Positions 1 to 64,000 of a stretch of DNA of 64,000 bases are shown here, one piece after another. The DNA lies in NCBI RefSeq assembly GCF_003334385.1, contig NZ_QOWN01000022.1; one strand, 5' to 3'. Below the pieces are notes generated by a model. It worked only from the letters and a program-made list of their open reading frames with translations. It had not been told where the DNA came from and searched no databases. Source of the DNA: Escherichia coli. Lineage in GTDB: Bacteria > Pseudomonadota > Gammaproteobacteria > Enterobacterales > Enterobacteriaceae. Positions within the stretch are counted from its first letter, which is position 1. The number at the start of each line of letters is the position of its first letter. The position numbers and the translations under genes were made by a program.

Positions 1-143
1 AGCAACGCGCGCTGGCGCAGGGGCTGCTCCTGCTGACCTGTGGCGCATACGGCAACGTGATTCGCTTCCTGTATCCGCTGACCATCCCGGATGCGCAATT
101 CGATGCGGCAATGAAAATTTTGCAGGATGCGCTGAGCGATTAA
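1..143 (+). CDS. puuE: 3' end of 4-aminobutyrate (class III) aminotransferase
   Basis: Open frame (codons from position 3) runs to TAA at 141-143. It translates to QRALAQGLLLLTCGAYGNVIRFLYPLTIPDAQFDAAMKILQDALSD, a GABA-aminotransferase-type C-terminus. The position upstream of pspF matches E. coli. Confidence 0.7.
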   Translation, partial: QRALAQGLLLLTCGAYGNVIRFLYPLTIPDAQFDAAMKILQDALSD

Positions 144-160
144 TAGCCCAACGCAATAAT

Positions 161-246
161 GTCTGATGCGCTGCGCTTATCAGGCCTGCAAACGACGTAT
201 TGATTATGTATGCCGAATAAAGCATTCACGCCGCATCCGGCAAGTT
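161..246. repeat. REP/BIME-type extragenic palindromes
   Basis: Contains ctgatgcgctgcgcttatcaggcc and gccgcatccggca motifs typical of E. coli REP elements, between convergent puuE and pspF. Confidence 0.7.
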
Positions 247-262
247 GTATTGCTCAACTTCG

Positions 263-1240
263 CTAAATCTGGTGCTTTTTCAACAACGCGCGGAACTGAT
301 GATAAGTTAACCCCAGTAATTCAGCCGCGCGCTTCTGGTTATATTTCCCTTGTTGCAAACTGAGTTGCAGCAACTCTTTTTCCTGCTGCATCTGAAACTC
401 ACGTAAATCCAGCGGCAGTGTTGGAAGCGAGGTGGTTTCTGAAACGGCGATAGCGTCTTCAGGCGGACGCCGTTTAAAGGGATCAATAATGATGTCATCA
501 AGCGGATAATCGCTGGTGCCGTGGCGATACACTGAACGTTCCACCACGTTTTTCAATTCACGAATATTTCCCGGCCAACGATAATTCAGCAATGTTTCTC
601 TGGCGCGCTCCGTAAACCCCGGGAACAGAGGCAGCTTGATTTCCCGACACATCTGGATGGCAAAGTATTCTGCCATCAACATTATGTCGCTTTCGCGCTC
701 GCGCAGTGGTGGCAGTTGTACAACATCAAAAGCCAGTCGGTCGAGCAGGTCAGCGCGAAAAGTGCCTTCATTGACCATCGCCGGGAGATCGGCATTCGTC
801 GCGCATACCAACCGCACATTCACCTGCAATGGCTGGCTGCCGCCAACGCGCTCCAGTTCACCGTACTCAATCACGCGCAATAATTTCTCCTGCACCATCA
901 TCGGTGCCGTAGCGAGTTCATCAAGAAATAGCGTACCGCCGTCGGCACGTTCAAATCTCCCTGGATGACGTTTTTGCGCACCGGTAAACGCCCCCGCTTC
1001 GTGACCAAACAGTTCGGAATCCAGCAGATTTTCATTTAACGCCGCGCAGTTAAGGGAAATAAACGGCCCTTGCCAACGGGAGGAGAGATAATGCAGGCGG
1101 CTGGCAATCAGCTCTTTACCGGTGCCGCGTTCGCCGATGATGAGCACCGGTTTGTCCAGCGGTGCGAGATGCGAAACCTGTTCCAGCACTTCGAGAAAGC
1201 TGTTCGCCTCACCAAGTAAATTATCTTTGTATTCTGCCAT
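263..1240 (-). CDS. pspF: sigma-54 enhancer-binding activator of the psp operon (AAA+ domain, C-terminal HTH)
   Basis: ORF-track protein carries GERGTGKE Walker A, GAFTGA sigma54-contact loop and a C-terminal HTH. The ATG at 1240 gives MAEYKDNLLGE (325 aa). The track's upstream start at 1255 is a GTG. Confidence 0.95.
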   Translation of the reverse strand: MAEYKDNLLGEANSFLEVLEQVSHLAPLDKPVLIIGERGTGKELIASRLHYLSSRWQGPFISLNCAALNENLLDSELFGHEAGAFTGAQKRHPGRFERADGGTLFLDELATAPMMVQEKLLRVIEYGELERVGGSQPLQVNVRLVCATNADLPAMVNEGTFRADLLDRLAFDVVQLPPLRERESDIMLMAEYFAIQMCREIKLPLFPGFTERARETLLNYRWPGNIRELKNVVERSVYRHGTSDYPLDDIIIDPFKRRPPEDAIAVSETTSLPTLPLDLREFQMQQEKELLQLSLQQGKYNQKRAAELLGLTYHQFRALLKKHQI

Positions 1241-1334
1241 GATGAAATTCGCCACTTGTTAGTGTAATTCGCTAACTCATCCTGGCATGTTGCTGTTGAT
1301 TCTTCAATCAGATCTTTATAAATCAAAAAGATAA

Positions 1335-2075
<741 letters not shown>

Positions 2076-2128
2076 TAACATCCAGGCGGCGTCCGAACGC
2101 GCCGCCGCTCATCGTCTAAGGAGTACTT

Positions 2129-2353
2129 ATGAGCGCGCTATTTCTGGCTATTCCGTTAACCATTTTTGTGCTGTTTGTTTTACCGATCTGGTTATGGCTG
2201 CATTACAGCAATCGTTCTGGTCGCAGTGAATTGTCGCAAAGTGAGCAGCAGCGATTAGCGCAACTGGCTGATGAAGCAAAACGGATGCGCGAACGTATTC
2301 AGGCGCTGGAATCTATTCTTGATGCAGAACATCCGAACTGGAGGGATCGCTAA
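2129..2353 (+). CDS. pspB: phage shock protein B, small membrane protein
   Basis: 74-aa ORF with an N-terminal TM segment. Operon position after pspA; ATGA-type coupling with pspC. Confidence 0.95.
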   Translation: MSALFLAIPLTIFVLFVLPIWLWLHYSNRSGRSELSQSEQQRLAQLADEAKRMRERIQALESILDAEHPNWRDR

Positions 2354-2712
2354 TGGCGGGCATTAATCTCAATAAAAAATTATGGCGTATTCCACAGCAG
2401 GGCATGGTCCGCGGCGTCTGCGCCGGGATTGCCAACTATTTTGATGTACCGGTAAAACTGGTGCGTATCCTGGTGGTGCTGTCGATTTTCTTCGGTCTGG
2501 CGCTGTTTACCCTGGTTGCTTACATCATTTTGTCATTTGCGCTTGATCCAATGCCGGACAACATGGCCTTTGGTGAGCAGCTACCTTCCAGCAGCGAATT
2601 GCTGGATGAAGTCGACCGTGAACTGGCGGCAAGTGAAACGCGTTTACGCGAGATGGAACGTTATGTCACTTCCGATACTTTCACGTTACGTAGCCGTTTC
2701 CGTCAACTGTGA
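2353..2712 (+). CDS. pspC: phage shock protein C
   Basis: 119-aa ORF with a PspC domain ([23 protein letters not shown]); its end overlaps pspD. Confidence 0.95.
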
Positions 2713-2720
2713 GGAAAGTT

Positions 2721-2942
2721 ATGAATACTCGCTGGCAACAGGCCGGGCAAAAGGTAAAGCCTGGTTTCAAATTAGCAGGCAAGCTGGTACTTCTTACCGC
2801 ACTGCGCTATGGCCCGGCGGGTGTGGCGGGCTGGGCGATAAAATCAGTTGCTCGCCGACCGCTGAAAATGTTGCTGGCTGTGGCGCTGGAACCGCTGTTA
2901 AGTCGGGCTGCTAATAAACTGGCACAGCGTTATAAAAGGTGA
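2721..2942 (+). CDS. pspD: phage shock protein D
   Basis: ATG at 2721 preceded by gaggaaag gives a 73-aa [11 protein letters not shown] protein. The track start at 2709 is 4 codons longer. Confidence 0.9.
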
Positions 2943-3016
2943 GGGGAGTTTCGCAAAAATTGTTAAATCTCAGGCGTATAATGGATGGCAATTTTCATCC
3001 ATAGAAGGACGCTTAC

Positions 3017-3331
3017 ATGTTTAAAAAAGGCTTACTTGCTCTGGCACTGGTGTTTTCACTGCCCGTTTTCGCCGCTGAACACTGGATCGATGTTCGTGTT
3101 CCAGAGCAGTATCAGCAAGAGCACGTTCAGGGGGCCATCAATATTCCCCTGAAGGAAGTGAAAGAGCGCATTGCCACCGCCGTTCCGGATAAAAACGACA
3201 CCGTGAAAGTGTATTGCAATGCCGGACGCCAGTCAGGGCAAGCAAAAGAGATCCTTAGCGAGATGGGATATACCCACGTTGAGAACGCCGGTGGCCTGAA
3301 AGACATCGCAATGCCGAAGGTCAAAGGTTAA
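3017..3331 (+). CDS. pspE: periplasmic rhodanese (thiosulfate sulfurtransferase)
   Basis: 104-aa ORF with a signal peptide and a rhodanese active-site loop (CNAGRQS). Confidence 0.95.
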   Translation: MFKKGLLALALVFSLPVFAAEHWIDVRVPEQYQQEHVQGAINIPLKEVKERIATAVPDKNDTVKVYCNAGRQSGQAKEILSEMGYTHVENAGGLKDIAMPKVKG

Positions 3332-3347
3332 AAGAATTCACCATGAG

Positions 3348-3372
3348 CGGCGCTTATGCGCCGTTTTTTTTT
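3348..3372 (+). terminator. rho-independent terminator of the psp operon
   Basis: cggcgc-ttat-gcgccg hairpin followed by a T9 run immediately after pspE. Confidence 0.85.
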
Positions 3373-3543
3373 CTGTCACACCTTATTTACATCCCCATAG
3401 ATTATTTGCGTCAGCTCACAAATACGCTTTTTCCCTGGTAAAAAATGATTTCCTGCGTGACTAAAACCCTTGTGCTCAATTGACAGTTTATTTTCTGCGG
3501 AGTAGTCTCTCGTTTCATGGGACCGCTACCACGGAAAGGCAAC

Positions 3544-5223
3544 ATGAAACAGAAAATTACGGATTACCTGGACGAAATCTACGGTGGAACATTTACCGCA
3601 ACTCATTTACAGAAACTTGTAACGCGTCTTGAGAGTGCGAAACGATTAATTACACAGCGACGTAAAAAACACTGGGATGAAAGTGATGTCGTGTTAATTA
3701 CCTATGCCGATCAATTTCACAGCAATGATTTAAAACCATTACCCACATTTAATCAGTTTTACCATCAATGGCTGCAAAGCATTTTTTCACATGTTCATTT
3801 GTTGCCGTTTTATCCATGGTCATCTGATGATGGCTTTTCGGTAATTGATTATCATCAGGTCGCCAGTGAAGCGGGGGAGTGGCAGGATATTCAGCAACTC
3901 GGTGAATGCAGTCATTTAATGTTTGATTTTGTCTGCAACCATATGTCGGCAAAAAGTGAATGGTTTAAAAACTATTTACAACAGCATCCAGGTTTTGAAG
4001 ATTTTTTTATTGCCGTTGACCCGCAAACCGATCTCAGCGCCGTCACTCGCCCGCGTGCGTTACCGTTATTAACGCCATTCCAGATGCGCGATCATTCAAC
4101 GCGCCATTTATGGACCACCTTTAGTGACGATCAAATTGACCTGAATTACCGTAGCCCTGAAGTGTTGCTGGCGATGGTGGATGTTTTACTCTGTTACCTT
4201 GCGAAAGGTGCTGAGTATGTCCGCCTGGATGCCGTTGGCTTTATGTGGAAAGAGCCGGGAACAAGCTGCATCCATCTGGAAAAAACACATCTGATTATCA
4301 AACTGTTACGGTCGATTATTGATAACGTTGCGCCAGGTACAGTGATCATTACCGAGACCAATGTTCCGCATAAAGACAACATTGCTTACTTTGGCGCAGG
4401 CGATGACGAAGCACATATGGTGTACCAGTTCTCGCTGCCGCCACTGGTGCTGCATGCGGTGCAAAAACAGAACGTTGAGGCGCTTTGTGCGTGGGCGCAA
4501 AACCTGACACTACCTTCCAGCAACACCACCTGGTTTAACTTCCTCGCCTCTCACGATGGCATCGGGCTAAACCCGCTACGGGGCTTGTTGCCTGAAAGCG
4601 AAATATTAGAGCTGGTCGAGGCGTTACAGCAGGAAGGTGCATTAGTAAACTGGAAAAATAATCCCGACGGTACACGCAGTCCGTATGAAATAAATGTGAC
4701 CTATATGGATGCGTTAAGCCGCCGTGAGAGTAGCGATGAAGAACGTTGCGCCAGGTTTATCCTTGCCCATGCGATTTTGTTAAGTTTCCCCGGTGTGCCA
4801 GCGATATATATTCAAAGTATTCTTGGCTCGCGTAATGATTACGCAGGTGTCGAAAAACTCGGATATAACCGTGCGATTAACCGTAAAAAATATCACAGTA
4901 AAGAGATAACCCGAGAACTGAACGATGAAGCTACATTAAGGCATGCGGTATATCATGAGTTGTCGCGTTTAATTACACTTCGTCGCAGCCATAACGAGTT
5001 TCATCCGGATAATAATTTTACCATTGATACGATTAATTCATCCGTAATGCGTATTCAAAGAAGTAACGCTGATGGTAATTGTCTGACTGGATTGTTTAAT
5101 GTCAGTAAAAATATTCAGCATGTAAATATTACTAATCTGCATGGTCGGGATCTGATTAGTGAAGTTGATATATTGGGTAATGAAATAACGCTGCGCCCCT
5201 GGCAGGTTATGTGGATTAAATAA
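3544..5223 (+). CDS. ycjM: GH13_18 sucrose-phosphorylase-family enzyme (glucosylglycerate phosphorylase)
   Basis: ATG at 3544 gives a 559-aa MKQKITDYLDEIYGG protein; recognised as YcjM. Confidence 0.93.
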   Translation: MKQKITDYLDEIYGGTFTATHLQKLVTRLESAKRLITQRRKKHWDESDVVLITYADQFHSNDLKPLPTFNQFYHQWLQSIFSHVHLLPFYPWSSDDGFSVIDYHQVASEAGEWQDIQQLGECSHLMFDFVCNHMSAKSEWFKNYLQQHPGFEDFFIAVDPQTDLSAVTRPRALPLLTPFQMRDHSTRHLWTTFSDDQIDLNYRSPEVLLAMVDVLLCYLAKGAEYVRLDAVGFMWKEPGTSCIHLEKTHLIIKLLRSIIDNVAPGTVIITETNVPHKDNIAYFGAGDDEAHMVYQFSLPPLVLHAVQKQNVEALCAWAQNLTLPSSNTTWFNFLASHDGIGLNPLRGLLPESEILELVEALQQEGALVNWKNNPDGTRSPYEINVTYMDALSRRESSDEERCARFILAHAILLSFPGVPAIYIQSILGSRNDYAGVEKLGYNRAINRKKYHSKEITRELNDEATLRHAVYHELSRLITLRRSHNEFHPDNNFTIDTINSSVMRIQRSNADGNCLTGLFNVSKNIQHVNITNLHGRDLISEVDILGNEITLRPWQVMWIK

Positions 5224-5236
5224 AAAGGAACATCTC

Positions 5237-6529
5237 ATGATTAAATCAAAAATCGTGCTGTTATCAGCACTGGTTTCATGCGCCCTGATTTCAGGCTGTA
5301 AAGAAGAAAATAAAACGAATGTATCCATCGAATTTATGCATTCTTCGGTGGAGCAGGAGCGCCAGGCCGTTATCAGTAAATTGATTGCCCGTTTTGAAAA
5401 AGAAAACCCTGGCATCACCGTTAAGCAAGTGCCCGTGGAAGAAGATGCCTATAACACTAAAGTCATTACTCTTTCACGTAGCGGTTCGCTGCCGGAAGTG
5501 ATCGAAACCAGCCATGACTACGCCAAAGTGATGGACAAAGAGCAGCTTATCGATCGCAAAGCGGTTGCCACAGTCATCAGCAACGTTGGTGAAGGCGCGT
5601 TTTACGATGGCGTACTGCGTATTGTGCGTACCGAAGATGGTAGCGCATGGACCGGTGTTCCTGTCAGCGCCTGGATTGGCGGTATCTGGTATCGCAAAGA
5701 TGTGCTGGCAAAAGCGGGGCTTGAGGAGCCGAAAAACTGGCAACAGCTGCTGGACGTTGCACAGAAACTGAATGACCCGGCGAATAAAAAATACGGCATT
5801 GCGCTGCCTACAGCAGAAAGCGTGTTGACGGAACAATCCTTCTCCCAGTTTGCGTTATCCAACCAGGCTAACGTCTTTAACGCCGAAGGCAAAATCACCC
5901 TTGATACACCAGAGATGATGCAGGCACTGACCTATTACCGCGACCTTGCTGCCAACACTATGCCGGGTTCTAACGACATCATGGAAGTGAAAGACGCCTT
6001 TATGAACGGCACCGCGCCGATGGCGATTTACTCCACCTATATCCTTCCGGCTGTGATTAAAGAAGGCGACCCGAAAAACGTCGGTTTCGTGGTGCCAACC
6101 GAGAAAAACTCTGCGGTCTACGGCATGTTGACCTCGCTGACCATTACCGCCGGGCAAAAGACCGAAGAGACGGAAGCAGCAGAAAAATTTGTCACCTTTA
6201 TGGAGCAGGCAGACAACATTGCCGACTGGGTGATGATGTCGCCAGGTGCTGCGCTGCCGGTGAATAAAGCGGTGGTGACTACCGCCACCTGGAAAGACAA
6301 CGACGTTATTAAGGCGCTGGGTGAACTACTGAATCAGCTAATCGGTGAACTGCCAAATATTCAGGTTTTTGGCGCAGTAGGGGATAAAAACTTTACCCGC
6401 ATGGGTGATGTGACGGGTTCTGGCGTGGTGAGTTCAATGGTGCATAACGTCACCGTGGGTAAAGCCGATCTCTCTACTACGCTGCAAGCGAGCCAGAAAA
6501 AACTGGATGAACTGATCGAACAGCACTAA
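5237..6529 (+). CDS. ycjN: ABC transporter periplasmic sugar-binding lipoprotein
   Basis: 430-aa ORF with lipobox LISGC and a family-1 solute-binding fold. Confidence 0.93.
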   Translation: MIKSKIVLLSALVSCALISGCKEENKTNVSIEFMHSSVEQERQAVISKLIARFEKENPGITVKQVPVEEDAYNTKVITLSRSGSLPEVIETSHDYAKVMDKEQLIDRKAVATVISNVGEGAFYDGVLRIVRTEDGSAWTGVPVSAWIGGIWYRKDVLAKAGLEEPKNWQQLLDVAQKLNDPANKKYGIALPTAESVLTEQSFSQFALSNQANVFNAEGKITLDTPEMMQALTYYRDLAANTMPGSNDIMEVKDAFMNGTAPMAIYSTYILPAVIKEGDPKNVGFVVPTEKNSAVYGMLTSLTITAGQKTEETEAAEKFVTFMEQADNIADWVMMSPGAALPVNKAVVTTATWKDNDVIKALGELLNQLIGELPNIQVFGAVGDKNFTRMGDVTGSGVVSSMVHNVTVGKADLSTTLQASQKKLDELIEQH

Positions 6530-6549
6530 ACCCAGGACAGGAATCCGCA

Positions 6550-7431
6550 ATGAACAGGCTTTTTTCAGGTCGTTCCGATATGCCCTTTGCGCTGCTGCTT
6601 CTCGCGCCCAGCTTATTACTGCTGGGCGGTCTGGTGGCGTGGCCGATGGTGTCGAATATCGAAATCAGTTTTTTACGTCTGCCGCTCAATCCCAACATCG
6701 AGTCAACGTTTGTTGGGGTGAGCAACTATGTGCGTATCCTCTCCGATCCCGGCTTCTGGCATTCGCTGTGGATGACGGTCTGGTATACCGCGCTGGTGGT
6801 GGCGGGCAGCACCGTGCTCGGGCTGGCGGTGGCGATGTTTTTCAACCGCGAGTTCCGCCTGCGCAAAACCGCGCGTTCGCTGGTGATCCTCTCCTACGTA
6901 ACGCCGTCCATTTCGCTGGTGTTCGCCTGGAAATACATGTTCAACAACGGCTACGGCATTGTTAACTACCTCGGCGTCGATCTTCTGCATCTCTATGAGC
7001 AGGCACCGCTGTGGTTCGATAATCCGGGCAGTAGCTTTGTGCTGGTGGTGCTGTTCGCCATCTGGCGCTACTTCCCGTATGCCTTTATCTCGTTTCTGGC
7101 GATTTTGCAGACCATCGACAAATCGCTGTACGAAGCGGCAGAGATGGATGGCGCTAATGCCTGGCAACGGTTTCGTATCGTCACGCTGCCCGCAATTATG
7201 CCGGTCCTGGCGACGGTGGTGACACTGCGCACCATCTGGATGTTCTACATGTTCGCGGATGTTTATTTGCTGACGACCAAGGTCGATATTCTCGGTGTAT
7301 ATCTCTACAAAACCGCCTTTGCCTTTAATGATTTAGGAAAAGCGGCGGCGATCTCGGTGGTGCTCTTCATCATTATTTTCGCTGTCATTCTGCTGACCAG
7401 GAAACGGGTGAACCTCAATGGCAACAAATAA
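6550..7431 (+). CDS. ycjO: ABC sugar transporter permease (MalF-like)
   Basis: 293-aa polytopic ORF with an EAA loop (YEAAEMDGANAWQRF). Confidence 0.93.
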   Translation: MNRLFSGRSDMPFALLLLAPSLLLLGGLVAWPMVSNIEISFLRLPLNPNIESTFVGVSNYVRILSDPGFWHSLWMTVWYTALVVAGSTVLGLAVAMFFNREFRLRKTARSLVILSYVTPSISLVFAWKYMFNNGYGIVNYLGVDLLHLYEQAPLWFDNPGSSFVLVVLFAIWRYFPYAFISFLAILQTIDKSLYEAAEMDGANAWQRFRIVTLPAIMPVLATVVTLRTIWMFYMFADVYLLTTKVDILGVYLYKTAFAFNDLGKAAAISVVLFIIIFAVILLTRKRVNLNGNK

Positions 7432-8260
7432 ACGCACACTCAGTCGCATCGGTTTTTACTGCGGGCTGGCGCTGTTTCTCATCATCACGCTGTTTCCATT
7501 TTTTGTGATGCTGATGACCTCGTTCAAGGGCGCGAAAGAGGCGATCTCACTGCATCCTACGCTGCTGCCGCAGCAGTGGACGCTGGAGCATTACGTCGAC
7601 ATTTTTAACCCGATGATTTTCCCGTTTGTCGACTACTTCCGTAACAGTCTGGTGGTGTCTGTGGTTTCATCCGTGGTGGCGGTATTCCTCGGCATTCTTG
7701 GGGCTTACGCGCTTTCCCGCCTGCGCTTTAAAGGTCGGATGACCATCAACGCCAGCTTTTACACGGTGTATATGTTCTCTGGCATTTTGCTGGTGGTGCC
7801 GCTTTTCAAAATCATCACCGCGCTTGGCATTTACGACACTGAGATGGCGCTGATCATCACCATGGTGACGCAAACTCTGCCCACCGCCGTGTTTATGCTG
7901 AAAAGCTACTTCGACACCATCCCCGATGAGATCGAAGAAGCGGCGATGATGGATGGCCTCAACCGTCTGCAAATTATCTTCCGCATCACCGTGCCGTTGG
8001 CGATGTCCGGGCTGATATCCGTGTTCGTCTACTGCTTTATGGTGGCGTGGAACGACTATCTGTTTGCGTCGATTTTCCTCTCCAGCGCCAGCAATTTCAC
8101 CTTACCGGTGGGCCTGAACGCGCTGTTCAGTACGCCAGATTACATCTGGGGACGGATGATGGCGGCCTCACTGGTGACCGCATTGCCGGTGGTGATTATG
8201 TATGCGCTTTCGGAACGTTTTATTAAGAGTGGTTTGACCGCCGGTGGCGTGAAGGGCTAA
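7418..8260 (+). CDS. ycjP: ABC sugar transporter permease (MalG-like)
   Basis: 280-aa polytopic ORF with an EAA loop (EEAAMMDGLNRLQ); overlaps the ycjO end. Confidence 0.93.
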   Translation: MATNKRTLSRIGFYCGLALFLIITLFPFFVMLMTSFKGAKEAISLHPTLLPQQWTLEHYVDIFNPMIFPFVDYFRNSLVVSVVSSVVAVFLGILGAYALSRLRFKGRMTINASFYTVYMFSGILLVVPLFKIITALGIYDTEMALIITMVTQTLPTAVFMLKSYFDTIPDEIEEAAMMDGLNRLQIIFRITVPLAMSGLISVFVYCFMVAWNDYLFASIFLSSASNFTLPVGLNALFSTPDYIWGRMMAASLVTALPVVIMYALSERFIKSGLTAGGVKG

Positions 8261-8290
8261 AGCGGCCAGTTTCTTTACAAGGAGTTTTAA

Positions 8291-9343
8291 ATGAAAAAGT
8301 TAGTAGCCACAGCACCGCGTGTTGCTGCGCTGGTTGAGTATGAAGATCGGGCGATTTTAGCTAATGAAGTGAAGATCCGCGTGCGTTTCGGCGCACCGAA
8401 ACACGGAACGGAAGTGGTCGACTTCCGCGCCGCCAGCCCGTTTATTGATGAAGACTTTAACGGCGAATGGCAGATGTTCACTCCGCGTCCGGCAGATGCG
8501 CCGCGCGGCATTGAGTTTGGCAAATTCCAGCTTGGCAACATGGTGGTTGGCGACATTATCGAGTGCGGCAGCGACGTTACCGACTACGCGGTGGGCGACA
8601 GCGTATGCGGCTACGGCCCGCTCTCCGAGACGGTCATCATTAACGCAGTGAATAACTACAAGCTGCGCAAAATGCCGCAAGGCAGCTCCTGGAAAAACGC
8701 CGTCTGCTACGACCCGGCGCAGTTTGCCATGAGCGGCGTGCGCGATGCCAACGTGCGCGTAGGGGATTTTGTGGTGGTGGTAGGGCTTGGCGCAATCGGT
8801 CAAATTGCCATCCAACTGGCTAAACGCGCTGGCGCTTCTGTGGTGATTGGCGTCGATCCTATCGCCCATCGCTGTGATATTGCCCGTCGCCACGGCGCGG
8901 ATTTCTGCCTTAACCCCATCGGCACTGATGTAGGTAAAGAGATCAAAACGCTGACCGGCAAGCAGGGTGCCGATGTGATTATCGAAACCAGCGGCTACGC
9001 CGACGCGCTGCAATCGGCGCTCCGCGGTCTGGCTTATGGCGGCACCATCTCCTATGTCGCGTTTGCCAAGCCGTTTGCCGAAGGTTTTAACCTCGGACGC
9101 GAAGCGCATTTCAATAACGCCAAAATTGTCTTCTCTCGCGCGTGCAGCGAACCGAACCCGGATTATCCGCGCTGGAGCCGCAAGCGTATTGAAGAAACCT
9201 GTTGGGAACTGCTGATGAACGGTTATCTCAATTGCGAAGATTTAATCGACCCGGTGGTGACCTTTGCCAATAGCCCGGAAAGCTATATGCAGTATGTCGA
9301 CCAGCATCCGGAACAGAGCATCAAAATGGGCGTTACGTTTTAA
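8291..9343 (+). CDS. ycjQ: Zn-dependent MDR-family dehydrogenase (D-guloside 3-dehydrogenase)
   Basis: 350-aa ORF with a Rossmann motif VVVVGLGAIG; recognised as YcjQ. Confidence 0.92.
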   Translation: MKKLVATAPRVAALVEYEDRAILANEVKIRVRFGAPKHGTEVVDFRAASPFIDEDFNGEWQMFTPRPADAPRGIEFGKFQLGNMVVGDIIECGSDVTDYAVGDSVCGYGPLSETVIINAVNNYKLRKMPQGSSWKNAVCYDPAQFAMSGVRDANVRVGDFVVVVGLGAIGQIAIQLAKRAGASVVIGVDPIAHRCDIARRHGADFCLNPIGTDVGKEIKTLTGKQGADVIIETSGYADALQSALRGLAYGGTISYVAFAKPFAEGFNLGREAHFNNAKIVFSRACSEPNPDYPRWSRKRIEETCWELLMNGYLNCEDLIDPVVTFANSPESYMQYVDQHPEQSIKMGVTF

Positions 9344-9361
9344 TTCAAAGGAATGAAAAAA

Positions 9362-10150
9362 ATGAAAATCGGCACACAGAATCAGGCGTTCTTTCCGGAA
9401 AACATTCTGGAGAAATTTCGTTATATCAAAGAGATGGGCTTCGATGGTTTTGAGATTGACGGCAAACTGCTGGTTAACAACATCGAAGAAGTCAAAGCGG
9501 CGATCAAAGAAACCGGTTTACCGGTGACCACCGCCTGCGGTGGCTATGACGGATGGATTGGCGACTTTATCGAAGAGCGTCGTCTTAATGGCTTAAAGCA
9601 GATCGAGCGCATTCTCGAAGCGCTGGCAGAAGTGGGCGGTAAAGGCATCGTCGTTCCGGCTGCGTGGGGCATGTTTACCTTCCGCTTACCGCCGATGACC
9701 TCGCCGCGTAGCCTGGACGGCGACCGCAAAATGGTGAGTGATTCCCTGCGCGTACTGGAACAGGTCGCCGCGCGTACCGGAACCGTGGTGTATCTCGAAC
9801 CGTTAAACCGCTATCAGGATCATATGATCAACACCCTCGCCGATGCCCGCCGTTACATCGTCGAAAACGATCTTAAACATGTACAGATTATCGGCGATTT
9901 CTATCACATGAATATCGAAGAAGATAACCTGGCGCAGGCGCTGCATGACAACCGCGACCTGCTCGGTCATGTGCATATTGCGGATAACCATCGCTACCAG
10001 CCGGGCAGCGGCACCCTGGATTTCCACGCGCTGTTTGAACAGCTGCGCGCGGATAACTATCAGGGCTATGTAGTGTACGAAGGGCGTATCCGGGCGGAAG
10101 ATCCTGCCCAGGCGTACCGTGATTCGTTGGCCTGGTTGCGTACCTGCTAA
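9362..10150 (+). CDS. ycjR: xylose-isomerase-like TIM barrel epimerase (3-keto-D-guloside 4-epimerase)
   Basis: MKIGTQNQAFFPE start gives 262 aa; the track ORF starts 3 codons earlier at 9353. Confidence 0.9.
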   Translation: MKIGTQNQAFFPENILEKFRYIKEMGFDGFEIDGKLLVNNIEEVKAAIKETGLPVTTACGGYDGWIGDFIEERRLNGLKQIERILEALAEVGGKGIVVPAAWGMFTFRLPPMTSPRSLDGDRKMVSDSLRVLEQVAARTGTVVYLEPLNRYQDHMINTLADARRYIVENDLKHVQIIGDFYHMNIEEDNLAQALHDNRDLLGHVHIADNHRYQPGSGTLDFHALFEQLRADNYQGYVVYEGRIRAEDPAQAYRDSLAWLRTC

Positions 10151-10159
10151 GAGGTCTTT

Positions 10160-11215
10160 GTGAAAAGTGCAATGACAAGCTCTCCGCTGCGGGTCGCGAT
10201 AATAGGCGCAGGCCAGGTGGCGGATAAGGTTCATGCTTCGTACTACTGCACCCGCAACGATCTGGAACTGGTGGCTGTCTGTGACAGCCGCCTTTCCCAG
10301 GCGCAGGCGCTGGCAGAAAAATACGGGAATGCATCCGTGTGGGACGATCCGCAGGCCATGCTGCTGGCGGTGAAACCTGATGTGGTTAGCGTCTGCTCAC
10401 CTAACCGTTTTCATTACGAACATACCCTGATGGCACTGGAAGCGGGCTGCCATGTGATGTGCGAAAAACCGCCCGCCATGACGCCAGAACAGGCGCGGGA
10501 AATGTGCGATACCGCGCGCAAACTGGGCAAGGTGCTGGCCTACGACTTTCACCATCGTTTTGCGCTCGATACGCAACAGCTGCGTGAACAGGTGACCAAC
10601 GGCGTTTTGGGAGAGATTTACGTTACCACCGCCCGCGCCCTGCGTCGCTGCGGCGTTCCCGGCTGGGGTGTCTTTACCAATAAAGAACTGCAGGGTGGTG
10701 GCCCGCTGATCGACATCGGCATTCATATGCTGGATGCTGCGATGTATGTGCTGGGCTTTCCGGCGGTGAAAAGCGTGAATGCGCATAGCTTTCAAAAGAT
10801 CGGCACGCAAAAGAGCTGTGGTCAATTTGGTGAGTGGGATCCGGCAACTTACAGCGTCGAAGATTCGCTGTTTGGCACCATTGAATTTCATAACGGCGGC
10901 ATTCTGTGGCTGGAAACGTCATTTGCACTCAACATCCGCGAACAGTCGATTATGAACGTCAGCTTTTGTGGTGATAAAGCTGGTGCGACGCTGTTTCCAG
11001 CACATATCTACACCGATAACAACGGTGAATTAATGACGCTGATGCAACGGGAAATGGCAGACGACAACCGCCATTTGCGCAGCATGGAAGCCTTTATCAA
11101 TCACGTACAGGGCAAGCCCGTGATGATAGCCGACGCCGAGCAGGGGTACATCATCCAGCAACTGGTGGCGGCGTTGTATCAATCCGCAGAAACAGGGACG
11201 CGTGTGGAATTATGA
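10160..11215 (+). CDS. ycjS: Gfo/Idh/MocA-family oxidoreductase (D-glucoside 3-dehydrogenase)
   Basis: 351-aa ORF with a GTG start and N-terminal Rossmann motif VAIIGAGQVA. Confidence 0.92.
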   Translation: MKSAMTSSPLRVAIIGAGQVADKVHASYYCTRNDLELVAVCDSRLSQAQALAEKYGNASVWDDPQAMLLAVKPDVVSVCSPNRFHYEHTLMALEAGCHVMCEKPPAMTPEQAREMCDTARKLGKVLAYDFHHRFALDTQQLREQVTNGVLGEIYVTTARALRRCGVPGWGVFTNKELQGGGPLIDIGIHMLDAAMYVLGFPAVKSVNAHSFQKIGTQKSCGQFGEWDPATYSVEDSLFGTIEFHNGGILWLETSFALNIREQSIMNVSFCGDKAGATLFPAHIYTDNNGELMTLMQREMADDNRHLRSMEAFINHVQGKPVMIADAEQGYIIQQLVAALYQSAETGTRVEL

Positions 11216-13479
11216 CCAGGCCAGTAACGTTATCAGAACCCCATTTCAGCCAGCATACCCTGAACAAGTATGCATCGCTGATGGCGCAGGGGAACGGCTA
11301 TCTTGGGCTTCGCGCCAGCCATGAAGAAGATTACACGCGCCAGACGCGAGGGATGTATCTGGCGGGGCTGTATCATCGGGCGGGAAAAGGTGAAATCAAC
11401 GAACTGGTGAACCTGCCTGATGTCGTGGGGATGGAGATTGCCATAAATGGTGAGGTTTTCTCGTTATCCCACGAAGCCTGGCAGCGTGAGCTTGACTTTG
11501 CCAGTGGCGAATTACGCCGCAATGTTGTCTGGCGTACCAGCAACGGCTCAGGTTACACCATCGCCAGCCGTCGCTTTGTTTCGGCAGACCAACTGCCGCT
11601 CATTGCGCTGGAAATCACTATTACGCCACTGGACGCCGACGCGTCAGTGCTGATTTCAACAGGCATTGACGCCACGCAAACCAATCACGGTCGCCAACAT
11701 CTCGACGAAACCCAGGTGCGGGTGTTTGGTCAGCATCTGATGCAGGGGAGCTACACCACCCAGGATGGACGCAGTGATGTGGCCATCAGCTGTTGCTGTA
11801 AGGTGAGCGGTGATGTGCAGCAATGCTATACCGCCAAAGAGCGCCGTTTACTGCAACATACCAGTGCGCAGCTTCATGCAGGCGAGACAATGACGTTGCA
11901 AAAACTGGTGTGGATCGACTGGCGGGATGACAGGCAAGCTGCTTTAGACGAGTGGGGCAGCGCGTCGCTTCGCCAGCTTGAAATGTGCGCGCAGCAGAGT
12001 TACGACCAACTTCTTGCAGCATCAACAGAAAACTGGCGTCAATGGTGGCAGAAACGTCGTATCACGGTAAATGGCGGCGAAGCGCACGATCAGCAAGCGT
12101 TAGATTATGCGCTTTATCATCTGCGCATCATGACGCCTGCCCACGACGAGCGCAGCAGCATTGCGGCAAAAGGCTTAACCGGCGAAGGCTACAAAGGCCA
12201 CGTTTTCTGGGATACAGAAGTATTTTTGTTACCGTTTCATCTGTTTAGCGATCCGACGGTTGCCCGAAGTTTACTGCGTTATCGCTGGCACAACTTGCCA
12301 GGCGCGCAGGAGAAAGCGCGACGCAACGGCTGGCAGGGCGCGCTATTTCCGTGGGAAAGCGCGCGCAGCGGCGAAGAAGAGACGCCGGAATTTGCCGCCA
12401 TTAACATTCGCACCGGGCTGCGGCAAAAAGTGGCCTCGGCGCAGGCGGAACATCATCTGGTGGCCGATATCGCCTGGGCGGTTATTCAATACTGGCAGAC
12501 CACGGGGGATGAAAGTTTCATTGCGCATGAAGGCATGGCGCTACTTCTGGAGACGGCAAAGTTCTGGATTAGCCGCGCGGTGAGAGTTAACGATCGTCTG
12601 GAAATTCATGATGTTATTGGGCCAGACGAATATACCGAACATGTCAATAATAATGCATACACCAGCTATATGGCCCGCTACAACGTTCAACAGGCGCTGA
12701 ATATTGCCCGCCAGTTCGGCTGTAGCGACGATGCGTTTATCCATCGCGCCGAAATGTTCCTCAAAGAGCTATGGATGCCAGAAATTCAGCCCGACGGCGT
12801 TTTGCCGCAGGATGATTCGTTTATGGCTAAGCCGGCGATTAATCTGGCGAAATACAAAGCGGCGGCGGGGAAGCAAACCATACTGCTGGATTATTCACGC
12901 GCAGAAGTGAACGAGATGCAGATCCTCAAACAAGCTGATGTGGTGATGCTCAATTACATGCTGCCGGAGCAGTTCTCAGCGGCATCGTGTCTTGCCAATC
13001 TGCAATTTTATGAACCGCGCACTATTCACGACTCGTCATTAAGTAAAGCAATCCACGGCATTGTTGCCGCACGCTGTGGCCTGCTGACCCAAAGTTATCA
13101 GTTCTGGCGCGAGGGGACTGAAATCGATCTTGGTGCTGATCCGCATAGTTGTGATGATGGTATCCATGCTGCCGCAACTGGCGCTATCTGGCTGGGGGCG
13201 ATTCAGGGTTTTGCCGGGGTGAGCGTGCGTGACGGTGAATTGCATCTCAATCCGGCGTTACCTGAGCAGTGGCAACAGTTGTCTTTCCCTCTGTTCTGGC
13301 AGGGCTGCGAATTACAGGTCACTCTTGACGCGCAGCGTATTGCGATTCGAACTTCTGCGCCCGTTTCACTGCGTTTGAACGGTCAGCTTATAACCGTGGC
13401 TGAAGAATCTGTTTTCTGTTTGGGTGATTTTATTTTGCCCTTCAATGGGACCGCTACCAAACATCAGGAGGATGAATGA
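11212..13479 (+). CDS. ycjT: GH65 kojibiose phosphorylase
   Basis: 755-aa ORF with GH65 hallmarks ([13 protein letters not shown]); overlaps both neighbours. Confidence 0.93.
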
Positions 13480-14135
13480 AACTGCAAGGGGTAATTTTCG
13501 ATCTGGATGGTGTAATCACCGATACCGCGCATCTGCATTTCCAGGCGTGGCAGCAGATTGCCGCTGAAATTGGCATCAGCATTGATGCGCAGTTTAACGA
13601 ATCCCTAAAAGGGATCAGCCGCGATGAGTCTCTGCGGCGCATTCTGCAACACGGGGGCAAAGAGGGCGACTTTAACTCGCAGGAGAGGGCGCAACTGGCG
13701 TATCGCAAAAATCTGCTCTATGTCCACTCACTACGCGAGTTGACGGTCAACGCTGTTCTACCCGGCATTCGCTCTTTGCTGGCAGATCTCCGTGCACAGC
13801 AGATCTCGGTTGGGCTGGCTTCTGTCTCCCTGAATGCGCCGACGATTTTAGCGGCGCTGGAGCTGCGCGAGTTTTTCACCTTCTGCGCGGATGCTTCCCA
13901 ACTTAAAAACTCGAAACCGGACCCGGAAATCTTTCTCGCCGCCTGTGCAGGGCTGGGCGTGCCGCCGCAGGCATGTATCGGCATTGAAGATGCGCAGGCG
14001 GGCATTGACGCCATTAACGCCAGCGGTATGCGCTCGGTGGGGATCGGCGCGGGCTTAACCGGGGCGCAATTACTGTTGCCTTCAACGGAATCACTCACCT
14101 GGCCGCGGTTATCGGCCTTCTGGCAAAACGTATAG
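13476..14135 (+). CDS. ycjU: beta-phosphoglucomutase (HAD superfamily)
   Basis: 219-aa ORF with the HAD motif [11 protein letters not shown]. Confidence 0.94.
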
Positions 14136-14148
14136 CAAAGGAATCAAC

Positions 14149-15231
14149 ATGGCTCAGCTTTCGTTACAACATATTCAAAAAATCTACGATAACCAGGTGC
14201 ATGTGGTGAAGGACTTCAACCTGGAAATTGCCGATAAAGAGTTCATCGTGTTTGTCGGCCCGTCGGGCTGCGGTAAGTCGACCACCCTGCGCATGATTGC
14301 CGGGCTTGAGGAGATCAGCGGCGGCGATCTGTTGATCGACGGCAAACGAATGAATGACGTTCCAGCCAAAGCACGCAATATAGCGATGGTGTTCCAGAAC
14401 TACGCGTTGTATCCGCATATGACGGTTTACGACAACATGGCGTTTGGTCTGAAGATGCAAAAAATCGCCAAAGAGGTGATTGATGAGCGGGTGAACTGGG
14501 CGGCGCAAATTCTCGGCCTGCGTGAGTACCTGAAACGTAAGCCGGGGGCGCTTTCCGGCGGGCAACGTCAGCGAGTGGCGCTTGGGCGGGCGATTGTACG
14601 CGAAGTGGGCGTGTTTTTAATGGATGAACCGCTCTCTAACCTTGATGCCAAGCTGCGCGTGCAAATGCGCGCAGAGATCAGCAAGCTGCATCAGAAACTG
14701 AACACCACCATGATCTACGTGACCCACGATCAGACCGAAGCGATGACCATGGCGACGCGGATTGTGATTATGAAAGACGGGATTGTTCAGCAAGTAGGTG
14801 CGCCGAAAACCGTTTATAACCAACCCGCGAATATGTTTGTTTCCGGATTTATTGGATCACCAGCGATGAATTTTATTCGCGGCACGATCGATGGCGATAA
14901 ATTCGTTACGGAAACGCTTAAATTAACCATTCCCGAAGAGAAATTAGCGGTTCTGAAAACACAGGAAAGTTTGCATAAGCCCATCGTGATGGGAATACGA
15001 CCGGAAGATATTCATCCGGACGCGCAAGAGGAAAATAACATTTCCGCCAAAATTAGCGTGGCAGAATTAACCGGTGCGGAATTTATGCTCTACACCACGG
15101 TTGGGGGGCACGAGTTAGTGGTCCGTGCTGGTGCGTTAAATGATTATCATGCAGGAGAAAATATCACTATTCATTTTGATATGACGAAATGTCATTTCTT
15201 TGATGCAGAAACGGAAATAGCAATTCGCTAA
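14149..15231 (+). CDS. ycjV: ABC sugar transporter ATPase (MalK-like), intact
   Basis: 360-aa uninterrupted ORF with Walker A GPSGCGKST, signature LSGGQRQR and Walker B FLMDEP. Confidence 0.93.
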   Translation: MAQLSLQHIQKIYDNQVHVVKDFNLEIADKEFIVFVGPSGCGKSTTLRMIAGLEEISGGDLLIDGKRMNDVPAKARNIAMVFQNYALYPHMTVYDNMAFGLKMQKIAKEVIDERVNWAAQILGLREYLKRKPGALSGGQRQRVALGRAIVREVGVFLMDEPLSNLDAKLRVQMRAEISKLHQKLNTTMIYVTHDQTEAMTMATRIVIMKDGIVQQVGAPKTVYNQPANMFVSGFIGSPAMNFIRGTIDGDKFVTETLKLTIPEEKLAVLKTQESLHKPIVMGIRPEDIHPDAQEENNISAKISVAELTGAEFMLYTTVGGHELVVRAGALNDYHAGENITIHFDMTKCHFFDAETEIAIR

Positions 15232-15275
15232 ATACAGGGGGAAGGCATTCCCCCAGGATAATACAAGGAACAATA

Positions 15276-16181
15276 ATGAAAAAGTTATTACCCTGTACCG
15301 CACTGGTGATGTGTGCGGGAATGGCCTGCGCACAGGCCGAGGAAAGGAACGACTGGCACTTTAATATCGGCGCGATGTACGAAATAGAAAACGTCGAGGG
15401 TTATGGCGAAGATATGGATGGGCTGGCGGAGCCTTCAGTCTATTTTAATGCCGCCAACGGGCCGTGGAGAATTGCTCTGGCCTATTATCAGGAAGGGCCG
15501 GTAGATTATAGCGCGGGTAAACGTGGAACGTGGTTTGATCGCCCGGAGCTGGAGGTGCATTATCAGTTCCTCGAAAACGATGATTTCAGTTTCGGCCTGA
15601 CCGGCGGTTTCCGTAATTATGGTTATCACTACGTTGATGAACCGGGTAAAGACACGGCGAATATGCAGCGCTGGAAAATCGCGCCAGACTGGGATGTGAA
15701 ACTGACTGACGATTTACGTTTCAACGGTTGGTTGTCGATGTATAAATTTGCCAACGATCTGAACACTACCGGTTACGCTGATACCCGTGTCGAAACGGAA
15801 ACAGGTCTGCAATATACCTTCAACGAAACGGTTGCCTTGCGAGTGAACTATTATCTCGAGCGCGGCTTCAATATGGACGACAGCCGCAATAACGGTGAGT
15901 TTTCCACGCAAGAAATTCGCGCCTATTTGCCGCTGACGCTCGGCAACCACTCGGTGACGCCGTATACGCGCATTGGGCTGGATCGCTGGAGTAACTGGGA
16001 CTGGCAGGATGATATTGAACGTGAAGGCCATGATTTTAACCGTGTAGGTTTATTTTACGGTTATGATTTCCAGAACGGACTTTCCGTTTCGCTGGAATAC
16101 GCGTTTGAGTGGCAGGATCACGACGAAGGCGACAGTGATAAATTCCATTATGCAGGTGTCGCCGTAAATTACTCGTTCTGA
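15276..16181 (+). CDS. ompG: outer membrane porin G (14-strand monomeric porin)
   Basis: 301-aa ORF with a signal peptide, alternating beta-strand pattern and C-terminal aromatic (NYSF). Confidence 0.95.
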   Translation: MKKLLPCTALVMCAGMACAQAEERNDWHFNIGAMYEIENVEGYGEDMDGLAEPSVYFNAANGPWRIALAYYQEGPVDYSAGKRGTWFDRPELEVHYQFLENDDFSFGLTGGFRNYGYHYVDEPGKDTANMQRWKIAPDWDVKLTDDLRFNGWLSMYKFANDLNTTGYADTRVETETGLQYTFNETVALRVNYYLERGFNMDDSRNNGEFSTQEIRAYLPLTLGNHSVTPYTRIGLDRWSNWDWQDDIEREGHDFNRVGLFYGYDFQNGLSVSLEYAFEWQDHDEGDSDKFHYAGVAVNYSF

Positions 16182-16194
16182 TAATGGGCTAAAT

Positions 16195-16272
16195 TGCCGG
16201 ATGCGGCGCGAGTACTTTATCCGATCTATAAATGTAGGCCGGATAAGATGCGCTAGCATCGCATCTGGCATT
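16195..16272. repeat. REP/BIME palindromic cluster
   Basis: Contains gccggatgcggcg and gtaggccggataag...gcatctggca REP-type motifs between convergent ompG and ycjW. Confidence 0.75.
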
Positions 16273-16291
16273 CAGGCAAGGTAGCTGGTAT

Positions 16292-17290
16292 TTATTTCAG
16301 CGTCATATGCGTGGCAACGGTAATATTCTGTGGTGACGGTTTTCCAGAAATTAAGCGGAATAATAACTCGCAGCTTTGTTGACCTAACTCCTGCGTCGGA
16401 ACATCGATGCCGCCCGGTGCAGGCGTTAAAATAAATGACAGCGTTTCATTGCTATAACCCACCACCGCTAACTGCTGCGGAATAGCAATATTTTTCTCTG
16501 CTGCCGCACGATAAATGCTCATTAATTTCAGGCTGTCAGTGGCAAACACCGCCTCAGGCAACGGTGACTGGCTTAATAATTGCCGTGCTGCTTTTAATGC
16601 AGTTTCATGGGTATAACCGCCATCAACAATCCATTCATCACGCACTGCAATATTATGCGCAGCCAGGCTCTGCTTATAACCATTAACGCGATCAACCGAA
16701 ACATGGACATCAAGCGGAGCATGCAGGCAGGCAATATTTTGATGCCCACTTTCAATTAATGCATCGGTCAACGCAATGCTGTCGCCAAAATTATCGGTAT
16801 CGACAGAATAAACATGGGCATATTGACCTTCAACTTTGCCAATCACCACCACCGGAATATCATATTTATCGAGTTGGGCAAAAAATGACTCATCCGCTGG
16901 CGAACTGAGCATAATAATGCCTTTAATCATTTTCTGCTTAATTTTGCTTTCGCATTTTTGCAGATCTTCTGCCGGATTGTGCGACGTTTGTAATATCACG
17001 TCGAAACCTTCTTCTTCAGCTTTGGCGGTGATGGCATGCAAAACTTCAGAGAAAAACGGATTACCCGCCGTAGTTTTGGTCGAACGGGTAGAAATCACCA
17101 TAATGGCATCAAAACCCGAAGAGGTCAGCGCGCGGGCCAGCTTGTTTGGCTGATACTGTAATTCTTCAATGGCCCGTAACACTTTTTCGCGCGCTTCCGG
17201 GGAGATATTAGTTTGCTTATTCAGCACGCGTGATACGGTGGATTTTGATACGCCTGCAACCCTGGCAATATCATAAATAGTAGGGGACAT
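16292..17290 (-). CDS. ycjW: LacI/GalR-family transcriptional repressor
   Basis: 332-aa ORF with N-terminal [27 protein letters not shown] and a periplasmic-binding-fold core. Confidence 0.94.
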
Positions 17291-17445
17291 AGGTCAGGAA
17301 CTCCGTCCGAACGTGAATGCTGCACATCTTATGGAGTTCGCCGGTCGATGACAACACGGGCAGTTGATAATCAATGGCCTGGCCCCCACATTCATATCCT
17401 TACGAATGATTTTTTTTCTGGTCTTCAGAGCAGCACAGGACAGCA

Positions 17446-18843
17446 ATGAAGCGACTTAAAAATGAACTCAATGCGCTGGTGAATCGGGGTGTCGACAGAC
17501 ATCTGCGCCTCGCTGTAACCGGACTTAGCCGCAGCGGCAAAACAGCGTTTATCACCGCGATGGTTAATCAGTTGCTTAATATTCACGCCGGAGCACGTTT
17601 GCCGCTGTTAAGTGCGGTGCGTGAAGAGCGCCTGCTGGGCGTGAAACGCATTCCCCAGCGTGACTTTGGCATTCCGCGCTTCACCTATGACGAAGGGCTG
17701 GCGCAGTTATATGGCGATCCACCCGCCTGGCCAACGCCAACGCGCGGCGTCAGTGAAATCCGCCTGGCGCTACGTTTTAAATCGAATGATTCGCTGCTAC
17801 GCCACTTTAAGGATACCTCCACGCTGTATCTGGAAATTGTGGATTATCCCGGCGAATGGTTGCTCGACCTGCCGATGCTGGCGCAGGACTATTTAAGCTG
17901 GTCGCGCCAGATGACGGGCTTACTCAATGGTCAGCGCGGAGAATGGTCGGCGAAATGGCGAATGATGAGCGAAGGGCTGGACCCGCTAGCGCCTGCCGAC
18001 GAAAACCGGCTGGCGGACATTGCCGCCGCGTGGACCGATTATCTCCACCACTGTAAAGAGCAGGGGCTGCACTTTATTCAGCCTGGGCGCTTTGTCTTGC
18101 CGGGAGATATGGCAGGTGCGCCCGCGCTGCAATTCTTCCCGTGGCCGGATGTCGATACCTGGGGCGAGTCCAAACTGGCGCAGGCCGATAAGCATACCAA
18201 TGCCGGAATGCTGCGCGAGCGCTTTAATTATTACTGCGAGAAGGTGGTGAAGGGGTTCTATAAGAATCATTTTCTGCGCTTTGACCGCCAGATTGTGCTG
18301 GTGGATTGCCTGCAACCTCTCAACAGTGGGCCACAGGCATTTAATGATATGCGTCTGGCACTGACGCAGCTGATGCAAAGTTTTCACTACGGGCAGCGTA
18401 CCCTGTTCCGGCGTTTGTTTTCGCCGGTTATCGATAAGCTATTGTTTGCTGCCACTAAAGCGGACCATGTGACCATCGATCAGCACGCTAATATGGTTTC
18501 ATTACTGCAACAACTGATTCAGGATGCCTGGCAAAATGCGGCGTTCGAAGGGATCAGCATGGACTGCCTGGGGCTGGCGTCAGTTCAGGCGACCACCAGC
18601 GGCATTATTGATGTTAACGGTGAGAAAATCCCGGCGCTGCGTGGTAATCGACTTAGCGATGGCGCACCGCTCACTGTTTATCCTGGCGAAGTTCCCGCAC
18701 GTTTGCCTGGTCAGGCGTTCTGGGATAAGCAAGGCTTCCAGTTTGAGGCATTTCGTCCGCAGGTGATGGATGTCGACAAACCACTACCGCATATTCGTCT
18801 TGATGCTGCGCTGGAATTTTTAATAGGAGATAAATTGCGATGA
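17446..18843 (+). CDS. ycjX: YcjX-family P-loop NTPase
   Basis: 465-aa ORF with Walker A GLSRSGKT; overlaps the downstream ycjF start. Confidence 0.93.
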
Positions 18844-19901
18844 CCGAACCGTTAAAACCACGTATTGATTTCGACGGTCCTCTGGAGGTCGATCAGAATC
18901 CTAAATTCAGGGCGCAGCAGACCTTTGACGAAAATCAGGCGCAAAATTTTGCCCCGGCCACGCTCGACGAAGCGCAGGAAGAAGAGGGGCAAGTCGAAGC
19001 GGTAATGGACGCAGCGTTACGTCCGAAACGCAGCCTGTGGCGCAAAATGGTGATGGGAGGGCTGGCTCTGTTTGGCGCAAGCGTTGTCGGGCAGGGTGTA
19101 CAGTGGACAATGAATGCCTGGCAAACCCAGGACTGGGTGGCGCTGGGTGGATGTGCCGCTGGGGCATTGATTATCGGCGCTGGCGTAGGTTCTGTGGTAA
19201 CAGAGTGGCGGCGCTTATGGCGCTTGCGACAGCGCGCCCATGAACGCGACGAAGCGCGTGATTTATTGCATAGCCACGGCACGGGCAAAGGCCGCGCATT
19301 TTGCGAAAAACTGGCGCAGCAGGCGGGTATTGATCAGTCGCATCCGGCGCTGCAACGCTGGTATGCCTCAATCCATGAAACGCAAAACGACCGTGAAGTG
19401 GTCAGCCTGTATGCGCATTTGGTCCAGCCAGTTTTAGATGCCCAGGCGCGGCGCGAAATCAGCCGTTCGGCGGCGGAATCAACGTTGATGATTGCGGTCA
19501 GCCCGCTGGCGTTGGTCGATATGGCGTTTATCGCCTGGCGCAATCTGCGTTTAATTAATCGCATCGCCACGCTGTATGGCATTGAACTGGGGTATTACAG
19601 CCGTTTGCGTCTGTTTAAGCTGGTATTGCTGAATATCGCTTTTGCCGGAGCCAGCGAACTGGTGCGCGAAGTGGGGATGGACTGGATGTCGCAAGATCTC
19701 GCTGCTCGTTTGTCTACCCGCGCAGCTCAGGGGATTGGTGCAGGACTTCTGACGGCACGACTCGGGATTAAAGCTATGGAGCTTTGCCGCCCGCTGCCGT
19801 GGATTGACGATGACAAACCTCGCCTCGGGGATTTCCGTCGTCAGCTTATCGGTCAGGTGAAAGAAACGCTGCAAAAAGGCAAAACGCCCAGCGAAAAATA
19901 A
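18840..19901 (+). CDS. ycjF: UPF0283 inner-membrane protein
   Basis: 353-aa ORF with central TM segments, translationally coupled to ycjX (ATGA). Confidence 0.92.
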
Positions 19902-19960
19902 TGCAATATCGGGTGCTGACCGGATATCTTTACGCCGAAGTGCCCGTTTTTCCGTCTTTG

Positions 19961-19978
19961 TGTCAATGATTGTTGACA
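19961..19978 (+). promoter_or_regulatory. TyrR box (autoregulatory operator)
   Basis: TGTCAATGATTGTTGACA is a palindrome close to TGTAAA-N6-TTTACA, about 70 bp upstream of the tyrR ATG. Confidence 0.75.
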
Positions 19979-20048
19979 GAAACCTTCCTGCTATCCAAAT
20001 AGTGTCATATCATCATATTAATTGTTCTTTTTTCAGGTGAAGGTTCCC

Positions 20049-21590
20049 ATGCGTCTGGAAGTCTTTTGTGAAGACCGACTCGGTCTGACCCGCGAATTAC
20101 TCGATCTACTCGTGCTAAGAGGCATTGATTTACGCGGTATTGAGATTGATCCCATTGGGCGAATCTACCTCAATTTTGCTGAACTGGAGTTTGAGAGTTT
20201 CAGCAGTCTGATGGCCGAAATACGCCGTATTGCGGGTGTTACCGATGTGCGTACTGTCCCGTGGATGCCTTCCGAACGTGAGCATCTGGCGTTGAGCGCG
20301 TTACTGGAGGCGTTGCCTGAACCTGTGCTCTCTGTCGATATGAAAAGCAAAGTGGATATGGCGAACCCGGCGAGCTGTCAGCTTTTTGGGCAAAAATTGG
20401 ATCGCCTGCGCAACCATACCGCCGCACAATTGATTAACGGCTTTAATTTTTTACGTTGGCTGGAAAGCGAACCGCAAGATTCGCATAACGAGCATGTCGT
20501 TATTAATGGGCAGAATTTCCTGATGGAGATTACGCCTGTTTATCTTCAGGATGAAAATGATCAACACGTCCTGACCGGTGCGGTGGTGATGTTGCGATCA
20601 ACGATTCGTATGGGCCGCCAGTTGCAAAATGTCGCCGCCCAGGACGTCAGCGCCTTCAGTCAAATTGTCGCCGTCAGCCCGAAAATGAAGCATGTTGTCG
20701 AACAGGCGCAGAAACTGGCGATGCTAAGCGCGCCGCTGCTGATTACGGGTGACACAGGTACAGGTAAAGATCTCTTTGCCTACGCCTGCCATCAGGCAAG
20801 CCCCAGAGCGGGCAAACCTTACCTGGCGCTGAACTGTGCGTCTATACCGGAAGATGCGGTCGAGAGTGAACTGTTTGGTCATGCTCCGGAAGGGAAGAAA
20901 GGATTCTTTGAGCAGGCGAACGGTGGTTCGGTGCTGTTGGATGAAATAGGGGAAATGTCACCACGGATGCAGGCGAAATTACTGCGTTTCCTTAATGATG
21001 GCACTTTCCGTCGGGTTGGCGAAGACCATGAGGTGCATGTCGATGTGCGGGTGATTTGCGCTACGCAGAAGAATCTGGTCGAACTGGTGCAAAAAGGCAT
21101 GTTCCGTGAAGATCTCTATTATCGTCTGAACGTGTTGACGCTCAATCTGCCGCCGCTACGTGACTGTCCGCAGGACATCATGCCGTTAACTGAGCTGTTC
21201 GTCGCCCGCTTTGCCGACGAGCAGGGCGTGCCGCGTCCGAAACTGGCCGCTGACCTGAATACTGTACTTACGCGTTATGCGTGGCCGGGAAATGTGCGGC
21301 AGTTAAAGAACGCTATCTATCGCGCACTGACACAACTGGACGGTTATGAGCTGCGTCCACAGGATATTTTGTTGCCGGATTATGACGCCGCAACGGTAGC
21401 CGTGGGCGAAGATGCGATGGAAGGTTCGCTGGACGAAATCACCAGCCGTTTTGAACGCTCGGTATTAACCCAGCTTTATCGCAATTATCCCAGCACGCGC
21501 AAACTGGCAAAACGTCTCGGCGTTTCACATACCGCGATTGCCAATAAGTTGCGGGAATATGGTCTGAGTCAGAAGAAGAACGAAGAGTAA
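20049..21590 (+). CDS. tyrR: aromatic amino acid regulator TyrR (ACT-PAS-AAA+-HTH)
   Basis: ATG at 20049 gives a 513-aa MRLEVFCEDRLGLTREL protein with Walker A GDTGTGKD. Confidence 0.96.
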   Translation: MRLEVFCEDRLGLTRELLDLLVLRGIDLRGIEIDPIGRIYLNFAELEFESFSSLMAEIRRIAGVTDVRTVPWMPSEREHLALSALLEALPEPVLSVDMKSKVDMANPASCQLFGQKLDRLRNHTAAQLINGFNFLRWLESEPQDSHNEHVVINGQNFLMEITPVYLQDENDQHVLTGAVVMLRSTIRMGRQLQNVAAQDVSAFSQIVAVSPKMKHVVEQAQKLAMLSAPLLITGDTGTGKDLFAYACHQASPRAGKPYLALNCASIPEDAVESELFGHAPEGKKGFFEQANGGSVLLDEIGEMSPRMQAKLLRFLNDGTFRRVGEDHEVHVDVRVICATQKNLVELVQKGMFREDLYYRLNVLTLNLPPLRDCPQDIMPLTELFVARFADEQGVPRPKLAADLNTVLTRYAWPGNVRQLKNAIYRALTQLDGYELRPQDILLPDYDAATVAVGEDAMEGSLDEITSRFERSVLTQLYRNYPSTRKLAKRLGVSHTAIANKLREYGLSQKKNEE

Positions 21591-21595
21591 GCGCG

Positions 21596-21630
21596 AATAT
21601 GCCTGATGGTGCAACACCATCAGGCATATT
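21596..21630. terminator. bidirectional hairpin terminator between tyrR and tpx
   Basis: Perfect 16-bp inverted repeat aatatgcctgatggtg-caa-caccatcaggcatatt between convergent genes. Confidence 0.8.
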
Positions 21631-21633
21631 AAA

Positions 21634-22140
21634 TTATGCTTTCAGTACAGCCAGAGCTGCTTCGTAATCCGGCTCGGTGGTGATTTCATCCACCAGCTGG
21701 CTGAAAATCACATTGTCATTTTCGTCAATAACCACAACGGCACGCGCTGCCAGACCTTTCAGTGGGCCATCAGCAATTGCCACACCGTAAGCTTGCAGAA
21801 ATTCAGCGTTACGGAAAGTGGAGAGGGTGATAACGTTGTTCAGACCTTCTGCGCCGCAGAAACGAGACTGGGCGAACGGCAGATCGGCAGAGATACACAG
21901 CACAACGGTGTTGTCGATCTCAGTTGCCAGTTGGTTAAACTTACGTACTGATGCGGCGCAAACACCGGTATCAATACTCGGGAAAATGTTCAGCACTTTG
22001 CGTTTACCCGCAAACTGACCGAGGGTGACGTCAGACAGATCTTTTGCCACGAGAGTAAAAGTCTGCGCTTTGCTACCCGCCTGCGGGATGGAATTGGCGA
22101 CTGTAACCGGGTTGCCCTGGAAATGAACGGTTTGTGACAT
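21634..22140 (-). CDS. tpx: thiol peroxidase (atypical 2-Cys peroxiredoxin)
   Basis: 168-aa [25 protein letters not shown] with peroxidatic Cys context SIDTGVC. Confidence 0.96.
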
Positions 22141-22248
22141 GATTATCTTTCCTGTTTACATATAGTTAACGTCACACCTAGTTTATGCTAACTGTCAATA
22201 ACACAGCAAACGCTATTTGCGCTTAATCCGCAGACCACCGCGACAACA

Positions 22249-23198
<950 letters not shown>

Positions 23199-23224
<26 letters not shown>

Positions 23225-23927
23225 GATGCCAGCGCAGCAAGTTTGCCATCGCAAAGAGATATTTTTCGCTGGCTTCGTCGGAGGAGATGGGCGGAAACTC
23301 TGCGGTGATGCAATGCAAGTTCAGATCTGCACACCAACTGCCGAAAGAGCCAGGCGTTTCATAACCGACGCTGGTTACCAGAGGCAATTCAAACGCCTGA
23401 GCCAGCCATTCGCCTAATTCGCTGTGTCTGGGATCTTCAATACAGGCCAGTGGATCGTGGAATGAGACCACCCAGGCAGGTTGAATGCGGTGTATAAGCT
23501 GGCACAGCGCCTGGGTTTCAGGTTCGGAGCCAGGTTTGTCACCTGTCAGTAATACGACATCGCGTTCTTCAGCGGCGCTGTTCCAGCGATAAACGGTTTC
23601 ACCTTCCTTCCAGTTCGCCGCCGGAAAGTTTCTGTTTAAATCCACACCATTAGCATTGGCCCGTAACCCCAACTGGCAGCCGTCAGGATTCACACACAGC
23701 ACCACATGATGACGGCGCAAAGAAGGTGTCAACGTCCGCAGAGCACAGGAGAGCGTGACGACCGAAGAGTTTTCATCACCGTGAGTGCCAGCCAGAATCA
23801 AACCACTTTCGCGGCTGGCTGCAGGGGCAGGAAACCAGATTAACGGCGCGCCCAATAATGAACGTCCGTAATGTTCTGTTCCGGGCGGAAATGCGCCGCG
23901 TTCGGCGCGTGGGCGGGTTACGGTCAT
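23199..23927 (-). CDS. mpaA: murein tripeptide amidase A (M14 metallopeptidase)
   Basis: Start at 23927 gives a 242-aa MTVTRPRAERGAFPPG protein with the zinc motif HGDE. Its 3' end overlaps ycjG convergently. Confidence 0.92.
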
Positions 23928-24008
23928 GATCGTCTCTGGTTCAGGAAGTATTACAGGCAGTGTTGTGCAAATTTTGCGGATTATCAAATCCTTTTCTTCA
24001 ACGCTATG

Positions 24009-24191
24009 TCATCGATCTTGTATCACTTTTTTGCCGGAAGTTGTTTGCATTTTATTAGTTGGATAGGGTTTGTGGATTTTTGCTGGCTGACGGGCAAATA
24101 AAGTTTGTTTAATGGTTTGCTTATCTGCCAGTTGATTAATCACATGGCGGGCTATCTGACCGCCAGCACCAAGAATCAGTACATTTTTCAT
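24009..24191 (-). pseudogene. ymjC: truncated NAD(P)-binding (NmrA/SDR-like) gene fragment
   Basis: The 60-codon ORF begins with a Rossmann motif MKNVLILGAGGQIARHV but stops after about 60 aa. Full-length relatives are roughly 200 aa. Only about 80 nt remain before mpaA. Confidence 0.6.
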
Positions 24192-24261
24192 GAAAATTAT
24201 CCCAGATTATTGGCAGCAATATGCCAGTCCATATCACTATTGCGGATTTGAATATGTTTCA

Positions 24262-25182
24262 TTACAGAGTTTCCTCAAAGAACGGAGCTAATACTGAAAT
24301 TGCTTCAGCCACATAGGCTTTGCCGTCATAAAGATCCATATGGTTTGCGCCTTCAACAATGTGATAGCGTTTATCCTGGCTTGATGCTCGATCGTACAGG
24401 TCGTCACTCATCCATTTGCTCCCTGCCTGGCTGCCCGCCACAATCTGCGTCGGCTGAGTCAGGTACACTTCCGCCATATGGTAAGCATCATAGGTAATAA
24501 TCTGGTTAAGGCTGCGCAAAGTAGCGTAACCCGGTGCTGTTGGATACTGCGCGCGAGGGGGGTGGTAATACTCCCAGGCCTGACGCAGTTCTTCGTTCGG
24601 CGCATCGGACTCCTTCATTGGTGCCAGTGGCATAATGGCGTATTCTCCGCTGCTAATATCGCTGGTTCTGGCGTTTGAACCCGCTTCAACGTATGGCAGG
24701 GCATCAATAGATTTCACATTGTTTTCCCAACCATTACGGAATATCGAACCAATATTGACCGCACTAACGGTACCGATGGCCTTGATGCGGCGATCCTGAA
24801 TTGCAGCATTGGCTGTATATCCTGCACCGGCACAAATTCCCATCGCACCAATTCGGGTATTGTCGACATAAGAAAGCGTTGTCAGGTAATCAATCACGGC
24901 ACTGATGTCTTCAGTACGAATGTATGGGTTTTCTAACTGACGCGGCTCGCCGCCACTTTCACCTTGATAAGATGCGTCATAAGCAATAGTGACAAATCCC
25001 TTTTCCGCCAGTTTTTTGGCATAGGTTCCGGCCGTTTGTTCTTTAACGCCCCCACCTGGGTGAGATAACACAATTGCCTGATACTGACGGGTTTCATCAA
25101 ATTTTGGAGGGAAATAGATCACTGCAGACAAAGAGATGGTTGGATTATTGCTGTTAGTGAAGCTGACTTTATTATTCATCAT
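24262..25182 (-). CDS. ycjY: alpha/beta-hydrolase (putative peptidase/dienelactone-hydrolase-like)
   Basis: 306-310-aa ORF with nucleophile-elbow-like GICAGAG. The start is ambiguous (25182 vs 25194). Confidence 0.88.
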   Translation of the reverse strand: MMNNKVSFTNSNNPTISLSAVIYFPPKFDETRQYQAIVLSHPGGGVKEQTAGTYAKKLAEKGFVTIAYDASYQGESGGEPRQLENPYIRTEDISAVIDYLTTLSYVDNTRIGAMGICAGAGYTANAAIQDRRIKAIGTVSAVNIGSIFRNGWENNVKSIDALPYVEAGSNARTSDISSGEYAIMPLAPMKESDAPNEELRQAWEYYHPPRAQYPTAPGYATLRSLNQIITYDAYHMAEVYLTQPTQIVAGSQAGSKWMSDDLYDRASSQDKRYHIVEGANHMDLYDGKAYVAEAISVLAPFFEETL

Positions 25183-25319
25183 TCCGTTCCTCATGGAGTT
25201 GTCGGTTCGTTTTAACGGTTGGTGATATCACTATAGATATTGATCATTAAGTTGATTAGACCCAAAATCATGATTAGACCTATCATTTAAATGATTAATA
25301 GATTGCATGGAGATACTGA

Positions 25320-26219
25320 ATGAAGCGTGAAGAAATCGCTGATCTGATGGCGTTTGTCGTCGTTGCAGAGGAGCGTAGCTTCACTCGTGCAGCAGCCCGC
25401 CTGAGCATGGCGCAGTCAGCTTTAAGCCAGATAGTGCGTCGTATAGAAGAACGATTGGGATTGCGGCTTCTGACGCGAACCACGCGCAGCGTTGTTCCAA
25501 CTGAAGCGGGCGAGCATCTTTTGTCTGTTCTTGGCCCTATGTTGCATGACATAGATTCAGCCATGGCATCCCTGAGCGATCTGCAGAACCGCCCATCCAG
25601 GACAATACGTATTACTACTGTAGAACATGCAGCAAAAACGATATTGTTACCAGCAATGCGCACATTCCTGAAATCGCATCCTGAAATTGATATTCAGCTC
25701 ACCATTGATTATGGTTTGACCGATGTCGTTTCTGAACGTTTTGATGCAGGCGTCCGTCTGGGTGGGGAGATGGATAAAGATATGATCGCCATTCGAATCG
25801 GGCCAGATATACCAATGGCTATTGTTGGCTCACCGGATTATTTTTCTCGCCGAAGTGTTCCAACGTCAGTGTCACAATTAATAGATCATCAGGCAATTAA
25901 TTTGTATCTTCCCACATCGGGTACAGCAAATCGCTGGAGATTAATACGCGGTGGACGTGAAGTTCGTGTTCGCATGGAAGGTCAGCTTTTACTGAATACG
26001 ATAGACCTGATCATTGATGCTGCAATTGATGGGCATGGATTGGCGTATCTACCTTATGATCAGGTTGAGCGGGCTATTAAAGAAAAAAAACTGATACGTG
26101 TTTTGGATAAATTCACACCAGATTTACCCGGTTATCACCTGTACTATCCACACCGTCGACATGCTGGCTCGGCATTCTCATTATTTATAGATAGGCTGAA
26201 GTATAAAGGTGCTGTTTAG
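25320..26219 (+). CDS. pgrR: LysR-type regulator of peptidoglycan recycling genes
   Basis: 299-aa ORF with an N-terminal LysR HTH (FVVVAEERSFTRAAARLSMAQSALSQ), divergent from ycjY. Confidence 0.92.
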   Translation: MKREEIADLMAFVVVAEERSFTRAAARLSMAQSALSQIVRRIEERLGLRLLTRTTRSVVPTEAGEHLLSVLGPMLHDIDSAMASLSDLQNRPSRTIRITTVEHAAKTILLPAMRTFLKSHPEIDIQLTIDYGLTDVVSERFDAGVRLGGEMDKDMIAIRIGPDIPMAIVGSPDYFSRRSVPTSVSQLIDHQAINLYLPTSGTANRWRLIRGGREVRVRMEGQLLLNTIDLIIDAAIDGHGLAYLPYDQVERAIKEKKLIRVLDKFTPDLPGYHLYYPHRRHAGSAFSLFIDRLKYKGAV

Positions 26220-26555
26220 CACTACTTGCTGATACATTAATTTAATTCTTCTCTTAACGTATTCTCAGTTCCTTTCAACGTTTTGGTCATTTTTTATTCT
26301 TCGTACAATGGCGACAGATGCTGATTATGATACCGAAAACGGGTTTGAACGTGCGAAGCCCGAACGTAGTGTTCGGAGTTCTATGTGCTTTACCGCATTT
26401 TGGAGACTATTATTTACACTAAATCTGATTTGATATATTGATACTTAAAACATTTGATGCTTCCTTTGTCACTTTTTTGATGGAAGTTGTTTGCATTTCT
26501 TTAAGGCGAAACAAATAATTACGCATCAATTTTAATGTCGGTTAGAGGGAAACTT

Positions 26556-28169
26556 ATGAAGCACTCTGTTTCAGTCACGTGTTGTGCGCTGTTGGTCAGC
26601 AGCATTTCTCTTTCGTATGCTGCAGAAGTTCCGAGCGGCACAGTACTGGCAGAGAAGCAGGAGCTGGTGCGCCACATTAAAGATGAGCCTGCGTCGCTGG
26701 ATCCCGCTAAAGCCGTGGGCCTGCCAGAGATTCAGGTCATTCGCGATCTGTTTGAAGGTCTGGTGAATCAGAACGAAAAAGGGGAGATTGTCCCCGGCGT
26801 TGCGACTCAGTGGAAAAGTAATGACAACCGTATCTGGACTTTTACCCTGCGCGATAACGCAAAATGGGCGGATGGCACACCGGTAACGGCGCAAGATTTT
26901 GTCTACAGCTGGCAACGTCTGGTGGACCCAAAAACATTGTCGCCATTTGCATGGTTTGCCGCGCTGGCGGGAATCAACAACGCACAGGCGATTATTGATG
27001 GTAAAGCTACGCCTGACCAGCTTGGCGTCACCGCAGTTGATGCCCATACTTTGAAAATTCAGCTTGATAAACCGTTGCCGTGGTTTGTGAATTTAACCGC
27101 TAACTTTGCCTTCTTCCCGGTGCAAAAAGCCAACGTAGAAAGCGGTAAAGAGTGGACGAAACCCGGAAATCTGATCGGCAATGGCGCTTATGTTCTTAAA
27201 GAGCGCGTAGTCAATGAAAAACTGGTCGTGGTACCGAATACCCATTATTGGGATAACGCCAAAACGGTACTGCAAAAAGTGACCTTCCTGCCAATTAATC
27301 AGGAATCCGCAGCCACTAAGCGTTACCTCGCGGGGGATATTGATATCACCGAATCCTTCCCGAAAAATATGTATCAGAAGCTGTTGAAGGATATTCCGGG
27401 GCAGGTTTATACGCCGCCGCAGCTCGGGACCTATTATTATGCGTTTAACACGCAAAAAGGGCCGACGGCAGATCAGCGCGTTCGTCTGGCATTAAGTATG
27501 ACGATAGATCGCCGCCTGATGACCGAAAAAGTATTAGGGACGGGCGAAAAGCCAGCGTGGCATTTTACACCAGATGTTACCGCGGGATTTACGCCGGAAC
27601 CTTCGCCGTTTGAACAAATGAGTCAGGAAGAACTGAATGCGCAGGCAAAAACTTTGTTGAGCGCAGCTGGTTATGGTCCGCAAAAACCGCTGAAGCTGAC
27701 GCTTTTGTATAACACTTCAGAAAACCATCAAAAAATTGCGATTGCTGTAGCATCGATGTGGAAAAAGAACCTTGGCGTAGATGTTAAATTGCAAAATCAG
27801 GAATGGAAAACCTATATCGATAGCCGTAACACCGGCAATTTTGATGTTATCCGCGCCTCGTGGGTGGGGGATTATAATGAACCCTCCACTTTCCTGACAT
27901 TATTAACGTCAACGCATTCAGGAAATATTTCACGCTTTAACAATCCGGCATATGACAAAGTTCTGGCCCAGGCATCGACGGAAAATACCGTTAAAGCGCG
28001 TAATGCCGATTACAACGCGGCAGAAAAAATCCTCATGGAGCAAGCACCGATTGCACCAATTTATCAATATACCAATGGACGATTAATCAAGCCGTGGCTG
28101 AAAGGTTATCCCATTAATAATCCTGAAGATGTGGCGTACAGTCGGACTATGTATATTGTGAAGCATTGA
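26556..28169 (+). CDS. mppA: periplasmic murein tripeptide-binding protein (OppA paralog)
   Basis: ATG at 26556 gives a 537-aa MKHSVSVTCCALLVSSISLSYA protein with a signal peptide and family-5 SBP fold. Confidence 0.94.
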   Translation: MKHSVSVTCCALLVSSISLSYAAEVPSGTVLAEKQELVRHIKDEPASLDPAKAVGLPEIQVIRDLFEGLVNQNEKGEIVPGVATQWKSNDNRIWTFTLRDNAKWADGTPVTAQDFVYSWQRLVDPKTLSPFAWFAALAGINNAQAIIDGKATPDQLGVTAVDAHTLKIQLDKPLPWFVNLTANFAFFPVQKANVESGKEWTKPGNLIGNGAYVLKERVVNEKLVVVPNTHYWDNAKTVLQKVTFLPINQESAATKRYLAGDIDITESFPKNMYQKLLKDIPGQVYTPPQLGTYYYAFNTQKGPTADQRVRLALSMTIDRRLMTEKVLGTGEKPAWHFTPDVTAGFTPEPSPFEQMSQEELNAQAKTLLSAAGYGPQKPLKLTLLYNTSENHQKIAIAVASMWKKNLGVDVKLQNQEWKTYIDSRNTGNFDVIRASWVGDYNEPSTFLTLLTSTHSGNISRFNNPAYDKVLAQASTENTVKARNADYNAAEKILMEQAPIAPIYQYTNGRLIKPWLKGYPINNPEDVAYSRTMYIVKH

Positions 28170-28219
28170 TGTGATGGGAACTGGCGTTACCCTTGTGCAT
28201 AACGCCAGTGATGTCTGAT

Positions 28220-29251
28220 TTAGCGACCCTGTTCCGGCGGTGTAATGTTATCCATATACAGCGTCTGGCTGGGGAAGGCAAAGTCCGCGCCGTGTGACTG
28301 TACAATATCGATAATCTTCAAATAAACGTCTTGCTGTGCAGCAAGCCATTCAGCCCATACCGTGGTTTTGGTAAAGCAATAAACCATAATATTCAATGAA
28401 GAGTCAGCAAACTGGTTGAAATAAACCAGTAAGGTTTGTCGCTGGTCGATGGCCGGGTGATTTTTCAGCATCTCACGTACAGCTTCGACAATAACGCCCA
28501 CTTTTGCCGCATCCTCATAACGTAAACCAATGGTCGTGGTAATGCGGCGGTTGGTCATTCGTCCTGGGTTTTCTACGCTGATCGACGAAAACAGCGAGTT
28601 CGGTACGTACAATGGACGATTATCAAAGGTCGTAATTTTGGTAATTCGCCAGCCAATTTCCGCTACTGTACCTTCGATATTTCTGTCCGGTGAACGGATC
28701 CAGTCGCCAATACTGAAAGGACGGTCGAAATAGAGCATAATCCCGGAAAAGAAGTTACTCAGAATATCTTTACCGGCCATACCGACAGCCAGACCACCAA
28801 TACCACCAAAGGTCAGCAAGCCAGAAAGGCTCATGCCGAAATGTTCGCCATAAAGCAGAACAAGCACCACAATAATGGTGATTTTGATGATACGCGACAT
28901 AATCCGCGCACTGGTGATATCGCGACCTTTTTTAATCTGCTGTTTTTCAAACTGATTAATCAGCAGAAATAGCTTAATCGTCAGAATAACCGCAATCAGG
29001 GACGTACAGATAAAATCGATAACGCCTGGGGTGATAAATTTGAGTTTATAGTTTTCTATAACATAATTAATAATGCTACCAACAGCACTGATAATTATGG
29101 TGTAGATTAAAAATTGCACCGCATGGAATAAAAATCCTTTTCTTTTACGATTTCCACGGCGAAACCAAAAGCTCATCAGAATCAATGCTGCGCAGCTACC
29201 GAAAATAATGACCAGATTAAGCGCATTATTTGTAAACAGTTCAGCGATCAT
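28220..29251 (-). CDS. ynaI: MscS-family small-conductance mechanosensitive channel
   Basis: 343-aa ORF with multiple N-terminal TM segments and the conserved MscS pore/beta domain ([11 protein letters not shown]). Confidence 0.93.
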
Positions 29252-29494
29252 TGTTTTATCAGGCTCCTCCAGATAATTGTCGTCATGCCGGAAACCCCTG
29301 GCGGGGCTATTTTACCGCGACAATTCATTCAGATCATCAATAGTCAGGGAAGGAAGTAGCAACATTAGCTAACTAATCAATGCGTTGATTGTAAATCCAG
29401 CTAAGAGGTGAGGTTTTCAGAGCAGACAACGGTGAAATGTCATGGTATTGTTACGTTTAGGTAACAAGAAATTTGTCTGCACAAGGATTACATC

Positions 29495-29752
29495 ATGATT
29501 ATGGCGAAACTGAAGTCAGCGAAAGGGAAGAAATTTCTCTTTGGTTTGTTGGCGGTTTTCATTATTGCGGCGTCGGTTGTGACTCGCGCGACCATCGGCG
29601 GCGTTATAGAACAGTACAATATTCCGCTGTCTGAGTGGACGACATCAATGTATGTGATTCAGTCATCGATGATTTTTGTTTATAGCCTGGTCTTTACTGT
29701 GTTGCTGGCAATCCCGTTGGGAATTTATTTCCTTGGCGGCGAAGAGCAGTAA
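29495..29752 (+). CDS. ynaJ: small inner-membrane protein (DUF2534)
   Basis: 85-aa ORF with two hydrophobic segments, in its conserved position next to uspE. Confidence 0.85.
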   Translation: MIMAKLKSAKGKKFLFGLLAVFIIAASVVTRATIGGVIEQYNIPLSEWTTSMYVIQSSMIFVYSLVFTVLLAIPLGIYFLGGEEQ

Positions 29753-29761
29753 GTAAAAAAT

Positions 29762-29781
29762 AGGCCCGATAACTCGGGCCT
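29762..29781. terminator. bidirectional terminator hairpin between ynaJ and uspE
   Basis: aggcccga-taac-tcgggcct hairpin flanked by an A-run upstream. Confidence 0.7.
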
Positions 29782-29801
29782 TGTCAGTTATTGAAGAGTC
29801 G

Positions 29802-30752
29802 TTAATCGTCTTCTTCGTCATCCAGTTCAACGGGTGTCTGATACTGGTCAGGTTTAATGACCAGCAGGTCGCAGCGAAGATGATCAATCACCTGTTCCGC
29901 CGTGTTGCCGAGGAATGCTGCTGAAATACCGGTGCGTCCTACCGTGCCCAGAACCACAATCCCCGCCTGTAAGTGCTCCGCCAAATCAGGAATCACCTCT
30001 TCTGGCAGACCTTTTTCTACGTGCGTCATGTTTTCATTAATGCCGAATTTCTGCCGCAGGGCTTTCATTGCCAGCAAATGTTGCCCACGAATGGCATCGT
30101 TATAAACGCTCGGGTCAAATTCCGGCAGTTCAATCGCGATATTAATTGGCGTTACCGGATAAGCGCCAACCAGATGAACTTCGGTATGGTTGACTTGTTC
30201 TGCCAGTTCGATCGTCTCTTTGACCAGTTTTTCATTGAGCGCATTATGATACGGCTCTTCACTGGCGAGATTCACCGCCACCAGCGCCTTGCCTCCTTCC
30301 GGCCACGGCTGGTCTTTCACCATCCACACCGGGCTTGGGCATTTGCGTAACAGATGCCAGTCCGTTGGCGTAAAAATCACCGCTTCCAGACGGTCATGTT
30401 GGTGCGCCATTTTTAGCACCAAATCGTGTCCGCCGCTGATCACTTCCTGAATGATGGCTTCGAAAGGACGGTTATGCCAGACCACTTTAATTTCAATGGG
30501 AACGCCAGCATTGAGATAATATTTTGCCTGCTCGTGGATCCAGGCTGTACGCTGGCTGATGACGCCCTGACGCATAGCGGTACGTTCGTCCGGGGAGAGC
30601 AGGGTGGTCATTTCGTATGAGAAGTCATAGATCGGCAAAAAGGCTTTAATTTTGCCACCAATCCGTTGATGTAAATAAACAGCTCGCCGCAATGCTGGTT
30701 GGTCGTCCTGGTTAGGATCGATAACAACGAGCATGTTCTGATACATAGCCAT
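29802..30752 (-). CDS. uspE: tandem-domain universal stress protein E
   Basis: Start at 30752 gives a 316-aa [15 protein letters not shown] protein with two Usp domains. Confidence 0.94.
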
Positions 30753-30903
30753 ACAGGGTCTCCTTACAACAACTGTCAACGCAGTTTGTAATTAAAAGAT
30801 TAACCCATATCTGGTGAATGAAACAGTGATGAACCTTCTGCCAGATCAATAAATCAGAAAAATTTAATGATATGACAGAAGGATAGTGAGTTATGCGGAA
30901 AAA

Positions 30904-31656
30904 TCAGGCAACGTTACGCGTATGACCAGCAAGCTGGGCCAGCGCATCGTTATTTTCGATGGTGATGTATTTACCTTTGACTGCCAGCATGCCGCTTTTC
31001 TGGAAGCGACCCAGCAGACGGCTGATGGTTTCTACCGTCAGGCCCAGATAGTTACCGATATCGCCACGAGTCATCGTCAGGCGGAATTCACGAGGGGAGA
31101 AGCCGCGTTGGGCAAAACGACGGGACAGGTTGTAGATGAATGCAGCCAGACGTTCCTCGGCATTTTTCTTCGACAACAGCAGGATCATGTCCTGATCGCC
31201 TTTGATTTCACCGCTCATCAGACGCATCATCTGCTGACGCAGATTCGGCATTTTACCGGACAAATCGTCCAGCGTTTCGAACGGGATTTCACATACCATC
31301 GAGGTTTCCAGCGCCTGCGCGAAGCTCGGGTGATGGCCGCTGCCGATGGCGTCAAATCCCACCAGGTCGCCTGCTAAATGGAAACCAGTGATTTGCTCGT
31401 CGCCTTGCTCAGTGATGGTATAACTTTTAATCGTACCGGAGCGGATGGCATAAAGCGATTTAAGTTCATCACCAGCCTTAAACAGCGTCTGGCCTTTCTG
31501 AATAGGCTTCTTCCGCTCAATGATATTATCAAGCTGATCAAGCTCATGTTCGTTGAGTGTGAACGGGATGCAAAGCTGGCTGATGCTGCAATCCTGGCAA
31601 TGGATAGCACAACCGCCAGACTGAATGCGCCGTATAATTCGCTTTTCCGGGATCAT
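30904..31656 (-). CDS. fnr: oxygen-sensing global regulator FNR (CRP family, [4Fe-4S])
   Basis: Start at 31656 gives a 250-aa [29 protein letters not shown] protein with the N-terminal Cys cluster. Confidence 0.97.
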
Positions 31657-31850
31657 AGGTCTGCTCAAGCCGTAATTGATATTTGTCAATTTTAACATCT
31701 TTTTAGGGAGCAAGTAAGTCTAAGCAAACCTTAACAGCAGAGAATTCCGATATTAGATGTAAATATATGTCTATCTATTTGAAAACCCTTAAGTTGTTAA
31801 GGGTAACTTTACATAAAAGTGTGAACAAGCTGGCACAAATTGTTTAATGT

Positions 31851-32366
31851 TTACAGCAAAAGATAACCTTCATGGCGCAATAACCACTCTTTTCGCTGAA
31901 CTCCGCCTGCATATCCGGTCATGGTGCCGTTTCGGCCAATAACCCGATGGCAAGGTACGACGATGCTGATGGGATTCGATCCGTTTGCCGCACCAACGGC
32001 ACGCGCCGCGCCAGGACGGCCCAATTGCTCAGCCAGTTGGCCGTAATGCATTACCTGCCCGCAGGGGATAGTGCGTAGTGTTTTCCAGACTTCGCGCTGA
32101 AATGGCGTCCCCCCCGTAGCAGTGGGAAGCGTATCAATAATGCTAAGATTACCGGCAAAATATTCACGAAGCTTGTCGCTTAAACCGCCTGGATTGGTGG
32201 CAGAAATGCGCTCATAGCCTTCTTTGCGATAATGGATGTCCAGCAGCTGCACCATGCGTTCGCTGTACTCTTCCCATTCAACCGCCCGCAGGCGAAATTG
32301 CTCATCGCAAATCACCCACAGTGGACCCAGTGGCGTGGCAATTTTTTCTTCAAGTAATCTCAGCAT
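31851..32366 (-). CDS. ogt: O6-alkylguanine-DNA methyltransferase
   Basis: 171-aa ORF with the active site PCHRV. Confidence 0.96.
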
Positions 32367-32376
32367 CCGTTCTCTC

Positions 32377-33903
32377 TTAAGACAAACGTGGGTAAATACC
32401 CGGACCTATCGGCAGACCGACAAGATACCACGCCAGCAACATCAGCAGCCATACCACCAAAAAGATAAGTGGATAGGGCAAGACTAACGAATAGTAAGTA
32501 CCCAGTTTCGCGTCTGGTTTGTAGCGTTGCAGGAATCCAAGAAACAGTGGAACAAAAGGAGATACCGGCGCTAAAGGCAATACGGATGAGTCGGCAATAC
32601 GAAAGAGGATTTGCGCAAATGCCGGGTGAAAGCCAAGTAGCATAAACATTGGTACGAAAATGGGGGCAAGAATCGACCAGATTGCGGAACCGCTGGCAAT
32701 AAACATGCATAAGAAAGAGGAAAGCAACGCCAGACCGACAAACGCCGGGATGCCGCTAAGCCCTGAACTTTCCAGTATATCGGTCAGCCCCACGGCGATG
32801 AATTTCCCCATGTTGCTCCAGTTAAACATGGCGACAAATTGGGCGAGGGGAAAAACCATCACGATAAATCCCGCCATCTCTTTCATCGGTTCAATCATTA
32901 AATGCGGTAAATCCGCCTGACGTCGAATTGTGCGGGTAGCGATGCCATAAGCCAGCGAGACAACAAAGAAAAAAAGAATGATCAGTGGCACGATACCTTT
33001 AATAAAGGGTGATGGCATCACGGTGTGATTAATCGGATCGCGCAATATCCCGTTTTGCGGGATCACCATCAGCGCAATCGCAGCAATAAAAAGTAGCGAT
33101 ACGACACCTGCTATGCGTAAACCAAAACGCTGACTTTCGGTCAATGTCTGCAGTTTCTCATCGCTGTTTCCCTGCCATTGACCTAACCGTGGCTCGATGA
33201 TTTTGTCGGTTATCAGGCCGCCAACAATCGTCAGTACGACTACGGAGCTGGCCATAAAATACCAGTTATCAATTACACTGACGTGCATTTGCGGATTGAA
33301 CGCAGCTGCCGCTTCCGTGCTGATCCCCGACAGCAACACGTCGGTTGTGACAATCAGTAAATTAGCCGTAAAGCCGCAACCTACGCCTGCAATGGCAGCC
33401 AGTAAACCTGCAACTGGATGCCTGCCCACCGCCAGAAAAATCAGCGCACCCATCGGTGGCATGATCACTAACGCCGCATCGGAAGAAATGTGGCTGAAAA
33501 AAGCAATAAACAGCACCATATAACTGGCGTAGCGGGCATTAACATGCGATGCCATTTTAACCATTAGTGCTGGCAGTAAGCCGACGCGCTCCGCCAGACC
33601 GGCACCTAAAACCAGCGCCAGGATCGCACCAAGTGGAGCAAAACCGCTAAAGTTTTTAATAACATTGGGTAAAAACCAGTGTAATCCTTCCACACTGAGC
33701 AGGTTTTTCACCACGACCGGCGTACCATCGGTCGGGTTTTTCGCACTGACGCCAAAGGCCGACAAAATTGCCGTCGTCACCATGAGTACGATAATCAAAT
33801 AGATAAAGAGCAGAAAAGGATGGGGAACCTTGTTACCAATTCTTTCGACCCAGCCATAGAGCTTCCCGGATTGGGAGGACGACGGTATGGATGACATACT
33901 CAT
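32377..33903 (-). CDS. abgT: p-aminobenzoyl-glutamate transporter (AbgT family)
   Basis: About 508-aa polytopic membrane ORF in the operon downstream of abgB. The start is ambiguous by 2 codons. Confidence 0.93.
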
Positions 33904-33939
33904 GGGCATTCCTCGGTTGTTGTGTTTGCGTTGTTGTTG

Positions 33940-35385
33940 TTATTTTAAAGGTGACGGTGTCACGTTTTTCGGGATAGGGCAGTGATACGGTTGCGTGTCC
34001 GTTACTTGCTGATGCTCTTGTTGGCATTCTTGCAATAGCCCTGAATCAAGGAAGAGATTGACTGTGGTTGCTGCCATAGTTTTCGCCGCCAGCAGCATTC
34101 CTTTATGAGCAATAGATGTTCGCCCCTGGCTAACCAGTTGCCACGTATGTAGCGGTGTACCGACGGCAAAACAGGGGCTGAAACACTGGGCAACAGGCAG
34201 TTTCCAACTGACGTCGCCGACATCAGTCGATGCCGCAAGCACGTTATCGGTGGCGGCATATGGAGCGACTTCATTCGCCAGTACCGTTTCACGATGACGT
34301 AGTGCAAAAACCTTGCCGTTTTCGCCACCGGTTGCGGCGATATTATTCAGACTGTTTTGCCGATCGTTGGAGGTGAGCGTAGCCTGAATTTGTTTCGCAA
34401 AAGCCAGTTCTTCGGAGTTCCATTCCGGGGTACCAAAATGGGATAGGGCCTGGTACATGGCATTTTCTAAGGTGCGATTCGGGAGATAACTGGAACAGGC
34501 TTTGTCGAAGCGGCATTCAACCGTGGTTTCGGTCATCAATGCCGCACCTTCGGCGATTTTGGCGACCCGATCATAAATATGCTGCACGTCGGTCATTTCG
34601 GGGGCGCGGATAAGATAAAGCACTTCTGCCTGCGCCTGGACCACGTTGGGCGAGATCCCGCCGCTATTTGTGATGGCATAGTGTACGCGCGCTTTTTCAA
34701 TAATATGTTCGTTGAGGAAGTTGGTGCCAGTGGTCATCAACGTTACGGCATCAAGGGCGCTGCGTCCCAAATGAGGGGAATTCGCGGCATGTGCTGCGAT
34801 CCCTTTAAAGCGCCATGATGCCTGAATGTTTGCCAGCGTGCGGGTATTGAACATACCGGCAAAGGCTTCCGGGTGCCAGGTGAGTGCCGCATCCACATCA
34901 TCAAATACCCCCTCGCGAACCATGAACGTTTTACCCGAGCCGCCTTCTTCGCCAGGACAACCATAAAAGCGCACCGTGCCGCCTTGCCCATATTGTTCCA
35001 GCCATTTCTTGACGGCTATTGCAGCGGCAAAGGCGGCGGTTCCCAGCAAATTGTGTCCGCAACCGTGACCATTTTCACCGGGCGTCACGGATGTAGGTTG
35101 CGCGCAACCTGCTTGCTGACTTAAACCTGCCAGGGCGTCATATTCTCCCAGCAGGGCGATAACCGGTTTGCCTTGACCAAACGAAGCAATAAAGGCATTT
35201 GGGATATTGCCTACGTTGCGGGTAACGGTGAAGCCTGCAGATTCCAGCGCCGAAGCCAGATGCTCCGCTGACCAGAACTCTTCAAAACGTGTTTCTGGAT
35301 GATCCCAGATTTGATCGGCAATATCGGTATAACGTTGGCGATCGGCTTCAATCGCATCGTCGATAAAACGATAGATTTCCTGCAT
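33940..35385 (-). CDS. abgB: p-aminobenzoyl-glutamate hydrolase subunit B (M20 peptidase)
   Basis: 481-aa ORF MQEIYRFIDDAIEADRQRY of the M20D family. Confidence 0.93.
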   Translation of the reverse strand: MQEIYRFIDDAIEADRQRYTDIADQIWDHPETRFEEFWSAEHLASALESAGFTVTRNVGNIPNAFIASFGQGKPVIALLGEYDALAGLSQQAGCAQPTSVTPGENGHGCGHNLLGTAAFAAAIAVKKWLEQYGQGGTVRFYGCPGEEGGSGKTFMVREGVFDDVDAALTWHPEAFAGMFNTRTLANIQASWRFKGIAAHAANSPHLGRSALDAVTLMTTGTNFLNEHIIEKARVHYAITNSGGISPNVVQAQAEVLYLIRAPEMTDVQHIYDRVAKIAEGAALMTETTVECRFDKACSSYLPNRTLENAMYQALSHFGTPEWNSEELAFAKQIQATLTSNDRQNSLNNIAATGGENGKVFALRHRETVLANEVAPYAATDNVLAASTDVGDVSWKLPVAQCFSPCFAVGTPLHTWQLVSQGRTSIAHKGMLLAAKTMAATTVNLFLDSGLLQECQQEHQQVTDTQPYHCPIPKNVTPSPLK

Positions 35386-36695
35386 CAGATACCTCGCGTC
35401 CAGGGAAAATTGAGCGCGGTGCGCGCCAGCGTTTCGACGGCAATAGCGAGAACCTGCTCGTCAAAATCGAATTTTTCGTTGTGATGACCTGCCGCCAGCT
35501 GTGTGCCAAACACCACGTAGGAGGCTTGCCCTTGATGTTGCTGCACGCGGGCCATCATTAATGTGGCATCTTCGGAACCCGCAGGCGCTTCAACACGTTC
35601 AATGGCCTGATTGACCCCCGCGACCTGAGCCGCCTGACTTTGCAACCATGCGACCCATTGCGGCGAAGGAGAACTGGCGGTAGCTGCACCCATCAGACGA
35701 GTTTCAACGCCGACACCATACATGGTTGCTGCGCCCTGAATCGCTTGTTGTGCACGGTCAAAAACATATTGATTAATGACGTCGCTGGCCCCGCGTGTTT
35801 CCACTTTCAGCAACGCCGAGGCAGGAACAACGTTACGACCGCTTCCTGCCTGCATAACGCCCACGTTTACTCTGGAAGCTCCTTCGCTGTGCGGGGCGAT
35901 TGCATGCAGTGCAAGAGTGGCTTGTGCTGCCGCCAACAAGGCATTGTGACCGTCTTCTGGTTTTGCGCCTGCGTGAGCGGCGGTACCGGTGAAGTGCGCG
36001 TCAAATTTGGTGGTTGCCATAAAATTATCACTGCCGCACACCACGGTGCCCGCAGGTACGCCAGTGCCAATGTGCACGGCAGTAAAATAATCAACATCAT
36101 CTACGACACCTGCATCGACCATCGCCCGCGCGCCACGCGTACCTTCCTCTGCAGGCTGAAAAATCAGTTTGATGACGCCATGTAGTCCGGACTCGAACTG
36201 TTTAAGGGTATGCGCCAGCCCAAGCCCAATGGCGGTATGTCCATCATGACCACAGGCATGCATCATTCCGGCGTTACATGACGCAAAACCGTCGCGGTAG
36301 GGGCGATGGCTGACATCCTGCTCTTCACTGAGATCCAGCGCGTCCATATCGACACGGAAAGCCATCACCGGACCGGGGCGACCGGTATCCAGGGTGGCGA
36401 CGATACCAGTGAAACCACCTTCAAAAGCCGCAATCCATTGTGCTAGCGCACCCTGTTGACGAGCGCGCTCGAATTCGCGTTGTAGAGTGAATTCATCAGG
36501 TAATCCCATCCGGCTACTTTCATTAACTACTTCGCGACCCAGCGCCAGTGAATAGCCGAGCTGGTGCAATTCTTCCGCAACAAGGGTGGCAGTGCGGAAT
36601 TCCACCCAGCCAGACTCTGCATAGTGATGAAAATCACGTCGCCAGTGCGATAATTTTGGGGCAAGCGAATTAACAAATTGATTCAAAGACTCCAT
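35385..36695 (-). CDS. abgA: p-aminobenzoyl-glutamate hydrolase subunit A (M20 peptidase)
   Basis: Start at 36695 gives a 436-aa MESLNQFVNSLAPKL protein; the stop overlaps the abgB start. Confidence 0.93.
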   Translation of the reverse strand: MESLNQFVNSLAPKLSHWRRDFHHYAESGWVEFRTATLVAEELHQLGYSLALGREVVNESSRMGLPDEFTLQREFERARQQGALAQWIAAFEGGFTGIVATLDTGRPGPVMAFRVDMDALDLSEEQDVSHRPYRDGFASCNAGMMHACGHDGHTAIGLGLAHTLKQFESGLHGVIKLIFQPAEEGTRGARAMVDAGVVDDVDYFTAVHIGTGVPAGTVVCGSDNFMATTKFDAHFTGTAAHAGAKPEDGHNALLAAAQATLALHAIAPHSEGASRVNVGVMQAGSGRNVVPASALLKVETRGASDVINQYVFDRAQQAIQGAATMYGVGVETRLMGAATASSPSPQWVAWLQSQAAQVAGVNQAIERVEAPAGSEDATLMMARVQQHQGQASYVVFGTQLAAGHHNEKFDFDEQVLAIAVETLARTALNFPWTRGI

Positions 36696-36870
36696 AACCT
36701 TTCCCGTCATCAGTAAAAAGTGTGACCCGGTTCACGTAGCGATAGTTTTTACTTATCACTAACTGATTTTTCACAGTTTTAACCGTTCATAAATTACCCT
36801 GACACAATCATCTGCATTAAAGTAGATGCCAGTTTCTTTGGTCTGATAAATAACGGTTATCGGTGGCGTC

Positions 36871-37779
36871 ATGGCTTTTCAGGTAAAAATTCATCAAATT
36901 CGGGCTTTTGTTGAAGTGGCTCGTCAGGGCAGCATTCGCGGAGCGAGCCGAATGTTGAATATGTCGCAACCGGCACTGAGTAAATCTATTCAGGAGCTAG
37001 AAGAAGGGTTAGCGGCGCAACTCTTTTTTCGCCGTAGTAAAGGCGTGACGTTAACTGATGCCGGTGAAAGTTTTTATCAGCACGCCAGTCTAATTCTTGA
37101 AGAGCTGCGCGCAGCCCAAGAGGATATTCGCCAACGACAAGGGCAACTGGCAGGGCAGATTAATATCGGCATGGGGGCCAGTATTTCCCGCAGTCTGATG
37201 CCAGCTGTCATATCTCGTTTTCATCAGCAGCATCCGCAGGTAAAAGTACGCATTATGGAAGGGCAACTGGTGTCGATGATTAATGAATTGCGTCAGGGAG
37301 AATTGGATTTCACCATCAATACCTATTATCAGGGACCGTACGACCACGAATTTACTTTTGAGAAATTACTGGAAAAGCAATTCGCGATCTTTTGCCGCCC
37401 GGGACACCCCGCCATTGGTGCCCGTTCGATCAAACAGTTACTGGATTACAGCTGGACAATGCCGACGCCACACGGCAGCTACTACAAACAGTTGAGTGAA
37501 TTGCTTGACGATCAGGCGCAAACGCCACAGGTCGGTGTAGTCTGCGAGACGTTCTCAGCCTGTATCAGTCTGGTGGCAAAAAGCGATTTTCTCAGCATAC
37601 TGCCTGAAGAAATGGGCTGCGATCCCTTGCACGGACAGGAGCTGGTGATGTTGCCGGTTAGCGAAATTTTACCGAAAGCGGCCTATTATTTGATTCAGCG
37701 GCGTGATAGTCGCCAGACACCACTGACCGCGTCATTAATCACGCAATTCCGGCGAGAATGCGGCTATCTGCAAAGTTAA
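36871..37779 (+). CDS. abgR: LysR-type regulator of the abg operon
   Basis: 302-aa ORF with a LysR HTH (FVEVARQGSIRGASRMLNMSQPALSKS), divergent from abgA. Confidence 0.93.
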   Translation: MAFQVKIHQIRAFVEVARQGSIRGASRMLNMSQPALSKSIQELEEGLAAQLFFRRSKGVTLTDAGESFYQHASLILEELRAAQEDIRQRQGQLAGQINIGMGASISRSLMPAVISRFHQQHPQVKVRIMEGQLVSMINELRQGELDFTINTYYQGPYDHEFTFEKLLEKQFAIFCRPGHPAIGARSIKQLLDYSWTMPTPHGSYYKQLSELLDDQAQTPQVGVVCETFSACISLVAKSDFLSILPEEMGCDPLHGQELVMLPVSEILPKAAYYLIQRRDSRQTPLTASLITQFRRECGYLQS

Positions 37780-37786
37780 AACTGCA

Positions 37787-37881
37787 TAAAAAAATAGAGT
37801 CTGTCGACATCCGCCAGACTCTACAGTACACACAGCAGTGCATCCGCGTCTTAAATCCGGCATTGTCTCCTCTGCGCCGGT
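37787..37881 (-). ncRNA. mcaS: Hfq/CsrA-interacting small RNA McaS (IsrA)
   Basis: The reverse complement reads ACCGGCGCAGAGGAGACAATGCCGGATTTAAGACGCGGATGCAC...GAGTCTGGCGGATGTCGACAGACTCTATTTTTTT. It has GGA motifs and a minus-strand rho-independent terminator, and matches my recollection of McaS between abgR and smrA. Confidence 0.8.
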
Positions 37882-38108
37882 GACTGTGTTATAACGGTTT
37901 TAACCTTTAGTTGCCAATTTTCTTCAGTGACAGATTTCACGAAAATATAAGTTACATTATTAATATCGTGAATGAATAATCATGCATAAGTATTTTGCTT
38001 AAAATATCGGCAATATTTGGAACTTATTACTGGAAATTTGGGTAATACGTTGTTGGACCGACCCGGTCTGGTTATCATATCGCGCTCTTAATTGCGGGAG
38101 GATGTAAC

Positions 38109-38672
38109 ATGAACCTTGACGACAAATCGCTGTTTCTTGACGCCATGGAAGATGTCCAGCCGCTGAAACGTGCTACCGATGTCCACTGGCATCCAACGCG
38201 TAACCAACGTGCGCCGCAGCGTATCGACACGCTGCAGCTTGATAATTTCCTCACCACCGGATTTCTCGACATCATCCCACTAAGTCAGCCGCTGGAGTTT
38301 CGGCGGGAAGGGTTGCAACATGGGGTGCTGGATAAGCTGCGCAGTGGTAAATATCCGCAACAGGCGAGCCTGAATCTTTTGCGCCAGCCGGTGGAAGAGT
38401 GCCGCAAAATGGTGTTCAGTTTTATTCAACAAGCCCTGGCGGATGGTTTGCGTAACGTGCTGATTATTCATGGTAAAGGGCGGGATGATAAATCGCATGC
38501 CAATATTGTCCGCAGCTATGTGGCGCGCTGGCTGACCGAATTTGATGATGTTCAGGCATATTGCACCGCGCTACCGCATCATGGCGGCAGCGGGGCGTGT
38601 TACGTCGCACTACGTAAAACGGCGCAGGCGAAGCAAGAAAACTGGGAGCGCCACGCTAAGCGCAGTCGTTGA
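38109..38672 (+). CDS. smrA: Smr-domain DNA endonuclease
   Basis: 187-aa ORF with a C-terminal Smr domain (LIIHGKGRDDKS...). Confidence 0.9.
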   Translation: MNLDDKSLFLDAMEDVQPLKRATDVHWHPTRNQRAPQRIDTLQLDNFLTTGFLDIIPLSQPLEFRREGLQHGVLDKLRSGKYPQQASLNLLRQPVEECRKMVFSFIQQALADGLRNVLIIHGKGRDDKSHANIVRSYVARWLTEFDDVQAYCTALPHHGGSGACYVALRKTAQAKQENWERHAKRSR

Positions 38673-38692
38673 TCTCGAGACGCATCCGCGGC

Positions 38693-39925
38693 TTATGCCG
38701 CCAGCACGCGGTTGCGTCCATCATTTTTCGCCCGATACAAAGCATCATCAACGCGTTTAAACAGTTCATCGATGCTTTCATTTCCTTCGTGATGCGCCAC
38801 ACCAATGCTGACGGTAAAGCGTGGTAAGCCCGAAATACTCACTTTTGCCACGCTTACGCGGATAGTTTCAGCCAGCGAAAGCGCGGTATCCAGTGGGGTT
38901 CTTGGTAGCAATAAGACAAACTCTTCGCCTCCCCAACGAAACACCAAATCGCCTTTGCGAGCGCAACTTTCGAGGGTGCGGGCGAGGGCGCATAACACCT
39001 CATCACCTTTAGAATGCCCATAGAGATCGTTAATGTGTTTAAAACGATCGGTGTCGATGAGCAACAAGCTGTAATCCTGAGCGATGGCGAGATGCTGCAT
39101 TTGGCCTGGTTCCGTAATGTGATAAAACTGTCGCCGATTCAGTAATCCGGTCATCGCGTCATGGTGAGCAGCATGTTCCAGCTGCTCCTCCAGCCGTTTT
39201 TGCTCAGTAATATCATGCACAATACATAACATGAGCTTGTCGCCATAAATTTCAATCGGTCCGGCATAGGTCTGCACATGACGAGTCGAACCATCCGCCA
39301 GTTTATGAACAAAATTCAAAGGTTTATGACCACCGGGTAAATGCGAGATTTCATGCATGATAGGCATGACGCGACGCCCGAGCATATTTATTTCCCAGGT
39401 ATGTTTCTGGCACATCGTTTCATGGTTATAACCATAGAAATTGAGCGCGGCGAGGTTAGCATCGACGATTTGTCCATCTCGTGACGGGTCAATCAACAAC
39501 ATTGGTGCAGAGTTAGTCAGAAAAAAGCGCGCATAAAAACCTTGTTTTTTGCGCTGATAATTTGCCGAGCGACTGGCTTTTAAACCCAGCGTTGCCGGCG
39601 CTTCGATACCTTCGAAAATAATCACCGGTTCTGTTTCTGTCAGCTTTCGCAAAACAAGCCGACAGCTCAATGCTGTTTCCTCTTCTTTACGCTGAACAGT
39701 GAGGATTTCGATAATATCGTGTTGGTTTTGCAGATCGGAGAGGTATTTCGGCAGTTCTTTTTGTGAGGAGACGGAATAGGGTCCGGTTCGTAGCTGACTA
39801 AACGTGAGGTCTTGCATCAACAGTTTCGCCGCGCTATTGGCATAAATTAACTGTTCCTCAAAGGGCGAAACGATCCAGACAGGACTGGTGAGTAAGTCCA
39901 GGGTATTGAAGTTGTGCGTAATCAT
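38693..39925 (-). CDS. dgcM: PAS-PAS-GGDEF diguanylate cyclase
   Basis: Start at 39925 gives a 410-aa MITHNFNTLDLL protein with the GGEEF active site (RWGGEEFVLLL). Confidence 0.93.
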   Translation of the reverse strand: MITHNFNTLDLLTSPVWIVSPFEEQLIYANSAAKLLMQDLTFSQLRTGPYSVSSQKELPKYLSDLQNQHDIIEILTVQRKEEETALSCRLVLRKLTETEPVIIFEGIEAPATLGLKASRSANYQRKKQGFYARFFLTNSAPMLLIDPSRDGQIVDANLAALNFYGYNHETMCQKHTWEINMLGRRVMPIMHEISHLPGGHKPLNFVHKLADGSTRHVQTYAGPIEIYGDKLMLCIVHDITEQKRLEEQLEHAAHHDAMTGLLNRRQFYHITEPGQMQHLAIAQDYSLLLIDTDRFKHINDLYGHSKGDEVLCALARTLESCARKGDLVFRWGGEEFVLLLPRTPLDTALSLAETIRVSVAKVSISGLPRFTVSIGVAHHEGNESIDELFKRVDDALYRAKNDGRNRVLAA

Positions 39926-40158
39926 TGAGATCCCGTTATTTTTATCAATTTTTGTTGCTATCCGATCGCAAAAAAGCCACGTCATATGATCAGATAATTC
40001 TGATAATGATAGACGCTATTTAACACTTCACACGGTTTGTATACGGAAAAGCATTTTGCTTTTTGTATTCAATTTAGACAGAATTTTATTAATCATTTCA
40101 GGGTAATGGGGTGATGAGATGTTGCGTAACAGGGCCAGAAGGCTAGACTACAAAATAA

Positions 40159-41163
<1,005 letters not shown>

Positions 41164-41209
41164 CAAAAGCAATTTTTCCGGCTGTCTGTATACAAAAACG
41201 CCGCAAAGT

Positions 41210-41223
41210 TTGAGCGAAGTCAA
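41210..41223 (+). promoter_or_regulatory. FNR binding site of the fnrS promoter
   Basis: TTGAGCGAAGTCAA matches TTGAT-N4-ATCAA and is centred about 42 bp upstream of the proposed fnrS 5' end. Confidence 0.75.
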
Positions 41224-41258
41224 TAAACTCTCTACCCATTCAGGGCAATATCTCTCTT

Positions 41259-41380
41259 GCAGGTGAATGCAACGTCAAGCGATGGGCGTTGCGCTCCATA
41301 TTGTCTTACTTCCTTTTTTGAATTACTGCATAGCACAATTGATTCGTACGACGCCGACTTTGATGAGTCGGCTTTTTTTT
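41259..41380 (+). ncRNA. fnrS: anaerobically induced Hfq-dependent sRNA FnrS
   Basis: GCAGGTGAATGCAACGTCAAGCGATGGGCG... ends in a gccgact-ttgatg-agtcggc hairpin plus T8. It is preceded by an FNR box and matches my recollection of FnrS between zntB and dbpA. Confidence 0.85.
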
Positions 41381-41437
41381 GCCTGTTATTTATCAGCGTC
41401 TACCCTTTAAGAGTCCACCCAATGACCAGAGGGAAAT

Positions 41438-41611
41438 ATGACGACACTTATTTATTTGCAAATTCCTGTCCCTGAACCGATTCCTGGCGATCCTGTTCCA
41501 GTGCCCGATCCGATCCCTCGCCCGCAACCCATGCCTGACCCACCACCCGATGAAGAACCGATTAAATTGTCGCATCGTGAGCGTAGATCTGCGAGGATAC
41601 GCGCCTGCTAA
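41438..41611 (+). CDS. proline-rich 57-aa small ORF (hypothetical)
   Basis: My own translation; it is below the ORF-track length cutoff. ATG at 41438 preceded by agaggga gives MTTLIYLQIPVPEPIPGDPVPVPDPIPRPQPMPDPPPDEEPIKLSHRERRSARIRAC, with TAA at 41609-41611. Confidence 0.4.
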   Translation: MTTLIYLQIPVPEPIPGDPVPVPDPIPRPQPMPDPPPDEEPIKLSHRERRSARIRAC

Positions 41612-41640
41612 CTTTGCGTCGATGACCACGAGAATAGATT

Positions 41641-43014
41641 GTGACCGCTTTTTCTACCCTGAATGTTTTGCCTCCCGCCCAACTCACGAACCTTAATGAG
41701 TTGGGTTATTTAACCATGACGCCGGTGCAGGCCGCCGCGCTTCCGGCGATCCTTGCCGGAAAAGATGTTCGCGTGCAGGCGAAAACCGGCAGCGGCAAAA
41801 CGGCGGCTTTTGGCCTCGGCTTGTTACAGCAAATTGATGCGTCGCTATTTCAAACCCAGGCTTTAGTGCTGTGTCCTACGCGTGAACTGGCGGATCAGGT
41901 GGCAGGTGAATTGCGTCGGCTGGCGCGTTTTCTGCCAAATACCAAAATTTTGACGTTGTGCGGTGGTCAACCGTTCGGTATGCAGCGTGATTCGTTGCAA
42001 CATGCGCCGCATATTATCGTGGCAACGCCGGGGCGTTTGCTGGATCACCTGCAAAAAGGCACGGTATCACTGGATGCGTTGAATACGCTGGTGATGGATG
42101 AGGCCGACCGCATGCTGGATATGGGATTTAGCGATGCCATTGATGATGTCATCCGTTTTGCGCCTGCATCTCGACAGACGCTTCTGTTTTCGGCAACCTG
42201 GCCGGAAGCCATCGCTGCAATCAGCGGACGAGTGCAACGCGATCCTTTGGCGATTGAAATTGACTCAACAGATGCTTTGCCACCCATTGAACAACAATTT
42301 TATGAGACATCCAGCAAAGGCAAAATTCCTCTGTTGCAACGGTTATTAAGCTTGCATCAGCCATCCTCTTGCGTGGTGTTTTGCAATACCAAAAAAGATT
42401 GCCAGGCTGTCTGCGACGCGCTGAATGAAGTAGGGCAAAGTGCATTGTCATTACACGGCGATTTGGAGCAACGCGATCGCGATCAGACCCTGGTACGTTT
42501 TGCTAACGGTAGCGCCCGTGTACTGGTCGCGACTGATGTTGCTGCGCGTGGTCTGGATATTAAATCGCTTGAGCTGGTGGTGAACTTTGAGCTGGCGTGG
42601 GACCCTGAAGTTCATGTACATCGCATCGGTCGTACAGCTCGTGCAGGAAATAGCGGTCTGGCGATCAGTTTCTGTGCTCCGGAAGAAGCACAGCGGGCCA
42701 ATATCATTTCTGACATGTTGCAGATAAAACTTAACTGGCAAACGCCGCCAGCTAATAGTTCCATTGCGACGCTGGAAGCAGAAATGGCAACGTTGTGTAT
42801 CGATGGCGGGAAAAAAGCCAAAATGCGCCCGGGTGATGTATTAGGTGCACTGACAGGAGATATCGGGCTTGATGGCGCAGATATTGGCAAAATCGCCGTG
42901 CATCCGGCGCATGTCTATGTCGCGGTCCGTCAGGCTGTTGCTCATAAAGCATGGAAACAGTTACAGGGCGGGAAGATTAAAGGAAAAACGTGCCGGGTGC
43001 GGTTATTAAAATAA
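41641..43014 (+). CDS. dbpA: DEAD-box RNA helicase specific for 23S rRNA
   Basis: 457-aa ORF (GTG start) with AKTGSGKT, DEAD and SAT motifs and a C-terminal RNA-binding domain. Confidence 0.95.
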   Translation: MTAFSTLNVLPPAQLTNLNELGYLTMTPVQAAALPAILAGKDVRVQAKTGSGKTAAFGLGLLQQIDASLFQTQALVLCPTRELADQVAGELRRLARFLPNTKILTLCGGQPFGMQRDSLQHAPHIIVATPGRLLDHLQKGTVSLDALNTLVMDEADRMLDMGFSDAIDDVIRFAPASRQTLLFSATWPEAIAAISGRVQRDPLAIEIDSTDALPPIEQQFYETSSKGKIPLLQRLLSLHQPSSCVVFCNTKKDCQAVCDALNEVGQSALSLHGDLEQRDRDQTLVRFANGSARVLVATDVAARGLDIKSLELVVNFELAWDPEVHVHRIGRTARAGNSGLAISFCAPEEAQRANIISDMLQIKLNWQTPPANSSIATLEAEMATLCIDGGKKAKMRPGDVLGALTGDIGLDGADIGKIAVHPAHVYVAVRQAVAHKAWKQLQGGKIKGKTCRVRLLK

Positions 43015-43059
43015 TGAAATGTTGAATTGCCGGGTGCAAGAGTAAACATCTTATTCGGG

Positions 43060-43135
43060 ATTGCCGGATGCGACGCTGGCCGCGTCTTATCCGGCCTCCA
43101 TAAGAGTAGCCCGATACGCTTGCGCATCGGGCGCT
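43060..43135. repeat. REP element plus hairpin between dbpA and ttcA
   Basis: tgccggatgcgacgctggccgcgtcttatccggcc REP motif followed by a gcccgat...atcgggc hairpin between convergent genes. Confidence 0.7.
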
Positions 43136-43142
43136 ATCCTGG

Positions 43143-44078
43143 TTATTTCACTTCAACCACATTCAGCCGTAACTCATCCAACTGATTTTCATCTTCTTCT
43201 GGCTGCCAGCACGCCGGTTGTAGTGGGATCTCTTCGCGATCAAACGCCAGATCACCCCCGTTAACCACTTCAGAACCGTGGGTGATGCCTTTGAAATCGA
43301 ACAGGTTGGTATCGCACAGATGCGACGGCACCACATTCTGCATCGCGCTGAACATCGTCTCGATACGCCCTGGATAACGTTTATCCCAGTCACGCAACAT
43401 GTCAGCAATCACCTGACGTTGCAGGTTAGGCTGTGAACCGCACAGGTTGCACGGAATAATCGGGAACGCTTTTGCATCGGCAAATCGCTGAATATCTTTC
43501 TCGCGGCAGTAGGCCAGCGGACGAATAACGATATGTTTGCCATCATCGCTCATCAGTTTCGGAGGCATACCTTTCATCTTACCGCCGTAGAACATATTTA
43601 AGAACAACGTTTGCAGGATATCGTCACGATGGTGACCCAACGCGATCTTCGTCGCCCCCAGTTCCGTTGCGGTACGATAAAGGATACCGCGACGAAGGCG
43701 AGAACACAGTGAGCAAGTGGTTTTGCCCTCTGGAATCTTCTCTTTCACGATACCGTAAGTATTCTCTTCAACAATCTTGTACTCAACGCCCAGCTTTTCA
43801 AGATACTCGGGCAGAACGTGTTCCGGGAAGCCCGGTTGCTTTTGATCGAGGTTAACAGCCACCAGCGAAAAATTGATTGGCGCGCTTTGCTGCAAATTGC
43901 GCAGAATCTCCAGCATGGTATAGCTGTCTTTACCCCCGGAGAGGCAAACCATGATGCGATCGCCTTCTTCAATCATATTGAAGTCAGCAATGGCTTCGCC
44001 CACGTTACGACGCAGACGTTTTTGTAATTTGTTCAGGTTGTATTGTTCTTTCTTTGTAATTTGTTGATTTTCTTGCAT
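43143..44078 (-). CDS. ttcA: tRNA 2-thiocytidine(32) synthetase
   Basis: 311-aa ORF with PP-loop SGGKDS and CxxC motifs. Its 5' end spans the prophage att core. Confidence 0.94.
44029..44054. other. putative Rac attL core within the 5' end of ttcA
   Basis: TTGTTCAGGTTGTATTGTTCTTTCTT matches the 26-bp Rac att core as I recall it from the literature. It lies directly next to the integrase gene. attR is outside the window, so the duplication cannot be verified here. Confidence 0.55.
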
Positions 44079-44129
44079 TATTTCAGTTCTCTGGTACTAA
44101 ATGGGGCAAATTGGGGGCAAACTTTGCAA

Positions 44130-45365
44130 CTACGATAACCGCGCATTCAACATGGCTATCTGTTCGTCGTTCATGTCATCAATCCACATACCGTAAATTT
44201 CATACACCATCTGCGCAGTTTCATGCCCCATTTGGCTGGCTATAAATGCCGGGTTCGCTCCTGCCGTCAACAGCCAGCAGGCAAAAGTATGCCGCGTATG
44301 GTACGGATTACGGCGGCGAATACCAGCACGTTTTACTGCTGCATTCCACCTTGCCCCCAAACTGCTTACCGAGTAATAAGGTTTTTGTTTTCCGTTACAC
44401 ACCCTGGGCATGAAAACAAAATGCAGTTTTTGCTTTTCGGTTCTGCCGTACTCCCGATGATAAAAGGTGATTTCGCTTTTGCGATGATGCCCGGTCAGTT
44501 TGTATTGCTCCTTCAGTGCTTCAAGAGCAGGCTGCAGTAGTGTTACTGTTCGGATCCCGGCATTTGTTTTTGGGGGACCGAACATATCAAGTATCGTCAG
44601 GTTTCTTCTGACATTCACTATTCCCTTTTCGAGATCCACATCCTCCCACGCCAGAGCTGCCAGTTCCCCGTGACGAAGTCCTGAGTAAACGGCAAATTTC
44701 CACAAGTTCTGGCTCTGTCCTTTTTCACTTTCCATTAATGCATTGAATTCTGTTTTAGATAACGGATCAGGCTTTATTCTGTTTCGCTGTAATTTTTTTA
44801 CTCCTTCAAATGGTTTGGTTGATATAAATCCCGACTGATACGCAAAACGCAACAGCGAACAGAGCAGGGCGATATAGTTATCAACTGTGCGCACGGTTCT
44901 TCCTTTTTTGTTGGATCTTGGATTATCCAGGTAAAGCGTTTCTCCATGCAGCAGTTCATTCCGGTAGTTTAAGATATCGCTATAACGAATATGTGATATC
45001 GGGGTACTTTCACAAATTATTATTCTGAGTGTTTTTAATTGTGATTTCGTTTTCTTCATTGTGTTTGTTGTTAACTCTGTCTCTTTAATTTTTGTCCAGA
45101 TATCACAAAGCTCTCCGAACGTTTTTATGACTCTCGTTGTCACCATTTTTGCCCCAGTGCTGGACTGGGGAAAACGTCTTAAATACTCAAATTCACCGGA
45201 GTTTATTTCATGAACTATCAGCGCTCTTAAATTTCCGGCCTTTTTAATATTACTGTTTGTAATCTCCCAGCCTTTTAATGTTTCCCGACATCGTTTTCCT
45301 CGAAACATGAACCAGATGCGAATGTATCTACCTCTAATCTCGACACCTGTTGGTAATTTAGACAT
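44130..45365 (-). CDS. intR: tyrosine integrase
   Basis: 411-aa ORF with the C-terminal catalytic region (HTRHTFACWLL...GHETAQMVYEIY). Confidence 0.95.
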   Translation of the reverse strand: MSKLPTGVEIRGRYIRIWFMFRGKRCRETLKGWEITNSNIKKAGNLRALIVHEINSGEFEYLRRFPQSSTGAKMVTTRVIKTFGELCDIWTKIKETELTTNTMKKTKSQLKTLRIIICESTPISHIRYSDILNYRNELLHGETLYLDNPRSNKKGRTVRTVDNYIALLCSLLRFAYQSGFISTKPFEGVKKLQRNRIKPDPLSKTEFNALMESEKGQSQNLWKFAVYSGLRHGELAALAWEDVDLEKGIVNVRRNLTILDMFGPPKTNAGIRTVTLLQPALEALKEQYKLTGHHRKSEITFYHREYGRTEKQKLHFVFMPRVCNGKQKPYYSVSSLGARWNAAVKRAGIRRRNPYHTRHTFACWLLTAGANPAFIASQMGHETAQMVYEIYGMWIDDMNDEQIAMLNARLS

Positions 45366-45366
45366 A

Positions 45367-45582
45367 TCATGAGTCTTTGATAAACTGATTTATCTTTGGA
45401 TAGTTGTACCAGATAATCCCTCGTTTGCTGTCTGGCTTACCTAAAGGAGATACTCGTTTGAAGTGGAAGCCCTCCACCCAACAGTTCTGGCGGTATGCTT
45501 CAATTTGTCTGGCCCCCAGACCAGTGCGAAGCATCAGGCCGTATTCAACCATCCACTCTTCATTAAAGATTACTTGTGCCAT
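45367..45582 (-). CDS. xisR: excisionase
   Basis: 71-aa [19 protein letters not shown] immediately upstream of int; the track start at 45606 is 8 codons longer. Confidence 0.85.
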
Positions 45583-45660
45583 CGCATCACCTCTGGCAGG
45601 CGCCAATGTTAGACTGAAATTGACGCCCGATGTTGATTATTAATAATCAGCTATGAAGTT

Positions 45661-45870
45661 TTAATTTGAATACAATGCAATTCTCGAGGACTGAAGTTTC
45701 TCGCAATTAAAATTTATCAGTTTTACTTTCTGCTCTCTGGAAACGCCTGCTTCTTTTTTACCTGAGAGCATTTTTTCGCATTCTGATTTCGTTAGTTTAG
45801 ATTTTGAATATCTTGTCCAGTTAGTAGGAGTGCCACCTTCCTTTTCAATAGTGGCGGTAATTTTATACAT
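45661..45870 (-). CDS. ydaC: Rac prophage small protein YdaC
   Basis: 69-aa MYKITATIEKEGGTPTNWTRYSK ORF (an internal start of the 93-aa track ORF); overlaps the ralR stop. Confidence 0.75.
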   Translation of the reverse strand: MYKITATIEKEGGTPTNWTRYSKSKLTKSECEKMLSGKKEAGVSREQKVKLINFNCEKLQSSRIALYSN

Positions 45871-46057
45871 GAACACCTCCATTATTATTTCCAGTGGTTC
45901 GTTTATTCCATCTTTCGAGTGCTTCTTTTTCACTTCCACCATAACCGGTTCGGGATTCGCATCCGTTACACTTCGCTCGGTAATATCCTGAAATGGCTTT
46001 CACCGTTACTGATGGACAACCACAAAATGGACATGGTTTAACATTGTCATATCTCAT
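45863..46057 (-). CDS. ralR: restriction-alleviation / DNase toxin (Lar family)
   Basis: 64-aa MRYDNVKPCPFCGCPSVTVKAISGYYRAKCNGCESRTGYG with a Cys4 zinc-ribbon; recognised as RalR. Confidence 0.88.
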   Translation of the reverse strand: MRYDNVKPCPFCGCPSVTVKAISGYYRAKCNGCESRTGYGGSEKEALERWNKRTTGNNNGGVHV

Positions 46058-46112
46058 AATTTTTCTCATAAAAATATTTCAAGTTGGCGGTGCATTACAC
46101 CGCCAGGCTGAA

Positions 46113-46922
46113 TTATTCCTCTGAATTATCGATTACACTGTATTCCCCGGTTAATACAGAGGAATCTGCAGGATCGATTGTCAGTGGTTCCTTTTCATCC
46201 ATTGATACTGCACGCTGGATCTCAATTGATACGGGCAGATATTTGAACAGGCGACGAATAGCCGTTTTCTTTGCCATTTCTTCCCAGTGAGTTACCCACG
46301 GCCCGTTATTACCAGCTTTACTCAGGCTGCGCACCAGCTCAATCTGTTTGCGCGTCATAACTTCAAACTGAGTACCTCCGTCTTTCAGTCTTGCGACAGC
46401 ATAGACGTGGGTAACCGGGGCATCTTCGTTTTCTCCCGGGCGGTGTATTAACTTTTCATCAAGGCCAAATTCGAAGCTAAACTCGTCACCTTCACGGACA
46501 ACACGGGCTGACAGGCTGGCGATTTGACCAGAACGGCGAGCCAGATCAATCATGCCGCGATAGCCAATGATTAGCTGAACGTTCTTTTTACCGCTCTTTT
46601 CGTTTTTATTACCAAAAGGCAGTAAATATGCATGACCGAGGGCGCTACCTGGCTCAAGTCCGAGCTGTGAACACTGTACGATCGCACTGACAAAACTCAT
46701 AGTGTCACAGTTTCCTAACGCCGGAACTTTACGAATTTCTGTGGTGGCGATACGGATCATACGTTCAGCCGTCATATGGCGTGGAAGAGCTGCTGCCAGT
46801 TGCTCTTTCATTGATGGCTGGTTAATAAAACTAATCACGTCGCTATTTTTAACTGCTGCTGGTGCACGGTTTCCCTGAGTTTTTTGCAGATCGGCTTTTG
46901 CGATTGGTGGTTGCTTAGTCAT
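46113..46922 (-). CDS. recT: single-strand annealing recombinase RecT
   Basis: Start at 46922 gives a 269-aa [18 protein letters not shown] protein; overlaps the recE stop. Confidence 0.95.
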
Positions 46923-49515
46923 TTGCATATTCCTTAGCCCAGCGGGGCAGTGATAATGTCTTAATAGCTGGCCATTCATCGGTATTCAGGCAGTCAGACA
47001 GGGTTCGCAGATTGCGGTGATATTCCTGTTGACCTGCCAGTTTTGCTTCTTCGCCCATCATGAAAATTTCAACCGGATAACGTCCGCATTCAATAGTTGT
47101 GCTGGCAACCAGAAAAACGAAAGTTGGCTGCACTCCAAACTGTGCTTCATAACCGTCACTGTAGAATGCATCCTGAACGTGATAGCGGTAGTCGTAATAA
47201 GCGGTTTTGAATCGTTGAATATCCGCCGTAGTTTTCACGTCCATGATCCAGTGAAATTCAGGGATAATTTTGTCCGGACGGCACCGACACAAAATTCCTG
47301 TTTCAGGATCTTCCCAGTAAATTGATGATTCAGCGTGTCCGGCGCTTTCAACAAGCCATTGCCCCAGCGGCAAAGCCATAACGCTTTGATACATGAGTTC
47401 AATTTTCCGGCCTTCTTCCGCAGTGATAACCGTTTTTCCTGTGCTTGCGCATTCCATCAGAAACGCTTTCTCTTCTTCTTTTCCGGCGTTTGTACGGCGG
47501 TTAAATTCAGGTGCTACGATAAAGCGGTTACTGAATTCTTCCGGTTCAAGTACCCGGCAGTGGAAAGCAGTTCCTAAATCGAGCGTTTTTGTCTTTGTGG
47601 TGTTCACGGGGGCATTTTTACGCCACAAATATAGTGCCGGAGTATCAGCAATGTCATCGAGCTGAGACTTACTGATACCGGGACCCGCGTGGTAATTCTC
47701 ATTCGAAATTCCGTAATAAATACCTGGCTCTATGTCTTCTACGATTACGGGATCTGCGACTTCGCCAGTTTCATCACTGCAATCGCGATGCGGATCGCTG
47801 CCAGCATTCTCATTGTGCGGATGTTCAGCGCCTTCCATTTCCTCCGGATCATTTTCCTTAGCTTCAACCTGACTCTCTTCATCGAATGTTTCCTGGTATG
47901 TTGCGTCGCCCATCACCGCACCACAGTCAGGGCCGTTATCCCCGCCAGTCTGGCCGCAGGCATTGCAGGCTATTTCCGGTTCCTGTTGCACTACTGGCTC
48001 AGGTTGATTCATATCTGGGCTGGTTTTTTCCGTTTCTGGCTGGTTCTGGTACACACAATCGCGAGTCTGGATCCCCTTTACCCATTTCGGATCGTTCGGG
48101 TCGCTAATTCCGTCAACAAATTCACCACGTGATGCAGCAAGCAATTTATCGGCATCGACAGGATTTTTTGATGGAATGTTTTTCCGGGCTTCATGGAGTT
48201 CTGCCCGCAGTTCCTGATATTTCGCATCAACAGAATTTACCTGTGACTGAGCATCCAGCGGCTGCGTGTCCTGATGATGTTCAGTTGCGTCCGGTTCCAT
48301 TGTTTCAGCCTCTCCCTGTTCAACTGCCGTTGTTCCAGATGGTTGCGGTTTTTCTTCATCATCCTGTTTTCCTTCTTCTGTTACTCGCTGCGGCATCGGG
48401 GCAGAGGAGCGACCGCAGGCAATATCCACGATTTCCGGATCAGGGTTGGCATGATCGGTTTCAGTCAGTACTTTGTTCAGATATTCAGTGACGTGCGCGG
48501 GGATGACCTCGATCCCAATTGGTGCTTCTTTTACGGACGCAACCACGATGGCGCGCGAATAATCCAGCCCGCCAGGCATGGTGATGAATTTGTCGCGGAA
48601 AACAGAAAAGGGCGGTTTATTTTCAGCGATAATTTCCTCAATGCGTTTAGCGTGTGCCGGATGAAGGTTATAGATGTCCAGATCCATTGAACGGGCCAGT
48701 ACGCCAGTGGCTACGTCGCGCGCCAGTGACGTCAGATCGTGTACGAAACCTTCGCCGCGATCGGTGAGGTTTCCGCCGCCAGCATTAGCACCGGAAGCCG
48801 TGCGAGTGATGTGTGAAACACGATTACCCTTCATCCACTCTTTTGTCAGCAGTCCTCGATCGGTGTAGTCAGCGTTCAGGTATGCTTCGAAAAAAGCAGT
48901 TATCAGTCCCAGGTTTGAATTACCAGGATTAGGGAAAACTTTGTCAGTGTCACGAACCAGTTTGTGGAGTTCGCGAATTTCCAGCGGGTCGAGCAGGCTG
49001 GTTTTGTGGGAAACAGCCAGGGCAGTAACAGCCGGTAGTTCTTCAGCCCGAGCAATGTGTAATGCCTGGAGTCCGTCGCGTGAAACGTGCGTTACCGGTT
49101 TTTCGCTGCCGTGTTGAGCAAGCCAACGAATGGGCAGTTCCTGGCCAGAAATTGGGAGTAGCATATTCTCCTCAATCTCAGTCATGTCTTCGCCGTTGAC
49201 GTTGGTATTGCCTTGATAGTGAGCGTTGTCTGGTGCTGCTCCCGGTTTTAGTTCCCATGTCATGGAGTCTTTGCTGAGTTGATAGCGTTCACTCCAGGTA
49301 AAATCGATCTCACCTTCAGCGGGCAGGTCATTAACGACAGGAAAATTCGTGGCAACAGCTTTAAAATAGCTGCTCAGTTTTTTACCTGACTTAACGATCA
49401 GGTAGTCCAGAGTGGCACAGGTCGATTCAAAATCGTTGCTTGCCCACAGGACGACGTCAGGTTCACCGGATGATTTTTTCGCTTTCCGTAACAGGAAGAG
49501 TGGTTTTGTGCTCAT
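46915..49515 (-). CDS. recE: exodeoxyribonuclease VIII
   Basis: 866-aa ORF with a C-terminal PD-(D/E)XK-type exonuclease domain; recognised as RecE. Confidence 0.95.
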
Positions 49516-49616
49516 TGTTTTTTAACCTCAACTCAGATTAAAATTCGTTTTGTTCAGTGAATGATCTTGCCGGATACACACTGTTCATAGCCTGCGCCAT
49601 ACGCAGGCTATTTCTT

Positions 49617-49892
49617 TCAGATTTCACCTTTTAATTTCATTGCAATTAGAGTTGCCAGAAATTCGGCTTTTTTTTCTGCGGGCAGATTCTTTCCGATATG
49701 CACCAGGCACATTTTTTTGACACCTTCATCAAGTGTTTTTACGTTGCCTGATGGACCATCGATATCAACCACAGTGAATGGGGTTTCTTTATTTTCTGTT
49801 TTAATTACGTAGCCAATGCGCTTTCCTTCCAGATTCACCTCGTGAACAATGTCATCGGTAGTTACAACAGTGGCTTCATAATTGGTAATCAT
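49617..49892 (-). CDS. racC: Rac prophage protein RacC
   Basis: Start at 49892 gives a 91-aa MITNYEATVVTTDDIVHEV protein. Confidence 0.85.
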   Translation of the reverse strand: MITNYEATVVTTDDIVHEVNLEGKRIGYVIKTENKETPFTVVDIDGPSGNVKTLDEGVKKMCLVHIGKNLPAEKKAEFLATLIAMKLKGEI

Positions 49893-49966
49893 GTTTTTCT
49901 CCTTAATTAAGGTTGAGCGAATACCTGCCATTTCTGGCATAAATTCAGTTTCGAATAGTCAATTAA

Positions 49967-50137
49967 TTAAAGTTCATGTGCCATCTGGTCTTTTTCGGCA
50001 CAAGCTTCACTGCAATATTTTCTCGGTTCGTCTTTTGATAAAATCCCGTGCATGAAGTGAAGCATTCTTTCAATAGCTTTGCTTTTTTCAACGTCTTTTT
50101 TGCAAAGGTGGTAAGCACATTTTATTTTCTTAGTCAT
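49967..50137 (-). CDS. ydaE: small Cys-rich protein YdaE
   Basis: My own translation; below the track cutoff. [56 protein letters not shown], 56 aa. Its ATG overlaps the kilR stop (ATGA). Confidence 0.8.
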   Translation of the reverse strand: MTKKIKCAYHLCKKDVEKSKAIERMLHFMHGILSKDEPRKYCSEACAEKDQMAHEL

Positions 50138-50358
50138 CACCATGACTCCGCCTTTACAGGTAAACCATCACGACCGAGGAAGACTTTAATCATGCGGTCA
50201 GTAATGCATGTTTTTGTGGTCAGGTTACGAATATATAGTTTTCGCTTTTTAATATTGTTTGCCGAGGCAATATATGTCCGGCCTTCATGAAGAACATAAT
50301 CGCCAGGAGTCACACACTGACGTGGTATTTCATCAGTTCCGAAGTGATGTGCAATCAT
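50137..50358 (-). CDS. kilR: FtsZ-targeting cell division inhibitor KilR
   Basis: 73-aa [24 protein letters not shown]; recognised as KilR. Confidence 0.9.
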
Positions 50359-50799
50359 AATTATCTCCATTTTTACAAATGAACTTTGTTGATGCGGTGC
50401 CTGGTGCCTCCAGGTGACTGCAACCAGTTAACAATTACAGTCGGCTTTCCCACCCAAACCAATAAGGACTAACATGACTTTTAACTGTGCCACGTGCGCT
50501 TAGCCGCATTCACCGCATCACAAAATTCACTTTAAAAAGGGCGGACATCAGCCGAACTTCAAGAAAAAAACTGATGCCGCCAGGACTACACACAGCAATG
50601 TCGTTATTTACAACCGGAGGCGCACTCCCACCATTTAAATTTAACAGACAAGACCGACTCTTTATGGATATCGGAAATGCGCCTTCGTGTTGTGCCCGGT
50701 TTTATTTCACCACCTCCGGGCTTCGGTGGTCTCGGCTATACCCCTACAGCGAGAGCTTGTGTTAACATTTCAATACCCTTACAGTTGAGAGTTATTGAT

Positions 50800-51288
50800 A
50801 TGTTGGATGTATTTACTCCATTGTTGAAACTTTTTGCTAACGAGCCACTCGAAAGACTTATGTATACGATTATCATTTTTGGTCTCACTCTCTGGCTGAT
50901 ACCGAAAGAGTTTACTGTCGCATTCAATGCTTATACTGAAATACCTTGGCTCTTTCAGATTATCGTTTTTGCCTTTTCTTTCGTGGTCGCCATTTCCTTC
51001 TCAAGATTGCGAGCACATATTCAAAAGCATTATTCATTACTACCAGAGCAACGAGTATTGCTTCGTTTATCTGAGAAAGAAATCGCTGTATTTAAAGATT
51101 TCCTTAAAACAGGAAATCTTATTATCACTTCTCCTTGCCGTAACCCGGTTATGAAAAAATTAGAACGGAAGGGCATCATTCAACATCAGAGTGATAGCGC
51201 AAACTGTTCTTATTATCTCGTCACCGAAAAATACTCCCATTTTATGAAGTTATTCTGGAACAGCAGGAGTAGACGTTTTAATCGTTAG
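50800..51288 (+). CDS. sieB: superinfection exclusion protein B
   Basis: ATG at 50800 gives a 162-aa MLDVFTPLLKLFANEPLERLMY protein with two TM segments. The track's 203-aa form adds an implausible N-terminal extension. Confidence 0.9.
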   Translation: MLDVFTPLLKLFANEPLERLMYTIIIFGLTLWLIPKEFTVAFNAYTEIPWLFQIIVFAFSFVVAISFSRLRAHIQKHYSLLPEQRVLLRLSEKEIAVFKDFLKTGNLIITSPCRNPVMKKLERKGIIQHQSDSANCSYYLVTEKYSHFMKLFWNSRSRRFNR

Positions 51289-51440
51289 CTTACTGTGTGC
51301 TTCTCCAACCATCGGCGCGCACCAGTTTCGGTTTTAAATATTTTGCTTTTTGTATACGTCATCGCGGTGAACGTTCCATCCTGGTTGGGGAACACGCCGC
51401 ACACCAGGGATTCGTTATTGCGGAGGTCGATTTTTTGCAT
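51285..51440 (-). CDS. ydaF: Rac prophage small protein YdaF
   Basis: My own translation. MQKIDLRNNESLVCGVFPNQDGTFTAMTYTKSKIFKTETGARRWLEKHTVS, 51 aa. Its stop overlaps the sieB stop convergently. Confidence 0.75.
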   Translation of the reverse strand: MQKIDLRNNESLVCGVFPNQDGTFTAMTYTKSKIFKTETGARRWLEKHTVS

Positions 51441-51450
51441 TTTTCGCACC

Positions 51451-51585
51451 TCACATTTTGTTGTTGCGGATAGAGGCTTCTGCCTGCCAGAGATCCCAGT
51501 CGTTGCTGCGTAAAGCCTGCACAGCCTGGTTGTAAGTGATGCCGCAACAATCCATCAAATACTGAACTACTTCGTAATGCACCAT
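51451..51585 (-). CDS. ydaG: Rac prophage small protein YdaG
   Basis: My own translation. MVHYEVVQYLMDCCGITYNQAVQALRSNDWDLWQAEASIRNNKM, 44 aa, preceded by ggagagataag. Confidence 0.75.
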   Translation of the reverse strand: MVHYEVVQYLMDCCGITYNQAVQALRSNDWDLWQAEASIRNNKM

Positions 51586-51754
51586 CTTATCTCTCCCCTT
51601 AACGCCGGGTGGCGGAACTAACTGCTGCACTGCAAAATTTGAATCCCGCCGTCATGTTCATACGCCTCGGGCTGGCTACTTAACCCCTTACCACTGCCTG
51701 GTAACTCGAAGTATTGCCCGGCGTTCTGTGGGGCGGGGTGGGTGGTATGCTGGA

Positions 51755-51823
51755 ACTATAGGTAATGCCTAATTGATTGTCAATAGGTTATGCCTAATGT
51801 TTTGAGCGTAACCTAATAGGTGA
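51755..51823 (-). promoter_or_regulatory. PL-like promoter with three repressor operators
   Basis: On the minus strand: -35 TTGACA (51783-51778), a 17-nt spacer, and -10 TATAGT (51760-51755). The 15-bp 6-3-6 sites are ATAGGTAATGCCTAA (51758-51772), ATAGGTTATGCCTAA (51783-51797) and the degenerate TAACCTAATAGGTGA (51809-51823). Confidence 0.65.
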
Positions 51824-51893
51824 TGGCGACAGCAGAAAGTGATGGGGGGGTTAAATAACGGAATCCAGGAGTTTTCCGTCAGACCATATAAGT

Positions 51894-52370
51894 TTAAGTT
51901 CCAGTTTTTGTGATGTTCTGGCTTTTCCGTTCAGATTCTAGAGCTTTCAGATACTTACCCACTTTCATTTCCATCGCTGCTATGTAGGCGCGAACATCGT
52001 GGTCAACCCAATCTGGTTCTGTAGCATTTCCAGATAACAGGAAAGCTACAATCGCTCTTATTTCATCAGAGGCTGCTTGATAAAGGTTGTTTATATCTAA
52101 AAGTTCACTTTTTGTATCTGAATTGGTGGGGGTTGGTATGGGGTATTCGTTAAGCCCCCAATGCTCTGGACCAACAACATCAGAAAAGAAACGCCATAAT
52201 TCTGGAAGTTTATCTTTACTTATAGAGCCTTTCTTAATCCAGTCATAAATTGATGGTGGTTGGACTTTGAAGTGGCGTGCGACCTCCGCCTTTGATTTGA
52301 CGGATCCCGATGCGATTTTTTTGTTAATGGCCTGCTCTATCGCTCGGCCTAAGTCTTTACCACTAAGCAT
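51894..52370 (-). CDS. racR: CI-like prophage repressor
   Basis: 158-aa ORF with an N-terminal HTH (SKAEVARHFKVQPPSIYDWIKK), divergent from the Cro-like ydaS. Confidence 0.92.
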   Translation of the reverse strand: MLSGKDLGRAIEQAINKKIASGSVKSKAEVARHFKVQPPSIYDWIKKGSISKDKLPELWRFFSDVVGPEHWGLNEYPIPTPTNSDTKSELLDINNLYQAASDEIRAIVAFLLSGNATEPDWVDHDVRAYIAAMEMKVGKYLKALESERKSQNITKTGT

Positions 52371-52398
52371 TGCTTAATATTCTCCTATGCGCATTACA

Positions 52399-52467
52399 TT
52401 AGGCAATCCCTACCCTTATCGCATTAGGCATAGCCTATTGACAATTGCGTTAGGCGTAGCCTAATAT
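52399..52467 (+). promoter_or_regulatory. PR-like promoter with three repressor operators
   Basis: -35 TTGACA (52438-52443), an 18-nt spacer, and -10 TAATAT (52462-52467). The sites are TTAGGCAATCCCTAC (52399-52413), TTAGGCATAGCCTAT (52424-52438) and the perfect palindrome TTAGGCGTAGCCTAA (52450-52464). Confidence 0.7.
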
Positions 52468-52493
52468 TTCTGTGTGTTTTTGGAGTTCATTCG

Positions 52494-52790
52494 ATGAAAA
52501 AAGAGAACTATTCATTCAAGCAAGCTTGTGCTGTTGTCGGTGGGCAATCAGCAATGGCTAGGCTTTTAGGTGTATCACCTCCAAGCGTAAATCAATGGAT
52601 CAAAGGGGTACGTCAATTGCCTGCCGAGAGATGTCCAGCAATTGAACGTGCAACAAGAGGTGAGGTTCTGTGCGAAGAACTTCGTCCTGATATTGACTGG
52701 TCATATTTACGACGTTCGGCATGTTGTTCGCAGAATATGTCAGTGAAGCAACTAAATGACAGTAACAAATCCTCATTTGATCATACCTGA
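52494..52790 (+). CDS. ydaS: Cro/CII-like HTH protein (toxic when derepressed)
   Basis: 98-aa ORF with HTH QSAMARLLGVSPPSVNQWIKG; first gene of the rightward operon. Confidence 0.9.
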   Translation: MKKENYSFKQACAVVGGQSAMARLLGVSPPSVNQWIKGVRQLPAERCPAIERATRGEVLCEELRPDIDWSYLRRSACCSQNMSVKQLNDSNKSSFDHT

Positions 52791-52812
52791 AACATCAAGA
52801 GGCAAATGATTC

Positions 52813-53235
52813 ATGAAAATCAAGCATGAGCACATCGAATCAGTGTTGTTTGCCCTGGCAGCCGAAAAAGGGCAGGCATGGGTAGCCAATGCAATTACTG
52901 AAGAATATCTGCGCCAGGGGGGCGGCGAATTGCCCCTGGTTCCAGGCAAGGACTGGAACAATCAGCAGAATATCTATCACCGTTGGTTGAAAGGTGAAAC
53001 GAAAACGCAAAGAGAAAAAATTCAGAAGCTGATCCCAGCAATTCTGGCAATCCTTCCGCGCGAGCTGCGTCACCGATTCTGCATCTTCGATACCCTGGAA
53101 CGCCGTGCATTACTGGCGGCGCAGGAAGCGTTAAGTACGGCAATTGATGCGCATGATGATGCAGTCCAAGCCGTTTACCGGAAAGCGCATTTCAGCGGCG
53201 GCGGGTCTTCCGACGATTCTGTCATTGTTCATTAA
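52813..53235 (+). CDS. ydaT: Rac prophage protein YdaT
   Basis: 140-aa ORF MKIKHEHIESVLFALAAEKGQAW in the conserved position after ydaS. Confidence 0.88.
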   Translation: MKIKHEHIESVLFALAAEKGQAWVANAITEEYLRQGGGELPLVPGKDWNNQQNIYHRWLKGETKTQREKIQKLIPAILAILPRELRHRFCIFDTLERRALLAAQEALSTAIDAHDDAVQAVYRKAHFSGGGSSDDSVIVH

Positions 53236-53247
53236 GCAAAAGTTTCC

Positions 53248-54105
53248 ATGCTGTTTGTGCTTATTCTAAGCAACCGGGCAGCATCATACGGGGCAATTAT
53301 GGCCGCATTACCATACATGCAACTGTACATAGCTGATTACCTGGCTGACACCATGCATTTGTCAGCAGAGGAGCACGGTGCGTATTTGTTGCTGATGTTC
53401 AATTACTGGCAAACAGGAAAGCCAATACCCAAAAACAGGCTGGTAAAAATTGCCCGCCTGACTAACGAGCGATGGGCTGATGTTGAACCATCCTTGCGGG
53501 AGTTTTTTTGCGATAACGGCGAGGAATGGGTGCATCTTCGGATTGAGGAAGATCTGGCATCAGTCAGGGAAAAATTAACCAAAAAATCAGCCGCAGGAAA
53601 AGCATCGGTTCAGGCCAGAAGAAGCAGAAAGGAAGCAGATGTTCAAACAAAACAAGAGAGAAATTTAACAGGTGTTCAAACAGATGTTGAAGTGGTGTTT
53701 GAACATGATGTCAACACAAAGGCAACTAATAAAGATACAGATAAAGATCTAAAAACAGATCCCCCCCTAAATCCCCCCCGGGGGAATCGAGGTGTTAAAA
53801 AGTTTGACCCTCTGGATATTGCTTTGCCGAACTGGATTTCTGTCTCGCTTTGGCGTGAGTGGGTTGAATTTCGCCAGGCATTGCGTAAACCGATTCGAAC
53901 GGAGCAGGGCGCTAACGGGGCGATACGGGAGCTGGAAAAATTCCGCCAGCAGGGTTTTTCACCTGAGCAGGTGATTAGACACAGCATTGCCCATGAATAC
54001 CAGGGCTTGTTTGCGCCGAAAGGCGTTCGGCCTGAGACGTTGCTTCGACAGGTTAACACCGTCTCGTTTCCGGACAGTGCGATCCCACCAGGCTTCAGGG
54101 GGTAA
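53248..54105 (+). CDS. ydaU: replication initiator-like protein (DUF1376, lambda O analog)
   Basis: 285-aa ORF; the N-terminal YMQLYIADYLADTMHLSAEEHGAYLLLMFNYW matches the DUF1376 pattern. Confidence 0.88.
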   Translation: MLFVLILSNRAASYGAIMAALPYMQLYIADYLADTMHLSAEEHGAYLLLMFNYWQTGKPIPKNRLVKIARLTNERWADVEPSLREFFCDNGEEWVHLRIEEDLASVREKLTKKSAAGKASVQARRSRKEADVQTKQERNLTGVQTDVEVVFEHDVNTKATNKDTDKDLKTDPPLNPPRGNRGVKKFDPLDIALPNWISVSLWREWVEFRQALRKPIRTEQGANGAIRELEKFRQQGFSPEQVIRHSIAHEYQGLFAPKGVRPETLLRQVNTVSFPDSAIPPGFRG

Positions 54106-54111
54106 CGAAGC

Positions 54112-54858
54112 ATGAAAAATATTGCGACAGGCGGCGTTCTGGAACGTATCCGCAGACTGGCCCCGCCACATGTAACCGCGCCATTCAGGACGGTGGCGGA
54201 GTGGCGCGAGTGGCAACTTGCAGAAGGCCAGAAACGTTGTGAGGAGATCAACCGTCAGAATCGTCAGTTGCGGGTGGAAAAAATCCTGAATCGCTCCGGC
54301 ATCCAGTCGTTGCACCGCAAATGCTCGTTTTCGAATTACCAGGTGCAGAACGAAGGGCAGCGATACGCGTTGAGTCAGGCGAAATCCATCGCTGATGAAC
54401 TGATGACCGGGTGTACAAATTTTGCGTTCAGCGGAAAACCTGGTACCGGAAAAAACCATCTGGCGGCGGCTATCGGGAATCGCCTGCTGAAAGATGGCCA
54501 GACAGTGATTGTGGTTACCGTGGCTGATGTCATGAGTGCCCTACACGCCAGCTATGACGACGGGCAATCAGGCGAAAAATTTTTGCGGGAACTGTGCCAA
54601 GTGGATCTGCTGGTTCTTGATGAAATTGGCATTCAGCGCGAGACAAAAAACGAGCAGGTGGTGCTGCACCAGATTGTTGATCGCCGGACAGCGTCGATGC
54701 GCAGCGTGGGGATGCTGACAAACCTGAATTATGAGGCCATGAAAACATTGCTCGGCGAGAGGATTATGGATCGCATGACCATGAACGGCGGGCGATGGGT
54801 GAATTTTAACTGGGAGAGCTGGCGTCCGAATGTCGTCCAGCCAGGAATTGCGAAGTAA
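54112..54858 (+). CDS. ydaV: DnaC/IstB-like helicase-loader ATPase
   Basis: 248-aa ORF with Walker [10 protein letters not shown] and Walker B LLVLDEIG. Confidence 0.92.
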
Positions 54859-54880
54859 TTTTTACCGGGAGAAAAATTTA

Positions 54881-55642
54881 ATGGAGACTGTTTTTGACGC
54901 ACTGAAAGCAATGGGAAAAGCTACATCCATAGAACTTGCTGCGCGACTTGATATCAGCCGTGAAGAAGTGCTGAACGAACTATGGGAACTGAAAAAGGCT
55001 GGTTTCGTTGATAAAAGCGCGTACACCTGGCGTGTGGCTGATAACAACGTTCAGCAGGAACAGCCAGCGCCGGCAGAACTGCCGGAAGAAACTACCACGG
55101 CAACAGTCGCGAAAATTTCAGAGAGCGATTTAACTGCGACGATTGAACAACGTGGTCCACTAACTGCGGATGAACTGGCTACGTTGTTCGGTACCACATC
55201 CCGCAAAGTGGCTTCAACGCTGGCAATGGCAATCAGCAAAGCTCGTCTGATTCGCGTTAATCAGAACGGTAAATTTCGTTACTGCATGCCGGGCGGTAAT
55301 TTACCAGCAGAGCCGAAAGCTGCATCGGTAGCGGAAACAGATGGTAAAGCCTTTCCTCAGCTAGCCGGTGTTGCGTTACCAGTACAGGAAGCTGCAACAC
55401 AGGAAGATATTAAAACAGAAACTGTGGCGGACATTGTGCAGTCGTTGCCATCGTTTACTGAAACGCAAGCGGATAACCTGATTTTACCATCGCTGCATAT
55501 GGCAAACCGTGAACTGCGTCGGGCGAAAAATCATGTCCAGAAGTGGGAGCGAGTCTGCGCCGCGCTGCGGGAGCTGAACAAGCACCGGGATATTGTTCGA
55601 CAGATTACTGATTCTTCCCGCCGTGTTGTATCGGAAAAGTGA
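54881..55642 (+). CDS. winged-helix phage protein (DUF1627-like), full-length counterpart of K-12 ydaW
   Basis: ATG at 54881 after gggaga gives [43 protein letters not shown], a MarR-like wHTH. The track start at 54830 overlaps ydaV and is less likely. Confidence 0.7.
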
Positions 55643-55657
55643 TTGCCGAAGGCGCTT

Positions 55658-56089
55658 ATGGCAAAAGTATTTACACAAGAAGAGCGAGAAAAAATTAAAG
55701 GGCAGGTTGTTGAGCTAGTACGCCGGAGTGGGCGCGAGACGTTACGGCAACTGGAAGCCAAGACAGGTGCGACAAGATATCTGATGAGCGTTCTCGCCAG
55801 AGAGCTGGTTGCCAGTGGCGATGTATACAACTCTGGTTACGGGTTATTCCCGTCTGAACAGGCTCGTAAGGACTGGCAAAATGCCCGCAAAAAACTATCT
55901 AGGGCAAAGGTGAAGAAACCATCTGTGGTTGATCCGGACCTTATCTGGTCATTACCAGACGGAGAAATACGCCGCTACGACAGGCGTCTGAACATAATCT
56001 GTCGCGAGTGCCGGAAGAGCGAAGTTATGCAGCGTGTGCTGGCGTTTTATCAGAATGGTTTTCGAGAGAGGCTTGGAGATCAGGGATGA
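55658..56089 (+). CDS. hypothetical phage protein
   Basis: 143-aa ORF from ATG 55658 (the track start at 55643 is TTG). It opens with a wHTH-like N-terminus (VELVRRSGRETLRQLEAKTGATRYLMSVLARELVASG). GC-normal, last gene before the AT-rich island. Confidence 0.6.
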   Translation: MAKVFTQEEREKIKGQVVELVRRSGRETLRQLEAKTGATRYLMSVLARELVASGDVYNSGYGLFPSEQARKDWQNARKKLSRAKVKKPSVVDPDLIWSLPDGEIRRYDRRLNIICRECRKSEVMQRVLAFYQNGFRERLGDQG

Positions 56090-56307
56090 ATAGAACGATG
56101 AAGGATGGAAGCTACATATTCTCGGTACTAAGATTTATTTTTCTGACACAAAATGACCATTTGGCGTTACATAATCCCAAAAAAACGTATCAAAAATCTC
56201 AAAATGCGTTACGATTAGAGAGTATTTTGATTCTGCGTGCTCATTTTTTGATTGCTGTGGCTTTTTGTTGTGGGAGTGTTGAATGGATTATTTATCAGAA
56301 GTGTTAA
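56086..56307 (+). CDS. possible small hydrophobic ORF at the island's left edge (speculative)
   Basis: An internal ATG of the track ORF 56008-56307, preceded by GGAGA at 56075-56079. ATGA overlap with the upstream stop; 25-nt overlap with the ATPase start. 73 aa with hydrophobic stretches YIFSVLRFIFL and ILILRAHFLIAVAFCCG. Confidence 0.25.
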   Translation: MNRTMKDGSYIFSVLRFIFLTQNDHLALHNPKKTYQKSQNALRLESILILRAHFLIAVAFCCGSVEWIIYQKC

Positions 56308-57437
56308 AAATCATTGAAGGTGCAACAAAGGCAAATGCTTCGATGGCTAGTAATTATGCTGGGTTGCTGGCAGATAAGCTCGAACAAAAAGGGGAGGTCA
56401 AGCAAGCCAGAATGATAAGAGAAAGGTTGCTTAGAGCTCCCCAGGCGTTGGCAGGAGCTCAAAGGGCTGGAGGTGGGATATCTCTGGGCTCATTACCGGT
56501 AGATATTGATAGTCGACTCAACACTGTTGATGTCAGTTATCCTAAATTAGACAGTTCAGAGATTTTTCTGCCTGCAGCAATCAGTACCCGTGTTGAAGAG
56601 TTTATCACTAATGTTCAACGTTATGATGAGTTTGTTAAAGCTGATGCAGCATTGCCGAGTCGTATGCTCGTGTATGGAAAGCCAGGAACAGGTAAGACTA
56701 TGTTATCTAAGTACATCGCTACCCGCTTAGATTTTCCACTTCTTACAGTGCGTTGCGATACTTTGATTAGTAGTTTATTGGGACAAACCAGCAAAAATCT
56801 TAGACAGGTTTTCGATTATGTAATGCAGAGGCCATCAGTGCTTTTTTTAGACGAATTTGATGCTTTAGCTGGAGCAAGAGGTAATGAGAGAGATATAGGT
56901 GAGCTTCAGCGAGTTGTCATTTCACTATTGCAGAATATGGATGCGGCATCAGAGGATACGGTAATTATTGCCTCAACTAACCATGAGCAACTTCTGGATC
57001 CTGCAATCTGGAGGCGATTTAGCTTCAGAATTCCAATGCCTCTGCCTGACATACATCAGAGAGAGTTAATTTGGAAAAATCGTTTAAAGAATATGATATG
57101 TAGCGATCTAGATTTAAGTGATTTATCAAGAAAATCGGAAGGATTATCCGGAGCAATAATTGAACAGGTGAGCTTGGATGCACGTAGGGATGCAGTTATT
57201 GAAGGTGCAAGTGTGATAAATCACCACAAATTGTATAGGCGTTTGTATCTTGCTCAATCGCTTATGGAAGGTGTAAATTTAAGCACTTACGAAGATGAAA
57301 TTCGTTGGTTACGTTCTAAAGATAAAAAATTATTTTCTATCAGAGTTCTTGCTAATTTGTACAAACTTACATCAAGAGTAATTTCAAACATTCTGAAGGA
57401 GTCAGGAGCATATGAGCAGAAGGGGTACACAGTTTAG
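56283..57437 (+). CDS. classical-clade AAA+ ATPase (candidate defence-system ATPase, IetA-like)
   Basis: 384 aa. Walker A GKPGTGKT (res 132-139), Walker B VLFLDEFD (186-193), sensor-1 STNH (N233). The second region of homology carries Arg fingers in PAIWRRF (R244/R245). SD gggag lies 6 nt upstream. Confidence 0.9.
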   Translation: MDYLSEVLKIIEGATKANASMASNYAGLLADKLEQKGEVKQARMIRERLLRAPQALAGAQRAGGGISLGSLPVDIDSRLNTVDVSYPKLDSSEIFLPAAISTRVEEFITNVQRYDEFVKADAALPSRMLVYGKPGTGKTMLSKYIATRLDFPLLTVRCDTLISSLLGQTSKNLRQVFDYVMQRPSVLFLDEFDALAGARGNERDIGELQRVVISLLQNMDAASEDTVIIASTNHEQLLDPAIWRRFSFRIPMPLPDIHQRELIWKNRLKNMICSDLDLSDLSRKSEGLSGAIIEQVSLDARRDAVIEGASVINHHKLYRRLYLAQSLMEGVNLSTYEDEIRWLRSKDKKLFSIRVLANLYKLTSRVISNILKESGAYEQKGYTV

Positions 57438-59676
57438 TAACGCAAAAGTTACAAACCCAACGTTAAGAATCCCTTTTTCCAGTAGTGACTTGGGTGCAAT
57501 AGTAAACGCTGGCGGTGGGGCAAAGGTATTGGTTGATGTAACAGCCGAATATAGACAAGGGCTAGTAAGAAATTTAACAACCAGTAAACATTATTTAGAA
57601 TCCAAACTTTCAGAGTACCCTGGAAGCTTGGGTACTTTGGTTTTCAAATTAAGAGACCAGGGAATAGCCAAAACGCATAGGCCGAACAAAATTGCTCAAG
57701 AGGCTGGATTGCAAAATGCCGGTCATGCCAAAATAGATGAAATGTTGGTTGCTGCTCATGCCGGCTGTTTTGACGTATTAGAGTCAGTCATTTTAAATCG
57801 GAATATTAAAGCGATTTTGGCTAATCTAAGCGCGATTGAGCGCATTGAACCTTGGGATGAGAATAGGAAGGTTCCGGGAGGCACTGATGGTTTGTTTGAA
57901 TCATCAAACATCCTTGTACGACTATTTGAGTACACAGGTGAAGATGCAACTTACAACAACTATGAAAACGTTATTTCTATATTAGAACAATACGGAGTTA
58001 AATATGATGAAATTAGACAAAAATGTGGTCTTCCCTTATTAAGGATAATGGATTTATCCCCAAGTGATAGATATATATTAGACATTCTCATTGATTACCC
58101 GGGTATAAGAACGTTAATTCCAGAACCAAAATATTCAGCATTCCCGGTTAGTGTAAGTGATTCTGTTGGCATTGAAACAAATAGCTTTCCCGTACCATCA
58201 GAAGAATTACCCATTGTTGCTGTATTTGACACTGGGGTAAGCCCCATCGCGGCAACAATTACTCCTTGGGTAGTGAGTAGGGAAACATACGTAATTCCTC
58301 CTGATACGAGTTATGAACATGGGACTATGGTGTCTTCATTGATATCAGGCGCTCATTTTTTAAATGACAATCATCCATGGATTCCTGATACAAAATCTAA
58401 AATCCATGATGTTTGTGCTTTAGATGAAAATGGATCTTATATATCAGATTTAATTCTGAGGCTAGCAGATGCTGTAAATAAAAGACCAGATATAAAAGTC
58501 TGGAATTTGTCTTTGGGAGGCGGACCATGTAATGAGCAGATGTTTAGTGATTTTGCGATGGAGTTAGATCGGCTCAGCGATAAATTTGGTATTTTGTTTG
58601 TAGTTGCTGCAGGTAATTATGTAGATGAACCTATACGTACATGGCCAAATCCTGATCCGCTTGGAGGTGCTGATTTAATTTCCTCTCCTGGAGAGTCAGT
58701 CCGAGCACTAACAGTTGGTTCAGTTTCTCATATGGAAGCTAATGATGCTTTAAGTGAAATTGGAACACCGACACCATATACTCGTCGTGGCCCTGGGCCT
58801 GTATTTACTCCAAAGCCAGATATAATCCATGCTGGCGGTGGGGTTCATAGACCTTGGAATGTAGGAGCAAGCAGTTTAAAGGTCGTAGGGCCAGATAATA
58901 GGCTTTGCTCTAATTTTGGTACTAGTTTTGCTGCTCCAATTGTGGCAAGTTTAGCTGCGCATACATGGCAGAGAATAGCCACTAATTCAGACTTTAATGT
59001 TTCACCATCATTGATTAAAGCATTATTAATTCATTCCGCTCAATTATCTTCTCCTGATTACTCGCCAAGTGAAAGACGCTATTTGGGAGCGGGAATTCCT
59101 AATGAGGTTATTGAGACCTTATATGATAGTGATGATAGGTTTACTCTGATTTTCCAAACATTCTTGGTTCCTGGGGTGAGGTGGAGAAAGGAAAACTATC
59201 CCATACCATCGGCACTTATTCAAAATGGAAAATTTAAAGGTGAGATTGTAATTACTGCTGCATATGCACCACCACTAAACCCTAATGCCGGCAGTGAATA
59301 TGTTCGCGCGAACGTAGAGCTAAGTTTTGGCTTAATTGAGAATAATACTATAAAAGGAAAAGTGCCTATGGAAGGAGAAAACGGTCAATCTGGATATGAG
59401 AGAGCTCAAATTGAGCATGGTGGAAAGTGGTCACCAGTAAAAATTCATCGCAAGGCATTTAATAAAGGAATTACTTCGGGTAACTGGGCTCTTCAGGCTA
59501 AAACAACGTTGAGAGCGAATGAACCGGCCTTAATGGAGCCTTTACCTGTAACTATTGTAGTAACTTTAAAATCATTAGATGGAAACACACAAGTTTATGC
59601 TGATGGTGTAAGAGCTTTAAATGCTAATAACTGGGCTCACTATCCATTGCCTGCTCGTGTGCCAGTTTCCGTATAA
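57412..59676 (+). CDS. large cytoplasmic S8 subtilisin-like serine protease (candidate defence effector, IetS-like)
   Basis: 754 aa. Catalytic Asp in VAVFDTGV (D273, nt 58228-58230), His in EHGTMV (H303, nt 58318-58320), oxyanion Asn in AAGNY (N401), Ser in GTSFAAP (S505, nt 58924-58926). No signal peptide. The start overlaps the ATPase gene by 26 nt. Confidence 0.9.
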   Translation: MSRRGTQFSNAKVTNPTLRIPFSSSDLGAIVNAGGGAKVLVDVTAEYRQGLVRNLTTSKHYLESKLSEYPGSLGTLVFKLRDQGIAKTHRPNKIAQEAGLQNAGHAKIDEMLVAAHAGCFDVLESVILNRNIKAILANLSAIERIEPWDENRKVPGGTDGLFESSNILVRLFEYTGEDATYNNYENVISILEQYGVKYDEIRQKCGLPLLRIMDLSPSDRYILDILIDYPGIRTLIPEPKYSAFPVSVSDSVGIETNSFPVPSEELPIVAVFDTGVSPIAATITPWVVSRETYVIPPDTSYEHGTMVSSLISGAHFLNDNHPWIPDTKSKIHDVCALDENGSYISDLILRLADAVNKRPDIKVWNLSLGGGPCNEQMFSDFAMELDRLSDKFGILFVVAAGNYVDEPIRTWPNPDPLGGADLISSPGESVRALTVGSVSHMEANDALSEIGTPTPYTRRGPGPVFTPKPDIIHAGGGVHRPWNVGASSLKVVGPDNRLCSNFGTSFAAPIVASLAAHTWQRIATNSDFNVSPSLIKALLIHSAQLSSPDYSPSERRYLGAGIPNEVIETLYDSDDRFTLIFQTFLVPGVRWRKENYPIPSALIQNGKFKGEIVITAAYAPPLNPNAGSEYVRANVELSFGLIENNTIKGKVPMEGENGQSGYERAQIEHGGKWSPVKIHRKAFNKGITSGNWALQAKTTLRANEPALMEPLPVTIVVTLKSLDGNTQVYADGVRALNANNWAHYPLPARVPVSV

Positions 59677-59690
59677 CAACTATATAAATC

Positions 59691-59720
59691 AAACCCGCTG
59701 TAGCGGGTTTGATTTATTTG
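59691..59720 (+). terminator. rho-independent terminator of the ATPase-protease cassette
   Basis: aaacccgc-tgta-gcgggttt hairpin followed by gatttatttg, 15 nt after the protease stop. Confidence 0.8.
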
Positions 59721-60092
59721 TGGGTGTGTTTTATAAAAATACCGCCCATACACAACAAAATACAAAAAGTATTACAGATAAAAAAGGAGCGTAATGTGCA
59801 GATTTGTTGTTTTCCATATTTACTCACCTTAATATGATTAATCCTGATAAGATTGTTATTTCAGCGGTTTTCAAATGAGATATTATGCTAATCTGGCAGA
59901 TTTGCATAACATTAAAATTTAATTTGTCTAACCGCTTTTAATAATAAGCGTTGTATTTTTATCCCAGCAATCTATTGTTTGATTTTTATTCCATCAATGT
60001 GGGGGCTTTACACTGGAACCAGTTTATTTATACTTTATACGTCAGCCTGAACAACTGGCATCTGCTGCACTGCGCCATCGAGAGATTGAGAA

Positions 60093-60692
60093 ATGGCGCA
60101 TATACAACTGGTCAAACAAACCTCTTCTGGTTTACTTCTCCCGGCGACGCCGGAGAGTTGCGATTTTCTGCATCAAATCAAAATAGGTGAGTTGATACAC
60201 GCAGACTTTAAGCGTGTGCGTAACTACGCATTCCACAAGCGTTTTTTCAAACTCCTGCAACTGGGATTCGATTACTGGACTCCGGTCGGTGGGGCGATCA
60301 CGCCTCGCGAACGAGAACTGCTGTCTGGTTTCGTTGATTACCTGTGCGAATCAGTTGGTCGGGAACACACGCCAGCCCTGAGTGATGCCGCAGAGCAATA
60401 CCTTAACACCGTTGCGACTCGTAGAACCCGGGATACGGCGTTGCTAAAGTCGTTTGAGGCTTTCCGCGAGTGGGTAACCATTCAGGCCGGATTTTACACC
60501 GAGCATATTTATCCGGACGGTAGCCGTGGGCGTCGGGCAAAATCCATCGCTTTTGCGAATATGGACGAAGTCGAGTTTCAGCAGGTTTATAAATCTGTAC
60601 TGAATGTGCTGTGGAACTGGATTCTGTTCCGTAAATTCTCCTCTCAGGAGGAAGTTGAAAATGTGGCCGCACAACTACTGGAGTTTGCGTAA
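60093..60692 (+). CDS. lambdoid nin-region protein (DUF1367-like)
   Basis: 199-aa ORF MAHIQLVKQTSSGLLLPATPESCDFLHQIKIGE. Family assignment is from recollection of prophage annotations. It is coupled (ATGG overlap) to the next gene. Confidence 0.6.
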   Translation: MAHIQLVKQTSSGLLLPATPESCDFLHQIKIGELIHADFKRVRNYAFHKRFFKLLQLGFDYWTPVGGAITPRERELLSGFVDYLCESVGREHTPALSDAAEQYLNTVATRRTRDTALLKSFEAFREWVTIQAGFYTEHIYPDGSRGRRAKSIAFANMDEVEFQQVYKSVLNVLWNWILFRKFSSQEEVENVAAQLLEFA

Positions 60693-60982
60693 TGGTGAAT
60701 TTACGTAAAGCGGCTAAAGGCCAGATGTGCCAGATCAGAATCCCTGGCTACTGCAATCACAATCCCGAAACCTCTGTGCTGGCGCATTACAGGCTGGCGG
60801 GGACGTGCGGAACAGCGACAAAACCACACGATATGCAGGCGGCGATAGCCTGTAGCTCATGCCACGATCTAATCGACGGGCGGGTAAAAACCAGCGATTA
60901 CACCAAAGAAGAATTGCGCCTGATGCATGCTGAAGGGGTTTTTCGCACACAAGAAATCTGGAGAAAGAAAGGTCATTTATGA
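60692..60982 (+). CDS. YbcO-like putative zinc nuclease (DUF1364)
   Basis: 96-aa ORF MVNLRKAAKGQMCQIRIPGYCNHNPETSVLAHYR...ACSSCHDLIDGR with conserved Cys/His; resembles DLP12 YbcO as I recall it. Confidence 0.65.
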   Translation: MVNLRKAAKGQMCQIRIPGYCNHNPETSVLAHYRLAGTCGTATKPHDMQAAIACSSCHDLIDGRVKTSDYTKEELRLMHAEGVFRTQEIWRKKGHL

Positions 60983-61521
60983 TTTACCCAACGAATACAG
61001 GAAAAAGCGGAGAACACCTTCGCCTCACCACGCTGGAAAGTGTCTGGATTCAGGGAAAACTACGTATGTGGGGGCGCTGGTCGTATATTGGCGGTGGCAG
61101 GTCAGGGAATATGTTCAATCAGTTGTTGGCATCCAAAAAACTGACGAAAACAGCCATTAATGAAGCCCTGCGCAGAATGAAAAAAGCGGGAATAGAGAAA
61201 GCTGAGCTGGAAGCGTTTTTGCGAGAGATGATCAACGGCAAGCAAAAGAGCTGGCTGGCGCATTGTACTGATGCAGAGGCGTTATGTATTGATCGAGTCA
61301 TAAGTGAGGTGCTGGCAGAGCATCCAGGATTGATTTGCATTCTCCGGCAACGCTATGAAGGGCGGGGGATGACTAAGCGCAAAATGGCTGAATTGCTAAA
61401 TGATGCACACCCAGAGTGGTGTTTTAGCACATGCGAAAAACGGATTGCTAATTGGTTAGCTGTTGCTGAGTATGCCCTATATATTCCCATGCGTGAATCA
61501 TTTGCTGAGAAAATGGCTTGA
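60979..61521 (+). CDS. putative late-gene antiterminator (Q-like, DUF1133-type)
   Basis: 180-aa ORF overlapping the upstream stop, positioned directly before a short terminated leader and the lysis region. Assignment rests on position and family recollection only. Confidence 0.5.
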   Translation: MIYPTNTGKSGEHLRLTTLESVWIQGKLRMWGRWSYIGGGRSGNMFNQLLASKKLTKTAINEALRRMKKAGIEKAELEAFLREMINGKQKSWLAHCTDAEALCIDRVISEVLAEHPGLICILRQRYEGRGMTKRKMAELLNDAHPEWCFSTCEKRIANWLAVAEYALYIPMRESFAEKMA

Positions 61522-61601
61522 TTTCTTACGTATAAACTGCTTCAATTTTGCTATGCTTCGCAAAGCTGTATCGCGAGGCGGATTGCAGACATGGACATCG
61601 T

Positions 61602-61628
61602 AAAAAAACCGCTTAATGCGGTTTTTTT
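61602..61628 (+). terminator. strong rho-independent terminator downstream of the Q-like gene (tR-prime analog)
   Basis: aaaaaaaccgc-ttaat-gcggttttttt: a GC stem flanked by A7 and T7 runs. Confidence 0.8.
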
Positions 61629-62565
61629 ACGTCAGGAAAGCAGGGGAGAATGCTGCTAGTTGGGCAACTGGTCTTTCTGCTCCAAATTATAACAGAGACC
61701 AGTTATAGTTTCGGTGCTGTGTTTTTTTTACAATATTGTGATAACACATTGCTGGCGGGAGTTTTGATATTTCTTGGCAGGGGCTGATGATGCGTTATCC
61801 TGATGTCGTCAACTCATATAAAATGAGATGAGAGATCATTGCAGGGTGGTTTGTAATTCGCTGTTTAGCGGGACAATATGTTGTCTGATACAAGACACCC
61901 GACGCCTCAGATTACTATAATAAAGACGAAGCATCCTTTGTATTGACCAACCGCCTGTTTAGGCGGTTCTTTCTGGGCTGGTTTATTGTATGCCAAATGA
62001 TTATTAAAAAGGTTGTGTTAATAACAAAATCCGAAATAATATGCCTGCATATTTTTATCTTGCTTATATTCTGCATATTGTGCATAGCAGGCTCATCCCT
62101 GCAATCAAAACTGTATGATGAGTATTTTTTGTTTTCCTTTTTTCCAGTCATCTGATGATGACCTGCTTCTTTTTAATCCGGATCGACATCAGTTTTTTAA
62201 GATAATTCCTGCGAGTTATATGCATAAATGCCACAAACTCCGCATTTTATGTGGTTGGGAGTTGCCGGGCGCGCAGTGAGTTTGCTAAGAAAACTCCTGC
62301 ATGGTGAATCCCCCTGTGCGGTGGGGTGATACCATTAACCTTTTCTGTCGCCGACAGGTATCACGAACATTTTGTTCACCGGGAGGCACCCGGCACCATG
62401 CACTTCAATAGATTCTCTCCACATTATGGATATTCTTTCAGAATATCCCACGCAGACTTTGTGTAAATGTTAACAAATGTGCGTTTTATTTGATCTGATT
62501 CGCTGTTTGAGCGTCCAAAACAACGGTATATATAATCCTTTACTATATGACATATGTGAGGAAAA

Positions 62566-62994
62566 ATGGGTTTTCGTAGCGCATCAATTCTTACGTTGAT
62601 TATTAGTGGGATTATTATCGGGTGCACTGATGCTGTATCGACAAATTATCATGACCGTACATCATATTACTCCGATAAAGCAATAGAGACACAGTATGTG
62701 AGTTCATCTGAACGTACTTCTGATGTTAGTGAGGATATCCGTCTGTATGCCCATCAAATCAAGAGCGCCATCGAAAAACAGTTCGGGGATGCGAGTAAGT
62801 ATTCAGGAAAAGAGTGTACACTGAGAATGCATATGGCCCCGAATGGCCTTCTACTGGAGGTTAAAAGAGAAAGTGGAGACCTCGATTTATGTCGTGAAGC
62901 GATGAATGCGATAAAGAATGCTGATATACCTGCCCCCCCTTCGCCGGAAGTATATAAAGTATTTCAAAATGGGGTGCTGGATTTTAAACCCTGA
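62566..62994 (+). CDS. lipoprotein with TolA domain-III-like C-terminal domain
   Basis: 142 aa with SD gaggaa and lipobox IIGC. The C-terminal YAHQIKSAIEKQFGDASKYSGKECTLRMHMAPNGLLLEVKRESGDLDLCREAMNAIKNADIPAPPSPEVYKVFQNGVLDFKP aligns at roughly 60 percent identity with the TolA C-terminus as I recall it. Confidence 0.85.
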   Translation: MGFRSASILTLIISGIIIGCTDAVSTNYHDRTSYYSDKAIETQYVSSSERTSDVSEDIRLYAHQIKSAIEKQFGDASKYSGKECTLRMHMAPNGLLLEVKRESGDLDLCREAMNAIKNADIPAPPSPEVYKVFQNGVLDFKP

Positions 62995-63144
62995 TATTTA
63001 TTGTTTTGTAATAAACGGTTTCGGCTTAGGTTTGTTCTGACACAGCTACGGCACTGAGCTAAATTTAGCGGATAGTCAGCTCTGAGCCAGTGGCGGACGT
63101 AACAACTACTATTGCTGAGATTTTAATGGATTGAGGAGCAAGAA

Positions 63145-63540
63145 GTGGGATTAAAGAAAATCGTTATGTTGACTTTTTGGGTCGGTTTTGTTGCGGGATG
63201 CACACCTTTACACCCTTCAGATTGCCACAAAACTACTGCTACAGGTAGTTGCAGTTCAGGACGCTGGGATGATCAGGATGAATGGGGGGCGCAAGCGCGG
63301 GGAATCAGAGCTGCAATTAATGCCAAACTTGATGAGCCGCATAACTGGAAAGGGAAAAAATGCAGGTTGCATATGGAATTCTCTCAGGATGGCACGGCGT
63401 TAAAAATATCTACCAGTAACGGTGATAAAGCCTATTGCGAAGCGATAAAGTCCGCAGCTCATAAAGCCAAATTTCCGGCCTTCAACAATCCGGAAGTCTA
63501 CAGAGATTTTCAGAAATCTGGCTTTGACATGCGAGGTTAG
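63145..63540 (+). CDS. second, diverged TolA domain-III-like lipoprotein
   Basis: 131 aa, GTG start with SD gaggag 5 nt upstream, lipobox VAGC. The C-terminal GIRAAINAKL...KGKKCRLHMEFSQDGTALKISTSNGDKAYCEAIKSAAHKAKFPAFNNPEVYRDFQKSGFDM keeps the TolAIII pattern, including the Cys pair. Confidence 0.75.
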   Translation: MGLKKIVMLTFWVGFVAGCTPLHPSDCHKTTATGSCSSGRWDDQDEWGAQARGIRAAINAKLDEPHNWKGKKCRLHMEFSQDGTALKISTSNGDKAYCEAIKSAAHKAKFPAFNNPEVYRDFQKSGFDMRG

Positions 63541-63791
63541 CTCTTCAATTACTATATCTCATTCATAGCAAACTGACAGATTTGATGATGTTCTATATAC
63601 GAAACCTGTGATGTCAAGTCTGAGCTAATACAAATAAACATAATATCAGAGAAATACATTTTATTAGCTCGCTACGGCGAGCTTTTTATATTGCATCGTC
63701 TCCAGCATATATATCAATTAAGGCTCTGATTGATGTGTCTGAAAGCCTACACATAATAACTATGCCATCCGTTCCGTGCGGAGGTGAGGCT

Positions 63792-64000
63792 ATGAAATCC
63801 ATGGGCAAAATTTCAACAGGCATTGCCTACGGCACCTCCGCAGGCAGTGCTGGCTACTGGTTTTTACAGTTGCTCGATAGAGTAACTCCGTCACAGTGGG
63901 CTGCAATCGGTGTGCTGGGTAGTCTGGTATTTGGCCTGCTGACGTACCTGACAAACCTTTATTTCAAGATTAAAGAAGATAAGCGCAAGGCTGCGAGAGG
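63792..64000 (+). CDS. S21-type class II holin (pinholin), 3' end beyond window
   Basis: [70 protein letters not shown]. It has a dual-start motif (Met1/Met4), two TM segments and SD gaggtgagg; closely resembles phage 21 S / EssD. Confidence 0.88.

Follow-up and report, generated by a model that had tools for sequence, protein, structure and literature searches.

The IetA/IetS gene pair in the stretch of Escherichia coli DNA analysed here (64,000 nucleotides, hereafter the window) is very probably an intact IetAS allele carried by a Rac prophage, that is, a toxin-antitoxin-like module and anti-phage abortive-infection system. The RefSeq names for the two proteins are IteA and IteS (iteA/iteS). 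The identity of the pair as IetAS is already known and its novelty is low, since RefSeq naming, cloning and phage tests predate this analysis. A preliminary description made from the sequence had proposed the pair as a good entry point, a claim overtaken by the RefSeq gene names and by the ECOR52 cassette, already cloned and phage-tested.

Identity and genomic setting of the cassette

The cassette and its neighbours are laid out as follows.

55643-56089, + strand: left flanking gene, DUF977/Ren-like exclusion protein (phrog_142, 2.6e-46; RefSeq DUF977)
56090-56282, + strand: AT-rich leader, candidate promoter/operator (GC 0.35)
56283-57437, + strand: ietA (iteA), 384-aa single-module classical-clade AAA+ ATPase, putative antitoxin partner
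57412-57437, + strand: ietA/ietS overlap of 26 nt, translational coupling
57412-59676, + strand: ietS (iteS), 754-aa cytoplasmic S8 subtilase, putative toxin/effector
59684-59717, + strand: terminator-like hairpin (15-bp stem, 4-nt loop, then a U-rich tract)
59677-60092, no strand assigned: AT-rich trailer (GC 0.34)
60093-60692, + strand: right flanking gene, DUF1367 = NinB/Orf recombination mediator, start of the nin region (phrog_319, 2.2e-69)

Both proteins match their PADLOC profiles over the full length (IetA 8.9e-143, IetS 1.7e-300) and exceed the cut-offs of the NCBIfam equivalogs, IetA with 526.6 bits against 510 for IteA_antiphage and IetS with 1042.8 bits against 900 for IteS_antiphage, which bears out the assignment to IetAS in the preliminary description. 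In PHROGs, IetA and IetS each fall into a dedicated family of unknown function, not a morphogenesis or housekeeping family, indicating that the pair recurs in phage genomes. The two co-oriented reading frames overlap as first described, and the ietS ATG (57412) is preceded by AGGAG at 57404-57408, 3 nt 5' of the start codon.

The predicted co-occurrence of homologous pairs is found: among 76 loci from bacteria and two archaea, IetS is immediately preceded by IetA on the same strand in 71, and in 71/71 of those that could be tested, the other five being left out as contig ends or IetS fragments. Close relatives space the two genes by -31 to +56 nt. The pair is also carried, without phage genes, by plasmids, ICEs and chromosomes from many phyla and from archaea. 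Among complete E. coli genomes, the cassette carries the RefSeq iteA/iteS label in 78 of 5,426, with a DNA identity of at least 99%, and always occupies the same prophage slot among the records listed.

The Rac-type setting is confirmed by the gene order, which runs ttcA, then intR xisR rcbA ralR recT recE racC kilR sieB racR ydaSTUV and, further on, iteA iteS. The slot was described as a variable one between the replication and nin genes, and it is bordered accordingly by the Ren-like gene and ninB. Its left edge lies at about 56052-56072, where homology to other lambdoid prophages ends in a joined-flank search (query 409-430), and its right edge at about 60078-60081; in other lambdoid prophages the same slot holds QueH and HokD, ParA and Hok, or small ORFs and HokD. 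The Rac prophage of K-12 lacks the cassette, as noted earlier, only because a deletion that starts within the DUF1627 gene (homology ends at window position 55330) and reaches rzpR took the whole slot. A Citrobacter prophage carries the same cassette, placed after its replication genes. The GC content is 0.40 in both ietA and ietS, 0.50 and 0.49 in the flanking phage genes and 0.484 in the window, and earlier hand counts of sample lines are reproduced exactly (0.283, 0.35, 0.467 and 0.633). The low GC of the cassette (40% vs 50% in the flanks), its ren|ninB slot and the Citrobacter copy suggest that it is mobile-element cargo.

Non-coding DNA extends for 193 nt 5' of ietA and for 416 nt from ietS to the ninB start (∼372 nt from the hairpin), in agreement with the first estimates of ∼190 and ∼370 bp. 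The 122 nt of leader nearest ietA (56161-56282), which move with the cassette into Citrobacter, contain two copies of GCGTTAC and an inverted repeat, ATCAAAAATCTC/GAGTATTTTGAT (56189-56200/56220-56231). In a consensus scan of the 193-nt leader no sigma-70 match scored 9/12 or better, so that expression in a repressed lysogen is only a possibility beside read-through transcription from the early-right operon. The hairpin of the preliminary description is real and strong (RNA MFE -23.9 kcal/mol; z = -6.3 vs shuffles), with a span of 59684-59717 in place of 59691-59720. A consensus terminator scanner flagged it on the minus strand only, because the full-length stem takes in part of the T run. The trailer is not common to the Citrobacter copy.

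Domains of IetA and IetS

The domains and motifs of the two proteins, all on the + strand, are as follows.

56283-56468, + strand: IetA N-terminal three-helix bundle (residues 1-62), followed by a disordered linker
56676-56699, + strand: IetA Walker A, GKPGTGKT (residues 132-139, K138)
56769-56792, + strand: IetA pore-loop-1 position, SSLLGQTS (residues 163-170)
56838-56861, + strand: IetA Walker B, VLFLDEFD (residues 186-193, E191)
56973-57020, + strand: IetA sensor-1 N233 and Arg fingers R244/R245, 3' of Walker B
57288-57398, + strand: IetA C-terminal small helical domain, HTH-like (residues 336-372, FSIRVLANLYKLTSRVISNILKE; pLDDT >90)
57412-58161, + strand: IetS N-terminal alpha/beta domain (residues ∼1-250)
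58213-59049, + strand: IetS S8 catalytic domain (residues 268-546, D273/H303/N402/S505)
59137-59571, + strand: IetS C-terminal beta-sandwich (residues ∼576-720)
59641-59673, + strand: IetS C-terminal tail, ending in HYPLPARVPVSV (residues 744-754; disordered in the model)

IetA groups with the classical AAA clade of threading machines, and its GKPGTGKT, VLFLDEFD, STNH (residue 231) and PAIWRRF (residue 240) motifs lie where they had been placed; Walker A/B, sensor-1 and the Arg fingers are invariant across IetA homologues. Pore loop 1 is non-aromatic, with Leu-Leu-Gly in place of aromatic-hydrophobic-Gly. In 35 IetA homologues, the seven residues of SSLLGQTS other than L165 are invariant, while L165 itself reaches at least 90% conservation; SSLLG is also present in the Agrobacterium lineage. 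The N-terminal bundle is highly conserved (invariant A22, Y25, L28-A30, K32, L33, G37, R46, L49 and A52), no Pfam family was found for it, and it is a candidate partner-docking domain. At the other end of the protein, HTH_23/28/11/36 profiles match 3-6 of 19 family C-termini (best E 3.1e-5) and gave no match to the C-terminal fragment of the window's own IetA; the Agrobacterium homologue reads ARILGVSRQAIYAYLK.

IetS matches Pfam Peptidase_S8 (5.6e-26), and its structure model has a pTM of 0.85. Its catalytic residues D273, H303, N402 and S505 are invariant in 38 homologues; three of them had been named correctly, while residue 401, proposed as the oxyanion Asn, is a Gly, the Asn being N402. 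Neither a signal peptide nor a TM segment was found (hydrophobic runs among the first 45 residues reach 3 at most, and the Kyte-Doolittle mean over 19 aa peaks at 1.48), as expected from the lack of a secretion signal reported earlier. The S8 core with its beta-sandwich resembles KP-43/Tk-SP-type subtilases. The N-terminal domain is conserved within the subfamily (invariant K87, H89, R90, P91, E110 and M111); no Pfam family was found for it, its fold matches are generic Rossmann-like ones only, and BLAST gave no alignment of this domain to the Agrobacterium lineage. It is a candidate regulatory or sensor domain. The tail reads NW...LPVRVPV in close relatives and has a basic/hydrophobic ...VRV... 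end in distant ones. The conserved disordered IetS tail, the HTH-like IetA C-terminus and the invariant non-aromatic pore loop are hints new to this analysis.

Proposed mechanism and alternative roles

In the proposed mechanism, IetS would be a cytoplasmic subtilisin-family protease that is toxic when unrestrained, kept harmless by IetA, a putative single-ring classical AAA+ ATPase encoded by the overlapping upstream gene. Judging from the gene arrangement, the uninfected lysogen would make both proteins from one transcript. IetA, probably as a hexamer, would then spend ATP to hold or remodel IetS in an inactive state, an antitoxin role taken from homologues. This mode of restraint is tentative, because the aromatic residue that threading AAA+ unfoldases typically carry is missing from the pore loop. 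Upon infection, an early phage protein may upset the restraint, as for the Bacillus cereus m1293 IetAS, which acts by abortive infection and whose toxicity is triggered by YosG of SPbeta (Stokar-Avihail et al., bioRxiv 10.1101/2022.08.27.505566). The freed IetS would cleave cell or phage proteins, and growth would stop before the phage cycle is completed; protease dependence and abortive infection have both been shown in homologues. In IetAS homologues that lower phage plating, the protease is the toxin and the ATPase the antitoxin, defence requires protease activity, and mutation of ietA made the system impossible to clone (PMC13069673). The earlier statement that no mechanism is known holds only in part, since toxin/antitoxin roles and abortive infection of homologues are published. 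For the window pair these roles would be carried over from relatives, of which the Agrobacterium lineage is distant (39%/28% identity).

The same toxin property would put a cost on losing the element, and in this way the cassette would also tend to stabilise its Rac prophage. It is rather unlikely that the cassette is mainly an addiction module, which stabilises chromosomal Rac by post-segregational killing and affects phages incidentally. This role would suit the founding IetA/IetS of Agrobacterium pTiC58, a determinant of Ti-plasmid stability and incompatibility, not of phage defence (Yamamoto et al. 2009, J Bacteriol 191:4656), and SgiAT, which stabilises SGI1 in the presence of IncA/C plasmids and whose SgiT is toxic in <30 min unless SgiA is present (PMC5006074). 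SgiAT under its own promoter, however, causes no post-segregational killing (PMC5006074). The ECOR52 ietAS alone is among the single systems with 'limited anti-phage activity' on a 29-phage panel (bioRxiv 10.1101/2022.08.21.504612), the slot cargo of related prophages is often a Hok toxin, and the conservation of the cassette in the 78 genomes, with this slot as its only site in the records listed, also fits addiction; against it, homologues cut phage plating, one of them with a specific phage protein as its trigger. The addiction and anti-phage roles are not mutually exclusive.

The preliminary description cast IetA as a sensor or unfoldase. On this reading, IetA would respond to phage by unfolding or removing an inhibitory part of IetS, which would turn the protease on. 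The large conserved IetS N-terminal domain could be auto-inhibitory, and IetA belongs to an unfoldase clade. Gao and co-workers are said to have found in 2020 that mutating either IetAS gene abolished defence, which counts for such activation. Homologue proteases are nevertheless toxic alone, with rescue by the ATPase, and a system with a mutated ietA was unclonable; an obligate activator would predict the reverse, which leaves activation quite improbable and favours a restraining antitoxin. A role confined to the phage's own lytic cycle is highly improbable. On that view the pair, as part of the early-right operon, would remodel proteins of the host or the phage, or would keep out competitors once the prophage is induced and not before, and would not defend the lysogen. 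In its favour, the cassette follows the replication genes immediately and in the same orientation, the scan of its leader gave no consensus promoter, and the pair, with its dedicated PHROG families, recurs in phage genomes. Against it, the pair also resides, without phage genes, on mobile elements and chromosomes in archaea and many phyla, and the cassette has its own strong terminator, a GC content foreign to the phage backbone and ∼120 nt of leader that move with it between different prophages.

Comparison with known systems

The ECOR52 IetAS (Wu et al., bioRxiv 10.1101/2022.08.21.504612) is essentially the same object as the window cassette, possibly a few SNPs apart. Its forward cloning primer matches 56091-56112 (0 mismatches) and its reverse primer 60072-60092 (1 mismatch), so the window allele has already been tested against 29 phages, as a clone comprising leader, both genes, hairpin and trailer. 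This clone was on a plasmid behind pBAD, whereas the window pair is in a prophage; E. coli ietAS is reported to be prophage-located and mutually exclusive with Zorya II (bioRxiv 10.1101/2022.08.21.504612).

The Agrobacterium IetAS shares the A-then-S operon, near-identical protein sizes, a classical AAA with SSLLG and C-terminal HTH, an S8 core with a C-terminal domain, and the protease toxin/ATPase antitoxin roles. It is plasmid-borne, the N-terminal domain of its IetS cannot be aligned to the window's, and identity to the window is ∼39% (IetA) and 28% (IetS), the comparand being an Agrobacterium plasmid representative, not pTiC58 itself. SgiAT likewise pairs an AAA-ATPase antitoxin with a subtilase toxin on a mobile element, with toxicity and neutralisation shown in E. 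coli, but that element is an integrative mobilisable island, not a prophage, and the role shown is stabilisation (PMC5006074). The B. cereus m1293 IetAS is the same named system in a Gram-positive host, likened to the window pair by its published description, and its trigger YosG has no known counterpart among coliphages. In ietHAS (Liu-DS4), the IetA and IetS modules and the need for protease activity in defence recur, together with an additional essential SNF2-family helicase, IetH (PMC13069673); the window pair has no helicase gene beside it. Compared with Vps4/spastin/katanin and FtsH/p97-type AAA proteins, IetA has Leu-Leu-Gly instead of aromatic-hydrophobic-Gly in its pore loop, an extra C-terminal HTH-like domain, and, in place of a fused protease or membrane anchor, a separate subtilase as its partner.

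Identity and integrity of the cassette

The two-gene cassette in the Rac-type prophage of the window is the already known IetAS (or IteAS) system, auto-annotated as iteA/iteS in RefSeq. The preliminary description, which took the pair for IetAS, identified it correctly. The name IetAS dates from 2009/2020. The cassette consists of genes for the AAA+ ATPase IetA and the S8 subtilase IetS, both from ORF calls:

56283-57437, + strand, ietA (iteA), encoding IetA (384 aa)
57412-59676, + strand, ietS (iteS), encoding IetS (754 aa)

The coupled gene pair that had been described is real, with both ORFs present and overlapping by 26 nt. In profile searches, IetA matches PADLOC PDLC02196 (8.9e-143, residues 1-374 on profile positions 1-371 of 374) and the NCBIfam equivalog NF042959 'anti-phage ATPase IteA' (526.6 bits, curated cut-off 510), and IetS matches PADLOC PDLC02197 over its full length (1.7e-300) and the NCBIfam equivalog NF042956 'S8 family anti-phage peptidase IteS' (1042.8 bits, curated cut-off 900). 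Pfam finds AAA and Peptidase_S8 only, and PHROGs holds dedicated unknown-function families for the two proteins (phrog_3757 and phrog_3964). IetA also gives a weak match to the profile of TRIP13, the remodeller of CBASS, but at 2.4e-16 versus 8.9e-143 this assignment was rejected; no HORMA or CD-NTase gene lies near the cassette.

All four ATPase motifs that had been read in IetA lie at the sites proposed (including K138 and E191), and its catalytic residues (K138, D190/E191, N233, R244/R245) are kept and invariant in the homologue alignment. Of the active site proposed for IetS (D273/H303/N401/S505), D273, H303 and S505 stand, while position 401 holds a Gly and the oxyanion Asn lies one residue further on (N402); D273, H303, N402 and S505 are all invariant among homologues. 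The active sites of both proteins are intact. IetS is cytoplasmic and, as had been claimed, lacks a secretion signal (no signal peptide, no TM segment). A secreted subtilase with a signal peptide and an inhibitor_I9 propeptide was rejected as IetS has neither, and its N-terminal domain was rejected as a classical subtilisin propeptide, giving no Pfam match up to E 10.

The GC content is 40% in both cassette genes, versus 50% and 49% in the flanking phage genes and 48.4% in the window; the earlier hand counts of GC were reproduced exactly on recount. The leader (56090-56282, 193 nt) and trailer (59677-60092, 416 nt) on either side of the cassette have 35% and 34% GC, respectively. The hairpin terminator claimed at 59691-59720 exists as a hairpin with shifted coordinates, its 15-bp stem being found at 59684-59717 (RNA MFE -23.9 kcal/mol, z = -6.3).

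Distribution, pairing and prophage setting

Scanning of species-representative genomes for IetS relatives yielded 76 loci (26-84% identity) in Proteobacteria, Acidobacteria, Bacteroidota, Verrucomicrobia, Firmicutes and two archaea. An IetA homologue lies directly upstream on the same strand in 71 of these, and the other five comprise three contig ends without upstream DNA and two C-terminal IetS fragments, such that all testable loci (71/71) have closely spaced genes in A-then-S order. The pairing of IetA and IetS is obligate. An Agrobacterium cucumeris plasmid pair (374 + 752 aa), compared as a representative of the founding lineage (that of the Ti plasmid pTiC58), has the same architecture as the window pair; its IetA is 39% identical to that of the window (2e-61) and its IetS 28% identical over residues 260-736 (3e-31). 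Among the tests named in the preliminary description are membership of a phage morphogenesis or housekeeping family, to which nothing in the PHROGs matches points, and co-occurrence of the two genes across genomes. These two tests fail to refute its identification.

Among 5,426 complete E. coli genomes, the cassette is present at ≥99% DNA identity in 78, with a divergent copy (66% identity) in one further genome; none of these copies is plasmid-borne. The same cassette (IetS 99.1% identical) occurs in ON470595.1 ('Escherichia phage vB_EcoS-683R6, partial genome'), where its genes are labeled 'cell division protein FtsH' and 'S8 family peptidase'. This record was rejected as a free virion: because it holds the host genes smrA, dgcM, zntB, dbpA and ttcA, it is a stretch of Rac prophage together with adjoining chromosome, and it does not independently attest an active phage.

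E. coli SCU-104 and the window share 99.95-99.97% identity. From pspF, the window passes the ycj, tyrR, fnr and abg genes and reaches ttcA; here the Rac-type prophage begins (∼44130) with intR, xisR, rcbA, ralR, recT, recE, racC, ydaE, kilR, sieB and racR, followed by ydaS, ydaT, ydaU, ydaV, a DUF1627 gene, a DUF977 gene, iteA and iteS, and then DUF1367, DUF1364 and DUF1133 genes. Three of the prophage genes are intact ORFs in the window and are annotated as frameshifted or with internal stops in SCU-104:

44130-45365, intR, intact ORF of 411 aa
46915-49515, recE, intact ORF of 866 aa
54112-54858, ydaV, intact ORF of 248 aa

The Rac copy in the window may be less decayed than most. Two small RNAs were also detected with Rfam: the RalA antitoxin sRNA, partner of the ralR toxin (45686-45864, + strand, 225 bits), and STnc100 (62269-62455, + strand, 86.6 bits), located downstream of the Q-like gene.

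By PHROG match, the left neighbor of the cassette (55643-56089, DUF977) is Ren-like and the right neighbor (60093-60692, DUF1367) is NinB/Orf, and the cassette therefore occupies the lambda ren|ninB boundary. In related prophages, the Ren-like gene is followed by other cargo: QueH and HokD, ParA and Hok, or several small ORFs and HokD. An empty slot, with no more than ∼1 kb between the Ren-like and NinB genes, was found in 0/5,426 E. coli genomes, and for this reason the insertion junctions are only approximate (∼56052-56072 on the left and ∼60078-60081 on the right). The cassette is mobile cargo, and the locus shows that Rac-like prophages carry toxin and defense genes in a slot at the ren|ninB boundary. 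In E. coli F9792 (4485-5968, minus strand), the ren-to-ninB slot of another lambdoid prophage holds two overlapping hypothetical genes (555 and 933 nt) that adjoin hokD and may be another uncharacterized two-gene cargo module. In E. coli F2_81 (NZ_CP043542.1), an IS3-family transposase splits the DNA flanking the cassette, and 56000-60100 matches in two pieces; the cassette genes themselves are contiguous and 100% identical.

The cassette is absent from K-12 Rac, as had been stated, but through a deletion. Homology to the MG1655 prophage (98.2% over 49129-55330) stops inside the DUF1627 gene (54830-55642) and resumes at rzpR, the K-12 'ydaW' being a truncated remnant of the DUF1627 gene joined to rzpR. 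A single deletion in K-12 therefore removed the ren-like gene together with the cargo slot, the nin genes, Q and the lysis genes.

An 81% identical copy of the cassette is found in a Citrobacter prophage, likewise downstream of ydaU/ydaV-like genes. DNA homology to this copy extends from 122 nt upstream of the ietA ATG (56161) exactly to the ietS stop codon. The leader portion 56161-56282 is ∼81% conserved, the DNA further upstream is not. Two copies of GCGTTAC lie in the conserved stretch, along with an inverted repeat of 12 nt (56189-56200 / 56220-56231). The stretch 56161-56282 may act as a promoter/operator. A promoter scan of the leader found no sigma-70 consensus, and as the by-eye candidates are weak, no promoter is claimed.

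Predicted architecture of IetA and IetS

A sequence search of the PDB returned generic matches to p97 and subtilases but no solved structure of IetA or IetS, and the four accessory regions (the N- and C-termini of both proteins) give nothing in Pfam up to E 10. The IetA model (pLDDT 78.9) contains the following predicted parts:

Residues 1-62, N-terminal three-helix bundle, MIT-like
After the bundle, disordered linker
Single AAA module with lid
Residues 336-372 (window 57288-57398), small C-terminal helical domain, confidently modeled

IetA is a classical-clade AAA+ protein, with Walker A/B, sensor-1, a second region of homology with Arg fingers, and the classical-clade fold. At the pore-loop-1 position, aligned by eye to p97 D2 from motif spacing, residues 163-170 (56769-56792) read SSLLGQTS; among 35 homologues, seven of these residues are invariant and L165 is conserved in at least 90%, and SSLLG is also kept in the Agrobacterium lineage. 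In place of an aromatic-hydrophobic-Gly pore loop 1, IetA has S-L-L-G (L165-L166-G167), without the aromatic residue that threading AAA+ unfoldases (Vps4/FtsH/p97-like) typically carry.

The C-terminal domain of IetA looks like a helix-turn-helix (HTH) in the model. Pfam HTH_23, HTH_28, HTH_11 and HTH_36 are matched by 3-6 of 19 C-termini of the IetA family, HTH_23 by 6 (best E 3e-5), and a textbook HTH occupies this position in the Agrobacterium homologue (ARILGVSRQAIYAYLK); for the C-terminal fragment of the window's own IetA, no Pfam HTH match reaches threshold. No mention of this domain was found in the accessible IetAS literature.

The IetS model (pTM 0.85) comprises the S8 core and a disordered C-terminal tail. 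The tail (residues 744-754, 59641-59673) is proline-rich and ends ...LPARVPVSV in the window protein. It is kept as NW...LPVRVPV in close relatives, and homologues at 26-34% identity, archaeal ones included, retain a basic/hydrophobic ...VRV... end. The tail is a candidate tag by which IetA could dock on or engage IetS.

Functional evidence and proposed mechanism

The 'ietAS from ECOR52' cloned by Wu et al. (bioRxiv 10.1101/2022.08.21.504612) was amplified with primers FN0414 and FN0415, which match the window at 56091-56112 (0 mismatches) and 60072-60092 (1 mismatch); the insert therefore covers this same locus from the leader, through both genes and the hairpin, to the trailer. The same study places ietAS of E. 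coli in prophages. On a 29-phage panel it reports limited activity of single systems, ietAS included and Gabija excepted, and it finds ietAS and Zorya II to be synergistic against T3. As a discovery the cassette adds little: the system is named, its PADLOC and NCBIfam models are curated, and the allele has already been cloned and phage-tested. Its remaining value is as a defined example for two questions: by what means a cytoplasmic subtilase is kept in check by an AAA+ ATPase, and which proteins the subtilase cleaves.

A recent account (PMC13069673, April 2026) states that IetAS was first described as a plasmid-stabilizing TA system in which the protease acts as toxin and the ATPase as antitoxin. 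It also reports that defense needs protease activity, that cloning of a system carrying a mutated ietA proved impossible, and that the anti-phage mechanism 'remains unknown', in agreement with surveys. Neutralization of the toxin by the co-expressed antitoxin is described for the pTiC58 and SGI1 (Salmonella genomic island 1) homologues (PMC13069673; PMC5006074). In the absence of SgiA, the SGI1 protease SgiT is lethal to E. coli within 30 minutes, and SgiAT with its own promoter gives no post-segregational killing (PMC5006074). The B. cereus IetAS shows abortive-infection behavior and becomes toxic when SPbeta yosG is expressed (bioRxiv 10.1101/2022.08.27.505566).

By analogy, the most likely mechanism of the cassette is a toxin held by an ATPase and released in phage-triggered abortive infection. 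IetS would be a cytoplasmic protease toxin, restrained in an ATP-dependent way by IetA, which would be co-translated from the overlapping upstream gene. A phage-encoded trigger would break this restraint, and freed IetS would cleave targets and abort infection; the same logic would penalize prophage loss. The toxin and antitoxin roles, protease dependence, abortive infection and phage-protein trigger have been shown only for homologues. The alternative that the ATPase is an activating sensor is less likely, because in homologues the protease is toxic alone and the ATPase rescues.

Within the toxin-restraint mechanism, we infer that IetA holds IetS in an ATP-dependent manner, that the IetS tail may dock on the IetA N-terminal bundle, and that the HTH-like domain may mediate autoregulation through the conserved leader repeats (the two GCGTTAC copies and the inverted repeat 56189-56200 / 56220-56231). 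The HTH-like C-terminus, the non-aromatic pore loop, the MIT-like bundle, the IetS tail and the ∼120-nt travelling leader are modest testable leads. Their combination into a Vps4-like, ATP-burning 'dead-man switch' antitoxin is a speculative reading that we consider unlikely. In it, the conserved three-helix bundle would dock the conserved, disordered IetS tail (...LPARVPVSV), the non-aromatic Leu-Leu-Gly pore would hold or repeatedly remodel the protease without degrading it, and the C-terminal HTH would repress the operon via the repeats in 56161-56282; the protease would be freed by any phage event that inhibits the ATPase, depletes ATP or titrates the bundle. If true, this would be a distinct regulatory logic among TA and abortive-infection systems, with an AAA+ antitoxin that depends on energy and has its own repressor domain.

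Follow-up and report, generated by a model that had tools for sequence, protein, structure and literature searches.

To enter cells, filamentous phages and group A colicins have to reach domain III of TolA (TolAIII), their docking hub. Phage If1, which uses IncI pili, docks there too (PDB 2X9A). In 1993 Levengood-Freyermuth et al. reportedly found that overproduction of TolAIII in the periplasm makes cells tolerant to colicins and phage. Laboratory decoy effects of this kind, with soluble TolAIII or with g3p or colicin T-domains overproduced in the periplasm, are reported to give tolerance to group A colicins and Ff phages (Levengood-Freyermuth et al. 1993; Boeke et al. 1982). To our knowledge, all known cases of resistance at the TolA step are loss-of-function tol mutations, in which the envelope is crippled. 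Protection of the carrier cell at the entry step is also provided by Cor (phi80, N15 and mEp167), Llp (T5) and TraT (F), small outer-membrane lipoproteins encoded as accessory genes of mobile elements; Cor and Llp block the outer-membrane receptor FhuA.

TolB, the N1 domain of g3p and colicin N dock on strand beta3 of TolA by strand addition (PMC4339652; PMC7391070; both in excerpt), and the TolA substitutions D418P and K420P abolish binding of TolB, ColN and g3p (PMC4339652, in excerpt). The affinity of TolA for TolB is very weak, 40-200 µM (PMC7391070, in excerpt). Infection by filamentous phages strictly requires tolQ, tolR and tolA (PMC13596461, in excerpt).

Two open reading frames that an earlier note had reported as TolA-like lipoprotein genes, ORF1 (142 aa) and ORF2 (131 aa), are present at 62566-62994 and 63145-63540 of the window, by which we mean the whole stretch of 64,000 nucleotides of Escherichia coli DNA that was analysed. 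The element that carries them is a Rac-type prophage. The features of the locus are as follows.

60979..61521, + strand: gene for a Q-like late antiterminator (DUF1133) that borders the slot on the left; PHROG 753 'anti-termination protein Q-like', E 2e-79
61892..61975, + strand: promoter-like site AAGACA-18-TATAAT with hairpin AACCGCC-TGTTT-AGGCGGTT; consensus scan, 10/12
62269..62455, + strand: STnc100-family prophage sRNA gene; Rfam RF02076, 86.6 bits, E 3e-19, full model length
62507..62536, + strand: sigma-70 promoter-like site TTGAGC-18-TATAAT, 30 nt upstream of ORF1; consensus scan, 10/12
62566..62994, + strand: ORF1, 142-aa predicted lipoprotein; PF06519, lipobox IIGC, TolAIII domain at residues 55-142 (62728-62991)
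63133..63540, + strand: ORF2 with its Shine-Dalgarno sequence (GAGGAG, 63133-63138), 131-aa predicted lipoprotein; PF06519, GTG start at 63145
63666..63693, + strand: intrinsic terminator AGCTCGC-TACG-GCGAGCT followed by TTTTTATATT, between ORF2 and the holin gene; terminator scan
63792..64000, + strand: holin gene essD, right border of the slot, cut off at the end of the window

The order is thus Q-like antiterminator, STnc100-family sRNA, ORF1, ORF2, strong terminator, holin. The gene at 60979-61521 is named DUF1133 family protein by PGAP, and the essD label was taken from the annotation of identical DNA in SE11 and ECCHD184. The earlier note had placed the two genes between a Q terminator and the holin. 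The slot itself was borne out by the PHROG 753 gene on one side and essD on the other; the Q terminator was not, and in its place are the promoter-like site with its hairpin and the STnc100-family sRNA. Stx phages carry tRNA genes at the corresponding place downstream of Q; none were found between Q and ORF1 here. The whole stretch with ORF1 and ORF2 is missing from Rac of K-12, and the two-gene unit was found behind two different Q genes. By its distribution it is a moron, an accessory insert of the late operon which some phages carry and their otherwise close relatives lack. Its slot is that of the Q-to-holin morons of lambdoid prophages (such as stx, nanS-p and lpxR), and variants of ORF1 lie at the stx place of Stx phages, upstream of nanS-p, DUF826 and the holin gene. 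Like the Q-holin morons associated with STnc100 and PasD sRNAs, the unit also has an upstream STnc100-family sRNA, a promoter-like site and a terminator; the cargo protein differs.

Homology with other ORF1-bearing prophages has its left limit exactly at 61893, within the promoter-like site at 61892-61975. The hairpin of this site has a folding energy of -14.3 kcal/mol (z -1.65, not significant), and the site is a candidate late promoter with leader. Weak isrK-like matches at 61555-61683 (20-22 bits, gathering score 50) were taken as chance. The sRNA gene scores well above the gathering score of RF02076 (47) and shares homology with phage mEp460 from 62278 on; this copy ends in an AU-rich terminal hairpin and lacks the U-tract of the family consensus. 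PasD, an sRNA of Stx-type prophages, is a relative of the STnc100 family (bioRxiv 10.64898/2026.05.13.724894, in excerpt), and the excerpt of this STnc100/PasD literature contained no mention of TolA.

The sigma-70 site before ORF1 is a candidate promoter at the level of a consensus match (10/12) and is partly conserved: a 91%-identical ORF1 variant keeps the -35 element and has a weaker -10 element, TGTAAT. A Shine-Dalgarno sequence, GAGGA, lies at 62556-62560. The terminator downstream of ORF2 is strong (-13 kcal/mol, z -3.4; none of 200 shuffled sequences folded as well), and every IMG/VR copy long enough to include this position has it. With a promoter-like site and a terminator of its own, the unit could plausibly be expressed in the lysogen.

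Both proteins pass a lipobox rule of the PROSITE PS51257 type (positive n-region, uncharged h-region, [LVI][ASTVI][GAS]C, Cys at 15-35) and have Thr at +2, in agreement with the lipoprotein signals claimed earlier. In ORF1 the N-terminus is MGFRSASILTLIISGIIIGC followed by TD, with Cys20 at 62623-62625; in ORF2 it is MGLKKIVMLTFWVGFVAGC followed by TP, with lipobox VAGC and Cys19 at 63199-63201. The ORF2 protein passes the rule from the GTG start at 63145 and fails it from the PGAP start, ATG 63166. Plasmid homologues have an ATG exactly at the position of the GTG, preceded by the same Shine-Dalgarno sequence; this comparison supports the GTG start, which the earlier note had also used, and the PGAP start was rejected. 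The lipobox Cys is invariant among 19 aligned family members, as are the cysteines of the domain disulfide pair in the family alignment. Under the Lol sorting rule, Asp at +2 is the signal for retention in the inner membrane. Neither protein has Asp at +2, and both are predicted to be lipidated and sorted to the outer membrane, facing the periplasm.

Each protein ends in a TolA C-terminal domain, as had been recognised from the sequence before. Against PF06519 (gathering score 25), ORF1 scored 82.6 bits (E 2.4e-23, profile positions 4-96 of 96) and ORF2 54.6 bits (E 1.3e-14, positions 10-92 of 96), and both AlphaFold models match the TolAIII fold (alpha1, short helix, beta1, beta2, alpha2, helix, beta3). 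ORF1 residues 55-142 align with TolA 334-421 ungapped, with 52/88 identical residues (59%; E 5e-28 against solved TolA chains), close to the earlier estimate of about 60% over about 80 residues. The Cys363/Cys388 pair of TolA corresponds to C84/C109, and the terminal LDFKP is also kept. The domain was modelled with pLDDT ~90 and the variable linker of ~34 residues between the lipobox Cys and the domain with pLDDT below 50. The tether also evolves faster than the domain, with dN/dS of 0.40-0.78 in the signal peptide and linker and 0.09-0.34 in the domain, which has a pI of 6.1.

ORF2 is much more diverged from TolA, as stated in the earlier note, with 27/80 identical residues (34%) between its residues 50-129 and TolA 340-419. 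Its domain (residues 45-131, 63277-63537; pLDDT ~90) nevertheless superimposes on 3QDP with a TM score of 0.89 and an rmsd of 1.1 Å (Foldseek), and the nearest structures are all TolAIII and none TonB. The linker, conserved, spans residues 20-44 and includes a Cys27/Cys36 loop. Purifying selection acts on linker and domain alike, with dN/dS of 0.12 in each (28 homologues; dS 0.72). Throughout the ORF2 family the linker contains the invariant motif C-x-PLHPS-x-CHKTTATGSCSSGRWDDQDEWG, with this extra Cys pair. The ORF2 surface is basic (pI 9.2).

Both proteins thus share with domain III of E. coli TolA (~325-421; 1S62, 3QDP, 1TOL, 2X9A, 3QDR) the Pfam family, the fold, the disulfide pair and the C-terminal strand. 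Unlike TolA, they have no transmembrane domain I, and hence no coupling to TolQR, and no long helical domain II. They are predicted to be lipid-anchored to the opposite (outer) membrane, and they are encoded on mobile elements, outside the tolQRA-tolB-pal operon in which TolA belongs. Only the last ~90 positions of the full-length NCBIfam TolA models (293-386 of 387) align. ORF1 and ORF2 score 107.8 and 53.7 bits against NF007065, and both fail its cut-off of 213; with TIGR02794 (cut-off 59.45) ORF2 fails at 47.2 bits and ORF1 passes at 75.6 bits by its C-terminal part alone. The RefSeq name 'TolA' thus over-annotates ORF1.

These C-terminal matches, and the pseudogene label of ORF1 in some RefSeq records ('TolA, missing N-terminus'), such as the PGAP flag of an incomplete tolA in ECCHD184, would also fit non-functional debris, that is, 3' fragments of tolA left by illegitimate recombination and now decaying. 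However, each gene encodes a de novo lipoprotein signal peptide in which the Cys is invariant, has a good Shine-Dalgarno sequence and keeps an intact frame across hundreds of genomes. Their dN/dS values are well below 1 (0.09-0.34 in the ORF1 domain, 0.12 in the ORF2 family), and they have no DNA similarity to host tolA, the kinship (59% and 34%) being visible at the protein level only. A captured tolA fragment or pseudogene is thus effectively refuted by selection, conservation and the signal peptides, and we consider it extremely improbable.

The ligand-docking surface of TolA was compared with both domains. In ORF1, the beta3 residues LDFKP are identical to TolA 417-421, and Y340 is kept together with 11 of the 16 residues in helix alpha1, where g3p makes its second contact. 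Two of the three lysines that make cation-pi contacts with ColA (K379 and K396) are also kept; His replaces K368, the partner of the essential Tyr58 of ColA. The equivalent of TolA D418 is nearly invariant across both families (D139 in ORF1, D128 in ORF2), and beta3 of ORF2 retains the hydrophobic-Asp-hydrophobic-basic pattern (FDMR, compared with LDFK). Similarity to helix alpha1 is lost in ORF2, as are all three ColA-binding lysines, with E78, S89 and H106 in place of K368, K379 and K396. Conservation of these segments suggests that the domains may bind ligands.

We propose that ORF1 and ORF2 are independent TolAIII lipoproteins, tethered to the outer membrane, which act as periplasmic decoys and make their carrier tolerant. 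We put the probability of this reading at about 0.45. It is the best-supported mechanism, and it is stronger for ORF1 than for ORF2. The sole folded part of each lipoprotein is a free-standing copy of TolA domain III, which would offer the strand-addition surface of host TolA (beta3, and in ORF1 also helix alpha1). Ligands crossing the outer membrane toward TolA would be captured just beneath it, and the TolQRA motor would never be engaged. Captured in this way would be the N1 domain of filamentous-phage g3p and, by their translocation domains, the colicin-like bacteriocins that depend on TolA; the TolB N-terminus exposed by E-type colicins may be a further ligand. As a result the lysogen or plasmid host would become tolerant to Tol-dependent agents. 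The principle, titration of a TolAIII-ligand interaction in the periplasm, is that of the laboratory decoys, which are artificial, soluble and highly overproduced and have a leaky tol phenotype, whereas ORF1 and ORF2 are natural, predicted to be lipid-anchored and under selection. Cor and Llp act on a surface receptor; ORF1 and ORF2 would imitate a periplasmic co-receptor, and have no sequence relationship with them.

Decoy function is consistent with the gene anatomy, that of a moron with a promoter-like site of its own and a strong terminator that shields the lysis genes, and with an accessory and mobile distribution, as is usual for defence cargo. Outer-membrane sorting, as predicted, would place both proteins where incoming ligands first appear. 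Binding of the TolB N-terminus as well should cost envelope integrity, which counts against a decoy; with affinities for TolA of ~1 µM for invaders and 40-200 µM for TolB, invaders could be blocked by modest decoy levels without a full tol phenotype. Further points against it are the His at K368 in ORF1, the low identity of ORF2 to TolAIII (34%) with its loss of alpha1 similarity and ColA-site lysines, and the promoters, which are consensus matches and in the nearest ORF1 variant include a weaker -10 element. No PADLOC model matched either: with PADLOC-DB 2.0, no defence family was hit by ORF1 or ORF2 at E <= 0.1. Homology to Cor, Llp or TraT was likewise not found in Pfam and PHROGs, which returned only TolA_C/TonB_2 and PHROG 5772, annotated 'unknown function'.

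Of the two, ORF1 mimics TolAIII closely and is the better decoy candidate. ORF2, which lacks alpha1 similarity and the ColA lysines and has an invariant disulfide-looped linker, may have a ligand other than the classical TolA ligands. We regard it as an older, separately conserved lineage with a linker of its own, and its ligand or ligands probably differ from those of ORF1. A rival reading is that at least the ORF2 lineage is no mimic. Its TolA/TonB-type fold would then serve as a general strand-addition adaptor, and the ligand would have nothing to do with the known TolA partners; it could be the plug of an outer-membrane protein, another lipoprotein or an envelope-stress component. The low identity of ORF2 to TolAIII and to ORF1 (34% and 31%), the unconserved helix alpha1 and ColA-site residues, the linker constrained as strongly as the domain (dN/dS 0.118), the basic pI of 9.2 against 6.1 for the ORF1 domain, and the widely varying chromosomal contexts of ORF2-type genes all point in this direction. 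The retained beta3 pattern and Cys pair do not, nor do the nearest structures, which are TolAIII and not TonB. ORF2 also lies beside ORF1 in 14% of E. coli genomes, which hints at related roles. We judge an adaptor of this kind to be unlikely.

The earlier note had described a 'tandem, diverged pair', a wording that suggests duplication and subfunctionalisation. ORF1 and ORF2 are only 31% identical and the boundaries of their cassettes are independent (those of ORF2 lie at 63110 and 63543), which led us to reject a tandem duplication. They are two independent, unrelated cassettes that move separately and are juxtaposed in one prophage lineage. The tandem unit was found in 773 of 5426 complete E. 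coli genomes (14%). ORF1-type genes occur only in the Q-holin slot of E. coli prophages, behind different Q genes, and in other prophages ORF1 stands alone, without ORF2. The description of the pair as prophage lipoproteins therefore holds for ORF1; ORF2 is no prophage speciality. It is carried by plasmids (607 records, conjugative IncI1/B/O plasmids among them; also pO157), and at least 11 genera of Enterobacterales have it in the chromosome as a single gene, in a context that differs from genus to genus. As pO157 is typed as non-mobilizable, pressure from pilus-dependent phages cannot be the whole story.

The distribution of ORF2 also weighs against a decoy, because conservation across genera, extending to the linker, fits a fixed and possibly host partner better than a mimic that tracks TolA, and because many ORF2-type genes lie in chromosomal surroundings with no sign of a mobile element. 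Such purifying selection would suit modulators of the Tol-Pal system, in which a tethered TolAIII would bind the TolB N-terminus or TolB-Pal and tune Pal mobilisation, outer-membrane stability or vesicle formation for the element; vesicles shed as a phage sink, easier rupture of the outer membrane at lysis and altered envelope permeability are examples. The conserved beta3 site is the physiological TolB site (PMC4339652; PMC7391070; both in excerpt), vesicle production could be regulated through TolB interactions according to an excerpt of a Tol-Pal review (PMC7391070), and the prophage copies lie directly upstream of the lysis cassette. However, plasmid and chromosomal ORF2-type genes have no lysis genes nearby, the strong terminator stands between the unit and the holin gene, and spanins already handle the outer membrane at lysis. 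With a TolA-TolB affinity of 40-200 µM (PMC7391070, in excerpt), competition for TolB would also need a high copy number, with a costly tol phenotype. We consider modulation of Tol-Pal improbable, and a plain lysis accessory was likewise judged unlikely, given ORF2 genes without lysis genes and the intervening terminator.

If the decoy reading is extended to the family, small outer-membrane-tethered TolAIII proteins, borne by prophages, by plasmids of the conjugative and virulence kinds and by chromosomal islets, would be a natural and widespread 'co-receptor decoy' immunity across Enterobacterales against Tol-dependent bacteriocins and filamentous phages, with the ORF1 type, the ORF2 type and the many other clusters specialised for the epitopes of particular invaders. 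We hold this wider proposal to be possible but doubtful. It would be a new logic of entry-level immunity, in which a periplasmic co-receptor is imitated and the surface receptor is not masked, and tolerance would come at limited cost from a copy of the hub that is mobile, under selection and anchored by a lipid. Many natural E. coli, including O157:H7 through pO157, would then be less sensitive than K-12 to group A colicins and to phages of the Ff and If1 types, with a bearing on colicin ecology, hosts for phage display, and bacteriocin or phage therapeutics. The genes are common, counting the tandem unit in E. coli, hundreds of plasmids of the IncI1/B/O type, pO157 and many genera. Even if the decoy idea fails, a conserved outer-membrane TolAIII family that perhaps touches TolB-Pal bears on envelope homeostasis and vesiculation in natural isolates.

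TolAIII lipoproteins are a widespread family on prophages, plasmids and chromosomal islets, unstudied in the literature found. A full-text literature search, over the portions of papers it returned, gave no description of TolAIII lipoproteins encoded by mobile elements; the hits in genome papers were lines of automatic annotation or entries in reference lists, and the words 'prophage' and 'paralog' were absent from the excerpt of the main 2020 Tol-Pal review (PMC7391070). The source names of cluster members are all homology-derived, for example 'TolA family protein'. The family probably went unstudied because K-12 lacks these genes. Dozens of further small TolAIII lipoprotein clusters were found, and across the wider family 50 of 75 complete short representatives have a lipobox. 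In Serratia the ORF2-type gene adjoins GmrSD and HEPN genes, and Serratia relatives are located at the icd integration hotspot. The Citrobacter homologue has as its neighbour a gene for a 453-aa beta-propeller, which is missing in the other genera; it was considered as a TolB-like partner and rejected, as the protein is YncE-like and not TolB-like.

The two lipoprotein genes, ORF1 and ORF2, lie in a Rac-type prophage whose left arm (int, xis, ralR, recET, kilR and sieB) matches at 44896-51745. The following features were located from the Q-like gene region to the holin.

Features of the ORF1-ORF2 locus
60093-61521: NinB-like gene, HNH/YbcO gene and DUF1133 protein, the last Q-like according to PHROGs (E 2e-79)
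61892-61975: promoter-like site and weak hairpin
62269-62455, + strand: STnc100-family prophage sRNA (Rfam RF02076, full-length match, 86.6 bits versus 47)
62507-62536: promoter-like site TTGAGC-18-TATAAT, a consensus match alone
62566-62994, + strand: ORF1, lipoprotein gene, 142 aa, GAGGA Shine-Dalgarno sequence upstream
63145-63540, + strand: ORF2, lipoprotein gene, 131 aa, GAGGAG Shine-Dalgarno sequence upstream
63666-63693: canonical intrinsic terminator (-13 kcal/mol, z -3.4)
63792 onward: holin essD

The pair thus occupies the slot in which the earlier note placed it, with the Q-like gene upstream and essD downstream; in Stx phages the corresponding slot is taken by stx. Judged from sequence, the unit would have a classic moron architecture, its promoter being only a consensus match, with a less strong -10 element in the closest variant of ORF1. 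The STnc100 copy, from a family related to PasD according to a preprint (bioRxiv 10.64898/2026.05.13.724894), is directly upstream of ORF1, and homology with phage mEp460 sets in at 62278, its 5′ end. Short stretches of it, 62278-62326 and 62375-62410, reappear downstream of ORF1 in other prophages (loci L014-L017). Its 3′ hairpin is AU-rich and, because this lacks a consensus U-tract, STnc100 transcription might read on into ORF1. Matches to isrK (Gifsy-1 sRNA family) on both strands just past the Q-like gene (61555-61683) scored 20-22 bits, below the gathering score of 50, and are probably due to chance. The immunity/replication region (51745-59703) is unlike that of strain ECCHD184 (L003), whose prophage is otherwise nearly identical and instead has a metabolic cargo block with a BCCT transporter, DUF2254, LysR and MFS.

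ORF1 starts with MGFRSASILTLIISGIIIGC-TD and ORF2 with MGLKKIVMLTFWVGFVAGC-TP, and in both a basic n-region and an uncharged h-region precede a lipobox with Thr at +2. The PS51257-type lipobox rule was passed by ORF1 and, from the GTG start at 63145, by ORF2. Plasmid homologues of ORF2 have ATG at exactly this codon and the same Shine-Dalgarno sequence, and the KK n-region is kept in all family members. The RefSeq/PGAP start at ATG 63166 was rejected, as it would leave no n-region and does not pass the lipobox rule. Pfam TolA_C (PF06519, gathering score 25) matched ORF1 with 82.6 bits and ORF2 with 54.6 bits. In a search of solved TolA chains, ORF1 55-142 aligned without gaps to TolA 334-421 (52/88 residues identical, 59%), including both cysteines and the terminal LDFKP, and ORF2 50-129 was 34% identical to TolA 340-419. 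AlphaFold models of both proteins have a domain with pLDDT of about 90 behind a disordered tether. The ORF2 domain fits TolAIII structure 3QDP with a TM score of 0.89 and an rmsd of 1.1 Å; its best structural matches are all TolAIII, and TonB ranks behind. These results therefore bear out the earlier note's description of lipoprotein signals and a C-terminal TolA domain in both proteins, of about 60% identity with the Cys pair and LDFKP in the first, and of a much more diverged second protein. All of the described sequence features are present, far beyond chance.

Both proteins belong to the TolA_C domain family, but neither is TolA itself: domains I and II are missing, the genes are outside the tol-pal operon and the scores are below the NF007065 cut-off. 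In the PGAP annotation ORF1 is called 'cell envelope integrity protein TolA', and the identical ORF1 of ECCHD184 (L003 20335-20595) is flagged as an incomplete tolA pseudogene.

The TolB N-terminus, g3p-N1 and ColN are reported to dock on TolAIII by strand addition at β3 (412-421) (PMC4339652; PMC7391070), and D418P or K420P to abolish binding of all three (PMC4339652). Helix α1 (334-349) is described as a second g3p contact (PMC4339652). The colicin A site is given as β2 (375-LLDIKP-380) with K368, K379 and K396, K368 being the partner of the essential Tyr58 of ColA (PMC3365938).

Ligand-binding residues of TolA and their counterparts
β3 end: TolA LDFKP; ORF1 LDFKP (identical); ORF2 FDMRG
Helix α1: TolA GADINNYAGQIKSAIE; ORF1 11/16 identical, including Y340; ORF2 little similarity
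β2 box: TolA LLDIKP; ORF1 LLEVKR; ORF2 ALKIST
K368, K379, K396: TolA K, K, K; ORF1 H, K, K; ORF2 E, S, H

From this residue comparison, ORF1 seems to copy the TolB/g3p/ColN site faithfully and the ColA site in part. FDMRG in ORF2 keeps the hydrophobic-Asp-hydrophobic-basic pattern, and ORF2 would retain only a generic strand-addition edge.

The two genes are separate cassettes. Their proteins are 31% identical, and by blastn the ORF1 module stops at its own stop codon (62995) and the ORF2 module spans 63110-63543, which rules out one duplicated gene. ORF1 variants of 91%, 74% and 66% identity were found only in E. coli and Shigella. They lack ORF2 and are always flanked by a gene in the Q position (DUF1133 or PF03589) on one side and by the holin on the other; in some cases nanS-p and DUF826 follow, which is also the arrangement of Stx-type prophages. 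Of 5426 complete E. coli genomes, 773 have the tandem unit. In its exact form it lies downstream of at least two different Q genes, including that of phage mEp460_ev081 (99.9% identity). In the Rac prophage of K-12 MG1655 (L137, 1422752-1423782), ydaW is directly followed by the rzpR pseudogene and then trkG; the stretch from ninB through Q, sRNA, ORF1, ORF2 and holin to lysozyme is deleted.

The ORF2 family is much wider and older. At 87-88% nucleotide identity ORF2 occurs in 607 plasmid records (259 typed as conjugative, 46 as mobilizable and 302 as non-mobilizable). Homologues of ~88% identity directly follow the relaxase gene on pHUSEC41-1 (IncI1/B/O; L004 5995-6426); on pO157, the virulence plasmid of EHEC (pZ1626-1; L005 5995-6426), they are flanked by hok/psiAB on one side and toxB on the other. 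Single-gene homologues with 65-89% protein identity occur in Citrobacter, Enterobacter, Klebsiella, Raoultella, Serratia, Leclercia, Pantoea, Pluralibacter, Kluyvera, Yokenella and Rouxiella. Their chromosomal surroundings change from genus to genus: in Citrobacter the gene is next to the ars operon, in Enterobacter and Klebsiella it is among metabolic genes, and it adjoins GmrSD-family and HEPN (RiboL-PSP/MAE_28990) genes in Serratia marcescens (L126-L128, about 6957-8736), where the setting resembles a defence island. In Citrobacter amalonaticus (L006 6257-7618, - strand; L007-L009) a 453-aa YncE-like seven-bladed β-propeller is divergent from the homologue; it has no likeness to TolB and was not found beside ORF2 homologues of other genera.

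Among 28 ORF2 homologues the median dS was 0.72 and dN/dS 0.12, equal in the TolAIII domain and the 25-residue linker. The ORF1 tether evolves fast (dN/dS 0.40-0.78) and its domain slowly (0.09-0.34). This selection, with the signal-peptide evidence, refutes the idea that the genes are debris, which we regard as extremely improbable. The ORF2 linker (PLHPS-x-CHKTTATGSCSSGRWDDQDEWG) hardly varies and includes an additional Cys pair; its invariance and the loss of the ColA and α1 sites would suit a ligand unrelated to those of TolA, an explanation that we think unlikely. Modulation of Tol-Pal, raised in the earlier note, would agree with the conserved physiological TolB site and the strong constraint on ORF2 across genera, and is likewise doubtful.

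We tentatively favour, with a probability of roughly 0.45, a role as periplasmic decoys: tethered beneath the outer membrane, the proteins would intercept Tol-dependent invaders. Under laboratory conditions, cells become tolerant when TolAIII is present as a soluble periplasmic protein. Filamentous phages are reported to need TolQRA strictly (PMC13596461) and group A colicins to have to reach TolA or TolB (PMC7391070), and affinities for TolAIII are given as about 1 µM for invader epitopes versus 40-200 µM for TolB (PMC4339652, PMC7391070). Carriage on conjugative plasmids fits the decoy role, because pili make their hosts accessible to phages of the Ff and If1 types, and the g3p of If1 binds TolAIII (PDB 2X9A). 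For ORF1 and ORF2 we infer lipidation, sorting, expression in the lysogen and every ligand-binding event. ORF1 and ORF2 would be exclusion-type lipoproteins of mobile elements, as are Cor, Llp and TraT, but would imitate a periplasmic co-receptor rather than mask a surface receptor. A full-text literature search returned no text describing these mobile-element TolAIII lipoproteins, PHROG 5772, which they match, has no assigned function, and PADLOC has no model for them. Both are real genes, common and so far unstudied, for which the functional hypothesis is plausible and would be easy to test.

The two proteins are part of a superfamily of small TolAIII lipoproteins. A profile search against 1.84 billion representatives yielded 567 relatives, of which 232 reached E <= 1e-10. 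The best 150 of the 567 include 75 complete proteins of 110-190 aa, 50 of which have a lipobox. Their database names, such as 'TolA family protein' and 'colicin import membrane protein', all derive from homology. Set apart from the ORF2 type is a Serratia spp. cluster of 143-175 aa TolAIII lipoproteins encoded directly after icd (L130-L136, about 7001-7528); its members among the profile-search proteins have 143-147 aa. This site is an integration hotspot, where prophage or conjugative-element DNA, and in some strains a giant MuF/LPD-domain protein gene, abuts the TolAIII gene. Two longer secreted or lipoprotein-type proteins from the profile search, P0177 (323 aa) and P0181 (235 aa), have N-termini unlike TolA and C-terminal TolAIII domains 77% and 71% identical to that of E. 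coli TolA, and might represent other means by which a free TolAIII domain is presented.
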